From: Podarcis muralis | Taxonomy: Eukaryota | Length of the DNA stretch: 64,000 bases | NCBI RefSeq assembly: GCF_964188315.1 | Contig: NC_135664.1 | Coordinates: 74,896,001-74,960,000, forward strand | Direction: 5' to 3' | Part shown: positions 1 through 64,000 of the stretch, in pieces | How positions within the stretch are numbered: position 1 is the first letter of the stretch | Layout: each line of letters begins with the position of its first letter | Notes under the pieces: generated by a model | The model's database searches: none | What the model was told of the DNA's origin: nothing | The model's input: the letters and a program-made list of their open reading frames with translations, nothing else | Position numbers and translations under genes: made by a program

Positions 1-1160
1 GTCCCAGTTTCTTAGTGCCATGAAAACTCAGCTGAATCCGAAAACTTTAGAAAGAAGTGTTCATCTCTGAACCCCAAAGGAGGCAGTTTTTGAGCATCCC
101 TGCTGGGAGAGCTTTTTGGAGATTATTTCCAAGTCTTGGGTTTGACTTAAGCAGCCCAGTCGTCCGAATGCTTACACAGGAGTAAGTTGCACTGATCCCA
201 CCGGGGCTTCCCAAAGAGTCTTGCAGCCTCCCCACACCCACCGAACATTTTTCTTGGCCAACACTGCCAGTCCCTTCATCTTTCCTCAAAGGATTTGCCG
301 CTGGAGGTGTGCTGAGCTCAGGTCAGATCTTAAGGTGGGCATGAAGACGGGGCTGGCATGAGGGAGCTTCTCCGAAGAAGGGGCAGGTAGGGCGAGAAGC
401 AGGCCAAGCCCAAGAACTGTGTCACACAACTGTGGATTGATTGCCCAGCGAGGGAAATGGGGAGGGGAGGTCCTCTGGGCTTGGCACATCCACTGTGGAT
501 GCTGTGATTCTGGGCAGCTGCATCTTCTACAGGCCTCCCTTGGCTGCTGCCAGGAAGTGATGGCTTCATTTTCCATTGGCAATGGAACCCTGGGCTGGTG
601 TGGCATCAGATGCCCTGACTGCATCACCTTCATCTATCTTTGTGTCTCATGGATTTCCACAACAGTTCCCCATGAACATAACATCACCACCCCCTCTAGG
701 CTATGGAAGAAAAGATCTTCTGCCACAGTTGCAGGAGTGATTCCAGGAGGTGCCAAAGACGTTTCTGGTGGAGAAAGATACCAGGTTTCCAGGAAACCGC
801 CACCACCTCCTGTACCAGCTAGAGGCCTCCCTTCTTTTGCCCGTTTCCCCAAGAGTGCCATTGTCCATACTTTTCGCTGCCCCACTGAGAGATGAGAACG
901 ACCGAAGCCTTTTCAGATTTGGGGCTACCTCAACTGCCTTCTTGACCCTGTGCCACACTGTCTGCCCTCTGCAGCCCTGCCTCCTCACTCCTGCAAGACT
1001 TATTTTCAGCTATGCTATCGTTTTAGACGTGCTGGGGAAAAGTCTCCCCGTCCCCTGAAGGCCACACAGCAAACATGCCCAGGGAGGTTGTGGGTGCTCC
1101 TCCTTCCTTGGAGGTTTTTAAGCAGAGGTTGGGTGGCCATCTGGCATGGATGGACTAGAT

Positions 1161-1410
1161 TAGGGGTCAGCAAACTTTTTCAGCAGGGGGCCGGTCCACT
1201 GTCCCTCAGACCTTGTGGGGGGCTGGACTATATTTTTTTGGGGGGAATGAACAAATTCCTATGCCCCACAAATAACCCAGAGATGCATTTTAAATAAAAG
1301 GACACATTCCGCTCATGTAAAAACACGCTGATTCCTGGACCGTCCACGGGCCAGATTGAGAAGGCGATTGGGCCAGATCTGGCTCCCGGGTCTTAGTTTG
1401 CCTGCCCATG
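1161..1410 (+). mobile_element. hAT-like MITE (family of 18935-19186 and 57350-57540)
   Basis: (c/t)aggggtcagcaaac ... gtttgcctgcccatg ends and shared internal sequence. Confidence 0.75.
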
Positions 1411-1508
1411 CTTTAGAGGGTCCCAATTCCCATGTATCCCCTTAAAAAAGCATAGCCCCCCCCCCAGGAAATGAACGGAGACGGTGCATTCTACATGCTC
1501 AAGAGAAG

Positions 1509-1514
1509 TTTATT
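1509..1514 (-). terminator. Poly(A) signal of the C-type lectin
   Basis: AATAAA on the minus strand about 200 nt after the TAG at 1712-1710. Confidence 0.6.
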
Positions 1515-1709
1515 GCGGCTTCTGTGCTGTTGCCTGCACAGAGCAAGGGAGCTGGGGGGGGGGCTGATTTGAGAGAGGGAGAAAGGGGATGTGTAGTGGG
1601 GGTCTGTGCAGGGCTGGAGACAGGAGACCGGGGTCTCCAGGCACCCGCCCAGGGCAGATTGTGTTCTGTGCTGAAGCTTCCGGGATTCCTGCCCACCAGG
1701 TGTGCTTGT

Positions 1710-4700
1710 CTACACCTTGCAGACAAAGGGGTTCCGGTCGTAGCAGGAATCGTTGTCCCACAGCATGAACCCTGGAAAAGGGGAGAGAGGGAGGAGTCAG
1801 TCCTGGGAAACCTGCCCAATAAGAATATCCGAAGAGCCTGTTTTTGCAGAGGCTGAGCACATGCCCCAAAAGTGTTGGTGTTAACCTTGAAAGCCCTAAA
1901 TGGCCTCGGTCCAGTATACCTGAAGGAGCGTCTCCACCCCCATCGTTCAGCCTGGACACTGAGGACCAGCGCCGAGGGCCTTCTGGTGGTTCCCTCACTG
2001 CGAGAAGCAAAGCTACAGGGAACCAGGCAGAGGGCCTTCTCGGTGGTGGCGCTCACCCTGTGGAGCGCCCTCCCACCAGATGTCAAAGAGATACAACTAG
2101 GCAGCCCTGTTTAGGGAAGCTTTTAATGTTTAACAGACCACTATATTTTAATACTCTGTTGGAAACAGCCCAGAGTGGCTGGGGAGGCCCAACCAGATGG
2201 GTGGGGTATAAATAATAAATTCTATTCTATTCTATTCCAAAAGGAAAACATGCAGGACCTGAGCACCAGAGCTCTGGGATTCAGCAACTGGGATTCAGAA
2301 ACCTTGCTGCCTCTGACCGGGTAGGCAGAGAATAGCCACTGTGGCCAGTAGCCATGGCTAGCCGTCCCCTCCATGAATTGGTCCCTCTTTAAAAAAGGAC
2401 TGGGTTGCCTCTTGTGGCAGCGAGTTCCATAGCTCATTCCTCTCCCATTCACTGCAGACCCTGTGACAAACATGCACGTTGCCACAGGAACCCACCTAAC
2501 AAATGTCGCATGGCCTTTATATTTCCATTTGTGTCACACCCCATTGAATTCTCATCACAACAGCCTGAGGCAGGGAGTTCCGCAGGTTAACAGTGCCAAG
2601 CGTGAATGATTCCTGCCGTGAGCACTGCCTGGTGCCCAGAACAGAGCCACCCTCCTAAATCCCTCTCTCTCACACACACACTTCCTCACCTGAAGACTCG
2701 TCCAGGGCAGCACAATGCTCGCCTTTCAGGGCAGGATAGCTCTTGTACTTTTCCCAGGCTGTGTAGCTCACGGGGCTGCCGTCTGCCCAGGCCCAGGTGG
2801 TGCTCTGCAAATGGGGAAGATGAGAAATGTATCTGGGAACCGGGATTTGGAACATTTAGGGGCCGAGATTTCAGAAAAACCCAGCAAGGCGCCACGTAAC
2901 ATTTTAAAAAAATAAATACAACAAATTCATAAATAAATGCTCCTTGGTAGAAAGAAACTTATCTCAAAGGACTCTGTGAATAACACCATTTTTTTAGACG
3001 GCATCTAAAAGAAGGTAGGGATGTCAGCCTGGATAGCTCAGCTGGTTAGAGCGTGGTGCTGATAACGCCAAGGTTGCAGGTTTGATCCCCGTATAGGACA
3101 GCTGCATTGCAGGGGGTTGGGCTAGATAATCGCCAGGGTCCCTTCCAACTGTACAATGTGAGGAGTTCAGCCTACACACGAGTAGGACCCTGGCAGAGAC
3201 ACATGTCCGACTGGCATGTCCCCTCCCTCCTGGTCGATCGTTCGGGAGCTTCAAAAGCTTTCTTCAGCCCGAACATCACAGCGACCGATGCCAACCGACA
3301 CCGGCACACTTAGGGATCCGCAGAGTTTGCGCAACTTGCGTAACAGACCTCAGCATTTTGGCTAATCTACTTTATTTACATATAAACACACACGGAGCAC
3401 TGCAACATGGCTCCCTCTCTCTCTAGCATCAGACAGCAAAGAGAAAAAGAACAAAGGGCAACAGTCCCACTTCACAAAACACAGTAACACAAACATCCTG
3501 TTTTTGTCACTTCCCACTCTGTGGAGTCAAAACATACACCGCCATGTGAAAGACAACAATCCCATGACTGCAAATGTGGAGCAGGAATTCTAACATACAA
3601 TGTTATGGTTCGCACTGAACTTCCCCTGGCGGGGAGTTCCGCAGGACAAAGCCTCCCACACCAAAGGCTTGGTCCCTAGTAAAGGCCGACCAAACCTCAG
3701 GGGCTGTGTGGGGAACCCCCAGAAGTGCCCTGTCAGAGGATAACTGTGTTTGGGGCTGTGGAAATTCTGCATTCAGGTGAGAGCCTGAATTCTCCCTTCC
3801 AGCAATTTCTCAGGTGCTCTGGCCTCTCCCGCATGGAAACACGGATGCTGGGACGTCAACATGTGCCACAAGCAACAGCGGCATATGGGGGTATATTCCT
3901 GAATCGCAGGGGTTGGACTAGATGACCCTCGGGGGACCCTTCCAAGGCTATGATTCTTTGATGGGCAATGATGCTTCGCACTCACCCTGCCAGGGATGGA
4001 GAGACCGAACCAGACGTCGTCGTCGTCCCACCTCTGGGCCTGCTGCAGGAACCTGGCCACGGCGCTGTGCTCATTCCTGTCCAGAAGGGAGGCCAGGTGT
4101 CCCCCCAGGCGCTGGCATTCATTCTGGTCAAGGGAGGGGAAAAGGTGAGTCCAAACTATTCAGAATACTGAGTAATGTTCTGGTTGCCTTACCTCAAAAA
4201 GGAGTTGGAAAAGGTTCAGAACCAAAATTATCACTGGGGTGGGGAGACACCACTGTGGGGAAAGGGGGCAGAGTTTCGGACTTTTTAGCTTATAGAAATT
4301 TGATAAATACAGAAATTTAATAAATACAGGGGAAAGGGTGCAGAGTTTGGGACTTTTTAGCTTATAGAAATTTAATACAGTCGTATCTTGGAACTCAAAC
4401 GCCTTGGCTCCCGAACAAATTGGCACCTGAACGATTGAAACCCAGAAGTGAGTGTTCTGGTTTCTGAACGGTTTTCAGAAGCCAAACGTCCGGCATGGCT
4501 TCCGCTGCTTCCGATTGGCTGCAGGAGTGTCCAGCTAGGTTGGCAGGAGCTGGGACAGAGCAACGGGAGCTCACCCCGTCGCGGGGATTTGAACCGCTGA
4601 CTGGCAAGCCCAAGATGCTCAGTTGTTGAGACCACAGCGCCACCCGCATCCCTCTTGCTAGCAGGACCCACAAAGGGGGAGGGCTCCCTCCCACCCCATC

Positions 4701-6069
4701 TTGGGGGGAGCCCTTTTACGCTGCTCACCTCCGCATGCTGCCAGGACACCTCCTGGGGGAAGTAACCGTAGCATTTCCCCTGGAAAGACAGCCAGTTGTT
4801 GGGACATTGTGCAGCATGAACACCTCCTGTGTGGGACACAGAGCGTCATCATGAGAGATACAGAACCCCCTGGTTGCCCCCCATCCTAGGAGAGAGGAGG
4901 ACAGGGAGGGGCACCTCTGGGTAGCGTGCCCCATTCGAATGGTGGGCACAAAGGGTCTGGGCTGCAGGCTTATTTGCTTATTTGCTATTCTTATTTTATT
5001 TTATTTATACAGTGGTACCTCGGGTTAAGTACTTAATTCGTTCCGGAGGTCCGTTCTTAACCTGAAACTGTTCTTAACCTGAAGCACCACTTTAGCTAAT
5101 GGGGCCTCCTGCTGCTGCTCCGCCGCCAGAGCACGATTTCTGTTCTCATCCTGAAGCAAAGTTCTTAACCCGAGGTACTATTTCTGGGTTAGTGGAGTCT
5201 GTAACCTGAAGCATATGTAACCTGAAGTGTCTGTAACCCGAGGTACCACTGTATGCCGATCTTGTTAGTGTTTGTTTTATAAAAAAAATGGTTCTGACCT
5301 CCCTTTGTCACCTCAGCCTGGTCCTTGGACCCTTGTCGGCATAAAAGAGTCCACGAGGAAAGTGTCCTTGCAGAGTACTTTCTGCTTTTATTCTTAAAAG
5401 TCTTTCTGCAAAAGCGACTGACCAACTGTATACACATCAACACTACTAACTTTCACTAACCAACCATTAACCAACCCAACAACAAACTAACATTTCTCAC
5501 TCTATATATACAACTAGGTGCAGATCTCCAGATTGAGACTCGAGGTGGACAAATTAAAATGACACAGTCAAAAAGCTAGGACCAAAACTCCCAGGCAACT
5601 CTGATTTCTTGCCCCATCAGCCTTTTGGGAACGGACTGCTTTTAAGGAAAGCGCAGCCGCTGTGTTGCATTTATTGCAATGATCTGTATGTTTGGCTAGA
5701 TCTCTCTCTCTCTCTCTCTCTTACACACCAGTATACACATATATACTATCAAAGTTTAATTGCTTTTTAAATTATTGTCCTCCCCTCCCCAAGGGGGTTT
5801 TAGCTGTGTTTATTTTTATCTGTAAGCTGCCTTCTGTTAGGGGAAAAGGCAGGGTATAAATTCATCACCACCACCACCATCATCATCAGTGCTTTTTTCT
5901 GGGGGTACACACGGCTACGCAAACCCCTAAACATGTTGTGAATCTTTGTACTTTTGTCCATTTATTTTCCCTGATTTGAACTATAAAAGGGTGATTTTCT
6001 TGCATCAAAATGAGTTCCCCTAAACATTTCTTAAAGAAAAAAGCAGGAATAATAATAGTAATAATAGTA

Positions 6070-6120
<51 letters not shown>

Positions 6121-6286
6121 GGCACTGGACGAGGATGATCCCCTTGAAATCTTCAGGGTGCAAGAGACGGGGTGGGGCGGGGGTTCATGCATCCTCATTG
6201 GGGTCTCTGGAGAACTCACCACTCATGAAGGGTCCAACTACTAAGCATCCCAGGAGCCCAAGGCTGAAATAGGAAACCAGACCCAT
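1710..6286 (-). CDS. Secreted C-type lectin, struthiocalcin-1/ansocalcin/dromaiocalcin-1 (XCA-1)-like. Coding exons 6286-6220, 4826-4729, 4123-3986, 2804-2690, 1771-1710
   Basis: All introns are GT-AG and the phases match (1,0,0,1). Translation: MGLVSYFSLGLLGCLVVGPFMSG-GVHAAQCPNNWLSFQGKCYGYFPQEVSWQHAE-NECQRLGGHLASLLDRNEHSAVARFLQQAQRWDDDDVWFGLSIPGR-STTWAWADGSPVSYTAWEKYKSYPALKGEHCAALDESSG-FMLWDNDSCYDRNPFVCKV*. It has a signal peptide, six CTLD cysteines, WFGL (=WIGL) and WxWxDG. LDESSGFxxWDNDSC matches struthiocalcin-1 as recalled. Confidence 0.9.
1870..2221 (+). mobile_element. L2-clade LINE 3' fragment in the last lectin intron
   Basis: FKALNGLGPVYLKERL...RAFSVVA..LW.ALP with a gggtataaataataaat tail. 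Confidence 0.85.
3023..3150 (+). mobile_element. tRNA-Ile-derived SINE with a CR1-type 3' tail (not a tRNA gene)
   Basis: tagctcagctggttagagcgtggtgctgataacgccaaggttgcaggtttgatcccc runs into gggggttgg.ctagat...ggtcccttccaact. A related inverted copy is at ~55625-55745. Confidence 0.7.
5010..5251. mobile_element. Tc1/mariner (Tigger-like) MITE; further copies at 6492-6710 and 62396-62610, relatives at 35799-36038 and 56478-56666
   Basis: TIR CAGTGGTACCTC and TA target duplication. Confidence 0.85.
6050..6121. repeat. (AAT)n microsatellite; similar tracts at 22884-22944, 60130-60165, 61445-61478 and 63205-63262; (GTT)n at 14163-14192
   Basis: Read directly from the sequence. Confidence 0.95.
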
Positions 6287-6714
6287 CTTCTTGCTTCTTC
6301 TTCAGCTCTGGGAAGGAAGAGAGAGAGGAAGAGGAATCAGGAGAAGAGAGGAGGGCTCTGCGGTCCTTGCCCATTCAGTGCCAGAAGCAGAAATGTTTGG
6401 AGACAACCTTGCCATCCCTGAGCTGACTGCCTGGGGTGGCCAGGTCTGTCTGTTTCTTTTGAAATAATAATAAAAAAAGGTCTTATATATACAGTGGTAA
6501 CCTCTGGTTACGTACTTAATTCGTTCCAGAGGTCCATTCTTAACCTGAAACTGTTCTTAACCTGAAGCACCACTTTAGCTAATGGGGCCTCCTGCTGCTG
6601 CCGGAACATGATTTCTGTTCTTATCCTGAAGCAAAGGTCTTAACCCAAGGTAATATTTCTGGGTTAGCAGAGTCTGTACCCTGAAGCGTATGTAACCCGA
6701 GGCACCACTGTATA

Positions 6715-7290
6715 ATAAATGTTCATAAATGTACCAATGTCTGGAGCAGCACAGGAAGACCTTTCTGAATCCATTCTGACTCCCTGAAATCATTTTGACT
6801 CCCAAACTGACCAAATGTTTTCTCTGCAAGGAGGGAGGAGGTGAGGGAACCTTCCCATTGTCTCAGGAATTGGGAAATCACCATCTCAAAGGAATGGCCA
6901 GACTACCAGGAAAGGCCATCAGATAAGGCACTATCAGAAAACCTGCCAGACAGGAAAAACAAGAACACTCAAATTTCTGTTGTAGACCACCTTTTCTATG
7001 ATGTAGGTATGATATATCTGAGGAGTGGTCTTGAGCTCCAGGGCAGGGAATTTAAAATGTCTATATAAAGGCAGGCACACCTTTGTTCTGGGTCCTCCTC
7101 CTTTCCTGCGTGTAAGGGGAGCACCCTGTTGCCACAGTTCAATAAAGATCAGGCTTACTAGCTGCTTTGCTTCTCGATATTCTCTGGTTGGCCTCTGTTA
7201 TTTTCTCTGATCGATGGAGAACCTACAAAGGACTCTATATGGGCTCGTGTTCCCCATAAGGGAATAAGGGCAGATTTTTTTTGTTTAATA
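6715..7290 (+). mobile_element. Solo LTR-like element in lectin intron 1
   Basis: TATATAA at ~7064, AATAAA at 7141 and a terminal ...taca. Homologous to the inverted copy at 13438-14040. Confidence 0.6.
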
Positions 7291-7562
7291 CACTTTGTAA
7301 GCATTTGTATGCCTCTGAGTACTTCAATAGCATCTCGGAAGCCGGGCCAGCCCTTGTCAGGGATTCTCTTGCTGCGATTCCAAGGGGTTGGACTAGATGT
7401 CCCCTGGGGGTCCCTGCCAACCCTACGATTCTATGGTCTCATCCAGACTTGCTCTTGCTCCACCTCTTTCCCTGGGAGAAACCTGATATTTACCGTTGAA
7501 TCAGAGCAAACAACTACAGGGTTTTCTCTGAACTGACATTTGCTCTGATTTATCCCTATAGA

Positions 7563-7917
7563 AGGGACGCAGGTGGTGCTGTGGGTTAAACCACAGAGCC
7601 TAGGACTTGCCAGTCAGAAGGCCGGCGGTTTGAATCCCCGCGATGGGGTGAGCTCCCGTTGCTCGGTCCCTGCTCTTGCCAACCTAGCAGTTTGAAAGCA
7701 CGTCAAAGTGCAAATAGATCAATAGGTACCGCTCCGGCGGGAAGGTAAACGGTGTTTCCGTGCGCTGCTCTGGTTCTCCAGAAGCGGCTTAGTCATGCTG
7801 GCCACATGACCTGGAAGCTGTACGCCGGCTCCCACGGTCAATAAAGCGAGATGAGCGCCGCAACCCCAGAGTCAGCCACGACTGGACCTAATGGTCAGGG
7901 GTCCCTTTACCTTTACC
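7563..7917 (+). mobile_element. Sauria SINE, full length
   Basis: tRNA-derived head gggacgcaggtgg.gctgtgggttaaacc, (ACCTTT)n tail and TSD tatcccta(t/a)aga. Confidence 0.9.
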
Positions 7918-8060
7918 TATCCCTAAAGAATAGGTTTTCCAGGGGGAAGCAGCGGGGACAGGGCAAAGCCCTTGTGCTTTCTAGGTGCTGCTGTTCTGCT
8001 GAGCACCTACTTGCAAGGTGCCAACAATAGGCCTGGCAAGCGCAGAAAGTTTCCCTTCTG

Positions 8061-8251
8061 TGCATAGCTGTCAACCTCCCCCTTTTTTCCGGGAAATTCC
8101 CTTATTTCAGCACCATTTCCTGCTGCTTCCCACTGCTATCCTGGATTGTTAAATATCCCATAGACTGTCCCCGGGACAGGTGAGGCTGCTGATCCCTTAT
8201 TTTCGAGGCTGCTGATCCCTTATTCTCAAATCTGAAAGTTGACAAGTATGC
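8061..8251. mobile_element. MITE with gcatagctgtcaac ends (copies at 59545-59712 and 63004-63110)
   Basis: Imperfect terminal inverted repeat gcatagctgtcaac / gttgacaagtatgc. Confidence 0.7.
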
Positions 8252-8468
8252 TTCTGTGTGAGCTCTTTGGCTCAGCATTGGGTGCCAAATTTGCTCAAAG
8301 GGGCTAGCAAATCTCCGGCTAAAGGTCTATGATTTTTTTTTAAAAAAAAGGAATAAAAATATTAATCCTCTGCCAAACATCAGTTGGCTAAACCCACCGA
8401 TCAAACAAGGAGAGCTTGCTACTTTCTAGCGTAAATGAGAAAAGGAAGAGGAGGCAGATGAGACTCAC

Positions 8469-8544
8469 CTGTCCGTCTTTTCCCCAAGGGAGGCGATTCC
8501 AGGTCAGCCAATGGAAGGGACCGGTGGCTTCTGCTGCCTTTATA
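8469..8544 (-). promoter_or_regulatory. TATA box and non-coding exon 1 of the C-type lectin
   Basis: Minus-strand TATAAAG at 8544-8538 and donor CAG|GTGAGT ending at 8469. The exon-2 acceptor ttcccag is at 6308/6307, just upstream of the ATG at 6286. Confidence 0.65.
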
Positions 8545-8904
8545 CCCCTCCATCTGGGGAGATCCGGCTCTCTGCAGGACATGTGGCAGATGTAACCCAA
8601 ATGCCCCCACCGCACCCAAAGCAAACAAGAGATTAGAGAGATTCAGCAAACCGGACAGACAGGGATGGCCCTCTTATCAGAGAGATCAAAGGCAGGAGCT
8701 GGAGATGAAAGGAGGCGATGGGAGATTCTCTAGGTCTGCATTGTCACTGCAGTCTGACCCCCCCTTTTTTTTTAATCTCTTGGGCCCAGCAGCTGGCAGC
8801 ACAAAAAAGGACTATTCTGTTTTTTTTAAAATAAATAAAAGGAACAGTGCAAAGTTAAAACATGTCCAGGGACATTCATGACATGCAGAAACTTCTTCTT
8901 TTAA

Positions 8905-9720
8905 AAAAATATATATAATAATTTTTATTGAATGATTTTATATTACAAAAAACATTACAAAACCATACTACCACAAAATACAACTGAGAAATAAAAATTA
9001 CACACATCAATATTTTGTTTGTTGTTTGTTATTTACCGTCTTATTTCCTCCCAAACATCCCTTACAAGACAAACACACACACAAAAAGAATAAGAATGAT
9101 AATAATGAAAATAAATATTTTATCTTACAAAATCTTTTCTTCAATTTTGACTTCCTGTCAAGTCCCTTCACATATGTTTTGTCTTAGAATTGAATGTACA
9201 CAAAAGAATGAACCTTTCTATATAAATTTTCCAATACATTCAGAAAACATAATAAATCCTTAATTGTTATCCACCTCCTTTTACTTCCTTTGTCACTCGA
9301 ACGCTAGCACGGAGTCCAAACTATTATTGTATTTTTGAACATATCTTCCATAACCATCCCATTTTTCCGCAAATTTTTGCTTTGAGTATCTTCTGAGTTT
9401 GCTAGTCAATTGAGCCATCTCCACAAATTCCTGTAATTTAATTTGCTGATCTGTTATTTTTGGAGCCTCCTGATCTTTCCATCCCTTGGCCACGAGTATT
9501 CGAGCCGCTGCAGTTGCATGCAAGAATAACTCTCTTGAATTTTTTGGGATCTCTTTGTCTAAAATAATAAAAATGCCTCCGGTATTTTAATAAAGGTTAT
9601 CCTCATCATCTTTTTTTAATTCATCGTATATTTCCCCCCCCCCAAAAAATCTTAATCTTTTCACACGTCCACCACATGTGGATCATGTCACCGTTATTTC
9701 CTCCACATCTCCAACAACAA
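8905..9720 (-). mobile_element. L1/Tx1-clade LINE 3' fragment
   Basis: HMWWTCEKIK, AARILVAKGWK...EMAQLT...EKW; A-rich. Interrupted by an L2 at 9722-10075. Confidence 0.7.
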
Positions 9721-9721
9721 C

Positions 9722-10075
9722 AACAATAATAATATAATAATAATTTATTATTTATACCCCGCCCATCTGGCTGGGCTTCCCCAGCCACTCTGGGCGGCCT
9801 CCAAAAAAAAATATTAAAATACTGTACTACATCAAACATTAAAAGCCTCCCTAAACAGGGCTGCCTTCAGATGTCTTCTAAAAGTCTGGTAGTTGATTTT
9901 CTCTTTGACATCTGGTGGGAGGGCATTCCACAGGGCGGGTGCCACCACCAAGAAGGCCCTCTGCCTGGTTCCCTGTAACTTGGCTTCTCGCAGTGAGGGA
10001 ACCGCCAGAAGGCCCTCGGAACTGGACCTCAGTGTCCGGGTAGAACAATGGGGGTGGAGACGCTCCTTCAGATAT
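9722..10075 (-). mobile_element. L2-clade LINE 3' fragment nested in L1
   Basis: YLKERLHPH...[15 protein letters not shown] with a (TAA)n tail. Confidence 0.85.
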
Positions 10076-10351
10076 ACTTCAGATATACAAGCATTCGCCA
10101 AATTCTTATACATTCTTGATAATCTGGAAGGAGTGAGGTACTGACATGCAGAAACTTCTCAATGGAAGCAGACAGGTTTTGCGGAACAGCAAACAGCAGG
10201 GGGGGAGGCAGCGGAGGTGTAGTGGTTAGAGCGTCGGACTGAGACCTGGGTTCAAATCCCACCTCCACCATGAAGCTCCCTTGGTGACCATGGGAATGAA
10301 GATGTTTCCTTTCTTCATCTAACGTGCCTCATAGGGTTGTTGTGAGGATTA

Positions 10352-10904
10352 CCGTATTTTTCGCCCTATAGGACGCACTTTTCCCACTCAAAAAATGAAG
10401 GGGAAATGTGTGTGCATCCTATGGGGCGAATGCAGGCTTTCGCTGAAGCCTGGAGAGCGAGAGGGGTTGGTGCGCATCGACCCCTCTCGCTCTCCAGGCT
10501 TCAGGAAACTCTGCGCAAGTCGCGGGAGCCCTCCCCCGGCTTGCGCAGAGCCGCCTCTTATCCGGAAGCCCCGGCGCACTCTGCAGTCACGCCGAGGCTT
10601 CGGGTAGCTCCGCGCAAGCCACGGGAGGGCTCCCGCAGCTTGCGCAGAGCCGCCTCTTATCCTGAAGCCCCGGTGCATTCACGCCGGGGCTTCGGGTAGC
10701 TCCGCGCAAGCCACGGGAGGGCTCCCGCAGCTTGCGCAGAGCCGCCTCTTATCCTGAAGCCCCGGCGCGCTGGGCAGAGCAGCTCGGGCTTCCCCCGCCC
10801 CAGCCCCGCGCCTGGGGGGGAAATAATTTTTTTTTCTTTATTTCCCCCCAAAAAAACTGGGTGCGCCTTATGGGCCGGTGCGTCCTATGGGGCGCAAAAT
10901 ATGG
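10352..10904. mobile_element. Tc1/mariner-superfamily MITE with CCGTATTTTTCG-type ends and GC-rich internal tandem repeats
   Basis: TA|CCGTATTTTTCGCCCTATAGGACGCAC ... GTGCGTCCTATGGGGCGCAAAATATGG|TA; about 2.7 copies of a 92-99 bp unit. Confidence 0.8.
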
Positions 10905-11098
10905 TAAATGAGGAAGGGAAGAGCCATGGGTTCCACCTTGAGCTGCTTGGGGGAAAATATGGAGTGCAAATGCATTAATAAAATAAAATCATCTCCATCT
11001 ATCATCGCCATCGCCACCATTATTCTTATTTAAATTTATCAGTTGCTTTTTTATTTTTACAAAAGCATCTCCAAGTGACTAACACCATGAGATAACCC

Positions 11099-11548
11099 AG
11101 TGGTTTATTTTTATTAATTTAAGCCTTATTGAAAATTTTAGGAAGATTTTGCCCAAAAATGGAAAGAAGAAAAAGTCCCAGAGAAAGAAGAATGGATATA
11201 AACTATGCAGAAATATGCAGAGATGGCAAAACTTTCTGGAAAAATAAGAAATCAAGATAACAAACGTTTTTATAAAAGGATGGAAAGGGTTTGTTGAATA
11301 TTTGCAAATAAACTGTAAACAGATAAGAACATTGGCAGGGTTATTGTAATGACCTGCAGTTTTATAAGAGTATGTATTTAAAGAAGATGAATAAATGAGC
11401 AAATTAAGTTAACTTGGAATACGCAGAAAATTAAAAAAATTAATTTCAGGAATGGCAGAAAGAGGGGGAAGGAAGTCGAGTTTTGAAATGTTAAAATGAG
11501 TGTAAAATTATTGAAATGTATAAAACTGGAAATCATAAATAAAATAAT
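11099..11548 (+). mobile_element. L1-clade LINE 3' fragment
   Basis: Degenerate AQKWK...EEW...YAEMAKL...W.GFVEYL and an A-rich aataaaaataataa end. Confidence 0.6.
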
Positions 11549-13437
11549 AAGAGTGAAAAAGGATATTTTCAGAACTGATTACCAAACACAAAGTGTGGTC
11601 TTCCAAGGCTGCAAAGGACACTTGACATCTGCATATGTATCTGCCATCCTTTTAAAAAAATAAATCCACAAGCTGCCACGGAAAGTTCCTACAACATCTC
11701 ATGATTGTGGGCGTTCAATGGCTGATCAGGGGAGAAGACGAGAGGCACCGTGTGGAAGCATGGAAGGCAGAGCATGGATTAGTTGCAGTTTCCAGGTCAC
11801 CTTCAAAGGTAGCCCCACGGAGAGGGCATTGCAGTAGTCCGATCCAGCACAGAGCAAGCAGGTCTCTGTGAATCCAGCTTCCAGCCTGGTTCCAGCTCAG
11901 CTCTCACACCCCAACTTTTGCTGTTGTTCTCCTATCTAGCAGCTAGTTGAGGGGGGGGGGGGTGAAGGAAAGCCTGGAGGGCCCCCTCACTTAGTTATAG
12001 CTCTTGAAAACTGGCTCACTCCTTTGGGCTCACTCCTTATTCACCCTCTTGAATTTGTCTTATGCTTTATTTTGTTTTAGATTTAGCCCCTTGTTTGGCT
12101 ACTGAAATATTGTTCACCTGCTTATCTAGTTGGTTATATGTTTTACCATTTGAGGGTTGTCACCCGAGGTTCCCTTGGGAGGAGGAAGGGCAGGTTCTGA
12201 ACTTAATAGATCAGCAATGTTGTGTCACCACGCTCCTTTTCTTCCATTAATATTTCTCTGCTTCTGTAAACTGTCAATCTTCGTGCAACTTTTTGTAGTC
12301 GGCAGTGGCCCTGCCTGTCATTTATTCTGGTTCACAGAATAAAATCAAAATACAAAACCACAAAATACAAAAAAACAACAACCCAATAGCACCCCCCAAA
12401 AAACCCCCACCACATTCTAAGAGGGCATAGGATGTAAATCAAATCAACCAAAGGCCTGGTTAAAAAGGAACGTTTTTGCCTGGTGCCTAAATGAAGGCGC
12501 CAGGTGAACTTCCCTGGGGAGAGCATTCCACAAACAGGGAGCCACTACAGAGAAGGCCCCGTTCTCAGGTTGTCACCCTCTGGAGGAGGTACATAAAGAA
12601 GGGCCTCAGAAGATGATCTCAGAGTCCTGGTAGGTTCATATGGAAAGAGGCAGTCCTTGAAGTAGTGTCATTTGCCTTGAGATATTGAAGAATGACATTG
12701 GGGTGTCGGCAGAAGCACCTGTAAACTTGGCCACACCTTACGGTCTTGTTTTGCTTTTGATTTCCAAGTAACAATTTCCTAGAATCACAGAATCAAACTT
12801 GGAAGGGACCCCAAGGGCCATCTAGTCCAACCCCCTGCAATGCCGGAATCTCAGCTAAAGCATCCATTTGGTGGGAAGACAGTGGGGCTGGGTGCCTGGG
12901 CCTTGAGGGGAACTGGGGTAACCCAACAGACATTCAACACACAACACAAAGATGTCAGAAGAGGAAGAGGAGCCCCGTGCCCTCTTCCCAGCCATGTCTG
13001 CATTGGACAAAATTTCCAGAATGTTTGCTGGCTTTAGGATCAAAGGAGATTCCTCTTCTGAGCATCTGTTCTCGGCTGCTTTTATGAGGTTGTTTTTAAA
13101 CAGGCGGCTGATACGGTGGTGCCGTTCTGGGTCTGCTAATATCATGTTTTCATGACTGCACTGTGTGGACCCTTGTTTTGATGTGCTGGCTAACTTTAAG
13201 GCTTTGGGAATGCTTCAGAGTTCCAGACTGTGTTTTGTATTGTTGCCATGCGGGAGATTATCCCCAAATGCAGGCTAAAAAGCTATGAAGTGAAGAAATA
13301 ACCTGCATTATTAGCTGAGTCACTCGCCTGCAGCTTAAGGTCATCGTCAATTAAAAGGGCAGATGATATCGCTCCCATGCCATAGAAGGATCTCCAAGAT
13401 GGCTTACTCATAAAATGTTTTATTATGTTTTTATATA

Positions 13438-14040
13438 TGTTATAAGGAAAAAAACCCTGCTCCTTTTCCCTTATGGGGTATCCAAGAGCCTGTATAGAGT
13501 CCTTAAGTGGGTTCCCTATCGGTAGGAGAAAATAACAGAGGCCAAGCAGAGAATGTTGAGAAGCAAAGCGGCTAGTGAGCATGTTCTTTATTAAACTGTT
13601 GCAACAAGGTCCTCCCTCACCACACGCAGGAGGGAGGAGAACCCCAAACAATGGTGCACAAGCCCTTATATAGACTTCTGAAATTGCCCACCCTGTAGCC
13701 CAAGACCACCTCCCTAAAGCATGAAACATACATCACAGAAGGAGGCAGTCTCCAGCAGAAATCGTGTTTGTCAGGATACCTGATAATGGTCACTGATTGC
13801 TTCACCTGGGCAGCCCGCCCATTCGTTTGTGATGGTTAACACTTTTAGTGCCTGAATCCAGGTCACAGGCTCCATACACAAATGTGGCCTTAAGACATGA
13901 TTTGCAAGCAAAAAGACAAAGGAGAAATATATTGAGGTCAATTTGGGAGAGTCAAAATGGCTTCAGGATTGCTCTCCTGTACTATTTCAGACACGTGGTT
14001 TATATATGTATGTCTTTGCCTTTTACATTTATGAACTTTA
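13438..14040 (-). mobile_element. Solo LTR-like element, same family as 6715-7290, inverted
   Basis: Its reverse complement shares ctatataa...ttgttgcaacagtttaataaaga...actagccgctttgcttctc...ttggcctctgttattttctc...aaggactctata...ccccataaggga with the first copy. Confidence 0.6.
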
Positions 14041-14162
14041 TATATATATATTTGGGACCTTGGAATTCTTATAAAATATATTCTTATAAAATATATGTTG
14101 GAAGCTGCCCCGAGTGGTTGGGGCAACCCAGTCAGATTGGCGGGGTATGAATAATAAAATTA

Positions 14163-14195
<33 letters not shown>

Positions 14196-14437
14196 AGATG
14201 TCCCTATTTTCATTTGGGGAAATGCTGGAGCGTATGCTTGTGAATCTCAGAATGACTGGCAGTGGCCGGGATATATCTGTGTGCTGAGGTCAAGCGCCTC
14301 CTCCCAGGTCGCAGTTAGTGCAAAAAAAAAAAAAAAAGGTACCTGTCAGGTTTGCAGGTGGTTGCTCACGAGTAAACAGCCAGGACTCCGACCTGCTTTT
14401 TACAGGTTTTATTTAGTGCAAACTATGTACAGTGTAA

Positions 14438-15160
14438 GGACGCGGGTGGCGCTGTGGGTAAAAGCCTCAGCGCCTAGGGCTTGCCGATCGAAAGGTCGGC
14501 GGTTCGAATTCCCACGGCGGGGTGCGCTCCCGCTGCTCGGTCCCAGCGCCTGCCAACCTAGCAGTTCGAAAGCACCCCCGGGTGCAAGTAGATAAATAGG
14601 GACCACTTACCAGCGGGAAGGTAAACGGCGTTTCCGTGTGCTGCGCTGGCTCGCCAGATGCAGCTTGTCACGCTGGCCATGTGACCCGGAAGTGTCTGCG
14701 GACAGCGCTGGCCCCCGGCCTCTTGAGTGAGATGGGCGCACAACCCTAGAGTCTGTCAAGACTGGCCTGTAGGGGCAGGGGTACCTTTACCTTTACCTTT
14801 TATGTACAGTGTAAAGGGACGCAGGTGGCGCTGTGGGTTAAACCACAGAGCCTAGGACTTGCCAATCAGAAGGTCGGTGGTTCAAATCCCCACAACGTGG
14901 TGAGCTCCCGTTGCTCGGTCCCTGCTCCTGCCAACCTAGCAGTTCGAAAGCATGTCAAAGTGCAAGTAGATAAATAGGTACCGCTCCGGTGGGAAGGTAA
15001 ACGACATTTCCGTGGGCTGCTCAGGTTCGCCAGAAGTGGCTTAGTCATGCTGGCCACATGACCCGGAAGCTGTACGCCGGCTCCCTCGGCCAGTAAAGCG
15101 AGATGAGCACCGCAACCCCAGAGTCGCCCACGACTGGACCTAAGGGTCAGCTGTCCCTTT
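14438..15160 (+). mobile_element. Two tandem Sauria SINEs of different subfamilies (14438-14800, 14815-15160)
   Basis: TSD tatgtacagtgtaa at 14424 and 14801, with a diverged third copy at 15161. Confidence 0.9.
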
Positions 15161-16461
15161 AATGTACAATGCAGAAACCCAAAGTTCATGTTTGTCTCAG
15201 TCACTTGCAGATTCCAGGAGTGGCCTCTTCCTGTACCCCCCCCCCAGCATAAGAACTTAGACACCCCAAATCTCCGCCTCCCCTCCTGACGTTTGACCCC
15301 CTTGCGAAAACTGGGTGACCGAAGCAGCATGTCTGTTTCCCATCCAGCCTGGCTGAGCACGGTGCTTCGGCTCACAGTACCGTCTGTGAGCCTTTGCCTC
15401 GCTTTGCCCCTCCTTTCCCCCTCTGCTTCGCCAGAGGTGTGACTCTCTCCACTGCCTGACCAAGTGCTACTGCTCAGCGACTTTGGAGGCTCCCTGTGCT
15501 CTTCTGCCCCCCTCTCCCCTTTCGATGGCAGTACCCTGACAGTACCATTTGGCAGGCTACAAAGTAGGACTCTTGACTATAAGGAAGGAGGGCAATGACC
15601 CATGTGGTCCCAGGTCCTGTTCTCACAGTGGCCAACTAGGTACCCATCATGGGAAACCTGCAAGCAGGATTCAAACCCAAGACCCCTCTCTCGTCCTGCA
15701 GTTTCCAGCAGCTGGTGTTACTCGGAGACATACCAGCTCCAACCACGGAGGAAGAACATAGTCGTCTTGGCTACTAGCCGACATAATAGGTGCATCTTCT
15801 AAACTCTGAAGTTACAGGTGGTAGATGGAAGGGGGGGGGACGCTTCCTAGATATCACTTTCAGTCAACAAAGGCCTGGTTACTTGGGGATTTGAAGAGCA
15901 AACATCCCTGCTCCTTCAGAACTGTCTGTTGGACAATAGGGATCCTTATCCCTAGTGTTTACTCTCTGATAACACTAATGCCATCCAAACTTTCTCCAGA
16001 ACCAAAGCTTTCTTCTGAGCCTACTCTGCAGCTGTGCTGATGGCACCAGAAGGCATATCAAAGGTTCGGTGGTTTAAGGAGGACTCCCAGAGGTCTTGTA
16101 AAATGTTCCTGTAGGAGGGAGGAGATATCTGTCCAGCTGTCAGGAAAGATGAAAGCTAAAACCATCAAGAGAGAAAAGGATCTGAAGGAGGTTAAAAAAA
16201 GTGACTCCTGATGTACACATTGAGTGAAGAACACGTCATCTATAGGAATAAGCAACCTGAAATACCTCCTGGAATATCAGAAGGTTGTCAACTATGCCCC
16301 GAGGAAGGTGGAGTTAATCTCTAGCAAGGACCATCAGGTTTGCCGCTGCGTTTATTATGTGACAACAACAGTCTTCTTTTGACAGCAGGCAAATCTGATG
16401 GCAGACTAGGGCTGGATGTACCATGAAGCAAAATAAGCGCGGGCTTACGGCATCAAGGGAA

Positions 16462-16823
16462 GGGACACGGGTGGCGCTGTGGGTAAAAGCCTCGGCGCCT
16501 AGGGCTTGCCGATCGAAAGGTCGGCGGTTCGAATCCCCGCGGCGGGGTGCGCTCCCGTTGTTTGGTCCCAGCGCCTGCCAACCTAGCAGTTCGAAAGCAC
16601 CCCCGGGTGCAAGTAGATAAATAGGGACCGCTTACTAGCGGGAAGGTAAACGGCGTTTCCGTGTGCGGCTCTGGCTCGCCAGAGCAGCGATGTCACGCTG
16701 GCCACGTGACCCGGAAGTGTCTTCGGACAACGCTGGCCCCCGGCCTCTTGAGTGAGATGGGCGCACAACCCTAGAGTCTGTCAAGACTGGCCCGTACGGG
16801 CAGGGGTACCTTTACCTTTACCT
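16462..16823 (+). mobile_element. Young Sauria SINE
   Basis: Perfect 17-bp TSD ttacggcatcaagggaa at 16445 and 16824. Confidence 0.92.
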
Positions 16824-17425
16824 TTACGGCATCAAGGGAAATGGGGCAGCACATACCGTATTTTTCCGTGTATAAGATGCCCCCCCCCATTTGGGGGGAC
16901 TGAATTTAAAGAAAGTGAGGGGAGATGGCCCAAAGTTGTTGCACTTTTTAAAGGGGGAATTGCATGTGCACCATCTCCCAGCAGACCTCCTCTCCAGCAT
17001 AACTGGACAGGTTCTGGGGTTTGTCTTTGCCCCTCCCCTCACCAAAGAACTGCTAAAAAATAAGGTTCTCAGGTTTTATTTCCCCTGGTGATTTCTCCTT
17101 TAGTCAGAGAGTGTGTGCTGGTCCCGTGGGTTAACTGTGAGGCAAGGTCCGAGTCCAGTCTGAGGTCGAAGGTGCAGGATGGAGACAGTCTGTCAAAGCT
17201 GAGTGCATCACCAGACTCTGATCTGGCTCTGCTGTCCATCATATGGGACTTGTCCACACCTCAGCTTAATGTGGATCATGAGCCCGTTGCACCTGCTTCC
17301 ATTCCTCCTCTGCAACAGCTGCTGCCCCACACGTTCTCCTCCACTGATCTGGAGAGTCCCTGCATGGTGAAAATTTGAATAGGAGAGCTTGGGTCCCCAA
17401 GGGTGAAAAGGAACAAGTAGGGAGA

Positions 17426-18232
17426 CTTTGGCCACCTCATGAGAAGAGAAGACTCCTTGGAAAAGACCCTGATGTTGGGAAAGATGGAGGGCACAAGGAG
17501 AAGGGGACGACAGAAGTTTGGTCAGACTCATATTTGTAGCTTCAAGAACACCGTCCAACCATCTTGTCCTCTGTCGTCCCCTTCTTGTGCCCTCCATCTT
17601 TCCCAACATCAGGGTCTTTTCCAGGGAGTCTTCTCTTCTCATGAGGTGGCCAAAGTACTGGAGTCTCAGCTTCAGGATCTGTCCTTCCAGTGAGCACTCA
17701 GGGCTGATTGCCTGAAGAATGGATACGTTTGATCTTCTTGCAGTCCATGGGACTCTCAAGAGTCTCCTCCAGCACCATAATTCAAAAGCATCAATTCTTC
17801 AGCGATCAGCCTTCTTTATGGTCCAGATCTCACTGGGAAAACCATGGCTTTAACTATACGGACCTTTGTTGGCAAGGTGATGTCTCTGCTTTTTAAGATG
17901 CTGTCTAGGTTTGCCATCGCCTTTCTCCCAAGGAGCAGGCATCTTTTAATTTCGTGACTGCTGTCACCATCTGCAGTGATCATGGAGCCCAAGAAAGTAA
18001 AATCTCTCACTGCCTCCATTTCTTCCCCTTCTATTTGGCAGGTGGTGATGGGCCCAGTGGCCATGATCTTCGTTTTTTTGATGTTGAGCTTCAGACCATA
18101 TTTTGCGCTCTCCTCTTTCACCCTCATTAAAAGGTTTTTTAATTCCTCCTCACTTTCTGCCATCAAGGTTGTGTCATCTGCATATCTGAGGTTGTTGATA
18201 TTTCTTCCGGCAATCTTAATTCCAGTTTGGGT
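17426..18232 (-). mobile_element. Bov-B (RTE) LINE fragment including RT motif YADD, with a terminal inverted duplication
   Basis: GIKIAGRNINNLRYADDTTLMAESEEELK and RVPWTARRSN...[30 protein letters not shown]. Confidence 0.9.
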
Positions 18233-18549
18233 TTCGACAAATAAAATAAAACCTACATACAGAAACAGTGTTTTTGTGTTTTGTGGGCTCCTATTTTTTA
18301 TGTGCAAATGGCTTTAGATACCTATTAGGTCCATCAATGACCATATAGCTTATATTCAACACAAAAAACAGCAACCATTTGTTGTTGACAAAGGACAGCT
18401 GGACATATCAAGGGCCCCATGACCTTCAGGAGCTTAGGGCCTCATCAAACCGAAATCCGGCCCTGGGCATATGGGAACCTTGGGCCCGGACTCTTGGGCA
18501 CCATCCATTCCAGGGAGGAAAGAGAAAACCCAGAATGTCATTCTACCAT

Positions 18550-18624
18550 GTGTGATGTCATATTGGCTGCAAGCTGATTGGCCAGACCCCAAAAAGACAG
18601 TTTGTGATGTCGCGAGCAATGGGA
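18550..18624 (+). promoter_or_regulatory. Proximal promoter module of acrosin-like A (CRE-like site, inverted CCAAT/Y-box, second CRE-like site)
   Basis: GTGTGATGTCATA-N10-GCTGATTGG-N19-TTTGTGATGTC..GAGC..TGGGA. The same module lies upstream of paralog B. Confidence 0.65.
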
Positions 18625-18662
18625 AGAGCTGGTGGAACCCGTCACGCGCTGCGCCATGTAGG

Positions 18663-21600
18663 ATGTTGTGGCTGCTTCTCCCCATTTTGGCTCTTTCCGC
18701 ATTGTGGTCCACGCATGCAGAGGATGAGACATGCACGTAAGTGACCCCAGAATCAGGGAGAGGGTGAGGAGGACCTGTCCGTCCATCACAGCTAGCCCCA
18801 GTGGTGTTCTGGGGCCTCCATGGCAGTCTGCTAGTGAACAAATAAAGCCTTTTCCAGGCGCACAACAGAGAGCCAGTGTGGTGTAGATGTTAGAGGGCTG
18901 CACTATGATCTGGGGGATCAGGGTTCATATACCCCAGGGGTCAGCAAACTTTTTCAGCAGGGGGCCAGTCCACTGTCCCTCAGACCTTGTGGGGGGCCGG
19001 ACTACATTTTTGGGGGGAAAGAAAGAACGAATTCCTAAGCCCCACAAATAACCCAGAGATGCATTTTAAATAAAAGCGCACATTCTACTCATGTAAAAAC
19101 ACGCTAATTCCTGGACCGTCTGCAGGCCGGATTGAGAAGGTGATTGGGCCAGATCCTGCCCCTGGGGCTTAGTTTGCCTACCCATGATTTACCCCCTACT
19201 TGGCCATGGAGCTCACTGGGTCATCTTGGGCCACACACTGTCTCTCAGCCTAACCTACCTCACAGGGTTGTTGTGAGGGAAAGAGCTATATATACACCAT
19301 CTTGAGCCCCTTGGAGAACAGGTGGGAAATAAATGCAAAAACCCTTTTAATCTGCCCTGCTGACCTGACTATTCTCCTGCTGATGATGGATGCTTCCGAT
19401 CTGAGCTGGCTGCTCTCTTGATCTGCTCTTGTTTTTAAAACTATTTCTGTGTTTTGACATTGCATGCATTTGGCTTCATTATTGGATTATTATTATTTTT
19501 TTAAAAAACCAATGTTGTTAGTTACTGCTGTGGCTACCCGAGGGGCAGAGAGACAGGGTGGAAAATTGCTTAAGCATAAATTAGAACGTAGTTATCCTCA
19601 GAATATGCAGTTATTTTAATTGCATTTTCATGCACGAGCATTCAAAATGCATTTACAGTTTTGATATCCCAAAGATGCTTTCTATTTATAACCTCAGTGA
19701 GAAAGCTTTAAATAATTCAGAATCGCATTTCTGTTCCATATAATTAGTAAAAGGACAGCAGAGCCTCTCAGATTGCTCTTGACGGTACCATTTTGCCTAC
19801 ACGGAATGGCAAGATACCATCTTTTTGCTGCAAGACTCGGGGCAGATTAAAGAAAGGACTTCTTCACACAGGGCATAGTTAAACTATGGAACTCCCTGCC
19901 ACAGGAGAGGCAGCAATGGCTTTAAAAGAGGATTAGACAATTTATGGAGGGGAAGAAGGCTATTGATGGCTACTAGCCAGGATGGCAATGTTTCTGAGTC
20001 TTCTTCTTCTTTGGCAATCCCTCGTGGCCAAGTAAGATTGTTTTCCATAAACACAGTTTTAAAAATGAGTCCATAAGTGACGCGGGTGGCGCTGTGGTCT
20101 AAACTTCTCCAAGTCTAACAGGGTCCCTGTCGTGTGGGGCTGCAGTTCTGATGTAGCCAGAGTGGTGTAGTGGTTAGGAGCGGTAGTCTCGTAATCTGGT
20201 GAACCGTGTTCACTTCCCCGCTCCTCCACATGCAGCTGCTGGGTGACCTTAGGCTAGTCACACTTCTCTGAAGTCTCTCAGCCTCACTCACCTCACAGAG
20301 TGTTTGTTGTGGGGGAGGAAGGGAAAGGGGAATGTTAGCCGCTTTGAGACTCCTTCGGGTCGTGATAAAGCGGGATATCAAATCCAAACTCTTCTTCTCT
20401 TCTTCATCCACTGGAATGGAGCTCATGAGCCACGATGCCTACGCAGCCTCACCTGCCTCCTCCCACCTGCACCTACAAACCGTGCCTTCCTTGTCTGTCT
20501 CCCTGATCTGCTCTCTTCTTCACAGGAGGGTGTGCGGAAGCCGCCCGCTGGCTATGAGCCACGGCAACTCGCTGAGGATCGTGGGCGGCTCCAACGTTTT
20601 GCCGGGGACATGGCCGTGGGTCGTCAGCTTCCAGTTCCCGACGAGCCAGGGGCCCAAGCACTTCTGCGCAGGCTCCCTCATCAACGCCCAGTGGGTCCTT
20701 TCCTCCGCTCACTGCTTCATGATCCAAAAGTAAGCAAAGCCAGGTAGACAAATCGGCCCGTTTCGACTTTACTCAGCTTCTCCCCATGCCCACATCAGTC
20801 AGAATGAAAATTCGCAAGCGTTTTCTGTATGAAGGTTCATCTAATGTTCCGATCTATAGGGGTATACTGTATTTTTCGCTCCATAAGACACACTTTTTTC
20901 CTCCTAAAAAGTAAGGGAAAATGTCTGTGCATCTTATGGAGCAAATGTGTGGTTCCTGGAGCCAAATTGCCCAGGGACAAAAAGCAGATTGTGCCCTTTT
21001 TTTTTAGAAAAAGGGAACGGGGGTTTGAAATGAAGCCGCTGAGCAGCTGATCGACAAGTGATTGGAGGGAGATAAGGGACGCTAGCGATAAAGGAGGCTG
21101 CCTGGGAGGAACAGCTGGTAGGTGGCAAAGAGGGAGATCCCTGGCCCCATCGTGCCTTAAATAGGGCAGGCCACGCCCCTGAGCCAGCCGATTGGCTGGC
21201 TAAGGTGATGACGTGGCCGGGAATCCCCCCAATTGCGCAGCGACTGGTTCCAGCCACCGCGCACGTGTCGGGGCCATGATGCCCGCAACCCCACCTCCTC
21301 CGTAGGGCGGAAGTGGCTTTGCCTAGCACCAATCATTCATAAATGACTTGGATGAAGGAATTGAAGGGATGCTAATCAGATTTGCACATGGCACCAAACT
21401 GGGAGGGGCAGCTAATACCACAGAAGATAGAATCAGGATTCAGGATAACTTTAACAAAATGAATTTCAACTGTGCCTTGACAGATGCACAAATATAGAAT
21501 GGGGGAACACAGGGCTTGCCAACAGTATAGGTGGAAAGGTTCTAGGTGTCTTAGTAGACCACAATAGTGTGATGCAGCTGTATCCACAGAAGTCTAGTGT

Positions 21601-22881
21601 TCAGTCCCCACCTGGAAACCTGTGTCCAGTTCTGTGCACCACAGTTTAAGAAGGATGTTGACAAGCTGGCAGGTGTACAGAGGAGGGCAACCAAGATGAT
21701 CAAGGGTCTGGAAACTAAGCCTGATGAGCAACGGTTGAAGGATCTGGGTATGTTTAGCCTGGAGAAGAGGAGACTGAGAAGTGATAGGATAGCCGTATTC
21801 CAATATCTGAAGGACTGCCACGCGGAAAACGGAGCAAGCTTGCTTTCTGCTGCTCTGGAGGACTTGAGTCAATGTTTTCAAATTGGAAGAAAGGAGAGTC
21901 TGACTAAACGTCAGGAAAAAACTTCCTGATGGTAAGAGCTGTTTGACAGCGGAAAAGACTTTCTCAGAAAGTGATGGACTCTCCTTCCTTGAAGGTTTTT
22001 AAGTAGAAGTAAGACGGCCAACAGTCAGGGATACTTTATCTGTGACTCCTGCATTGCAGAAGGCTGTCCAAGATGACCCCCGACGTCCCTTCCAATTCTA
22101 CAATTCTGTGATTCTCTGAAATCTCATTCTATGTCTTCCCTCCCCCCGCCCCCCCAGGTTTGTAAAAGTTGAGTATTTGAAGGTGCACATTGGCGTCACG
22201 CAGCGTTCCAACCCCGGCCCTGATGCCCAGGTCCGCTCCATCAAGAGAATCGTGGACCACGAACACTTCCGCCACGAGGGGTATCTCAACGACATCACCC
22301 TGATTGAGATGGACAAGCCGGTGGTCTGCAACGACTACATCCAGCCTGCCTGTTTGCCGGACGAGAACCTGGAGGTGGATTCCCTGACCCATTGCTACAC
22401 CTGTGGTTGGGGCATCACACAGATAAAGTGTGAGGACCACCCCCTTCCCCTCCCCACAAAGAGACGTGGTTTGCAGGGGCCTCTCGTGGTCCATTCTCCA
22501 TCACCCTGACATCCTCAGGTCTTGAGGTAGGGCTGGGAGTCAGCCAGCCTCTTGCGATCAGGATGCGTCCCTGCTGGGAGTTTCAGAAGCGAAGGCGAGG
22601 AAAGGAAGAGGGATTGAATTGTTGCTTTGGAGACTCTTAAGGACCTTAAGCTGAGCACAGGGATTGGGGGAGGGGGGAATAGCATAACAGAGGGCAGCAC
22701 TTTTGCAGAAATTGGAGGGAGAAGTCCAAGTGTGGGGGACCTGCAGTCCCCCAAATGTTACTGGACTACCATCCCCATCAGCCTTGGGCATTGGTTGGGG
22801 CTGATGAGGTCCAAAAACATCTGGAGGTCCATGCATCCCCCACCCTTGTACTAATCTCTTAGTCAATGGATTATTGCTGTT

Positions 22882-22944
<63 letters not shown>

Positions 22945-25900
22945 TATTTATACCCCGCCCATCTGGCTGGGCTTCCCCAGCCACCCTGGGCGGCTTCCCA
23001 AAAAATATTAAAATACTGTAATACACCAAACATTAAAAGCTTCCCTGAACAGGGCTGCCTTCAGATGTCTTCTAAATGTCAGGTAGTTGTTAATTTATTT
23101 GACATCTGATGGGAGGGCATTCCACACTGCAGGCGCCACCACCGAGAAGGCCCTCTGCCTGGTTCTCTGTAACTTGGCTTCTTGCAGCGAGGAAACCACC
23201 AGAAGGCCCTCAGAGCTGGACCTCAGTGTCCGGGTAGAATGATGGGGGTGGAGGCGCTCCTTCAGGTCTACTGGGCCGAGGTCGTTTAGGGCTTGAAAGG
23301 TCAGCACCAATACATTGAATTGGGCTCAGAGATGTACTGGGAGCCAGTGTAGGTCTTTCAAGACCGGTGTTATGTGGTCTCGGCAGCTGCTCCCAGTCAC
23401 CAGTCTAGCTGCCACATTCTGGATTAGTTGTAGTTTCCGGGTCATCTTCAAAGGTAGCCCCACGTAGAGCGCATTGCAGGAGTCCAAGATAACTAGAGCA
23501 TGCATCACTCTGGCGAGACAGTCTGCAGGCAGATAGGGTCTCAGCCTGCATACCAGATAAAGCTGATAGACAGCTGCCCTGGACAAATGCATGAAGCTGC
23601 CTTGTCTGTTGGCCCAACCAGCCCAGCATCCTCTCTCCTGATATGCAGCAGCTGTGCAGCATCTCTTCCACAGCTGCCTCCCATCACCTGCCACAGCCTT
23701 CTTCCCAAAAAGCTAAGAGTTCTGTCATGGCATCTTTGAAGGGAAGGACCAGAACTCAACTGTTGAGTGAATTCCTTCCCATGCAGAAGAGATCAGATGC
23801 CTGGATTTCTGGTCAAATGCTCAAGCAACTAAACTATAATCCTTTCCCAGCCTGATTTTGGATAGCAGCCCCTTTCTCCCTGGCTATTAGAGTCTGAGAG
23901 ATATTGTGGTCCTGAACCGTTTAAGGCTTTATAGGTGAAAACCAGCACTTTGAGTTGGGCCCAGAAGCTAATTGGCAGCCAGTGAAGTTGGGTCAGCGCT
24001 TATGTTGATATCACAAAGTATCTCTTGGGTAGGTGGAGCAGAGTGACTTTCTCTCATTGAGGAGAGAAACCCTCAGCCCACCTCCTTACACCCAAGATTT
24101 TGGGACCGAGGCTCTCTCCAGGTCAGGCGCTGTCAGTTCTTGATGAGCTTTGCCCAGAAGACCTCTTGCGTTAGAAATTAAGGTCCATCAGGCAGGTACC
24201 AGCTGGGCCTTCTCCCTGCTTTCTGCCCACAGGGCGTGCCCCGTACGCTGACATCATGCAGGAGGCCAGGGTGACCATAATGCCCTCTGACATCTGCAAC
24301 AGCAGCAAGTGGTATGACGGACAGATCATACAGGAGAACATCTGCGTCATATCTGAGGAAGCAAAGGTGGACCGATGTAAGGTAGGTGCGAGGTAAAGCC
24401 CAGCGTCCTCATTCCCCATCATGGTGGTTCTGGTCTTCCGAGCTCCACCCTGGTCTTCTAAACTGAGGTGTCCTGTTACAAGCCAAGACCTGCTGGGGAG
24501 GTCCAGTGGAGGCCAGCAGGAGTGTGAGGAAGAAGCTTGCTGTGGAGCAGAGAGTATTTAGACTACACACTGAGCAAGCAGGATCAGGAGCTAATGGAGG
24601 TCTCAAGTTTGGTGCTCTTGATGGTGCAGGCATCTAAGGAGGAACTTGCAAGCTCAGAGCAGGCTCCCTGCTGCAGAAGCTAAGCCCAGGCATGTAGGAA
24701 ACTGGGAGGAGCCACAACAGGGGGAGGAGCCTAAGGTGTGCCCCCCCCACGCTCCCATTAAAGGGCCTTTGCTCAAATAAAATGTGCAGCGGTCTTTTGG
24801 TGCCTAGGTAGCAGATTCGTTCAGAGTAGGGAGTTGGTTTTGGGCTCCAGTATGGATATAGCAGTTTGCTTCTGGCAAACCAGAGCAGTGCACGGAAACG
24901 CCGTTTACCTTCCCGCTGGAGCGGTACCTATTTATCTACTTGCACTTGGTGCTTTTGAACTGCTAGGTTGAGAGGAGCAGGGACCGAGCAACGGGAACTC
25001 ACCCTGTCGAGGGGATTCGAACCGCCGACCTTCTGATCAGCAAGTCCTAGGCTCTGTGGTTTAACCCACAGCGCCACCCGCGTCCCAGAGATCAGTGTAA
25101 ATGAAAACATGAGTCATGGTTTTGCTATATATGATTTTTCTTTATGAGTTGTCTGTTGTATATTATGTGAGTAATAATAATAAAAGAACCTGCAACCAGG
25201 TGACCCCAGCAAGCAAGGCTTTGGTGGGGGTATCAAGGGGGGTGGGAATGGACACACAGTGTGGCACTTCCTCTCTTTGCCCCTGGTGGCAAAATGAGAC
25301 GGGCCGCCTCTGCCCTCGCTCCTCACGCCGCTTCCCTCTTCCCGCTCCAGGGCGATGGGGGCAGCCCCCTCATGTGCAGGCCAGCGAGATCCGAGCGCTT
25401 CTGGGTTGTGGGCCTCAACAGCTGGGGCAGAGGCTGCACGGTCGGGAAGGTCCCGGGCGTCTTCACCGCCACCCAACACTTCTACTACTGGATCCAGAGA
25501 ATACTGAAGAACCCTCCTGCCTCCGCTCTCGTCCCGCCATTCAAGCCAACACCGCCCCCGACCAAGCCCCCCAGCACCGCCTCCACCCTGTTTTCACCCC
25601 CAGCCTGGGCAACGGCACCCAATTTAAAGAGACCCACTCATATGTTGGTGAACGGCAAGTATTACGGGTACGGGGGCAAGGCCCGGCCAACTTACTCGTT
25701 TGAACGCCCCGGTTATGTTGCAACCACGACCTCCCGGCCTCGTAGCACATGGGGCTGGTACACAGGCCCAAAGAGGACTTTCCCTCCCTATAAGTTCACT
25801 TTCCCCCCCTATAAGCCGACAACTCCCTGGTATCTCACCAGCACAAAGTTCCTGGGCTGGAATGTGCGGCCTAGCATTATTTATAGGCTGCCCAAGCGGA

Positions 25901-26022
25901 AGCCGGCCACCACGGTGAAACCAACGACCCAGTGGCAGTACCAGCCCTGGACCACCATGGCACGACCACAGACCAAGTGGCAGTACACGCGCCGGACCAG
26001 GCCCAGTAACTGGGGCAAATAG
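18663..26022 (+). CDS. Acrosin-like serine protease homolog A (456 aa), predicted catalytically inactive (Ser195->Gly). Exons 18663-18736, 20526-20729, 22158-22429, 24233-24381, 25351-26022
   Basis: Five-exon acrosin layout with phases 2,2,1,0. Signal peptide [19 protein letters not shown], two-Cys light chain (TCTRVCG), R|[30 protein letters not shown]|[12 protein letters not shown] and PGVF. No frameshift or premature stop. Confidence 0.9.
18868..19330 (+). mobile_element. Squam3-like tRNA-derived SINE interrupted by a hAT MITE (18935-19186)
   Basis: gagagccagtgtggtgtag head and cctaacctacctcacagggttgttgtgagg body. The MITE has CAGGGGTCAGCAAAC ends and an 8-bp TSD at(a/t)taccc. Other SINE copies at 10208-10345, 20155-20400 and 38722-38800. 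Confidence 0.75.
21325..22115 (+). mobile_element. CR1 LINE 3' fragment in intron 2 of gene A
   Basis: [34 protein letters not shown]...LEKRRLR with an attctgtgattct tail. Confidence 0.9.
22945..23640 (-). mobile_element. L2-clade LINE fragment with a long (AAT)n tail
   Basis: [10 protein letters not shown]...[26 protein letters not shown]...[12 protein letters not shown]. Confidence 0.9.
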
Positions 26023-26422
26023 GCCTTCAACCACAAACACAGACCAGAGGTCTTGGCCACAGGTTCAAAGCACAGCTATGGGCCTGACTCTGATCCCATC
26101 TGTTGCCATGCTGCCGTCACTCAGAGAGATTGCAGCTGGGCTCCGGCACAAATTGATCCTCAGTTCGCCCTTTTGCAACCGTCTTGGGAAGCAAAAGATA
26201 GCAGGCGGCTTCTGGATGATGGTGACTCTATCTGAGCTCATGAAGACCGGCTGTCAGAGCCAGCCTGAGAATGAATTCCCACCCGAAGAACCAGACAAGA
26301 TCCTCAAAGTATCTGGAAGCTCCTCGACTCACGGCACATTCTTGGTGAGAAGACCCTCTTCCTTCTGTGGGTGGGTCCAGCCCCTTCTCGACCGTGGGAA
26401 CTTCTTGTACAAGCACGTTAGA

Positions 26423-26428
26423 AATAAA
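26423..26428 (+). terminator. Poly(A) signal of acrosin-like A
   Basis: AATAAA about 400 nt after the TAG stop. Confidence 0.55.
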
Positions 26429-28094
26429 AGTGGTGCCAGCCTTCTACTGAGCTCGTCCTGGTCCTTCCTCTCCGGGCAGTGCATAGTGGGAAGGCAGGGG
26501 TAGGTAGGAAAGGGACTTATGCCATGTCAGGTCTTCTTCCATCCATCAAACCCAGGAGTGAGGGACCCTTTGCAGCTCAAGGGCCACACTCCCTCTGAGC
26601 CCCTCCCCAGGGGCCATATGCCAGCAGTGGGTGGGGCTAAGGCAAAAGTGGGTGGGGCAGCAAAATAAGTCCTGCCCTCTGCTGTTCCAGAGGGTCAGAC
26701 TCAAACCAATGGATTCAAATGACAAGAAAGGAGATTACGACTAAACACTGGGAAGAGTTTTCTGGCGGCAAAAGCTGTTTGGCAGTGGAATGGACTCCCT
26801 TAGAAGGTGGCAGGCTCTAACCCTTCATTGGCGCTTTCTAGGCATTGTTTACCCCTGTCTTGGAAAAAGGAGGGACATAAATAAATATAATCATAATATC
26901 TACTCACTTTTAACGGGCCACTGGAAGGTCACTTTGGATGGAGGAACACACAGACGGTCTCTTTCCCCTGACACAACTCCATTTTTAACAATAACAATAA
27001 TAGCTTTATTATTTATACCTCACCCATCTGGCTGGGTTGCCCCAGCCAATCCGTTTTTTTGATGGGATAAACTTCGACTCTTCGTTCCATCTCCTTATTG
27101 TTTACAAATATACAGTATATTTATATTCACCCATTTATTGCTCCTTGTTTCTGCTCTGCTAATCGTTTTTTTGGTACCATCATCATCGTTTATCGATTGA
27201 TTGTATTTACTGTAATTTTCTGTGTATAAGATTAGGGTTTTTTTCTTTAGAAATTATGTTAAAAAGTGGGGGTCGTATTGTACATGGACAGTGCATAGGG
27301 TGGACGTTTGATTGGTTGCTGCCACGGCTTGTTATTGGGCTTGTTATTGGTTGCTGCACCAATGGCTGTTGTTGATCGGCTGACTCTGTGGCAATTGGGC
27401 GGTCGATTGGCAGCTTCTGCCAGCGAGGGGACAGACGAGAGGCTGATTTTGTGTGGGTGAGCAATTTTTGGCAATTCCCCCCCAAAAAAGCTCAACAACC
27501 CTGTACAACACCCCCCAAAAAGCTCAACAACTCTGAGCCATCTCTCCCCATTTTCTTAAATGTGAGTCCCCCAAAATAGGGGACGTCTTATACACGGGGG
27601 CAATGTATACACGGAAAAGTGCGGTATTTCCTGCCCTTCCTCAGCAAGGAGCACAGGGCAGCATTCGCCTTTGGGCCAGGCTCTGGGTTATTTTACCTGA
27701 TTCAAAGTAGGCAGTAGATGGCATTGTGGTGTGGCAGAGCCAACTCACTCCTGGTTGCCTGAGTTGCTGCTAAAAATACCGGGACAGAGGAGGGGTGCAA
27801 GGAGAGAGCAAGTTCAGCGTGGTGCAAACACCCCAGCAGAGCTGTCCCTTGGCTCCTGCCCCCTGCATTGCACCATGCTGGCCTTGCCCCCAGCTCACCC
27901 CTTCCCCGCTCCATTTCGACATGCTGCAGCAATGCAGGCGACCAAAGGTCAAGTCATCGCTGCCACTCCATCCCACCATTCATGACAACCGGCTCCTGTC
28001 TTAACACTTTCCCGCTTGCATGGCAAGTTCCCGACCCCCCCCCCCCAAGGTGGAAATAATGACACATGACACAATTATTAAGGTTAATGATGTA

Positions 28095-28522
28095 TGTATG
28101 GAAGTGAGAGCTGGACCATAAAGAAGGCTGATCACCGAAGAATTGATGCTTTTGAATTATGATGCTGGAGGAGACTCTTGAGAGTCCCATGGACTGCAAG
28201 AAGATCAAACCTCTCCATTCTTAAGGAAATCAGCCCTGAGTGCTCACTGGAAGGACAGATCCTGAAGCTGAGGCTCCAGTACTTTGGCCACCTCATGAGA
28301 AGAGAAGACTCCCTGGAGAAGACACTGATGCTGGGAAAGATGGAGGGCACAAGGAGAAGGGGGCGACAGAGGACGAGATGGTTGGATAGTGTTTTCGAGG
28401 TTACCAGCATGAGTTTGACCAAACTGCGGGAGGTAGTGGAGGACAGAAGTGCCTGGCATGCTCTGGTCCATGGGGTCACGAAGAGTCAGACACGACTAAA
28501 CGACTAAACAACAACAACAACA
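28095..28522 (+). mobile_element. Bov-B LINE 3' fragment
   Basis: RVPWTARRSN...HGVTKSQTRLND* with a (CAA)n tail. Confidence 0.9.
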
Positions 28523-28524
28523 AA

Positions 28525-29215
28525 TGGGCTAAAAAAGGCCACAACTTTATTGGTTACAGGTGAAGAGTGGTATTGGCTTAGGCATTGGTCCTGACTATAT
28601 CCGACTCCAGCCCTTCTGCTTGAAGTCCGGGAAGGGTTAACCACCAGTAGGGGAAGTCCTGCTGATGCACATCAACTAGGAACTCTCCTGGGGTCACCAA
28701 TAGGGGGCGTGCCTTAGGCCCTCACCTCCCTAGGCTTCGGACAGGGCCACGCCCCCCGGAATCCATCAACGAACTACCCTTCAATATGTGGGGCAGGTGA
28801 TGGCGCTACCTCCCCTCTTCCATCTACTGAGCAATACCAATGCCTAACTGCCAATACCCAGAAAGTTGTGATGATTTGCTACGAAGTAGGTGAAAACCAA
28901 GTGGCTGGTGCCAATTTGCCAAGTGGGAAAATTCCTACCAGGCCCCTCAATGGCGACCAACCAAGGTCCATAGCAAGGTCAAGGAATGGAAATCTAATAT
29001 GGCGGGAGGGTGGGGAAAAACAGGAACAGCTGGTTGGCGGCAAAGAGGGAGATCTTTGGCCACGTCCTGCCTTAAATAGGGCAGGCCGATTAGCTGGCCA
29101 GGGCATGATGCGGCCGGGAATCCCCCAGTAGTGTGGGGCTGGCTCCGCCCGCCGCGCACTTGGAGGGGCCGTGAAACCCGCTACCCCACCTCCTCCTTAG
29201 GCGGAAGTGGTTTTG
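28525..29215 (-). mobile_element. LTR-like repeat (minus-strand ETS, CCAAT-like and TATTTAA promoter; AATAAA at ~28550)
   Basis: 29020-29215 is homologous to 21100-21300 in intron 2 of gene A (gccttaaatagggcaggcc ... ggcggaagtgg). Confidence 0.45.
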
Positions 29216-29754
29216 CTGTTCTCTTTTCCCTGGAATTCCTCCTTCTGACCCAACTCAGTTTGCGTTTAAAGGTGAACCTGGCTATTTGCATTTTCTCCCC
29301 GAAACAAAGCACAAACAGATACCTATCTGCACTTCGAAATTCGCACTTCTCTGAATTTTGCAGTGCAGGTTTCCAGTCAATGTACATGCATGAAAAATGC
29401 ACATCCTGTAGCCAAACATACACAGAAATGTGTGTGTTGGTGAAAGTAACATGAAAATGTTGAATTACATGCTTTGCGAAGATGTGTACATTAGGCAAAA
29501 TTTCACACAAACTTTGGAGAAATTCACAGTGATGAATTTTCACAAGGACTTTAAAAAAATAAAAGAATCTCAAACTGATGTACAAAATGTGAAGAATGGA
29601 AGGCTGGGAAAATGAGGAAGAAAGAGAAACGAAAATGGATAGATCTGCCTGCACCTTCTCCCAACATGCCTCTCACACCTTGTCACAACCAGATGGGCGG
29701 GGTATAAATCATCATCATCATCATCAATAATCACCACCACCACCATCATCATGT

Positions 29755-30535
29755 GGTGGGTGTGGGGGACTCCCTGGTCCTGAATGGGGCTACTCTGCCC
29801 CTGAAGGACCAGGTGCACAGCCTGGGAGTCATTTTGGACTCATAGCTGTCCATGGAGGTGCAGGTCAGTTCTGCATCCAGGGCAGCTGTCTACCAGCTCC
29901 ATCTGGTACGCAGGATGAGACCCTACCTGCCCATGGACTGTCTCACCAGAGTGGTGCATGCTCTAGTTATCTCCCACTTGGAATCCTGCAATGCGCTTTA
30001 CGTGAGGCTACCTTTGAAGGTTACCCGGAAACTGCCATTAATCCAGAATGCGGCATCTAGACTGGTGACTGGGAGCAGCCGCCGAGACCACATAACACCG
30101 GTCTTGAAAGACCTACACTGGCTCTCAGTACTTTTCCGAGCACAATTCAAAGTGTTTGTGCTGACCTTTAAAGCCCTAACCAGCCTCAGCCCAGTATACC
30201 TGAAGGAGCATCTCCACCCCCATTGTCCAGCCCAGACACTGAGGTCCAGATCCAAGGGCCTTCTGGCAGTTCCCTCCTTGCGAGAAGTGAGGTTACAGGG
30301 AAGCAGGCAGAGGGCCTTCTCAGTGGTGGCACCCGCCCTGTGGAACGCCCTCCCATCAGATGTCAAAGAGAAAAACAACTACCAGACTTTTAGAAGACAT
30401 CTGAAGGCAGCCCTGTTTAGGAAAGTTTTTAATATTTTATGCTGTATTGTTTTTAAACTCAATTGGGAGCCACCCAGAGTGGCTGGGGAGACTCAGCCAG
30501 ATGGGCAGGTTATAAATAATAAATTATTATTATAT
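29755..30535 (+). mobile_element. L2-clade LINE 3' fragment (explains the 265-aa ORF at 29852-30649)
   Basis: LQ.IQN.A.RLVTG...LHWL...FKV..LTFKAL...[15 protein letters not shown]. Confidence 0.9.
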
Positions 30536-31871
30536 ATTATTATCATCGGTTTCCTTGGCCTCAGGACACCCCTTTCCCCTTCCTTTATTTCTAAGGCTAA
30601 TGGTTGGAATTTTGGAATTTGGTGCAGTAGACCTGCAACTTATGTGTGATCAACTTTGCACAGGCAGGAGACAAATAAATAAATAAATGGGGAGCTGGTG
30701 GGGGGGGGGGAGACAGTCAGAAGGGGTTGTCTGGGATCTCGTGAGATCTTGCAAAGTCCCAACAAGATCTCTTGCAGCCTTCCCAGAGCCCCGGAAGGCA
30801 GGGATAGTTTACATGTGTGGTTCCAGGGGTCTTCCTGCTTTTGCACGATTTTACAAACTCCTGGAATAATAATCCCACATGTGGGATGTGGGCCTGCTCT
30901 AAATATATCGCAGTGTTGCGCAGAAAGAAAAAGCCCAGTAAGGTTGAAAGGACAAAGGAAACTGGAGGCTTATTTGTCGTGCCAAACAAAGGCATTCTGA
31001 GCACAGGTTTCTCCCACGGCCAAGATGGAGGCACTAACGCACACTGGCTAACTCATGCTGACCTGGAGAAGGAAGAGGGAGGGAGGGCACAAAGTCAGAA
31101 AGGAGGTCAGCTGCTGTGCCAACAAACAGCTGCTGAAAGAGAAGGAACCGGCGAGGGAAGAACAGGTTGCCTTTCTGTCTATCCTCCCACCCAATGGTCC
31201 AGGTAACTTATTGCAACCAGGTAACTTATTTCTCCCAACAAAGGCCACTTCCCATTGGCGCTGCCTGAGGCTGATGGGAGTTGTAGTCCAAAACATCTGG
31301 ATCAGGGAAGGCTGCTCTATATTCTATACCCTAGCCTGGCTCACTGTGCAGGAATCAGAATCTGGTGGAGAATGGATTATGCCACTTTGCATCACAGCTG
31401 GGGGGGAGAACCCTTATTTTAAAATGCTCCTCCGCATGAAAAATTCAGTGCAAAACAGGCAGGGAATGAGCTGAGCTAGAAGACCACTCTTCTGATGTGA
31501 ATTGATTATTATTATTTACATGCAGAGGGTTATTTATACATGGGTGAGCATTTGAAACTGGCACTCTTTACCTCCGAAGCTCTGAAAAGGAAGATTCCCC
31601 CCTCCTACCTCGGAATTCTAACCACTTCATTCTGCTGGGTGTGTCAAACCGATGCCTTTGGTTCTCCTGAGTGCCAGGCAACGTGTCTGACCTTATCTCT
31701 TAGGGTACCCTAGCAAGGGAAAATGCAATGGGTTATATGGGGATTTTCGTACAGACTTGGAGTACCAGAACAGCATGCTGTGTAGAGTTCTGGTCACCTC
31801 ACCCCGAAGAGGATCTTGTAGGGTTGCTAAAGGTTCGGAAAAAGGCCATCAAAACAATTGAGGGGGTGGAA

Positions 31872-32190
31872 AGGTAAAGGACCCCTGGACGGTTACGTCC
31901 AGTCAAAGGCAACTATGGGGTTGTGGCACTCATCTCGCTTTCAGGCCGAGGGAGCCAGCGTTTGTCCACAGACAGCTTTCCAACTCATGTGGCCAGCAGG
32001 ACTAAACCGCTTCTGGCACAACGGAACACCGTGACGGAAACCAGAGCATACGAAAATGCTGTTTACCTTCCCGCTGCAGCAGTACCTATTTATCTACTTG
32101 CACTGGCGTGCTTTCAAACTGCTAGGTAGGCAGGAGCTGGGACAGAGCAACGGGAGCTCACTCCGTCGCAGGGATTCGAACCGCCAACCT
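31872..32190 (-). mobile_element. Sauria SINE
   Basis: Reverse complement of the Sauria body with an aaggtaaagg tail. Confidence 0.8.
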
Positions 32191-32572
32191 CCACAACCGG
32201 AGGCAACAATGAATATCCCCTGCTGGAAACTGCAGGAACAGAGAGTGTTCTTGCGTTCCAATCCTGCTTGCCGCTTTCCCACCATGGCATCTGGTTGGCC
32301 ACTGCAAGAACAGAGTGCTGGATGAGACGGGGCTCCTTCGGCCTGATCCAGGAGGTTCTCCTGGTGTTCTTATGCAAAGGAGGTCAGGCGCAGAACACCC
32401 TTCCTGCTGTGCCTGCAGCCAGGGTTGCTTGGAGACACATCTCCCAGGGCTGGGAGCCCAGACCACGGGTGATGCTTTGAGGACCATTCCACCCTTGGGC
32501 TCGGGGGACCTGGCCCAGACGCTTCTATTAATGTTGCCAATGCATTCCGGATGAAAAAAGAACATCCGTTCC

Positions 32573-32648
32573 GTGTGATGTCATACTGTCTCCCTGCTGA
32601 TTGGATGCGGCTCGGCAAAGTGCATTTGTGAGGTCAAGAGCGGTGGGA
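32573..32648 (+). promoter_or_regulatory. Proximal promoter module of acrosin-like B
   Basis: GTGTGATGTCATA-N10-GCTGATTGG-N20-TTTGTGAGGTC..GAGC..TGGGA, 40 nt upstream of the ATG at 32689. Confidence 0.65.
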
Positions 32649-32688
32649 GAATGCGGTGATAGGAGTAGCATCTGGAGCCAAGAGGAGG

Positions 32689-32814
32689 ATGAGATGGCTG
32701 CTCCTGCTACTCCAGATCCTGGCCACTGTCTGGCCCAGCCGTGCCATAGTTGATACTTGCGAGTAAGTGACGGGAACAGACAAGAGTCCAGCAGGAAGCT
32801 TAATGCTTCTTCAC

Positions 32815-32848
<34 letters not shown>

Positions 32849-35800
32849 GTCGTTTAGTCATGTCCGACTCTTCGTGACCCCCTGGACCAGAGCACGCCAG
32901 GCCCTCCTGTCTTCCACTGCCTCCCGCAGTTTGGTCAAACTCATACTGGTAACTTCGAGAACACTGTCCCACCATCTCGTCCTCTGTCGTCCCCTTCTCC
33001 TTGTGCCCTCCATCTTTCCCAACATCAGGGTCTTTTCCAGGGAGTCTTCTATTCTCATGAGGTGGCCAAAGTCTTGGAGCCTCAGCTTCAGGATCTGTCC
33101 TTCCAGTGAGCACTCGGGGCTGATTTCCTTCAGAATGGAGAGGTCTGATCTTCTTGTGGTCCATGGGACTCTCAAGAGTCTCCTGCAGCGCCATAATTCA
33201 AAAGCATCAATTCTTCGGCGATCAACACTAAGCTTCTTCATTTAGTGCCTAGTTAAACAATGGAACTCTCTCCCACAGGAGGCAGAGATGACCACCAACT
33301 TGGGTGGCTTTCAACTTCATGGAAGAGAGGTCTATTCATGGCTATTAGGAAGGCTCTGCTCTGTCTCCAATGCTGGAGGAAGCAATGCTTCTGAATACTA
33401 GTTGCTGGGAACTGCAGGCGTGGAGAGGGCTCCATGTGCCTGGGTCCTGCTTTCTGGATCCCCTTTGGGGTATCCTGTCCACTGTGAGGACAGGATGATG
33501 GACTAGATGGCCTGAGCCAGCAGGCTCTCTTTGTTTCGTTATGGAAAGGAGGACCCTTTTCTTCAGATCTCCACACTGAGTATCCCATGGGACAAACGTT
33601 AGAGAGGTGATCTCAAGTCAGTAGACGTGGCCATAGCTGCAGAATTATTGTTGTGTGTGTGTGTGTTCAGGGCAACAGAAGGATGTCCTGTGAAGGGAAA
33701 AGACACTCGTGTAGATAATAATAATAATAATAATAATTTATTTATATCCCACCCTCCCCAGCCGAAGCCGGGCTCAGAGCAGCTAACAACAGTAAAGTAA
33801 TACAGTATTCTAAAATCAATTCATTCTAAAATCAGTTCAAATCAAATCAATGGCAACCGTTGGGCTAGAGCTCTGTGAGGATCACCAAAGGAGGGGGTCA
33901 GGCTGTGCCTTGGCCAAAGGCCTGGTGGAACAGCTCTGTCTTGCAGGCAGAAAGATGTCAAGTCCCGCAGGGACTCTTGGGACAGAGCGTTCCACCAGAT
34001 CGGGGCCACGGCCGAAAAAGCCCTGGTTCTGGTTGAGGCCAGCCTAACCTCTCTGTGGCCTGGGACCTCCAAGATGTTTTAGTTTGAAGACCGTAAGTTT
34101 CTCTGTGGGACATACCAGGAGAGGCGGTCCCATAGGTACGAGGGTCCTAGGCCGTATAGGGCTTTAAAGGTTAAAACCAGCACCTTAAACCTGATCCTGT
34201 ACTCCACCAGGAGCCAGTGCAGCTGGTACAGCACCGGGTGAATGTGATACCGCAGTGAGGACCCCATAAAGAGTCTCGCCGCGGCATTCTGCACCCGCTG
34301 GAGTTTCTGGGTCAGTCTCAAGGGCAGCCCCACGTAGAGTACATCCCCACTTTGAGGATGGATGTAGATGGGTGAGCAGCAACAAAGTTTAAGACCTGCA
34401 TGGACCCAAAGGTTCATAGATAAAGGAAGAACAGTGACTAAGGATGGTAGGGAGCAATTTAGGCAGGAACATGGGCCATGCCATTTTCTGCAGTGAAAAC
34501 ATTAGCTGGCACCAGGCAAGATGTTTATTGCATTTACGCATCTTTGATCCAATGAGCTCTAGGGTAGTGCACATGGTTCCCCATCCCGGTCCTCATTTAA
34601 TCCCCACAACAGCCTTGTAGGTTAGGCTGAGTGAGTGTCTGACCCCCAAGGTCACCACCACCAGTGAGCTTCATGGCTGAGAGGGCTAAGACCCTCCCTG
34701 CCCGCGGACTGTCTTGCCAGAGTGGTGCATGCTCGAGTTATCTCTCACTTGGACTACTGCAATGTGCTCTATGTGGGGCTACCTTTGAAGGTGACCCGGA
34801 AACTGCAATTAATCCAGAAAGCGGCAGCTAGACTGGTGACTGGGAGCGGCCACCAGGACCACATAACACCGGTCCTGAGAGATCTGCATTGGCTCCCAGG
34901 ACGTTTCCAAGCACAATTCAAAGTGTTTCTGCTGACCTTGAAAGCCCTAAATGCCCTCGGCCCAGTATACCTGAAGGTGCGTTTCCACCCCCACCATCCA
35001 GCCCAGACACTGAGGTCCAGCTCCAAGGGTTCCCTCATTGCAAGAAGTGAGGTTGCAGGGAACCAGACAGAGGGCCTTCTCAGTAGTGGCGCCCGCCCTG
35101 TGGAACGCCCTCCCTTCAGATGTGAAGGAAATAAGCAGCTATCCTATCTTTAAAAGACATCTGAAGGCAGCCCTGTTCAGGGAAGTTTTTAATATTTAAT
35201 GCTGTATTGTTTTTAACACTCGGTTGGGAGCTGCCCAGAGCGGCTGGGGAAACTCAGCCAGATGGTTGGGGTATAAATAAAAAATTATTATTATTATTAT
35301 TTGAACCCTGCTCTTGCCCCAGTCTGATGCTCTAAGCATTGCACCACACTGCCTCTCGACGTGCAGAACGGACCACTGGGAGCGAGGAAGCACTGACGAC
35401 CTCCTCTCTTTCCAGAGTCTGCGGAAGGCGCCCCTTGGTGCCAGGCCATGGTGGCGGCACAGGGCGGACTACGGGTGGGGCCGACGCCCTGCCGGGGGCC
35501 TGGCCCTGGATCGTCAGCTTGCAGCTGCCAACATTGACGGGGCACAAGCACACCTGCGGAGGCGCCCTCATCACTGCCCGGTGGGTCCTCACAGCCGCCC
35601 ACTGCTTTGGAAGCAAAAAGTAAGCAGGAGCCAAAGTGGTTGGGGGTGGATGAGGCGAAGGAAGATGCCCCCCTGACTGGCCATATGCCCTGACCACTGG
35701 GAGCCGGGCCATGTAGGGGGCAATGGGGCAAAGAGGGGGGCGGGTCCCTAAGTATAAGGAACAAAAAACACAAAGCCACAGGTGATACAATAGAAATACA

Positions 35801-38800
35801 GTGATACCTTGGTTCTTGAACGTAATCCATTCTGGAAGACTGTTTGGCTTCTGAAACGTTTGAAAACAGAGGTGCGGCTTCCCATTGGTTGCAAGAGCTC
35901 CTTGCACTCAGCGGAAGCGACATCGCACATTCGGGTTCCGTAAAATGTTCAAAAACAGAAGCATTTACTTCTGGGTTTTCGGTGTTCGGCTTCCGAAACA
36001 TTCGATAATGGATGCTTTCGGGAACTGAGGTACCACTGTATATATAATCGTATATGTAATTGTGACTTCTGAAACGAAGGTTGGACTAGGATGACCTTAC
36101 ACTACAATTCTACGATTCTATGATTAATCAGTATAAAGGTAAAGGTAAAGGTACCCCTGCCCATACAGGCCAGTCATGTCCGACTCTAGGGTTGTGCGCC
36201 CATCTCACTTAAGAGGCCGGGGGGCCAGCGCTGTCCGAAGACACTTCCGGATCACGTGGCCAGCGTGACAAGCTGCATCTGGAGAGCCAGCGCAGCACAC
36301 GGAAACGCCGTTTACCTTCCCGCTAGTAAGCGGTCCCTATTTATCTACTTGCACCCAGGGGTGCTTTCGAACTGCTAGGTTGGCAGGCGCTGGGACCGAG
36401 CAACGGGAGCGCACCCCGCCGCGGGGATTCGAACCGCCAACCTGACGATCGGCAAGTCCTAGAATCATAGAATCATAGAATCATAGAGTTGGAAGAGACC
36501 ACAAGGGCCATCGAGTCCAACCCCCTGCCAAGTAGGAAACACCATCAGAGCACTCCTGACATATGGCTGTCAAGCCTCTGCTTAAAGACTTCCAAAGAAG
36601 GAGACTCCACCACACTCTTACTGTCAGGAAGTTCTTCCTAATGTTTAGGTGGAATCTTCTTTCTTGTAGTTTGGATCCATTGCTCCGTGTCCGCTTCTCT
36701 GGAGCAGCAGAAAACAACCTTTCTCCCTCCTCTATGTGACATCCTTTTCTATATTTGAACATGGCTATCATATCACCCCTTAACCTCCTCTTCTCCAGGT
36801 TTTACCCACAGCGCCACCCGCGTCTCTGATTAATCAGTATACCTGCATACAATTTAGTATTACAAAATATCCAAACTGTGTCCACTGAATATAAAACAAA
36901 TAAGTTCTCCATGCCTAAAAGTCTGATTACAAAGGAATGCCTTTCTGCCTGGTGCCTGAATATATGTAATGATGGTGCCAGGCGAGCCTCCCTGGGGAGT
37001 GCATTGCACAAAAGGGGAGCCACCACTGAAAAGGCCCTATTCTCCTGTTGCCGCCCTCTGGACCTCCCGGGTCCAGGTCAGTTCATATGGGGAGAGGCAG
37101 TTCTTGGGGTACTGGAGTCCTGAGCTGTGCTCGGCTTCACAGCCTCTTCTGCTCTCCAGGAGCCTTCCGCACTGGCGCGCAGTGATCGGTGCTTCAAAGC
37201 TCTCTGTCCTCGGCTCGGAGGTCCACGTGCGCTACATCAAGCAAGTGGTGGTGCACGAAGCCTACCAGGCGACCACGCAGGTCAATGACGTGGCGCTGAT
37301 GGAGCTGGACCAGCCCATCATCTGCAGCGACTACATCCAGCCGGCCTGCATGCCCGACAGCACCGTCAGCGTGGCCGCTCTGTCTTTCTGCTACATCAGT
37401 GGCTGGGGACTCAGCAAAGCGAAAGGTGAGAGCCTGGCCGAGGCGGCCTCCCTGGCGCACCCTGGCACCCGAGTAGACAAAGGAGGTGGGGAAAGACAGC
37501 TGTGAGGGTCCTCCGGGGACCTTGGCTGGCCCCCTTTTACAGCAGGGATAAGGAACTGTTTGAGGTTGGGAGCCGTAAGCTCTTCTGGGCAACTTTCCAC
37601 GTTTTATTGTAATTTATATTCTGTGTTAGCTGCCCTGAGCCCGGCCCTGGCTGGGGAGGGCGGGGTATAAATAAAAATTCACAATTATGATGATGATGAT
37701 TATATCTGATTGCCTCTGTTCAACACCCCCAAAGTGGCAGTCCCGGCGATGTTGCTCCTTAAGGATCCTGGGGTGTGGTGGGGGCACTTCCTTTCCTCCG
37801 TGGGACTTCGGTTGTAGCTGAAGTTCCAGCATCAAGCTGTCTAGGAACAGGTGGGGGGGGGGGACACACGCACCACGGACTAAAGAGTTGCTCTTCCCCT
37901 GCCAACAGGGGTGGAGGCATCAGACATGATGCAGGAGGCAAAGGTCAATCGCTTTTCCACCCAGACGTGCAACAGCAGCAGCTGGTACAACGGGACCGTA
38001 AGAGAGAACAGCCTCTGCGCAGGGTACGAACAAGGAGGCACCGACAGCTGCCAGGTAAGGTGCCAAGATCCTTGGCAGCTTCAGATATGTGGAACTGGGT
38101 GTCAGATTCGAGGATGCAGGAAACAGCCTTGTTCTGAGGATACAGGGGCCCAGCTCCTTTGGCTCACATCATCATTTGGGGTCATCAGCCCAGAGGCGTA
38201 GTGTTGGGGGGTGTGGCCCCGTGTGCACATTTCTGAGGGGGCACCCCCACGACAGGGTGGCCACAGCTGTGGGGAGGCAAGCCAAGCTGCACCCAGGCTG
38301 GGTCCTCGGGCGCTGGGATGGTGTCTCCCCTTGGCTGGAGCATGCCCTGCCCATGGGCCAACCGAGAGGGGGGGAGGGAGGGAGGGAGGGAGGGAGGGAG
38401 GGAGAAGGGGCTGCCGCCCCCCTCCAGGAGAGGTGAGAGGCACCACCTGGATGGGGAGGGAGAGGCAAGGAGGAGAAGGGCAGCCGTGTTCTCTGGGGCT
38501 CCAGTACAGTGTGGCAGTAGGCAGGTTGGTCCAGTGGGCAGGTGGATGGAGGCAGAGGGCGAGGAGTCTGTTGAAAGCGGGCTTCGTTCACCCTCAGCAC
38601 GGGCCCCGCACGCCCCCAGCGCATGCCCCCCAGCTGACCAGGCAGGGCAGCCCACACCTAGCCACTGCATCACACACACCCCATCTTGTGTGAAAGTGGC
38701 CAAGCACAAGTGGTAAGATCAGAGCCAGTGGTGGTGTAATGGTCAGAGTGTCAGACTAGGACACAGGAGACCAGGGTTTGAATCTTCAGTCAGCCATGGA

Positions 38801-41800
38801 AAATATACCTGTGCCCTATGTTTCTATTTAGTGACCACTCCTCTGTTGCAATACTTAAAGGGTTTGGGGAGCCCCCAATACACTTCAGTTTGCCCTTTAA
38901 AAAAGCCACACTTACTTTGGCCACAGGCAGGCTGAGATGCGGCCTCCAGAGAGCTGAGCATGGGCCAATGTGGCTCTCGCTTGCCACCCACCGCCAACAC
39001 CCTTGACTCAGCCATGGGAGACAGTCAGCATCTCTTCGCCCCGTGCAGCCCTTCAGCTGCCCAGCGCTTCTAGAAACCCCGCAACGCCCCAGTGGACACC
39101 CCTTTCTTCCCTCCTTTTGAGACAAATGCAATCGGTTGCTCACCCCCAACTTCTTTTGCATGTCTTGTCGCTGCAGGGAGACAGTGGGAGCCCCCTCATG
39201 TGCAAGGAAGAGGCATCTGAGCCGTTTTGGGTGATTGGAGTCACCAGCTGGGGCCAAGGCTGTGGCAAAGCACACCGCCCGGGAGTCTACGCCGCCACAC
39301 AGCCCTTGTATGCCTGGGTGAAAGGGTGGGCAGGACCCATGCCCCAGCCCCCACCCACCCCAGAGCCTGCCCCTTCGGCACCCCGGAAGCTGAAGACACC
39401 TCACGTCACTATCTATTTCCATCCTCCGACAAACCCTTTCCATTGGTCTGAGACCAGCAGCAAGCCCACAGCCTCATCGCAGCCGAAGCCACAAGAGGAG
39501 ACCACATCCACAAGCACATCTCAACCCACGCCCGAAACCAAGCCTGAAACTACATCCCAGCCCACGTCTGAAACCACATCCCAACCCACGTCTGAAACCA
39601 AGCCTGAAACCCCATCTCACCCCAAACCCACACCAGAAACCAAGCCTGAAACCACAACTCAACCCAAACCCACACCAGAAACCAAGCCTGAAACCACAAC
39701 TCAACCCGAAACCAAGCCCGAAACCAAGCCTGAAACCACAACTCACCCCAAACCCACACCAGAAACCAAGCCTGAAACCACATCTCAACCCAAACCCACA
39801 CCAGAAACCAAGCCTGAAACCACAACTCACCCCAAACCCACACCAGAAACCAAGCCTGAAACCACAACTCACCCCAAACCCACACCAGAAACCAAGCCTG
39901 AAACCACATCTCAACCCAAACCCAAACCCAGAACTCCAACCAAGCCCACAATCACAATTCATTTCAGGCCTGCAACTCAAACCAAGCCTGAAACCCCATC
40001 TCATCCCAAACCCACGTCAACACCTCCAACCAAGCCCACCATCACAATTCTGTTGAGGCCTGCAACCCCAACTCAAACCAAGCCTGAAACCCAATCTCAA
40101 CCCAAACCTACGCCGACACCTCCAACCAAGCCCACCATCACAATTCATTTGAGGCCTGCAACCCCACCCAAACTAAGACCCCCACTTCCACCGCAGGCAA
40201 AGCCAGAACACATACCTCAACCTGAGCCAGAGACCCCTCCTCTGCCAATGCCCAAAGTCCCACCTCAGGCTAAGATACCAACCACACCTGAACCAAATAT
40301 CACAGCCTCACCTCAAAGGAAGCCAGAAACCACAACTCAACCAAAGATCACACCTCCAACAGACCCAGAAATCATACCTCAGCCAAAGCCCACATCCCCT
40401 CCTCAAACAGATCCAGATGGCATACCTGCATCTCAGCCACCTCCCAACCCCCCAACTCCACCTCAAGCTGAGAACAGCACTACGCCGGAAGTGAAGCCCC
40501 CGTCCCTACCTCAAACTGTGTCCAACACCTCACTTGAACCCAATAATGAAACACAACCTGAGATGGAGCTAGATGTATCACCTGAGCATGAGCATGAACA
40601 TGAGCACAAGCCTGGAGGACCAAATGTGTATGAGCATGAACATGAACATGAGCATGAGCATGAGCATGAACATGAGCATGAGCATGAGCATGAACATGAG
40701 CATGAACATGAGCATGAACATGGGACAGGAGAGCCTTATGCATATGAGTACGAGCATGAGTATGAGGCTGGAGGGCCACCTGAGCATGAAACCCCACTGG
40801 AACCCACGACGGAAGCGCCATCGGAACCTGTGACAGAAGCCCCATCAACACCCACAACAGAAGCGACATCGAAACCCACAACAAAAGTCCCATCAAAACC
40901 TACAACCGAAGCTCCATCAACACCCACAGATGCCCCATCAAAACCTACAACCGAAGCTCCATCAACACCCACAGAAGTCCCATCAAAACCCACAACTGAA
41001 GCTCCATCAAAACCCACAACCGAAGCTCCATCAACACCCACAACTGAAGCTCCATCAACACCCACAGAAGCCCCATCAAAACCCACAACCGAAGCTCCAT
41101 CAACACCCACTGAAGCCCCATCAAAACCCACAACTGAAGCTCCATCAACACTCACAGAAGTCCCAGCAAAACCCACAACTGAAGCTCCATCAAAACCCAC
41201 AACCGAAGCCCCATCAAAACCCACAACTGAAGCTCCATCAACAGCCACAGAAGCCCCATCAAAGCCCACAACTGAAGCTCCATCAACAGCCACTGAAGCC
41301 CCATCAAAACCCACAACCGAAGCTCCATCAACAGCCACAGAAGCCCCATCAAAGCCCACAACTGAAGCTCCATCAACACTCACAGAAGTCCCAGCAAAAC
41401 CCACAACCGAAGCTCCATCAACACCCACAACAGAAGCCCCATCAACACCCACAGAAGTCCCATCAAAACCCACAACCGAAGCTCCATCAGCAACCACAGT
41501 AGCCCCATCAAAACTCACAACCGAAGCTCCATCAACAACCACAGAAGCCCCATCAAAACCCACGATGGAAGCCCCATCAACACCCACAGAAGTCCCATCG
41601 AAACCCACAACCGAAGCTCCATCAACACCCACAGAAGTCCCAACAAAACCCACAACCGAAGCTCCATCAACACCCACAGAAGTCCCATCGAAACCCACAA
41701 CCGAAGCTCCATCAACACCCACAGAAGTCCCAACAAAACCCACAACTGAAGCCCCATCAACACCCACAGAAGTCCCATCGAAACCCACAACCGAAGCTCC

Positions 41801-42761
41801 ATCAACACCCACAGAAGTCCCAACAAAACCCACAACTGAAGCCCCATCAACACCCACAGAAGTCCCATCGAAACCCACAACCGAAGCTCCATCAACACCC
41901 ACAGAAGTCCCAACAAAACCCACAACTGAAGCCCCATCAACACCCACAGAAGTCCCATCGAAACCCACAACCGAAGCTCCATCAACACCCACAGAAGTCC
42001 CAACAAAACCCACAACTGAAGCCCCATCAACACCCACAGAAGTCCCATCGAAACCCACAACCGAAGCTCCATCAACACCCACAGAAGTCCCAACAAAACC
42101 CACAACCGAAGCTCCATCAACACCCACAGGAGTCCCATCGAAACCCACGATGGAAGCCCCATCAACACCCACAGAAGTCCCAACAAAACCCACGACCGAA
42201 GCTCCATCAACACCCACAGGAGTCCCATCGAAACCCACGATGGAAGCCCCATCAACACCCACAGAAGTCCCAACAAAACCCACGACCGAAGCTCCATCAA
42301 CACCCACAGGAGTCCCATCAAAACCCACGATGGAAGCCCCATCAACACCCACAGAAGTCCCAACAAAACCCACGACCGAAGCCCCATCAACACCCGCAGA
42401 AGTCCCATCAAAACCCACAACCCAAGCTCCATCAACACCCACAGAAGCCCCATCAAAACCCACAACGGAAGCCCCACCAGAACCCGCTACGAAAGCCCCA
42501 GAACCTCAGCCCAAGCCAGAAACTCCAGCTGCCCCCAAGCCCCAGAAAAATACCAATACCACAGTGGCCTCTTTCTTCAGACTGCTTCAGAAATTCTTGC
42601 ATGCTGCCAGGGAGGAGAAGTTGACTGAGCTGGAACTCAAGAAAAAAGGTGCAGATTCTCTCCCGGATTCAGGAGCGGAGAAAAGGAATCCTTGCGCGCA
42701 GGCGAAGAACTCCAAAGCGCCCCTGGCACGTGAGTGCCTCACCAAAGTCAGTAGGTCTTAG
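32689..42761 (+). CDS. ACR: Acrosin-like serine protease B (1424 aa) with intact triad, TTGG activation site and giant mucin-like tail. Exons 32689-32762, 35416-35619, 37160-37425, 37909-38054, 39177-42761
   Basis: Signal peptide [19 protein letters not shown], light chain [32 protein letters not shown]|GDSGSPLMC. Phases 2,2,1,0; exons 1 and 2 are the same length as in paralog A (74 and 204 nt). It sits convergent to RABL2, as human ACR does. The ACR symbol rests on similarity and synteny; which paralog is the true ortholog is unresolved. Confidence 0.88.
32814..33226 (-). mobile_element. Bov-B LINE 3' fragment, 50 nt into intron 1 of gene B
   Basis: [18 protein letters not shown]...GVTKSRT with a (CAA)n tail. 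Confidence 0.9.
33735..34345 (-). mobile_element. Second L2-clade subfamily fragment
   Basis: [23 protein letters not shown]...[17 protein letters not shown]. Same family as 60735-61440. Confidence 0.85.
34685..35280 (+). mobile_element. L2-clade LINE 3' fragment
   Basis: [25 protein letters not shown]. Confidence 0.9.
36136..36826 (-). mobile_element. Sauria SINE interrupted by a CR1 3' fragment (~36462-36799)
   Basis: 15-bp TSD tgattaatcagtata at 36121 and 36827. A CR1 (catagaat)n tail lies inside the SINE head. Confidence 0.9.
39500..40160 (+). repeat. Coding tandem repeat, 39-bp/13-aa unit (PETKPETT[S/T][Q/H]PKPT), followed by degenerate PTKPTITI units
   Basis: Repeated cacaccagaaaccaagcctgaaaccaca... 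units in frame in the terminal exon of gene B. Confidence 0.9.
40584..40790 (+). repeat. Coding (GAG/GAA-CAT)n repeat: (EH)4 plus (EH)15 plus degenerate YEYEHEYE
   Basis: 40584-40607 encodes 4 EH pairs; 40632-40721 is 90 nt and encodes 15 EH pairs. Confidence 0.95.
40800..42480 (+). repeat. Coding minisatellite TEAPS[T/K]PT / TEVP[S/T]KPT (21-24 bp subunits, 45-bp and 90-bp higher-order units)
   Basis: Sequence lines 41701 and 41881 are identical, as are 41761 and 41941. The array stays in frame throughout. Confidence 0.95.
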
Positions 42762-42830
42762 CAGAGTGACTGCCAAATAGTACCCCTAAGAGGAACTCTT
42801 GCGTCAGATTTTGTATTGAATCCAGAAGGA

Positions 42831-42836
42831 AATAAA
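42831..42836 (+). terminator. Poly(A) signal of acrosin-like B
   Basis: AATAAA 70 nt after the TAG at 42761, which supports one 3.6-kb terminal exon. Confidence 0.7.
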
Positions 42837-43059
42837 CTTTTATGTTTGTTACCTGTGTTTGTTACCTGCGTCTTGCCACACACAACCACCCTCCTGAGGC
42901 CAGTTCTGCTCAGCACCACACTCTGGTGCTGTTGGCCACCTGAAAAACTGGCTGCTTGTATTCTTCCTCGCTGTATTGTAAATTGTAAGGTGTGTGTGTG
43001 GGGGAATCCTACGATTGTGTGCAAGCAGACAGGAGGAAACAGAGGCAGCCACTGGGGTT

Positions 43060-43742
43060 GTCTTTTACGACCGCTAGGTGGTGACCCCACTGGGCGCGGT
43101 AATCCAGTCAGGGGAAAAGGGAGGCAGACTATGTTTAGGGCACCTTTTCTAGCCCCTCTCCCTTTTCGGGGTGAGCAGTCTGGATCCTAAAAAGGGCTGC
43201 TCAGTCATGGATGCAGCTGCCGAGCTGCTCAACTGCCTCGTTCCTCGAGTCCGAACGACTGAATCTGTATCCACTGCCCATGTGCCGGTTCATGACTAGG
43301 GGCTTCCAGATTTCACGATCCTGCCCCCGTTACCATTTGCCGATCGCCATGGGACTTTTGGGGTTTGGGTTGGGTTTTTGGAAGACGCCTGTGCGTGAAT
43401 TAGTTTTATGTGTGTAGATCAGTGCACGCTGACCAACGCACAGTCTTCGCAGTAGGTTCTCTGTTCTGATGGCATGGAGTAGCCACAACAAACCGATAGA
43501 TTCCTATCTGCTGCAGCCTTGACCCGCCTACACAGGCGTAGTAACATACTGCTTATTATCATCCGCCTGTTCTGCCGTTGAGGACTTCTTGGACCACTCT
43601 TTGTCTAGCTCCTTCCCTTTGACCTCACCGCCTTGGGTGACCCTGCTGGGAGTGCGAGATTCCCGACGGCTACGCTCACAAGGGTCATAGGAACTTGCAA
43701 GCCCACTTACCACAACAAGGTGATGATCCAGCGAGTGGGTGT
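43060..43742 (-). mobile_element. RTE-clade LINE 5' UTR fragment
   Basis: The minus strand begins ...atcaccttgttgtggtaagtgggcttgc...atgacc...agggtcacccaaggcgg, resembling the recalled RTE/Bov-B 5' leader. Confidence 0.55.
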
Positions 43743-43752
43743 CTAATATGGG

Positions 43753-44112
43753 ACACAGGTGGCACTGTGGTCTAAGCCAACGAGCCTCTTGGGCTTGCTG
43801 ATCAGGTTGTTGGTTCGAATGTCCGTGATGGGGTAAGCTCCCGTTGCTCTATCCCAGCTCCTGCCAGCCTAGCAGTTTGAAAGCACACCAGTGCAAGTAG
43901 ATAAATAGGTACCGCTGTGGCAGGAAGGTAAACGGCATTTCTGAGAGCTCTGGTTTCTGTCATGGTGCTCAGTTGTGCCAGAAACAGTTTAGTCATGCTG
44001 GCCACGACCCGGAAAGCTGTCTGTGGACAAACTCCAGCTCCCTCAGCCTGAAAGCAAGATGAGCGCTGAAACCCCATAGTCGCCTTTGACTGGACTTAAC
44101 CATCCAGAGGTC
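43753..44112 (+). mobile_element. Sauria SINE, diverged
   Basis: gggacacaggtggcactgtggtctaa head and Sauria body. Confidence 0.8.
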
Positions 44113-44146
44113 CTTTCTTTGTCTAATCCTCTTTCACAGCCACCTA

Positions 44147-45680
44147 CGCTAGTGGCCAAAATTGTGGAAACCTTTTGGGGAAAGTGTATTTCTGAGGTTT
44201 GATGGCTCAGAACATCACTTTCTTTTGGAGCAATACCATAAAATTATATATCAACAAAAAGACAATTTAATGAAGAATGTAGTGCAATAACTTTTATAAA
44301 GGATTATTTATTACAACAGCAGTCATAAAGAAGAAATGTGAAGCACATAGAAAAAAAGGTTATATACAAAAATTCTCACCATGTCAGTTAATATTTAGTT
44401 TGGTAACCTTTAGCTTTAATTACAGCCTTACAATGCCTTCCCATGGAGTGAACAAAGTTTTTTAGTTCTGCATCTGTAATAATGTGAAACCAAGATTGAA
44501 TTATTGCCTCTATTAATTGGGTTTTAATGCTGGATTGCTTTTAACAGGTTTCTTCAGTCAGTTCCACAGATTTTCAGTTGGGTTAAAGGTCTGGGCTATG
44601 TATTTTTGGGCATTTACATTCAAATTAATGATGCAAATTCTGCCCACACCTTTTGCTGTCATACAGCCCCAGATCATAACACTAACTGGGTCTTTCATGG
44701 TAGATGTAATGCAAGTAGGATGTAAATCTCCAATTCTTCTCCTAGCATATTTCATGCCATCACTACCAAGCAAGGAGATTTTGCTCTCATCACTCCAAAT
44801 AACACTGTCCCAGTGTTCCGCTGTCCAGTTAACATGGGTTTTAGCCCAGTTTAATCTTTTCAACCTTTGTCTGAGAGATAACAATGGCTTTTTCCTTGGA
44901 ATTCCAGCATTTAGACCATATTCCTGCAGTCTGCGCCGAACAGTCCTTGCACTCAATTTCACATTGCACTGCACCATGTCATCTTGTATATACCCAGATG
45001 ATTTTCTTGTCACGTAGGCACAGTATCTCAATTTCTCTATCATCACTTCTTGTGCATCTTTTCAAGCCTTTACTAGTCTGATTTTGTAGTGACTGAGTCT
45101 CCTTATACCTCTTTGTCAAGTTTCCATCAATTTTTCTTCTAATTTCTTCATAACTGTAGCCTTCTTCACTTAATAGTACTATTTTACATCGCTTCCTGGG
45201 TGACCAGTCAACTCTTTGCACCATTTATTTAATTTTATTATGTTTTACAAGCTCACTATATGAAAGAACACCAAAAAATAACCCAAAGAACTTGAAAGCA
45301 ATCACATAACACACTGACAAATGTCCTCCTCTCAGCTCCAGTACATAACATCAATAGCTGAATCCTACTGTGACCTGATTGGATCACTGCCAAAACAAGA
45401 TGACACCTGATTGGCTCTCTAAAAACATGCTCATTGGCTACATTTAAATGAAGAAAAGCTACTGCATTATCAACCTAAGCAAGTTGTGCTTCCTTTTTCT
45501 GGTTATTTGGCTATAACTTTTGATAGAATACAGATAATTGAACATTACATTCTTCATGAAATGATCTTCCCATTGATAAAGAATTTTACGGTATTACTCC
45601 AAAAGAAAGTGGTGTTATGAGCCATCAAACCTCAAAAATACATGTTTTCCAAAAGGTCCCCCCAGTTTTGGCTGCTAGGG
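44147..45680 (-). mobile_element. Tc1-family DNA transposon remnant with degenerate transposase
   Basis: About 100-bp imperfect terminal inverted repeats (44147-44245 vs 45585-45680) and a TA at the left end. Fragments: HTH region, ARTVRRRL..G, KKPLLS, VIWSDESK, VMIWGCM, NPTENLW, AVIKAKGYQTKY. Stops and frameshifts are present. Confidence 0.9.
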
Positions 45681-46458
45681 TGGGCTGGTGGCCATCCCTG
45701 CCTCCTGAAGTCTGATCCAGCCACAGGGCTCTTCTTGCTTACGCCAACCTGACTTCCTTTGCTTCCTTGGGGAGAATGCAAGAAAACAGGGGTGTCCAAC
45801 AGGTTGATCTGGATCGACTGGTCAATCCCCTGGAGGTTTTGGTAGATCCCTGGCTCCTCCATCTGGCCCCTCCCCCGTCCTGTAGATCGCTAGAACGGAA
45901 GTGATGCTGTCTCCTTAGCGACCGATCGCTGAGCACTTTTCATTCATTAAACCTGAAAACACCCCCCAAAAAGGGATGTTCCTCTCTTAAAAAAGCTCAA
46001 CAACTGACCCCCCCCCCCCCAGAGGTTGATCATAATCATGTGAGTAGATCGCGGTCTCTTAGAAGTTGCATATCCCTGCAAAAAAGTTATCCAAACTCTG
46101 CCGCAAGTCCTTCAAATATTTATTTCTGAAGGCAGACGCCATCCACAATAGCTCATGGCTGAAGATCCCCAAGATGTGGGGCGGGGGGGATCCGTGAGCC
46201 CAACTCCCACCAAACCATATATTCCCCCCACCTCCCCAGCATTCTTAAGGGGAGGGAACTGCTACGGGTTCTCTGCCTGGTCACCCACACCACAAGGATC
46301 CAGAGGAGCAGAGCTGATCTCTGTCAGGTTGCCTCCCTTAGGGAGGGAGGGCCAGCACCTCTGTGCAGGGACCACTGCTCCCCACCCCCAAGTCCCTGCC
46401 AAACTGGGCGCCCCTAGCTACTCGAGGAAGCGGATCTAGGCCACCCCATTCCCTGGCC

Positions 46459-49400
46459 TCAGGTTGACGGGGGGTTTTCTTCTGGGCTGTTCTCCTCTTT
46501 GTCAGTCGAGTCCTCCCCCTTCTTCTCCAGTTCGAAATTCTGAAAGAAGACAAGAGAAAGTTGGAACAGCAAAACATCAGAGAAAAAGGCCAGTCCACCT
46601 CTTGGGGGGCTCCGGCATGGAATCTTTCCTTCCAAGTCCTTCTCAGTTCCAACAGCCACTACAGGCAGCGGCAATTGAGGCTTCTGCTGTCCCAGTTTGC
46701 GTCTGCCTATCTGAGTTTGTCCATAAAGAAGGCTGATCGCCAAAGAATGGATGATTTTGAATTATGGTGCTGGAGGAGACTCTTGAGAGTCCCATGGACT
46801 GCCAGAAGATCAAACCTATCCATTCTGAAGGAAATCAGCCGAGTGCTCACTGGAAGGACAGATCCTGAAGCTGAGGCTCCAAGACTTTGGCCACCTCATG
46901 AGAAGACTCCCTGGAAAAGACCCTGATGTTGGGAAAGATGGAGGGCACAAGGAGAAGGGGACGACAGAGGACGAGTTGGTTGGACAGTGTTCTCAAAGCT
47001 ACCAGCATGAGTTTGACCAAACTGTGGGAGGCGGTGGAGGACAGGAGGGCCTGGCGTGCTCTGGTCCAGGGGGTCACGAAGAGCCGGACACGACTGAACA
47101 ACTAAACAACACCAATGTGAGTTTGAGATTGTTTTCACTGTATTTAAATTACTGTTCTTGTATTAATTTTTTTTGCAAAGTGCCAATTGAACACAGGGCA
47201 TACACTAACCCTTCCCAGTAAGGAGGCAGCCACTGTTGCCATCACCCTGTTCCTCTTGCCGCAGCACCTGGCTTTTCTGTTGCAGAAGAAACAAGGGCCT
47301 TGCTGCTCTGGCTGTTTTTTATTGCTCGATCCCTGACAGTAGCTGCTCTCACCTGCAGCCAGAAGCGAGAGTAGCAGGGAAGAGCAGGTATGGCCACAGA
47401 GGAAAAGGAAAGCAGCCGGAGCCTGTAGCTGCTCAAAGCGGAAGTGCGGCAGGGGTGGGACTGGCAGCTGGGCCGATGAGCCAAGGCACGGGGTGAAAAG
47501 GGGCTCTTCAGCCGCAGCCAGCTGTAGTGACTGTCAAAACCAGAGGTCACTACAGGCTTGCGGGGGCTTCAAAGCAGTTCAATTAAAAGGCAGTTCAGTT
47601 GCTGTGATCCCTGCATTGCTTCGGTTTGCTCTAGATGACCCCCCCTGGATCCCTTCCAACTCTATAAAGTGCTGGGTTCTATGCTCTTCCAAAGGAATAC
47701 GGCGCAAGTCTCCACAAGCTTAGGTGCCTCACAAGGACAGGGTGCGGGAACACACTGGGGAGATTTGCTCTTACTTCCAGTTCCTTCAAGACTTCATCCA
47801 TAAAGTCTTCTGAATTCTGTTTGTAGGCCACAGCCAGCTTGATGGCATCGTTGAAGACCTGGTGGGAGAGGAAGGGAGACCACTGAAGAGGTAAGAAGGT
47901 GGGCTCTGGGTTTCTCCCACCCCTTTTTCCACCGGAGGAAAGCCGATTCCACCACCCATCAGCTCCTCCCCCCAGGAAGCCTGCCAGCCACCGGTCCTGC
48001 CTCCCTCCAAGGCGAAAGCTCTCTCCTACCTTCACCACATTGGTGCCATCTGCAGCAGACACAAAATAGAAGGGAAGGTTGAACTTCCGCGGAAAGCTGA
48101 AGCCTTTCTGAGTCACCTTCATGTCGGCTGGAGGAGCAAAAGAGGAGGTCATTGCTCAAGGAGCCATTGTGGGGAAGGCACACTACCTAGGTAGCGCCCG
48201 CTTGATCATTTAAAAAAGCAAGGCATAAAAGTTTAATAAAGCACTCATCTTTCTCCCTGTGATTGCTATTGTTTAAAATACAAAGTCTAGTACAATGATG
48301 TTGAAAAACTGCTCCATGAATAGGGGGCAGGAAGGAAGGTGGTTAACGTCACTAATGCTAGCCACTCAGTGCTGTGCCCAACCAGCTTAAGCAGAACTAC
48401 CTTCCTCCACTGGCTTCGACCCAGGAGAGAAAGCAGATTATTTTCATTACTGCATTCAGAAAAGAACTGGCTTTCTGGGCAGGATTGACGCCAGCGGAGC
48501 AGTGGGAGCTGGTCAACTCGGGCAAATGGGGCACTGCCCTGCCAATCAGTTCACCCTCAGCCAGCTGCCTGTCAAGGATTCTGAAGTCCAGAGGCTGAGT
48601 CCTAAGTTGAAAACCAACAAGTTAAAGTGGCCTGACATTTCCCTACACTCTTTTTGCCCCCCCCCCTTCTCTTTGATATGAGGGATTTCTCTGTTCCCCT
48701 CTTTAAGTGTGTGCTGCAGGGGAGCACGGCAGGGCCTTTGCAGTGGTGGCACCCCATGTGCAATAGCCTCCCTTGCTGCAAGATGTCACAAGAGTGCCTG
48801 GGGTAAAATTGTCTATCAAAAACTTCACTCTTGTGGTTTATCACAACAGCTACTCACTTTGGGTTTTAGTAAAGTACTCACTTTGGGTTTTAGTAAAGTA
48901 AACAGTCTAATTTGTCAGCTCCTATGATAACGAGCATCAGAACAACTTGGCCACAATAAGGAAATTCTGCCCGTGGTAAGACTATTTTCCACCTTCCCAT
49001 TTCGACTCTCTTGGCACCCTATCTGCATAACCTAGTGATTTTAAAATACAGACGCGCTTTTGCTCTCACAAGATTGAATGTATTGCCCTCGGCTGTACTT
49101 GAGGGACGATTCCAACAGATTCCTCATGAAAAATGCTTCTGTCCCTGTGGAGATGGCAGTACCGATTCGGTGGCACATGCCCTTTTGGCTTGAACTCTTT
49201 ATAAAGACTTGAGAAATGAGGTTATCACCCCTCTTTTATCGTCCATTCTGGGTTGCCTGACCACTGCCACAGCATCCTTTCTCTTGGCAGATCAAGAGAA
49301 GCAGGCGACAGCAAATGTTGCAAGGTTTTTATCTGGGGCAGTTGGAATAAGATCCACTATTTGACCATTGATTCAAAACCCTAAATTTTATTTTATATAA

Positions 49401-52400
49401 TTGACTTTGTATTTCTGTTCTTTGTATATTGTATTGTTGTTTCATTGCTATGACTGATGGCTGACGCAAATAAAGATTCATTCATTCATTCATTCATTCA
49501 TTCATTCATTCATTCAATGGCCCTACCGTAGGAAAGCCTGCCTGGCCACCACACGGTGTGCCTTGTGGCAGCCAGCAGGAATTTCTGCTTGTCTTTGCTA
49601 TGCGGGAAGGGAAGGGATTCTCTGACCACTGAACTCATCCTGCTGCCCAACAGATGCTCCTAATTCATGTGGTTGCTGAGGCTTGTGAGCTTTGCTTTTA
49701 CAACTACAGGCCAGCACACATCTGATCTCTACCCCAGTGATCCTCCAGAGCTTCAAGGAGACCCACCGTCGATTTTGTTGGCAACCACAATGCAAGGGAT
49801 CTGGGGGCGGAATTCCCGCAGCTCCTTGTACCAACTGCTCAGGTTCTTGTAGGTGACCTTTCTCTGGATGTCAAAGACCTGGCAAGAGAGAGGGGAAGAG
49901 CCCATTGCAGACACAGGTGGCACTCTGGCCTGAAATAGTCAAGAATCCAGTCCAAACCCCGGTAATGTAGGAATCACAGCTGAAGAATCCATTAAAGATG
50001 GCTATCCAACTTCTGCTTAAAAACCTCCAAGGGAGGAGAGTCCACCACCTTCCCAGGAAGCCCGTTCCACCATTGAATGACTCTTACAGCCAAAGTTTTT
50101 GGTGTTTCGCAACTTTGACCTGTTGCAGGACCTTAGCCAGACCTTAGCAGAGCATATGCAGCATTCCAGAAAGCAACCAGTTGCAGGCAGGATGGACGAA
50201 GCAGGAACAAAATGCTGCTACCAGTAACTTGTTTACTTAGAGGTGTTTATTATTTACAGCAGACTTCAAGTTACTATGTACAAGAACAGAACAGATACGG
50301 ATCTTAACTAGCTCTCTCTTAACGAATGCCAAACGACTCCACACTGACCAACAACCTTTCCAGTTGGTTAGGTAATAAGTCATCATGCCTGTGTGAGACC
50401 TCAATCAATGGTAGAGATGTATCTAAGGTCTCATATCTCCAGGCAGAATTACTCCTCTGCTCAGTACCCTTGGCTTTCGGCCAACTCTTAATTGACTTCG
50501 TGTGAAGCTGCACATGGAAGAAAAATCGCAGCACCCCCTCACAGCTCACACAGAGCAATTAACTTCTGAGCACATACAAAGTATTTCATCCAACTTTGCA
50601 AACCCAAACATTCACACATTTGCTTGTTTTTTACAAACAACAACGGTTTCGTCAAGATGTCAGCAATGTTTGACGTCCCCAAAAGTTTGACCTAATTATG
50701 GAATCACAGAGCTGGAAGGGACCCTGAAGATCATCTTGACCAATCTCCTGCAATGCAGAAATTTGTACCCTCCCTATACAGGGATCAACTCGACCTAATG
50801 TTTAGTTGGAATCTCCCTTCTTGCAATTTGAAGCCACTGGTTTGGGTTGCCCCCCTCAAGAGCAGCAGCAGAGAGGGTAGGACCCGAACCAGTAACTTGA
50901 GGGGCTGGCTGGGGGGCGGGGGCGGCAGAATTGCAGGGTCCAAATGCCTCCAGGGAAAAGCATGCTCTGCGGAAGCCAGCAGGAATGCCGAAGGCCTCCA
51001 GTCTTAAATGAGGTCGTACTTTGCAGCATGCAAAGAGTGATCTCCTGCCCCACGGCTGACCAAGACAAACCACACTGCAACAGACCCACAGCTGGGGCAA
51101 CAGATGCCCCCTCCCAGCAACTGAGCTCTTGGGAGCTCCTTATTTATTCAATTTATATTTCACTCTTCCCTCCCAAAGGAGCTCACGTCGGCAAAGTGAT
51201 TTTACTGCAGTATGGTTTCATGTTTTTATATTCTTGTAAACCACTGTGCCATATTTATATGATACAGCGGTATATAAATATTTTATATAAATAAATAAGA
51301 TAAAAACACCAGTGATAAAACACGTAAAAATATATCTGAAAACACTTTAAAACAATCACAGTCTCCCATCCAATGGTTTTAGGACTGCCATCAAACACAT
51401 GGGTAAAGAGGAATGTTTAAAAATTATTCCCAGGAGTCAATATTACAGGAGGCAACCTCACCAGGGAGCCGTGGTTCCCAATGTGGGGCACACGCCCCAC
51501 AGGGGGGCAATTAAATTTTTAGGGGGGGGGCAACTCAAGAACGAGTCATTAACAGTGAATGGCATTTAGGCTTCCTCCACGTGAATATGAGTTTGCTTTT
51601 TGAATAACAAGAATTATACATCATGGGGGGGGGCAGAATTTTAGAGATGCTTAAGGGACGCAGGTGGCGCTGTGGGTTAAACCACAGAGCCTAGGACTTG
51701 CCAATCAGAAGGTTGGCGGTTTGAATCCCCACAACGGGGTGAGCTCCCGTTGCTCGGTCCCTGCTCCTGCCAACCTAGCAGTTCGAAAGCACGTCAAAGT
51801 GCAAGTAGATAAATAGGTACCGCTCCGGCGGGAAAGTAAACGGCGTTTCTGTGCGCTGCTCTGGTTCACCAGAAGCGGCTTAGTCATGCTGGCCACATGA
51901 CCCGGAAGCTGTACGCCGGCTCCCTCGGCCAGTAAAGCGAGATGAGCGCCACAACCCCAGAGTCGGCCACGACTGGACCTAATGGTCAGGGGTCCCTTTA
52001 CCTTTTAAGTGGGGCATGGCCAAAAAAAGGTTGGAAACCACTGCTGGGGAGGAAATTGCACCCATGGAAGGCTCTGACACGGAAAGGGCTGATAAGCCCA
52101 CCTCCAGTGTCAAAGGTTTCTTCAGATACCACTTTCCTCAAGCACTCAGGCTTCATGGTCGTAACGACCAGATCCCGTTTCCGAAACGGGAGTCCGTTCA
52201 ACTCCTGGAACTGTTTGAAAACTTCCTGCACTTAATTGAAAGCCGCTTCGGACGTTCGGATTCCAAAAAACGTTTGCAAACCGGGACACTCACTTCCGGG
52301 TTTGCGGCGCCCGGGAGCAAATTTGTTCGGTACCACTGTACCTTTTTATAACGGCAGCCAAGATTCCCCCCCCTTGGACGGGCAAAATTCTGCACAGGAT

Positions 52401-55400
52401 TTCCTACTGTAGAATCCCGGCTCTGCAGAATACTCACATCCCATAACACGAGTCGCATACGGAAGTCTAGGCTGACCCAGAACAAGCAGGGGGAAAGACG
52501 CAGCTCCGTGGGAGAGCTTGGCGAAGCATACACAGCACAGCCCGAGCCAAAGCCTCGCCCGAACTTCTCAAAGCCAGACCAGGCTTCCCCGCTTTCAGCC
52601 TGCCATCCCTGGTGCCCCCTCTGCAGCCCCCGCCCAAAAGGCAGCCCGCCCACTTACCATGATGCAGGCGTGAGCCTTGTAGTAGTAGGAAGCATGCATG
52701 CTCTGGAAGCGCTCCTGCCCAGCCGTGTCCCAGAAGTCTGAAAAGCAGGAATGGCCCACGGCTGCATTAACCACAGCGGGGAAGAAAGCTCCACTTCTAG
52801 CTTACCCAGGGGTTTAGAAAGTTGATGCAGGGTTTAATCTGCTCCCAGCCTATCTTAACTTCTAAAGTTAGTGCTGAGGTTGCTTCGTGATAATTCTATC
52901 GCTTTACTTTTCTTGGAAACCGTAGGTTTTCTGATGATCAAAGTGGTGTGCAAATGAATAAAGGAATAAATCTCTAGATCAGCCTTTCTCAACCTGTGGG
53001 TCCCCAGATGTTGTTGGACTACAACTCCCATCATCCCTGAGCTCTGGCCTTGCTAGCTAGGGGTGATGGGAGTTGTAGTTTAACAACATCTGGGGACCCA
53101 TAGGCTGAGAAAGGCTGCTCTAGATACAAGCACACTCTGGTCAGAGAACGCTTCTTGAGAGCTTAGCAGGTGAAGGAGGATGTAAAAACTCTTCCTCCAT
53201 CACCAAGGGCAACAGGAAAACAGATGCTGTCTGTGATCTGCCTGACTTATATTTTCCTGGCCCCAGCTAGCCCACCCCTGGTACCCCACTACTGGGTGGG
53301 GTGGGGGTGGGGGAAAGGAGGAAGCGAAGAAAATTTAATATCTTACTGAACTTCTGTATTTACTCCCTGGTGAAGTGCCTGAGTAAATCAAAACTCACTG
53401 GGTGTGAAACTTTTTCTCTTACCTGCTTTGCTTTCTGTGCCCCCCCCAAAAAAAAACAGTTGGAGGATGGATGGCGGCTAACAGATTGAGGTTGAATCCT
53501 GACAAGACAGAAGTACTGTTTTGGGGAGATAGGGGGCGGGCAGGTGTGGGGGGCTCCCTGGTCCTGAATGAGGCAACTGTGCCCCCGAAGGACCAAGTGC
53601 GCAGCCTGGGAGTCATTTTGGACTCCCAGGTGTCCATAGAGGGGCAGATCAGTTCTGTGTCCAGAGCAGCTGCCTACCAGCTCCATCTGGTACGCAGGAT
53701 GAGACCCTCCCTGCCCACAGACTGACTCACCAAAGTGGGGCATGCTCTGGTTATCTCCTGCTTGGACTACTGCATTGCGCTCTATGTGGGGCTACCTTTG
53801 AAGCTGACCCGGAAACTACAACTAATCCAGAATGCGGCAGCTAGACTGGTGACTGGGAGCGGCCGCCGAGACCATATAACACCGGTCCTGAAAGACCTAC
53901 ATTAGCTCCTTGTACGTTTCTGAGCACAATTCAAAGGGTTGGTGCTGACCTTGAAAACACTAAACGGCCTCAGCCCAGTATACCTGAAGGAGCGTCTCCA
54001 CCCCAATTGTTTTTCCCGGACACCAAGGTCCAGCTCCGAGGGCCTTCTGACAGTTCCCTCCCTGAGAGAAGTGAGATTACAGGGAACCAGGTAGAGGGCC
54101 TTCTCAGTGGTGGCACCTGCCCTGTGGAACGCCCTCCCACCAGATGTCAAAGGAATAAACAACTACCTGACATTTAGAAGACATCTGAAGGAAGCCCTGT
54201 TCAGGGAAGTTTTTTAATGACTGATGTTTTAACGTATTTTTAATCTTCTGTTGGAAGCCGCCCTGAGTGGCTGGGGGAAACCCAGCCGGATGGGCAGGGT
54301 ATAAGTAATAAATTATTATTATATTATTATTATTATGCTAAATACATCATAAATGAGCCACCATAGCTGCTAGATGACCATGAACATTTGTGTCCCAAGC
54401 TTTTTAGACTTGTCTAAACGTGGGTGGCGCTGTGGGTTAAACCACAGAGCCTAGGGCTTGCCGATCAAAAGGTTGGCAGTTCGAATCCCCGCAACGGGGT
54501 GAGCTCCCGTTGCTCAGTCCCTGCTCCTGCCAACGTAGCAGTTTGAAAGCACGTCAAAGTGCAAGTAGATAAATAGGTACCACTCTGGTGGGAAGGTAAA
54601 CGGCGTTTCCGTGCGCTGCTCTGGTTCACCAGAAGTGGCTTAGCCATGCTGGCCACATGAGCCGGAAGCTGTACGCCGGCTCCCTCGGCCAATAAAGCGA
54701 GATGAGCGCCACAACCCCAGAGTCGGCCACGACTGGACCTAATGGTCAGGGGTCCCTTTACCTTTACCCATGTACGAAACCCAAGGGGCATACTGGTTGC
54801 CACATGTCATTCCCATCCCCAGCTCTCCTACTACCCCACTAAATTTTGCATGAATACACTAGGTGATTTCCTGATCTGACAGGGGCAAGCAGCTTCGCCC
54901 AGAGCTGGTGCCATTCCGAAAGGGAGTGGGAGAGACCCCAGTTCCCGAGTCCCACGGGGCCCCAAGCTGCCCTGCCCAGGAAGGTTCTCACCCACGAGGA
55001 TCGTCTTGCCATCCACGGTGGCTGTATGCTTGTAGAGTGTCAGGGCGAAGGTGGACAGCTGGTGAGGCTTGCTGCGGGTGCGAGTCAAGGTGCCTTTCGG
55101 GCAATGTCACTGTTTTTTAATCTAACCGCGGGCGCGCCAGAGAAACTTGATTTCAGACAGCCATCATTTCACCATTAAGCAACGGATGCAGCCGTCAGCT
55201 ACCTGCCAGGACACCTCCCTTCCCTTTTATTGCTTATTTATTTTATTTATCTACCACTCTACATCGAAAGATTTCAGGGCGGTTCACGGAAAAAATACAG
55301 GATAAAAACAAGTAAGTGAAACAAAACAGGAAAACAATAATGCCCCCCCTCCCACACACACATTTAAAAGGCTGTAGAATATTAATCCGCCAAAGCCCTG

Positions 55401-57190
55401 GATGAAGAAAAATATTATAAGTAAAATGACTATTAGGTATTTAAACCATTTCCGCTCCCTATCAAAGTAAAGTGTCCCCCCAGAACACATAATACTTCAT
55501 TAATTAATATAAGAGAAGCTTATATTACACACCCATCCTCAGGCGAGGGGGTTCTGCATTGTGCATGTAGGTGGGGGGGCATGTATACAGTATGCAAAAA
55601 CGGATAAAGTGCAGACAGAATTGTAGAAGGGACCCTGGGGGTCATCAAGTCCAACCCTCTGCAATGCAGGAATTACGCAGCTCTCCCATATGGGGATCAA
55701 ACCTGCAACCTTGGCATTATCAGCATCGCGCTCTAACCCAGGCTTTCCCAAACTTTGGCCTCCAGCTGTTTTGGGACTACAATTCCATTCCCATCATCCC
55801 TGACGACTGGTCCTGCTAGCAAAGGATGATGGGAGTTGTAGTTCCATAAAGCAGCTGGAGGCCCAAGTATGGAAACTGCTCTAACCAGTAAGAGCCGCTG
55901 CCGTGAGTGCAAGGGAGTTTTAATCTCAAACAAGCAAATGAATTAAATGCCACTGCCATCCCCACCCCTTTCTGGGCTGCAGCTTGTGTAAGTTTGCAAG
56001 ATCTCAAAGGATACAACCCATCCAGGAGAAAGCGTTCCATTAACCTGAAAGAGAAGGAAACAGAAACCTAGTGAGGAACGGGCCCGTTCAGAAAAATCAA
56101 AGAGGTGTAAAGATACAAAGGCTTTTTTGGCCACACTCTGCATCCTCCATTCTGAGCTGCGCCAGAGAATGAGGACTCTTTGGCTACTTGCCACAATGCC
56201 TATGCTCTACCTCTGGGGCCAATGGGAAATGTAGTCCAAAACCAGGGCCAGATTTACGTATAAGCTAAACAAGCTATAGCTTAGGGCCCCACTCTCTTGG
56301 GGGCCCCCAAAAAATTGAAAGGCAAAAAACCTGAATGTACATTTCCAAAATAGAAGATGAAAAACCAATAAAATAAAAGCTATATGCAGCAAGTCATGGG
56401 CCCCGCCTGCTAGCCTGCTCCCTAAAATATCGCTGGTTGAATATATTTCTTCTTAATTGTATTTCACTATTAATATACAGTGGTACCTCTGGATATGCAC
56501 ACCTCTGGTTGTGTATCCTTCAGGATGCAGATGCTGCAAACCCAGAAGTATTTTTCCGGGTTTCGCCATACGCGCATGCGCAGAAGCGGTCCCTCTGGTT
56601 GTGGAAATCTCAGGATCAAAACCAGAGCTCCGGAACGGATCCTGTCCGCAACTGGAGGTACCACTGTACTACTTCTCAATTGTATCTCAGTTTAACAATT
56701 ACTTTGATAAAATACATATTTTGTGATGTGCAAATGGCTTTAGATAGCTATTAGGTCCATCAATGAGCATATAGCATATATTCAGCACAAAAAAACAGCG
56801 GCAATTTGTTGTTGGCAAAGGACAGCTGGACACAGAAAGGGCCCCATTACCTTCAGTAGCTTAGGGCCTCATCAAACCTAAATCCAGCCCTCTCCAAAAC
56901 ACAGAGAGGGTGCCATGTATCTATGCTGCCCGTCCAAAGGAAAACAAGTTTTAGTAGAGCTGGACCTCCATAATGGCAATGGAAACGTCAGCGACGGAAG
57001 CAAAGCGCAGAACCTCTGGGCGGGAATAGTCAGATAAGCCAGATATCCTTTGGGACTTTTTCTCGGCCACTCACTTGGACTTCCCCACTGCGCTGTCCCC
57101 AAGGCAGATAATCTTCACATTCTCATCAGCGTCGTATTTCTCCTGATCCAGCTCCAGGCTGGCGTCTCCATCGGCCATCTCCTCGGCCAT
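46459..57190 (-). CDS. RABL2: Rab-like protein 2 (226 aa). Coding exons 57190-57075, 56044-56015, 55071-54992, 52737-52658, 49878-49767, 48127-48030, 47858-47775, 46539-46459
   Basis: VKIICLGDSAVGKSKLMERFLLDGF, LSTFALTLYKHTATVDGKTILVDFWDTAGQERFQSMHASYY, VANKID, FVSAADGTNVVK, FNDAIKLAVAYKQNSEDFMDE, acidic tail and no CAAX. All introns are GT-AG; exon lengths sum to 681 nt. Confidence 0.97.
46712..47110 (+). mobile_element. Bov-B LINE 3' fragment in the last RABL2 intron
   Basis: [39 protein letters not shown]. Confidence 0.9.
48980..49516 (+). mobile_element. Non-LTR retrotransposon 3' end with a CCHC-like knuckle and (ATTC)n tail
   Basis: RRAFALTRLNVLPSAVLEGRF...CPCGDG..DSVAHALL; aataaag followed by (attc)n. 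Clade not assigned. Confidence 0.6.
51655..52006 (+). mobile_element. Sauria SINE
   Basis: Full head, body and tail; similar to the copy at 7563. Confidence 0.88.
53455..54320 (+). mobile_element. L2-clade LINE 3' fragment in a RABL2 intron
   Basis: NRLRLNPDKTEVL...VRSLGVILDS followed by the standard 3' region. Confidence 0.9.
54420..54768 (+). mobile_element. Sauria SINE
   Basis: Full body and (ACCTTT)n tail. Confidence 0.88.
56245..56893. mobile_element. hAT-like non-autonomous element with a nested Tigger-like MITE; 3' part also at ~18235-18465
   Basis: agggccagattta ... taaatccagccct ends; internal sequence shared with 18300-18465. Confidence 0.65.
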
Positions 57191-57604
57191 CAGGCTTTGG
57201 CAGGATCAGAGCAACACCTGTAAGGCCAGAGGGACAACGGTGGAACTCTGCATCCTATTACGCCTGGTACCTGGCAACCCTGTTTTCCATTGGTAGGCAG
57301 ACTATGGCCCGGGTGCGAATCCGGCCCAATCACCTTCTAAATCTGGCTCGCGGATGGTCCGGGAATCAGCGTGTTTTTACATGAGTAGAATGTGTCCCTT
57401 TATTTAAAATGGATCTCTGGGTTATTTGTGGGGCTTAGGAATTCGTTCTTCTTTTTTCGTTCTTTTTTTTATAGTCTGGCCCCCCACAAGGTCCGAGGGA
57501 CAGTAGACCGCCCCCCCGCTGAAAAAGTTTGCTGACCCCTGGAGTCTTTTCCCTGCCCAGACTGGAGCTTGCCACAGGGCAAAGGGGATGCCAGTGCTGG
57601 TGGT

Positions 57605-58177
57605 TGACCGCTGGCACCACCACCAGTCGGGACGACCTGTGCGTCATGGGCACAGGCATGCAGTGCCCACCTAGGCACCAGAATGAGCCCCCCAAAAAAC
57701 CAGGCATCTTTCCTGGCTGTGCTGCACCCCTATTATTATTAATTATTATTACTATTATTCTTGACCGCTGGCACCACCACCAGTCAGGACCACCTGTGCG
57801 TCATGGGCACAGGCATGCAGTGCCCACCCGGTACCAGAATGAGCCCCCCACCAAACCAGGCATCATTCCTGGCTGTGCTGCACCCCATTATTATTACTAT
57901 TATTATTGACCGCTGGCACCACCACCAGTCAGGACCACCTGTGCGTCATGGGCACAGGCATGCAGTGCCCACCTGGCACCAGAATGAGCCCCCCACCAAA
58001 CCAGGCATCTTTCCTGGCTGTGCTGCACCCCATTATTATTACTATTATTATTGACCGCTGGCACCACCACCAGTCAGGACCACCTGTGCGTCATGGGCAC
58101 AGGCATGCAGTGCCCACCCGGTACCAGAATGAGCCCCCCACCAAACCAGGCATCTTTCCTGGCTGTGCTGCACCCCA

Positions 58178-58219
<42 letters not shown>

Positions 58220-58225
58220 ATTATT
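57605..58225. repeat. Tandem repeat of a 145-bp unit, 4 copies, each ending in (TAT)n
   Basis: ttgaccgctggcaccaccaccagtc recurs at ~57605, 57761, 57906 and 58051. Confidence 0.92.
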
Positions 58226-58229
58226 ATTG

Positions 58230-58830
58230 GCTCTGCCCTGCGCCTGCCTCAGCGCCCCCTTTGCCCGCCTCTAACAGGGCATCCCCCCTGCCCATAGGGG
58301 ACCAGCAGAGACACCCCCCAACCTGGGGGGGATAATCTCCCCACCTCCTAAGGCCAGCAGCAGAACCCCCCCCCCCCATATCTGCCCCCCTTGCAAAGCG
58401 AAACACCCCCCCAGGCCCCCAACTGGGCAAAGCGGAGTGGGCCTCTCCTTCCCCCCCCCCCGCGCCCCCGCACCTCTCCGGCCCCCCGAGGAAGAGGGAG
58501 GCGCCTTCTTCGCCCCTTCCCCGCCCAGGCGCCGCCTCGCCGGGCACAGAGGCTAGGCGAGGCCGGGGCGCCCCGCGCGGGAAGGTAGGCCTCGCCGGAG
58601 GAGGAAGAGACGGAGCGCCGCGTCGCCAAGGAGACCAGGGAGGGAGGAGGAGGAGGAGGAGGAAGAGGAGGAGAGAGGAAGGAAGGAAGGAGGAGGGAGA
58701 CGGAGCCGCCGCCGCCGCCGCCGGGGACAGGCAGGTACCGGAGCAGGATGAGGCCTCCCCCCCTCCCTCCCCTCTCCTCCTCCTCCTCCTCCTCTTCTCC
58801 CCCGGGCAGGATCCTCTCGCCCCCCAAGAG
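58230..58830. promoter_or_regulatory. CpG island, probable bidirectional promoter of RABL2 (-) and NME6 (+)
   Basis: GC- and CpG-dense block with GC boxes and (GCC)n. Candidate plus-strand donors follow 58584 (AAG|GTAGGC) and 58734 (CAG|GTACCG); a candidate minus-strand donor is at 58474 (GAG|GTGCGG). Confidence 0.75.
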
Positions 58831-58887
58831 ACCTCTCCCCCCTCGAAAGCACAGAGACCCCCCTCTCCCTCACCCCCCCCCGCCAGC

Positions 58888-59375
58888 CCCACTCACGAGG
58901 GGGGGGGGAGTTGGGGGGCCCCCACCCCCTGGCTTGGCTTCAGAGCGGAGGGGGGAAACCCTCTGCCTTCTTTCCCTTCTTCCTTCCATCCATCCTTCTT
59001 TCTTTCCTTCCTTCCATCCCTTCTTCCTTCGTTCCCTCCCTTCCCTTCCCTTCCATTCCCCTCCCCTTTCCCTTCTTCTTTCCATCCTCCCATCCGCCCT
59101 TCCATCCCCCCTCCCTCACCCCCCTGGCCAAACCCACTCACGAGGGGGGAGGAATTGGGGGTCCCCACCCCCCGTGGCTCAGCTTCAGAGCGGAGGGGGA
59201 AACCCCTCTGCCTTCTTTCTCTTCTTCCTTCCTTCCTCCCTCCTTTCCATCCTTCCCTTCCCACCCCTCTCTTCCTCTCCTTCCTTCCCTTTCCCTTTCC
59301 CTTCCCTTCCCTTCTTCTTTCCATCCTCCCATCCGCCCTTCCATCGTTCCCTTCCCACCCCACTCCTCCTCTTAC

Positions 59376-59411
<36 letters not shown>

Positions 59412-59470
59412 CCTCCCTCCTTCCTTCCTTCCTTCCTTCCTTCCTTCCTTCCTTCCTTCCTGTTTCTTCC
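58888..59470. repeat. ~245-bp direct duplication plus (CT)n(CCTT)n polypyrimidine tract
   Basis: cccactcacgaggggggg...cttcagagcggagggggaaac.cctctgccttcttt at 58888 and 59133. Confidence 0.85.
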
Positions 59471-60128
59471 TTTCTTCTTCTGGCGCCCTCCCACCAGGTG
59501 CCAAGGGGATCAGTGATCCGCCCTGAGACCTGCAGGTATAGGGCACATAGCTGTCAACTTTCAGATTTGAAAATAAGGGATCAGCAGCCTCACCTGTCCC
59601 GGGGACAGTCGACGGGATATCTAACAATCTGGGATAGCAGCAGGAAGCAGCGGGAAACAGCGCTGAAATAAGGGAATTTCCCGCAAAAAAGGGAAGGTTG
59701 ACAGTTATGATAGGGCAGTAGACAAACTCAAACAACAACAACCTTCAGAAGACATTTGAAAGCAAATCTGTATTGGGAAGCGTTTTGGATTTTTTTTTTA
59801 TAAAAATGTTTAATGTTTCATTCTGCTTTTATATATGCTGGGTGACTCCTCTGCATCCCACAATATCTGGAGCACAACTGCCCATCTCTGTGCAGCATTG
59901 CTTTTTATATTATTTATTCAGTTTATGTCCCACCTAAAAGAGCAATAATAATAATAATTAATAATAATGATAGAATTTGTTGTTACTGTTTTGCTTGCTT
60001 TACTTTGATATACTTTGTACAAAATGTAGGAACTCAATACATACAATTTTAAGAGAAGGGTAATATTTTTTGCAATGTAGCATCCCCCACCCACTATGGA
60101 CCTGCTTGCCACCAGCATTGCAAAAAAG

Positions 60129-60167
<39 letters not shown>

Positions 60168-60734
60168 CTGCCCTATACCCACAGGGTAGTCCACAGCATA
60201 AAATCACAAAGAAATAATAAAGTGTTAGCTCCTACAAAGAATCTTTTTACAAATAATAAAGATTTACAAAACTAAAAGCATTCTCCACCCGCTGTGAGTC
60301 CCATCATTACTTAGAATAAATGTTTCATACAGTCTTAAATGAGCCAGACACTTTGCATATACAGATGGCACTGAGTGGCCTCCATGTGCCTCAATATCTA
60401 ATTCCCACACCTTCAAGGAACATGGGGCGCCCCTAATACGCCCCCTGTTTTCATCCTTTCAACAGCTCCTTATATATTAATTCAGGAATCTTTAACCTAG
60501 CCTGGTAGAGCATGGGCAGAATTTTGAGCACCCGACAGCTGAGACTTGTGTCCTCTTGCTGGCTGTTCAGTGCTCTCCAAATCTTGCCCTTCTTTTATTT
60601 ATTTTCATTTTTTGTGTGTCTTTATTTCCCTCCAAGGAGCTCAAAGTGGCACACATGGTTCTCTCCAATCCCCACAACCCTTTGAGGGAGGCTGGAGAGA
60701 CAGTGACTGGCCCAAGGTCGCCCATTGAGCTTTT

Positions 60735-61440
60735 TCATCTCCGCCAAGCTAAGCAGTTGGCTCCTTACCTCTCTCGCCCTGATCTAGCCACTGTGACCTC
60801 CAGACTGGATTATTGTAACTCGCTCTACGTGGGGCTGCCCTTGAGACTGACCCAGAAACTCCAGCGGGTGCAGAATGCTGCAGCGAGACTCCTTACGGGG
60901 TCTTCGCTGCGAGATCACATTCATCCGGTGCTATACCAGCTGCACTGGCTCCCGGTGGAGTACAGGATCAGGTTTAAGGTGCTGGATTTGACCTTTAAAG
61001 CCCTATACAGCCTAGGACCCTCGTACCTACAGGACTGCCTCTCCTAGTATGTCCCACAGAGGACCTTATGGTCTCCAAACGAAAACATCTTGGAGGTCCT
61101 GGGCCACAGGGAGGTTAGGCTGGCCTCAACTAGAGCCAGGGCTTTTTCGGTCGTGGCCCCGATCTGGTGGAACGCTCTGTCCCAAGAGACTAGGGCCCTG
61201 CGGGACTTGACATCTTTCCACAGGGCTTGCAAGACGGAGCTGTTCCACCAGGCCTTTGGCCAAGGCACAGTCTGACCCCCTCCTTTGGCAGTCCTCACAT
61301 AACTCTAGCCCAATGGTTGCCATTCATTTGATTTGAACTGATTTTAGAATGAATTGATTTTAGAATGTTGTATTATTTTATTATTGTTAGCCGCCCTGAG
61401 CCCGGCTTCGGCTGGGGAGGGAGGGATATAAAAAAACAGT
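60735..61440 (+). mobile_element. Second L2-clade subfamily fragment in NME6 intron 1
   Basis: LRQAKQLAPYL...VTSRLDYCNSLYVGLP. Confidence 0.9.
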
Positions 61441-61441
61441 A

Positions 61442-61479
<38 letters not shown>

Positions 61480-61652
61480 GGCTGGCCGGGGATTCGACCC
61501 TGGTCTCCCAGGGCCTAGTCGGACACTCTCTAACCACTACACCGCACTGACCTGACTTTATATTGCCAGGCTGATGCCTTGGGGACGGGCCACCACGAGA
61601 CAGACAGAGCACCTGCCAGCCCCACCCAGGGCATGGGAAACCTGTGAGCAGG

Positions 61653-61745
61653 ATGAGGGCCGTTCTGCATGCTCCACGGCGGGTCCTGCAACTCACCCTT
61701 GCCATCATCAAGCCTGATGCCGTGGCTCACCCTCTCTTCCTTGAG
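61653..61745 (+). CDS. NME6: Nucleoside diphosphate kinase 6, first coding exon (gene continues beyond the window)
   Basis: MRAVLHAPRRVLQLTLAIIKPDAVAHPLFLE|GTAAGG matches the NME6 N-terminus (LQLTLALIKPDAVAHPLILE). Probable acceptor at 61569/61570. Confidence 0.9.
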
Positions 61746-61872
61746 GTAAGGACCAAAGAAGGTAAGGAGAGCCTGCAGGATCAGGCCAATGGCTCTTCCA
61801 GCTTCCTGTTCACACAGTGGCCAACCAAAGGCCCCAAAGCGAAACCCACAAGTAGGACATGAACACAGCTAA

Positions 61873-62198
61873 AAGGTAAAGGTCCCCTGGATTGTTAAGT
61901 CCAGTCAAAGGCGACTATGGGGTGCGGCGCTTATCTCGCTTTCAGGCCAAGGGAGCCGGCGTTTGTCCACAGACAGCTTTCCAGGTCATGTGGCCAGCAG
62001 GACTAAACCGCTTCTGGAGCAAGGGGACACCGTGACGGAAACCAGAGTGCATGGAAACACCGTTTACCTTCTCGCCACAGTGGTACCTATTTATCTACTT
62101 GCACTGGTGTGCTTTCGAACTGCTAGGTTGGCAGGAGCTGGGACTGAGCAACGGGAGCTCACCTTGTCGTGGGGATTTGAACCGCTGACTTTCTGATC
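61873..62198 (-). mobile_element. Sauria SINE
   Basis: Reverse-complement body and aaggtaaagg tail. Partial copies also lie at 4495-4650 and 24870-25086. Confidence 0.82.
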
Positions 62199-62355
62199 AG
62201 ATGGGGTCTACTTTGAAGGCCTATTAGCAGGGCCGTCTTAACCATAGGCGCCAGGGGTGCGGGGCACCTGGGCGCCGGGCTCTCAGGGGTGCCAGGCTGA
62301 GATTCCAGGGCCCGACAGTTGGAGCTAAGTTAAGAAGAACAACGTGTAGTAATAA

Positions 62356-62387
<32 letters not shown>

Positions 62388-63203
62388 TTTCTATACAGTG
62401 GTACCTCGGGTTAAGAACTTAATTCGTTCCGGAGGTCCGTTCTTAACCTGAAACTGTTCTTAACCTGAAGCACCACTTTAGCTAATGGGGTCTCCCGCTG
62501 CCACTGTGCAATTTCTGTTCTCATCCTGAAATAAAGTTCTTAACCTGAGGTACTATTTCTGGGTTAGTGGAGTCTGTAACCTGAAACGTCTGTAACCCGA
62601 GGTACCACTGTACTGCTATATGTTTTAAAGAAAAAAACCTCAAAGAGGTTTACATTAAAACATCAAACAAAACAATCCAGAATAAAACACATTAAATGTC
62701 GATTTCCCCTCAAGGTTTTCCATTGCTGGGCTGTTGAAATCCCAGCTGCAGTTCACATCCATGTCATAAGCTCTTGCGTGTTCTCGGTCCACATATTCAG
62801 CAGTGACAGTTGGAGGGGGGAGGGAGGCCTGAACAGGTGATTTAATTATTTTAGATGCTTTCTGCTCCAATATTTCACAGTCGCCACACCCTGAAGGAGA
62901 GACCTAAAGGGGCAATTTGCCCTGTGTGTCTCTCCCTTTGGGGCTGCCCCACTGTCTGGCATTAGAAATAACTCTGAGCAGCTGCTTACAGAGCAGTTCC
63001 GGAGCATAGCTGTCAACTGTCCCTTATTTGGCGGGAAAGTCCCTTATCCCAGTGCCGTGTCCCGCTGCTGTCCCTTATTGATGATGTCCCTTAAATTTCC
63101 CGGGTTTCAAAGGAAGCAGCTCCTCTCCCTCCCTCCCTGCCGGCCAGGGAGGAGGGAGGCTCCAATTGTGTTGCTTGGCTGCGTTGCTCACCCAATAAGG
63201 AGT

Positions 63204-63261
<58 letters not shown>

Positions 63262-63266
<5 letters not shown>

Positions 63267-63774
63267 TATTTGTACCCCGCCCATCTGGCTGGGTTTCCCC
63301 AGTTAAAAACTTCCCTGAACAGGGCTGCCTTAAGATGTCTTCTGAATGTCAGGTAGTTATTTATCGCTTTGACATCTGATGGGAGGGTGTTCCACAGGGC
63401 GGGCGCCACTACCGAGAAGGCCCTCTGCCTGGTTCCCTGTAGCTTTGCTTCTCGCAATGAGGGAACTGCTAGAAGGCCCTCAGCGCTGGACCTCAGCGTC
63501 CGGGCAGAACGATGGGGGTGGAGACGCTCCTTCAGGTATACTGGCCCAAGGCCGTTTAGGGCTTTAAAGGTCAACACCAGCACTTTGAATTGTGCTCGGA
63601 AACGTACTAGGAGCCAATGTAGGTCTTTCAGGACCGGTGTTATGTGGTCTCGGAGGCCGCCCCCAGTCACCAGTCTAGCTGCCGCATTCTGGATTAGTTG
63701 TAGTTTCCGGGTCACCTTCAAAGGTAGCCCCACGTAGAGCGCATTGCAGTAGTCCAAGCGGGAGATAACTAGAG
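63262..63774 (-). mobile_element. L2-clade LINE 3' fragment
   Basis: [18 protein letters not shown]...; (TAA)n tail at 63205-63262. Confidence 0.9.
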
Positions 63775-64000
63775 CAGTGTTTCCCAACCGGTGTTCCGCG
63801 GCACACGAGTGTGCCGTCAGACGTTGCCTCGTGTGCCGCGAGATGCCTGGAGGGAGGCGGGCGAGTCGGGCGGCGAGAGGCGGGGCGGCGGCGGCGAGGA
63901 GAGGCCGCGCCTCCTGCTGCTGCCTGGCGCTCCTCCTCGCAGCCGGCAGCGCTGCCTGGGCGCCTCCGCGCGACTCTGCCTCGCTGGGTTTGGTCTCCCA
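63775..64000 (+). mobile_element. CpG-rich hAT-like element starting inside an L2 and running off the window
   Basis: CAGTGTTTCCCAAC terminus directly after the L2 sequence gataactagag. Confidence 0.6.

What the first reader, a model, noticed from the sequence alone, without database searches (positions are those of the whole stretch)
25351..25380. Acrosin-like A is a pseudoprotease (Ser195->Gly) with a preserved trypsin-type S1 pocket
SEEN: exon 5 starts GGC GAT GGG GGC AGC CCC (GDGGSP), against GDSGSP in B. GGG differs from AGT/AGC by two bases, so a single miscall is unlikely. His57 (SAHC), Asp102 (NDIT), Asp189 (VDRCK), Gly216, Gly226, the disulfide cysteines and R|IVGG are all kept, whereas CAGY has become CVIS. 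INFERENCE: A can be activated and bind Arg/Lys ligands or inhibitors but not cleave them, as an adhesin, inhibitor decoy or cofactor.
Basis: partly seen in the sequence, partly recalled or inferred. Interest (0 to 1): 0.75.

Follow-up and report, generated by a model that had tools for sequence, protein, structure and literature searches.

The report
Ancient dead acrosin copy in lizards
This wall-lizard gene is a copy of the sperm protease acrosin that lost its cutting serine before living lizards and snakes diverged, yet selection has kept it intact in all 17 species examined, so it most likely works by binding rather than cutting.

Summary
Exon 5 of acrosin-like gene A (Podarcis muralis, XP_028603578.1) starts GGC GAT GGG GGC AGC CCC, which reads GDGGSP. 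The neighbouring gene B reads GDSGSP.

It is not an error or a decaying gene:
- The gene has five GT-AG exons and an intact 456-aa frame with a hydrophobic, signal-like N-terminus.
- The GGG codon is identical in four other lacertid genomes.
- A run from a second, coded species (organism B) holds a spliced transcript contig that joins exons 4 and 5 at the annotated sites.
- Gly195 occurs in all 17 members of a well-supported clade that includes geckos, so the loss predates crown Squamata.
- omega is 0.20 for the protease domain and 0.33 for the tail, and omega = 1 is strongly rejected.

Later, snakes also lost His57 and Asp102, colubroid snakes lost Asp189, and Elgaria lost His57. This argues that catalysis really was given up.

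Asp189, Gly216 and Gly226 are kept in lizards, but Arg190, Asn213 and Phe228 are unusual. Ser197 is not conserved, so it is not a substitute nucleophile.

The conserved features are the disulfide framework, the R|IVGG site with Asp194, and a very basic Pro/aromatic-rich tail (pI about 11). I read it as a cleavage-switched binding protein. The partner is untested.

This is a new member of the known S1 pseudoprotease kind. I found no paper describing it.

The parts
18663..18736 (+). Gene A exon 1: ATG, hydrophobic signal-like N-terminus ([19 protein letters not shown]), start of light chain
   Evidence: Spliced exons translate exactly to P0001 / XP_028603578.1; GT donor. Signal-peptide reading is by inspection; no predictor was run.
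20526..20729 (+). Gene A exon 2: light chain, activation site R|IVGG (20575-20589), His57 (20710-20712)
   Evidence: AG/GT sites; Pfam Trypsin E 3e-13; codons verified
22158..22429 (+). Gene A exon 3: Asp102 (22291-22293), Cys122, Cys136 and the extra Cys139 (CYTC, 22393-22404)
   Evidence: Pfam Trypsin E 1e-12
24233..24381 (+). Gene A exon 4: CVIS (in place of CAGY), Asp189 (24370-24372), Arg190, Cys191, Lys192
   Evidence: The exon 4 to exon 5 joint, GT..AG, is seen in a transcript contig of run X16.
25351..26022 (+). Gene A exon 5: GDGGSP (Gly195 codon GGG at 25357-25359), rest of the protease domain, basic Pro/aromatic-rich tail from about 25510, stop TAG 26020-26022
   Evidence: Pfam Trypsin E 3e-7
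25357..25359 (+). Codon GGG = Gly at chymotrypsin position 195, the nucleophile position
   Evidence: HMMER alignment to ram beta-acrosin 1FIW puts it opposite the Ser of GDSGGP. Gly in 17 of 17 clade members.
35416..42761 (+). Gene B, the tandem neighbour used for comparison: exons 35416-35619, 37160-37425, 37909-38054 and 39177 to about 42761. It has GDSGSP, R|TTGG and a PT-rich tail of about 1150 aa.
   Evidence: In the tree it groups with Elgaria, Pogona and Anolis acrosins, next to bird and amphibian acrosins.

Best explanation
Gene A encodes a non-catalytic acrosin paralogue. It is an S1 (trypsin-fold) pseudoprotease that arose by duplication in the squamate acrosin family. It lost the Ser195 nucleophile (Ser to Gly) before the geckos split from other squamates, and selection has kept it since.

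Shown here:
- an intact five-exon gene with a hydrophobic signal-like N-terminus;
- a spliced transcript in a second, coded species (organism B);
- Gly195 fixed across the clade;
- strong purifying selection on both the domain and the tail;
- later loss of His57, Asp102 and Asp189 in some lineages.

Inferred: the protein is made as a zymogen-like precursor. It is still cut at the conserved R|IVGG site, so the new Ile16 N-terminus can pair with the conserved Asp194 and order the former active-site region. It then acts by binding rather than cleaving.

My leading guess for the partner, at about 35%, is polyanionic or sulfated glycans or glycoproteins of the egg coat. Binding would involve the protease-like domain together with the conserved, extremely basic tail (pI about 11, Pro- and aromatic-rich). 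This would be a dedicated version of the non-enzymatic zona-binding activity known for mammalian proacrosin.
For: Gene integrity: the exons splice with GT-AG sites to exactly XP_028603578.1.

Expression: run X16 (organism B) has a 1451-nt contig at depth 44.5, against 2-4 in the introns. It joins exon 4 to exon 5 at 24381/25351. Its remaining 575 nt match the summed length of exons 1-3 plus a short 5'UTR (the length match is my inference).

Conservation: GDGG[SG]P occurs in Podarcis (3 species), Lacerta, Zootoca, Rhineura, Salvator, Pogona, Anolis, Hemicordylus, Elgaria, Varanus, five snakes and Eublepharis. Gekko japonicus has GAGGGP.

Phylogeny: these sequences form one clade, with UFBoot/SH-aLRT 99/93 and SH-aLRT 99 in the quick tree.

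Age: the Gly195 codon varies synonymously (GGG, GGC, GGT), as expected for an old fixed Gly.

Selection: omega is 0.198 for the domain (2dlnL = 470 against omega = 1) and 0.331 for the tail (2dlnL = 86.5). P. muralis against P. raffonei gives dN = 0 and dS = 0.087 in the domain.

Catalysis abandoned: His57 became R, K, Q or A in snakes and F in Elgaria. Asp102 became Asn in all snakes. Asp189 became G or V in colubroids.

What is kept: all 12 framework Cys; R15|I16 in 14 of 16 readable sequences; Asp194 in 16 of 17; tails of pI 10.5-11.6 in all 10 species measured.

Precedent: proacrosin binds zona sulfated glycans non-enzymatically (review PMC7827414). S1 pseudoproteases such as PRSS37 are needed for mouse sperm function (PMC9114714).
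Against: - No tissue is known for the expressing run. One P. muralis RNA-seq run (X23) and one probable RNA run (X18) gave no exon coverage.
- Testis or acrosome localisation is assumed from the family name only.
- No biochemical test of inactivity or of any binding was possible here.
- The newer RefSeq model, XP_028603578.2, is N-terminally truncated and starts in exon 4. This may mean weak RNA support for exons 1-3 in P. muralis.
- Anolis sagrei and Gekko japonicus lack the R|I site, so activation cleavage is not universal.
- The AlphaFold model is only moderate (domain pLDDT 70-90, tail about 30) and gives no geometry.
Confidence: 0.78

Rival explanations
1. Regulator of the live acrosins rather than an adhesin. 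The dead domain would act as a decoy that soaks up Kazal- or serpin-type inhibitors, or as a cofactor or partner of an active paralogue such as the neighbouring gene B. The basic tail of A would pair with the acidic mucin-like tail of B.
For: - Squamates carry at least five acrosin-like paralogue clades, so active partners are present.
- A and B are tandem neighbours.
- In Elgaria the A-type and B-type genes have consecutive RefSeq accessions on the same record.
- A's tail has pI 11, while the Elgaria B-type tail has pI 4.6.
- His57 and Asp102 are retained in most lizards long after Ser195 was lost. This fits canonical inhibitor docking.
- From my own knowledge, arthropod Ser-to-Gly serine-protease homologues act as cleavage-activated cofactors.
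Against: - Snakes lost His57, Asp102 and Asp189 yet keep the gene under constraint. A canonical inhibitor or substrate-like docking site is therefore not required across the family.
- B's odd activation site (R|TTGG) is not conserved in its clade: Elgaria has R|IVGG, and Pogona and Anolis differ again. The 'complementary lesions' are therefore not an old paired system.
- No interaction data exist.
Confidence: 0.2
2. The protein is still a protease and uses an unconventional nucleophile, for example Ser197 or a water-based mechanism.
For: His57, Asp102, Ser214, Gly193 and Asp194 are all present in the lacertid protein, and Ser197 lies two residues from position 195.
Against: - Ser197 is Gly in 10 of 17 clade members and is also present in gene B, which has Ser195. 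It is therefore not a compensating change.
- His57 and Asp102 were lost in snakes, and His57 in Elgaria, without loss of the gene.
- No position other than 195 and 213 distinguishes the clade from other acrosin-like domains.
Confidence: 0.03
3. A is a young or decaying pseudogene that evolves neutrally.
For: A catalytic residue is missing. The RefSeq model was shortened in its second version. Two P. muralis RNA runs gave no exon coverage.
Against: - Open frames and GT-AG splice sites are intact in 11 species for which the CDS was rebuilt from genomic DNA.
- omega is 0.20, and omega = 1 is rejected with 2dlnL = 470.
- A spliced transcript is present in a second, coded species, organism B.
Confidence: 0.02
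4. The Gly codon is a sequencing or assembly error, or a private allele of the reference animal.
For: None found. The read table was truncated, so the read-level check alone is not airtight.
Against: - The same GGG codon is present in three independent lacertid genome assemblies, and Gly is present in 17 species.
- No difference is listed at 25351-25380 in an independent P. muralis DNA run.
Confidence: 0.01

Closest known systems
Mammalian (pro)acrosin (ACR; ram and boar beta-acrosin, PDB 1FIW and 1FIZ)
   Same: - Best solved-structure matches by sequence, E 1.6e-55 and 3.6e-52.
- Same five-exon layout, with GDxG at the start of exon 5.
- Light chain with two Cys.
- Same 12 framework cysteines.
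- R|IVGG activation site.
- Pro-rich C-terminal extension.
- Proacrosin also has a non-enzymatic egg-coat binding activity (PMC7827414).
   Different: - Ser195 is Gly, so no covalent catalysis is expected.
- The tail is much more basic and aromatic-rich, and it is itself conserved (omega 0.33).
- There is an extra, 13th cysteine (Cys139).
- In the tree A lies in a squamate-only paralogue clade, whereas neighbour B's clade sits next to bird and amphibian acrosins.
PRSS37 (mouse sperm S1 pseudoprotease)
   Same: A catalytically inactive trypsin-family protein in male reproduction that is nevertheless essential for sperm function (PMC9114714). It is a precedent for a dead S1 protease kept for sperm biology.
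   Different: It is not an acrosin paralogue and is mammalian. PRSS37 is reported to support ADAM3 maturation and sperm migration; no such partner is known in squamates. No sequence comparison with PRSS37 was run here.
Arthropod serine protease homologues with Ser195 to Gly (for example Drosophila masquerade, prophenoloxidase-activating cofactors)
   Same: From my own knowledge: the same Ser-to-Gly change at the nucleophile, and retention of a zymogen-type cleavage site that must be cut for the protein to function as an adhesive or cofactor molecule.
   Different: These belong to an unrelated lineage of the S1 family, carry clip domains and act in immunity or development. The resemblance is in mechanism only and was not tested here.
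Vertebrate S1 pseudoproteases: HGF/MSP, haptoglobin, azurocidin (CAP37), protein Z
   Same: From my own knowledge: trypsin-fold domains with a substituted triad (azurocidin also has Gly at 195) that act by binding. In HGF/MSP, cleavage at the activation site switches on binding.
   Different: They have different domain architectures and act in plasma or as growth factors. None is an acrosin relative.

Membership tests
Peptidase family S1 (chymotrypsin/trypsin fold, Pfam PF00089) | Sequence match to the Trypsin domain model over the whole domain | tested here: met
   Exons 2, 3 and 5 hit PF00089 at E 3e-13, 1e-12 and 3e-7, covering profile positions 1-44, 50-128 and 178-220. Exon 4 hits weakly, at E 0.0095, below the cutoff on its own. 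Full-length PDB hits are all S1 proteases.
Peptidase family S1 (chymotrypsin/trypsin fold, Pfam PF00089) | Conserved disulfide framework (C42-C58, C136-C201, C168-C182, C191-C220, plus the light-chain links) | tested here: met
   All these cysteines are present in A and in essentially all clade members. P0001 has 13 Cys in total.
Peptidase family S1 (chymotrypsin/trypsin fold, Pfam PF00089) | Catalytic triad His57-Asp102-Ser195 | tested here: not met
   His57 and Asp102 are present but position 195 is Gly (GGG, 25357-25359). A is therefore a non-peptidase homologue of the family, not an active member.
Acrosin (ACR) proper | Orthology with ACR of other tetrapods | tested here: inconclusive
   In the ML tree the clade of neighbour B (with Elgaria, Pogona and Anolis) is sister to bird and amphibian acrosins (100/96). 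A sits in a squamate-only clade (99/93). The tree is midpoint-rooted, and tuatara, turtle, crocodile and mammal sequences were not identified among the rows.
Acrosin (ACR) proper | Acrosin-type architecture: signal peptide, disulfide-linked light chain, R|IVGG, protease domain, Pro-rich C-terminal extension, five exons | tested here: met
   The closest solved structures are ram and boar beta-acrosin.
Acrosin (ACR) proper | Expression in spermatids and storage in the acrosome | not testable with these tools
   Only a spliced transcript contig in a coded run of unknown tissue from a second, coded species, organism B.
S1 pseudoproteases (serine protease homologues) | S1 fold with a substituted catalytic residue, maintained by purifying selection | tested here: met
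   Gly195 in 17 of 17 clade members. omega is 0.198 for the domain, and omega = 1 is rejected with 2dlnL = 470.
S1 pseudoproteases (serine protease homologues) | Demonstrated lack of peptidase activity, with a non-catalytic function | not testable with these tools
   Needs recombinant protein. Indirect support: later loss of His57, Asp102 and Asp189 in snakes and anguimorphs without loss of the gene.

The most novel reading that the evidence does not exclude
All squamates carry a 'pseudo-acrosin' about 200 million years old. It would be the sperm's dedicated egg-coat (or polyanion) adhesin. A zymogen-type cleavage at R|IVGG would switch its binding on, and its conserved ultra-basic aromatic tail would strengthen it. 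In effect, the adhesive and proteolytic jobs of ancestral acrosin were divided between paralogues.
Probability: 0.25. Interest if true: 0.7.

Novelty: new member of a known kind. Interest (0 to 1): 0.5.

Why it matters
Acrosin is the textbook sperm protease, yet its role has been disputed since knockout mice proved fertile. Its non-enzymatic egg-coat binding has been hard to separate from its proteolysis.

Squamates appear to have run that experiment naturally. One acrosin paralogue gave up catalysis roughly 200 million years ago (dating from my own knowledge of the Gekkota split). It then lost the rest of the triad piecemeal in snakes and in Elgaria, yet the fold, the activation site and a peculiar basic tail remain under purifying selection.

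This gives a clean handle on what an acrosin scaffold does when it cannot cut. It also flags that database entries named 'acrosin-like' in reptiles mix live and dead enzymes across at least five paralogue clades. A 2026 survey reported the triad intact in all 10 ACR sequences it examined (PMC13762310) and, as far as I read it, does not mention these paralogues.

On the other hand, dead members are common in protease families, so the kind of thing found here is not new.

Tried and rejected
- **RNA evidence in P. muralis.** The raw RNA-seq run X23 (12% of reads sampled) and the probable RNA run X18 gave no coverage of exons 4-5 apart from one 245-nt contig at depth 2.2. Tissue is unknown, so this says little.
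- **Literature.** Searches on acrosin with squamates, lizard, snake, Anolis or pseudoprotease found no paper on a dead squamate acrosin. The library lacks most subscription journals.
- **Structure.** The AlphaFold2 model from a 20-sequence alignment had mean pLDDT 57 (domain 70-90, tail about 30, loops around residues 33-52, 227-234 and 259-264 below 50). No coordinates are exposed, so the Ser197-His57 distance could not be measured. I did not run a fold search, because sequence already places the protein next to beta-acrosin.
- **Ser197 as substitute nucleophile.** Rejected on conservation grounds.
- **Gekko kuhli P0038 (GDGGGP).** First taken for the gecko orthologue, but the tree puts it in another paralogue clade. 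The true gecko members are Eublepharis P0121 and Gekko japonicus P0107.
- **Elgaria.** The exon 1/2 junction could not be resolved (3 residues unaccounted for), so its CDS was used from residue 28.
- **Exon 1 in Lacerta and Rhineura.** The signal-like first exon was not found within the fetched loci; the flanks were too short.
- **Clade-defining residues.** A scan for further residues that define the clade gave only S195G and T213N.
Full report
**1. The observation**

Window 25351-25380 reads GGC GAT GGG GGC AGC CCC CTC ATG TGC AGG, which is [10 protein letters not shown]. It follows a polypyrimidine tract and an AG acceptor. On the same strand, 14 kb downstream, a second trypsin-like gene (B) reads GGA GAC AGT GGG AGC CCC, which is GDSGSP, at 39177-39194.

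- R|IVGG at 20575-20589
- His57 at 20710-20712
- Asp102 at 22291-22293
- Asp189 at 24370-24372, inside VDRCK
- CVIS where acrosins have CAGY
- Ser214-Trp215-Gly216, Gly226 and the framework cysteines

A HMMER alignment to ram beta-acrosin (1FIW) places the Gly exactly opposite the Ser of CQGDSGGPLMC.

**2. The gene and the organism**

A protein search with the exon-5 frame returned 'acrosin-like [Podarcis muralis]', XP_028603578.1, 456 aa, at 100% identity. Five window exons carry canonical GT-AG sites and translate exactly to that protein: 18663-18736, 20526-20729, 22158-22429, 24233-24381 and 25351-26022.

The product has these parts:
- a hydrophobic signal-like N-terminus (judged by inspection; no predictor was run)
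- a light chain with two cysteines
- the protease domain
- a 169-aa tail

Pfam's Trypsin model matches exons 2, 3 and 5, and matches exon 4 weakly. A newer RefSeq version, XP_028603578.2, is a shortened model of 265 aa that starts at a Met in exon 4. The Lacerta agilis model lacks the signal-like first exon. I take these as gene-model weaknesses. They may also reflect thin RNA support for the 5' exons.

**3. Error, allele or real?**

- *Independent DNA.* A P. muralis DNA run from another study (X15) has a contig across 25064-26300 with no difference listed at the codon.
- *Transcript.* A small run of a second species (X16, organism B, coded) has a 1451-nt contig at depth 44.5. Intron depth is 2-4. 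The contig skips 24381 to 25351 with GT..AG ends, which is exactly intron 4. It also extends 575 nt past exon 4, and this equals exons 3 + 2 + 1 (550 nt) plus 25 nt. The length match is my inference, because the contig's letters were not shown.
- *Caveat.* The difference table was truncated, and in X16 the codon lies 9 nt from the joint, where differences may go unlisted.
- *Stronger check.* CDS rebuilt from the genomic loci of P. raffonei, Lacerta agilis and Zootoca vivipara all carry GGG at this codon. The P. lilfordi protein has GDGGSP.

An error or a private allele is excluded for practical purposes. The gene is transcribed and correctly spliced in at least one relative.

**4. How old and how widespread**

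Two word-indexed searches and one exhaustive HMMER search recovered about 90 acrosin-like protease domains. Names came from cluster look-ups.

In maximum-likelihood trees, A falls in a clade of 17 sequences. Support is UFBoot/SH-aLRT 99/93 in the careful tree and SH-aLRT 99 in the quick tree. The clade contains:
- lacertids, Rhineura and Salvator
- Pogona and Anolis sagrei
- Hemicordylus
- Elgaria and Varanus
- five snakes
- as the sister branch, the geckos Eublepharis macularius and Gekko japonicus

Every one of the 17 has Gly at position 195. Among the 74 other acrosin-like domains the column is 95% Ser. S195G and T213N are the only positions that define the clade. The Gly codon itself varies synonymously: GGG in lacertoids, Anolis and Elgaria; GGC in colubrid snakes; GGT in Eublepharis and Hemicordylus.

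The simplest reading is a single Ser-to-Gly change on the stem, before crown Squamata diversified. From my own knowledge that is roughly 200 million years ago. I could not tell whether tuatara or other reptiles have the gene.

**5. Selection**

I rebuilt the CDS of 11 clade members from genomic DNA and aligned them by codon.
- A single-ratio GY+F3X4 model gives omega = 0.198 for the light chain plus protease domain. Fixing omega at 1 costs 2dlnL = 470.
- For the tail, omega = 0.331 and the cost is 2dlnL = 86.5.
- Pairwise Nei-Gojobori ratios in the domain run from 0 to 0.46. P. muralis against P. raffonei gives dN 0 and dS 0.087.

This is a constrained gene, not a neutral relic.

**6. What was kept and what was lost**

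Kept:
- all 12 framework cysteines
- Gly193, Ser214 (16 of 17), Trp215
- Asp194 (16 of 17)
- the R15|I16 cleavage site (14 of 16 readable sequences; lost in Anolis sagrei and Gekko japonicus)

Lost after Ser195:
- His57 in all five snakes (R, K, Q, Q, A) and in Elgaria (F). The Varanus model shows Y, but that model is poor.
- Asp102, which is Asn in all five snakes.
- Asp189, which is G or V in the four colubroid snakes.

This stepwise decay of the remaining catalytic residues, in lineages that still keep the gene open and constrained, is the best indirect evidence that catalysis was abandoned. It also argues against any cryptic mechanism. Ser197 is Gly in 10 of 17 members and is present in the Ser195-bearing gene B as well, so it is not a replacement nucleophile.

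**7. The S1 pocket**

Lacertids do keep Asp189, Gly216 and Gly226. But residue 190, which lines the pocket in this fold (established knowledge), is Arg in lacertids, Rhineura, Salvator, Pogona and Anolis. Residue 213 is Asn in most clade members and residue 228 is Phe in all 17, where the four non-clade sequences compared have Thr and Tyr.

An Arg at 190 could pair with Asp189 and occupy the pocket. That is inference, not shown. Since colubroid snakes dispense with Asp189, Arg/Lys recognition cannot be the family's conserved function.

**8. The tail and an odd cysteine**

The tail of A (residues 288-456) has pI 11.0, with 27 Lys+Arg against 1 Asp+Glu, 31 Pro and 28 Trp+Tyr+Phe. In all ten clade members measured, the tail pI is 10.5-11.6 with similar composition. 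Blocks such as [14 protein letters not shown], [14 protein letters not shown] and [15 protein letters not shown] are shared from lacertids to Rhineura and, more loosely, to snakes.

The AlphaFold model predicts the tail to be disordered (pLDDT about 30), while the domain reaches 70-90.

A has 13 cysteines. The extra one, Cys139 in CYTCGWG, is present in 13 of 17 clade members and is not seen in the four non-clade acrosin-like sequences compared. A free thiol or an intermolecular disulfide is possible.

**9. Mechanism**

*Shown:* a secreted-type, selection-maintained, trypsin-fold protein without a nucleophile.

*Inferred:* the cleavage site and its partner Asp194 are conserved in a protein that cannot cut. 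The zymogen-to-'enzyme' conformational switch is therefore probably still used, now to turn on a binding surface. From my own knowledge, HGF/MSP and arthropod Ser-to-Gly protease homologues work this way.

*Partner:*
- Mammalian proacrosin binds sulfated zona glycans non-enzymatically (PMC7827414), and the tail is polycationic. My leading guess is therefore egg-coat or polyanion adhesion, at about 35%.
- An inhibitor-decoy or cofactor role for the live paralogues is the main rival, at about 20%.
- Most lizards retained His57 and Asp102 long after Ser195 was lost. This hints at a ligand that contacts the old active site. Their loss in snakes shows this is not universal.

**10.

An earlier first-stage note (s1-152555) proposed that A and B form a two-component system with complementary lesions and oppositely charged tails. 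Three things bear on it.
- The charge contrast is real: A's tail has pI 11, and the Elgaria B-type tail has pI 4.6.
- A-type and B-type genes are probably neighbours in Elgaria too, since their accessions are consecutive on one record.
- B's R|TTGG is not conserved in its clade: Elgaria has R|IVGG, and Pogona and Anolis differ again.

The 'complementary lesions' are therefore not an ancient pairing. In the tree, B's clade sits next to bird and amphibian acrosins (100/96), so B looks like the ACR-proper lineage and A like a squamate paralogue. This depends on the root.

**11. Comparison with what is known**

The closest solved relatives are ram and boar beta-acrosin. A fails the defining triad test for an active S1 peptidase, so it should be filed as a non-peptidase homologue. 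It meets the tests for an S1 pseudoprotease that I could run: a substituted triad and purifying selection.

PRSS37, a dead S1 protease required for mouse sperm function, is the nearest functional precedent (PMC9114714). A 2026 comparative study of ACR and TMPRSS12 reports the triad intact in all 10 ACR sequences it examined and does not discuss squamate paralogues (PMC13762310). My searches found no description of this clade, within the limits of an open-access library.

**12. Verdict**

It is not a lacertid curiosity but a pan-squamate, ancient, constrained dead acrosin.

The kind of thing is well known: a pseudoenzyme inside a protease family expansion, and in reproduction. I therefore class it as a new member of a known kind, with moderate interest (0.5). 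Its function is open and directly testable.

Noticed in passing
window 35465-35479; proteins P0101, P0097, P0128: Gene B has R|TTGG at its activation site. In B's own clade the site is unstable: Elgaria has R|IVGG, Pogona has ...QLEGSVD, and Anolis carolinensis has ...PRRGGFD. Ser195 is kept in all of them.
   Followed up: partly
window 39336-42761: Exon 5 of gene B runs on as a single open frame of about 1150 aa. It is made of PT-rich repeats with a Glu-His tract, a mucin-like tail. The other two frames are also open over long stretches, because of the repeats.
   Followed up: no
proteins P0038 (Gekko kuhli), P0117 (Geotrypetes seraphini), P0035 (Hemicordylus), P0036 (Zootoca): Position 195 was lost independently in other acrosin-like paralogues outside A's clade: Gly in a Gekko kuhli paralogue and in a caecilian acrosin-like protein, Ala in Hemicordylus, and Arg in Zootoca.
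   Followed up: partly
window 22393-22404 (CYTC); P0001 Cys175: There is an extra, 13th cysteine at chymotrypsin position 139. It is present in 13 of 17 clade members and is not seen in the four non-clade acrosin-like sequences compared. It may be a free thiol or an intermolecular disulfide.
   Followed up: partly
window 24847-25154 (intron 4 of gene A): A tRNA-derived SINE-like repeat attracts very large read depth in every run, RNA runs included, with many internal joints and loose ends. It is unrelated to the gene's expression.
   Followed up: no
window about 22870-22960 (intron 3 of gene A): A trinucleotide microsatellite that translates as poly-Ile or poly-Asn runs. I kept it out of the stretch given to read laying.
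   Followed up: no
P0065 (XP_028603578.2), P0064 (Lacerta agilis), P0013 (Hemicordylus), L010: Annotation problems in the family. The second RefSeq version of A is truncated to 265 aa. The Lacerta model reads through intron sequence in place of the signal-like first exon. The 709-aa Hemicordylus protein fuses two adjacent genes, a Ser195 type followed by the Gly195 type.
   Followed up: partly
L009 931-3315 and 22531-22719 (Eublepharis macularius): The gecko A-type gene is flanked on both sides by further acrosin-like exons, so the tandem array is also present in Gekkota.
   Followed up: no
proteins P0070, P0071, P0072, P0073 and others: The exhaustive search is headed by very long proteins with up to 14 trypsin domains. 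Several of those domains have Thr or Gly at position 195. Their organisms are unknown.
   Followed up: no

Follow-up and report, generated by a model that had tools for sequence, protein, structure and literature searches.

A long tail of mucin-like composition encoded in the terminal exon of an acrosin-like gene in Podarcis muralis and other squamates

Gene organisation and the protease domain

The window, a 64,000-nucleotide stretch of the Podarcis muralis genome, contains on its forward (+) strand a five-exon gene with a coding sequence of 4,275 nt (1,424 codons) by summed exon lengths; the exons were searched singly, and the total protein length comes from addition rather than from a joined five-exon protein. 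The host is best explained as a squamate pre-proacrosin gene (“acrosin-like B”), with the exon that carries the tail as its terminal exon. Exon 1 (32689-32762), located by tblastn with Python and Varanus acrosin N-termini, provides the start codon, a hydrophobic signal-like N-terminus, the first light-chain Cys and a GTAAGT donor. The signal-like character was judged by eye and this N-terminus is conserved in Python, Pogona and Varanus, and the light-chain Cys pair is of the acrosin type, with DTCEVCG aligning with the Python and Varanus N-termini. Exon 2 (35416-35619) contains VCGRRPL, the activation site and the catalytic His, and matches positions 2-46 of Pfam Trypsin; exon 3 (37160-37425; positions 50-141) contains the catalytic Asp; exon 4 (37909-38054; positions 135-177, with an RNA joint) ends in GGTDSCQ, including Asp189 of the S1 pocket; and the first 50 codons of exon 5 (39177-39326; positions 177-220) begin with GDSGSP, which holds the catalytic Ser, and complete the protease domain. 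Together, these four exon pieces cover positions 2-220 of PF00089 with E-values from 4.7e-14 to 3.5e-6. Splice sites are canonical throughout, and the acceptor ctgcag/GGAGAC sets the start of exon 5 at 39177. The best PDB match, by a narrow margin, is beta-acrosin (1fiz for exon 2, 1fiw for exon 3).

The catalytic triad (His57, Asp102, Ser195) and Asp189 are kept, in TAAHC (exon 2), NDVAL (exon 3) and GTDSCQGDSGSP (exons 4 and 5). The activation site in Podarcis and Zootoca is R↓TTGG, a departure from the canonical R↓(I/V)VGG, which among the species compared is retained only in Elgaria (R↓IVGG) and Varanus (R↓VVGG); Python has Q↓VVSS, Pogona L↓EGS and Sceloporus R↓GGT. Degenerate activation sites in Podarcis, Zootoca, Python, Pogona and Sceloporus, and a neighbouring paralogue without the catalytic Ser (GDGGSP), would fit a protease that is zymogen-locked or non-catalytic, with the product acting mainly as a structural or adhesive glycoprotein of the acrosomal matrix. 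This reading is considered rather unlikely, and the presence of His, Asp, Ser and Asp189 in every species compared argues for continued selection on catalysis.

The terminal exon and the zones of its tail

Exon 5 (39177-42761, +; 3.6 kb) is a single open frame of 1,194 codons, lying within a listed ORF of 1,263 aa (38970-42761, +). Its product closes the trypsin domain with 50 residues and continues as an acidic tail (pI 5.2) of 1,144 residues, approximately four times the size of the enzyme and about 121 kDa before any sugar. A first-pass annotation of this DNA had described a tail of ~1140 aa on acrosin in one 3.6-kb exon, and both the length and the exon extent are borne out, with Pfam placing Trypsin at the start; the Pfam search of the exon 5 product returned nothing beyond Trypsin, and no MAM, VWD or SEA domain.

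The zones of the tail, all on the + strand, were delimited from translation, composition, tandem repeat finding (TRF) and, in part, from RNA contigs of X1, a run from a related lizard, not P. muralis, with no tissue on record. The linker (39327-39524; translation, model comparison and an X1 contig) is a squamate-conserved segment with PRKLKT, which offers cleavable K/R sites, and HVTIYFHP. It is followed by a PETK zone (39525-39941; T32 P27 E14 K13) of 14-aa (42-bp) tandem repeats, for which TRF gives 8.3 copies of 42 bp with 91% matches at 39583-39933 and whose 14-aa unit is also found in the Zootoca model P0002. Three units of ~32 aa (39942-40181), each with a hydrophobic PTKPTITI(H/L)(F/L)RP, correspond to 90/96-bp rows in TRF (extent 39805-40177), and are succeeded by a non-repetitive Pro/Gln-rich zone with four N-x-S/T sequons (40182-40580; translation, composition and an X1 contig). 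The His-Glu tract (40581-40796) is 36% Glu and 29% His, with 21 His and a net charge of -25, and includes (TGAGCA)n at 40583-40722 (TRF). The main array (40797-42476) comprises about 37 TEAPS/TEVPT units of 15 aa by unit census; TRF records it as a 45/90-bp repeat at 40833-42485 with 36.5 copies of 45 bp. The C-terminal part (42477-42758), defined by tblastn, alignments and a profile search, consists of a short Pro/Lys-rich lead-in, TVAxFFxLLQxFL, KLTELEL and a Cys-X13-Cys loop. The stop codon TAG (42759-42761) is crossed by the X1 contig 42424-42780, and 71 nt past the stop lies an AATAAA polyadenylation signal (42832-42837), followed by a GT-rich stretch. The uninterrupted ORF with successive repeat zones, with AATAAA shortly after it, had been noticed in the first-pass annotation, and all of the zones named there are present in the ORF listing, TRF output and translation. 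At the 3' end, X1 depth is zero in 42868-43048, with the X1 contig stopping at 42780 and a low-depth X5 contig reaching 42909. As a possible splice donor leading to another exon, GTGAGT at 42730 was rejected: the related species has GC there, the RNA contig of the relative crosses the stop, and the downstream residues align with the Python C-terminus.

The composition of the tail is mucin-like, as had been proposed, with Pro/Thr/Ser-rich tandem repeats and contents of 24% Pro and 31% Ser+Thr over the whole tail and 25% Pro and 39% Ser+Thr in the main array. The frame is open to a degree beyond chance, since there are no stops in its 1,144 codons, against ~28.5 expected from base composition (the other + frames have 9 and 62), and the array periods are all multiples of 3. 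Indels between the window and a related species are of 6, 6 and 6 nt, all 3n, and 20/34 listed differences between the two species are third-position changes (binomial p = 0.002); the codon changes comprise 16 synonymous and 16 non-synonymous, with no new stops. Variation among units within the arrays has no significant third-position excess (TEAPS variable columns 5/5/8, p = 0.22), and the PETK array holds too few variants for sorting by codon position.

Transcript evidence and public gene models

A real tail, transcribed and translated on an acrosin-like protease in P. muralis, is considered probable. In X1, the end of exon 3 is joined to 37907/9, and another joint, 38051 to 39174 (GT..AG, cut +3), brings exon 4 onto exon 5 in a contig that continues to 39550. 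X1 depth is 0 in intron 4 as against 76-134 on the unique tail contigs (40079-40688, 40689-40880 and 42424-42780). RNA contigs of the relative touch every zone of the tail and word depth is high over most of the main array; the contigs break inside the arrays, and no single one bridges 39177-42761. Tail contigs are approximately six times deeper than the protease contig (127-134 vs 21.8), a gap that fits 3' bias. X16, a raw RNA-seq run labelled with the species of the window, gave no reads on the gene.

Public models present a different protein. Six were examined (two from Podarcis and one each from Zootoca, Python, Elgaria and Sceloporus), and in five of them coding repeats are cut short or passed over; sequence is missing from the Sceloporus model too, but the gene there holds a 5-kb N block. 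The Podarcis model P0001 (432 aa) and the Zootoca model P0002 (400 aa) both stop close to 39560, and P0012 (Podarcis, 484 aa) splices 39566 to 40196, a 631-nt intron with a weak donor (AC/GTCTGA) that puts the reading frame out, so that nonsense follows up to 40492. P0004 (Python) and P0009 (Elgaria) skip the repeats in frame.

Taken at face value, the stops or splices within the tail in P0001, P0002, P0012, P0004 and P0009 would mean that splicing excises the repeats as an internal intron (“exitron”), so that the mature mRNA encodes a short acrosin of 400-480 aa. This is judged very unlikely. P0001 and P0012 disagree with each other, and the P0012 intron combines a frame shift with its weak donor; the X1 contig 40079-40688 (depth 127) runs unspliced across the P0012 acceptor, and no joint that removes repeats was listed among the X1 RNA contigs of the related lizard. 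RNA word depth is high in the arrays and nil in the true intron 4. Constant splicing-out is also unlikely because frames of 1,144, 564, 452 and 368 codons stay open in four species, the indels are 3n and the differences are biased to third positions. The possibility that transcripts splice out or end before the repeats had been raised in advance, and the RNA of the relative instead enters the tail. The public models pose a practical annotation problem: five of the six lose tail repeats, and both NCBI Podarcis models, P0001 and P0012, also lack the signal-like exon 1. Searches of proteome data and scans of evolutionary rate that include these genes would therefore be using the wrong proteins.

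Array length and copy number

The tail arrays are young tandem expansions of the minisatellite type, as supported by TRF and by the core of the main array, in which four 90-bp units are identical (41700-42059) and exact 90-bp periodicity extends over 353 nt. Such a core raises the suggestion that, within a genuine architecture, assembly error accounts for part of the 1,144 aa, or that this length represents just one allele of a length-polymorphic VNTR. Consistent with this, short-read DNA contigs of X8 lack 41782-42143, and organism A differs by 6-nt indels in the PETK zone. Set against it, the unique segments and array flanks are reproduced near letter-for-letter in the independent X8 contigs, the window is without any N, and with a different number of copies the tail would be longer or shorter but of the same nature; an artefactual or allele-specific length is given roughly three chances in ten. 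The earlier concern over an assembly artefact is answered for the unique segments and array flanks and persists for 41782-42143, where bins are empty in both RNA and DNA runs and short-read DNA contigs do not bridge, so that copy number comes from the assembly alone. X8 DNA depth is even (27-38) across the protease and the unique parts of the tail, indicating a single copy. The tail as a separate gene was ruled out, as its unique segments are single-copy in DNA and it has no signal peptide of its own.

Comparison with other squamates

The acrosins of Python bivittatus, Elgaria multicarinata, Pogona vitticeps (LOC110070565), Sceloporus undulatus and Zootoca vivipara are encoded by the orthologous gene in the same neighbourhood, and share with Podarcis the linker segment, the C-terminal module and long, open, Ser/Thr/Pro-rich tails in one exon; they differ in having other repeat units and shorter tails. 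Tail length across squamates had been put forward as a check, and unbroken last-exon ORFs give long open tails in the four species measured (368-1,144 aa): 1,144 aa in Podarcis, the longest, 564 in Python, 452 in Elgaria and 368 in Pogona, the Podarcis tail being 2-3 times longer than the others. The Python, Elgaria and Pogona tails have 0 in-frame stops each, compared with 3-42 in other frames. Repeat units are particular to each lineage: Python has units of 27 and 34 aa, Elgaria repeats TETHHSTPPQ about 25 times, and Pogona lacks a tandem array, its tail being more Pro/Glu-rich with 23% Ser+Thr. TEAP-type motifs adjoin the C-terminal module in both Pogona and Elgaria.

The C-terminal module, of ~70 aa, aligns in frame with the acrosins of Python, Pogona, Elgaria and Sceloporus, and tblastn in the coding frame gives E 2e-8 for Python and E 4e-9 for Pogona. 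Its TVAxFFxLLQxFL segment (42558-42614) is a predicted helix, which AlphaFold2 places at module residues 8-26. A profile of the module against 1.84 billion representatives recovered Sceloporus, Elgaria and two hits judged spurious (P0010 by its sequence, that of a repeat protein, and P0011 on weak score alone), with none in birds or mammals; a word search gave no match and an ESM Atlas search no usable match. A word search with the N-terminal 110 residues encoded by exon 5, in a 400-aa frame, matched the short public models, and no long relatives (657-2,090 aa) were returned by a word search with these 110 residues.

Because the C-terminal module is conserved and the tails of Python, Elgaria and Pogona are open, a long Ser/Thr/Pro-rich tail with lineage-specific repeats is taken to be squamate-wide, and Podarcis is its extreme case. 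An origin only in lacertids does not hold, and of the minisatellite origin advanced in the first-pass annotation the part that stands concerns the arrays and not the long tail itself.

Relation to known systems and possible role

Acrosin is the textbook sperm protease, and its C-terminal tail, roughly 100-130 aa in mammalian proacrosin, is generally regarded as a small, dispensable pro-segment. In the human protein, a helix-like motif that follows the poly-Pro stretch at the C-terminus may be a counterpart of the squamate module. Mammalian proacrosin (ACR) resembles the Podarcis protein as an S1 protease with a light chain, with beta-acrosin ranking first among solved structures for those two domain exons (2 and 3), and as the product of a five-exon gene in which the last exon encodes the protease end and a low-complexity Pro-rich C-terminal extension. 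Works cited in PMC7827414 describe the removal of that extension in zymogen maturation. The Podarcis tail differs in its 1,144 aa, its richness in Thr/Ser/Glu/Lys besides Pro, its tandem arrays and the R↓TTGG motif of its protease. A search of the literature on acrosin in squamates, lizards or reptiles, with mucin or tandem repeats, found no such tails.

The mucin PTS domains of zonadhesin and lubricin (PRG4) likewise have Pro/Thr/Ser-rich tandem units encoded by a single large exon, with central units almost identical to one another, as is usual in VNTRs, and they belong to secretory-pathway proteins, as the Podarcis tail would by its signal-like N-terminus; the TEAPSKPT unit may resemble those of zonadhesin and lubricin. 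There is no sequence homology with mucins or zonadhesin, the likeness of the tail being compositional only, and the MAM, VWD and EGF mosaic of zonadhesin is absent from the exon 5 product, in which Pfam finds Trypsin only. Zonadhesin, too, is a sperm protein, and has a mucin-like domain (PMC7827414).

Mucin-type glycosylation of the tail, judged from sequence, has about an even chance. The protein would enter the ER and Golgi of spermatids, bound for the acrosome, and the arrays are predicted to be densely O-GalNAc-glycosylated and so extended as a bottle-brush, since 274/352 Ser/Thr have Pro at -1, +1 or +3. Ahead of the conserved module 74/87 Lys/Arg precede Pro, and for this reason the arrays would be expected to resist acrosin's own trypsin-like cutting, with cleavable sites clustered in the linker (PRKLKT) and the C-terminal module. 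From these predicted properties of arrays, linker and module, a tether or pro-segment role may be tentatively proposed, although the odds lie somewhat against it: as an outsized C-terminal pro-segment or as a matrix tether, the tail would keep the zymogen within the acrosomal matrix and would itself be clipped off at the linker, in an enlarged version of mammalian proacrosin C-terminal processing. Self-clipping is placed in doubt by the activation site, which is R↓TTGG and not R↓IVGG. Repeat units would turn over in each lineage by slippage or unequal exchange, with frame, composition and C-terminal module kept.

A tail that is translated and yet not a mucin would be an acidic, intrinsically disordered pro-segment free of sugar, which extends the Pro-rich tail known from mammals and in which the His-Glu tract would provide the main function, the sensing of metal or pH. 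The 21 His of that zone, the Pro/Glu-rich Pogona tail with 23% Ser+Thr and no tandem repeats, and the Pro-rich mammalian proacrosin tail, which works cited in PMC7827414 describe as removed on activation, are compatible with this; the 39% Ser+Thr of the main array, mainly Pro-flanked, and a signal-type N-terminus with a predicted route through the Golgi-derived acrosome pathway are not readily so, and it is regarded as unlikely, with about one chance in four. Bolder, and given only some one chance in five, is the speculation that squamate acrosins are protease-mucin chimeras in which sexual selection acts on the arrays, as hypervariable VNTRs peculiar to each lineage, and in which the glycosylated stalk, not the protease with its activation site in decay in several lineages, would be the working part in interaction with the egg coat or oviduct, aiding species-specific fertilisation, the class having been hidden by annotation pipelines that splice the repeats out. 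Since the tail is kept open, is transcribed, and ranges from 368 to 1,144 aa among squamates with differing repeat units, squamate acrosins offer a tractable system for the study of fast-evolving, possibly glycosylated, disordered domains grafted onto reproductive enzymes.

Genomic neighbourhood

Synteny among squamates around the gene includes a dead-protease paralogue upstream (Pogona, Sceloporus), an Arf-like gene downstream in 4/4 fetched loci, and NDK beyond it (Python, Pogona). In the paralogue next to the gene the catalytic Ser is already gone, the sequence there being GDGGSP.

Structure of acrosin-like B and its long open tail

Five plus-strand exons of acrosin-like B were placed in the window by tblastn with squamate acrosins together with splice sites: exon 1 (32689-32762), encoding a signal-like N-terminus; exon 2 (35416-35619), with the activation site and catalytic His; exon 3 (37160-37425), with the catalytic Asp; exon 4 (37909-38054), with Asp189; and exon 5 (39177-42761), which carries the catalytic Ser, the tail and the stop codon. 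All four introns are GT..AG as read in the window, and the summed exon lengths give 4,275 nt, or 1,424 codons, an arithmetical total, each exon having been searched singly. Pfam Trypsin positions 2-220 are spread over four pieces, the catalytic set can be read (His in TAAHC, Asp in NDVAL, Ser in GDSGSP, and Asp189), and the best solved match to exons 2 and 3 is beta-acrosin (1fiw, 1fiz), by a narrow margin. A related pair of transposon-derived ORF fragments (...LHWLP..FRAQFKV..LKAALF...) lies at 29846-30646 and 34643-35196, one of them within intron 1.

The tail belongs to a single plus-strand ORF listed at 38970..42761, the 5' portion of which is intron; a canonical acceptor (tcgctgcag followed by GGAGACAGT) sets the start of exon 5 at 39177. 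The open frame that begins there spans 1,194 codons before TAG at 42759-61, with AATAAA 3' of the stop at 42832-37, which bears out the uninterrupted frame and nearby AATAAA reported in the first-pass annotation. Residues 1-50 of the exon (GDSGSPLMC...YAWVK) match the terminal part of Pfam Trypsin (positions 177-220), and the remaining 1,144 residues constitute the tail. The successive repeat zones named in that annotation were all confirmed with Tandem Repeats Finder and translation. On the plus strand there are PETK units (39583-39933; 42 bp, 8.3 copies, 91% matches), three units of ~32 aa with PTKPTITI(H/L)(F/L)RP, a Pro/Gln zone that lacks repeats and has four N-x-S/T sequons (40182-40580, from translation), a His-Glu tract encoded by (TGAGCA)n, and a main array (40833-42485) with 45/90-bp periods and ~37 units, each containing (T/S)KPTT. 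Pro makes up 24% of the tail and Ser+Thr 31%, and the tail has a computed mass of 121 kDa, a pI of 5.2 and a net charge of -48. The window contains zero N.

Evidence for coding constraint and transcription

The coding frame of the tail contains 0 stops, against 9 and 62 in the other two plus-strand frames and ~28.5 expected from base composition, and the array periods (42, 90/96, 6 and 45/90 bp) are every one divisible by 3. X1, an RNA run of 74 million letters from a related lizard (organism A), differs from the window by three indels, all of 6 nt. Third codon positions hold 20 of the 34 differences listed in exon 5 (binomial p = 0.002), a partial sample in that 30 further differences across the whole compared stretch fall outside the list; among those listed, 16 codon changes are synonymous, 16 non-synonymous and 0 introduce stops. 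Unit-to-unit variation inside the arrays is uninformative on coding constraint.

One way in which the tail could fail to reach protein is by splicing out of the repeats. An 848-nt X1 contig runs from the end of exon 3 through the joint 38051 to 39174 (GT..AG, i.e. 38054 to 39177) and on to 39550, well inside the tail, with zero X1 depth in intron 4. Among the joints listed for X1 RNA against the window, none skips the repeats; in this relative's RNA, contigs break within the arrays and coverage of the tail is piecewise. Unique tail contigs (40079-40688, 40689-40880 and 42424-42780) have a depth of 76-134, with high depth over the arrays also, and depth falls to zero at 42868-43048; the 3' end of the transcript is bracketed between 42780 and ~42910. 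The X1 bins at 41782-42143 are empty, and are equally empty in X8, a DNA run with the same species label as the window, which is a mapping effect of the identical units and not splicing. X8 agrees almost letter for letter with the unique parts of exon 5, and its even depth of 27-38 over protease and tail parts shows that the tail is single-copy.

The X1 tail contigs (40079-42780) reach a depth of 127-134, ~6x the 21.8 of the protease contig (37907-39550), while DNA depth is even; the low-depth run X5 yields only tail and 3'-end pieces. The deeper tail RNA in X1 could reflect 3' bias, an internal transcript start or another cause. X16, a raw RNA run with the same species label as the window, has zero reads on acrosin-like B, which is compatible with tissue-restricted expression and proves nothing. 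Intron 4 carries an indel polymorphism at 38211-38324: 112 nt are missing from a DNA contig of X8, which has CCT instead. Two high-copy interspersed repeat fragments, at 38705-38885 (intron 4) and 43049-43200 (just 3' of the gene), have X8 word depths of 8,000-11,000 and are present in the RNA runs too.

The tail in other squamates

The last ~70 residues of the coding frame, which include PC-X13-C, can be aligned to the C-terminal ends of two acrosin-like proteins, one from Python (E 2e-8) and one from Pogona (E 4e-9). Among 1.84 billion representatives, a profile of this C-terminal module picks up Sceloporus and Elgaria and has no bird or mammal match. AlphaFold2 predicts a single helix in the module (TVASFF...AAREE; block pLDDT about 86), the remainder being low-confidence.

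Last exons were read directly from the loci, with the ORF counted from GDSGGP. The exon-5 ORF is 614 aa in Python bivittatus (tail 564 aa, with 81-bp and 102-bp tandem repeats), 502 aa in Elgaria multicarinata (tail 452 aa, with ~25 copies of TETHHSTPPQ) and 418 aa in Pogona vitticeps (tail 368 aa, tandem array absent). In none of the three is the tail's reading frame broken by a stop (0 in-frame, 3-42 in the other frames). The proposed check on tail length in other squamates returned long open tails in all three, and a long Ser/Thr/Pro-rich tail is therefore squamate-wide, with lineage-specific repeat units; of the four tails measured, Podarcis has the longest. Next to their C-terminal modules, Pogona and Elgaria already have TEAP-type motifs, in a position matching the Podarcis main array, and a 12-residue Podarcis tail motif is already found in Zootoca. 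In Sceloporus, the gene includes a 5-kb block of N.

The tails also share a short hydrophobic motif of alternating type, seen in Podarcis as HVTIYFHP and three copies of PTITI(H/L)(F/L)RP (39400-39425, 39960-40170), in Python as PTIKIVLQ, KVELLLQ, LEIEILSQ and QLVIILQ (fetched locus L002, about 10950-12200), and in Sceloporus as TMTIHIKLE (fetched locus L004). One possibility is a beta-strand, or a motif for interaction, set in a disordered tail.

Public gene models

Public models are wrong at acrosin-like B and its squamate relatives. XP_028601213 (Podarcis muralis, 432 aa) stops near 39560 and takes a wrong first exon (26198-26344) from behind the upstream paralogue. XP_077791757 (484 aa) introduces a 631-nt intron in the PETK zone (39566 to 40196), with a weak donor and a frameshift, and has a nonsense end at 40492; the acceptor of this intron is crossed unspliced by an X1 RNA contig. 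Both models keep intron sequence after exon 3 (37426-37493) and lack the signal-peptide exon (32689-32762). The Zootoca model (400 aa) is similarly truncated, and in the models for Python (422 aa) and for Elgaria (476 aa) repeats are cut as in-frame "introns", yet these stretches are open. A word search for relatives of 657-2,090 aa came back empty because public models truncate or skip the repeats.

Possible roles of the tail and the genomic neighbourhood

Pro lies at -1, +1 or +3 of 274 of the 352 tail Ser/Thr residues which, with the signal-type N-terminus, makes dense O-glycosylation on a Golgi-to-acrosome route plausible from sequence. Ahead of the conserved C-terminal module, 74 of 87 Lys/Arg residues precede Pro; sites without a following Pro are concentrated in the linker, at PRKLKT, in the Pro/Gln zone and, with 16 sites, in the C-terminal module. 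This distribution favours a tail that would act as a pro-segment or matrix tether, extended and resistant to protease, which might be clipped at the linker. Such clipping would parallel the C-terminal processing of mammalian proacrosin, the subject of reference titles in PMC7827414. Full-text search of the literature returned nothing on squamate acrosin tails. A proacrosin with a C-terminal pro-segment is known; its enlargement into a mucin-like domain is new here.

The stalk, and not the enzyme, may be the working part, a rival reading left standing by the degenerate activation sites of several squamates. The site reads R|TTGG in Podarcis (35465-35479) and Zootoca, Q|VVSS in Python, L|EGS in Pogona and R|GGT in Sceloporus; R|IVGG is retained in Elgaria and R|VVGG in Varanus, and the catalytic triad is present in all these squamates. 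Upstream lies a tandem paralogue, acrosin-like A (20530-26019, plus strand), in which GDGGSP replaces GDSGGP and the tail is different, containing Tyr, Gly and Arg. Pogona (L001:5395-6105, GDGGGP) and Sceloporus (L004:2869-3606) have the same dead paralogue upstream. Downstream in the window are exons of an Arf/Arl-like small GTPase (47769-55103, minus strand), and an Arf-like gene likewise occupies this downstream position in Elgaria, Sceloporus, Python and Pogona; in the last two, an NDK gene follows it.
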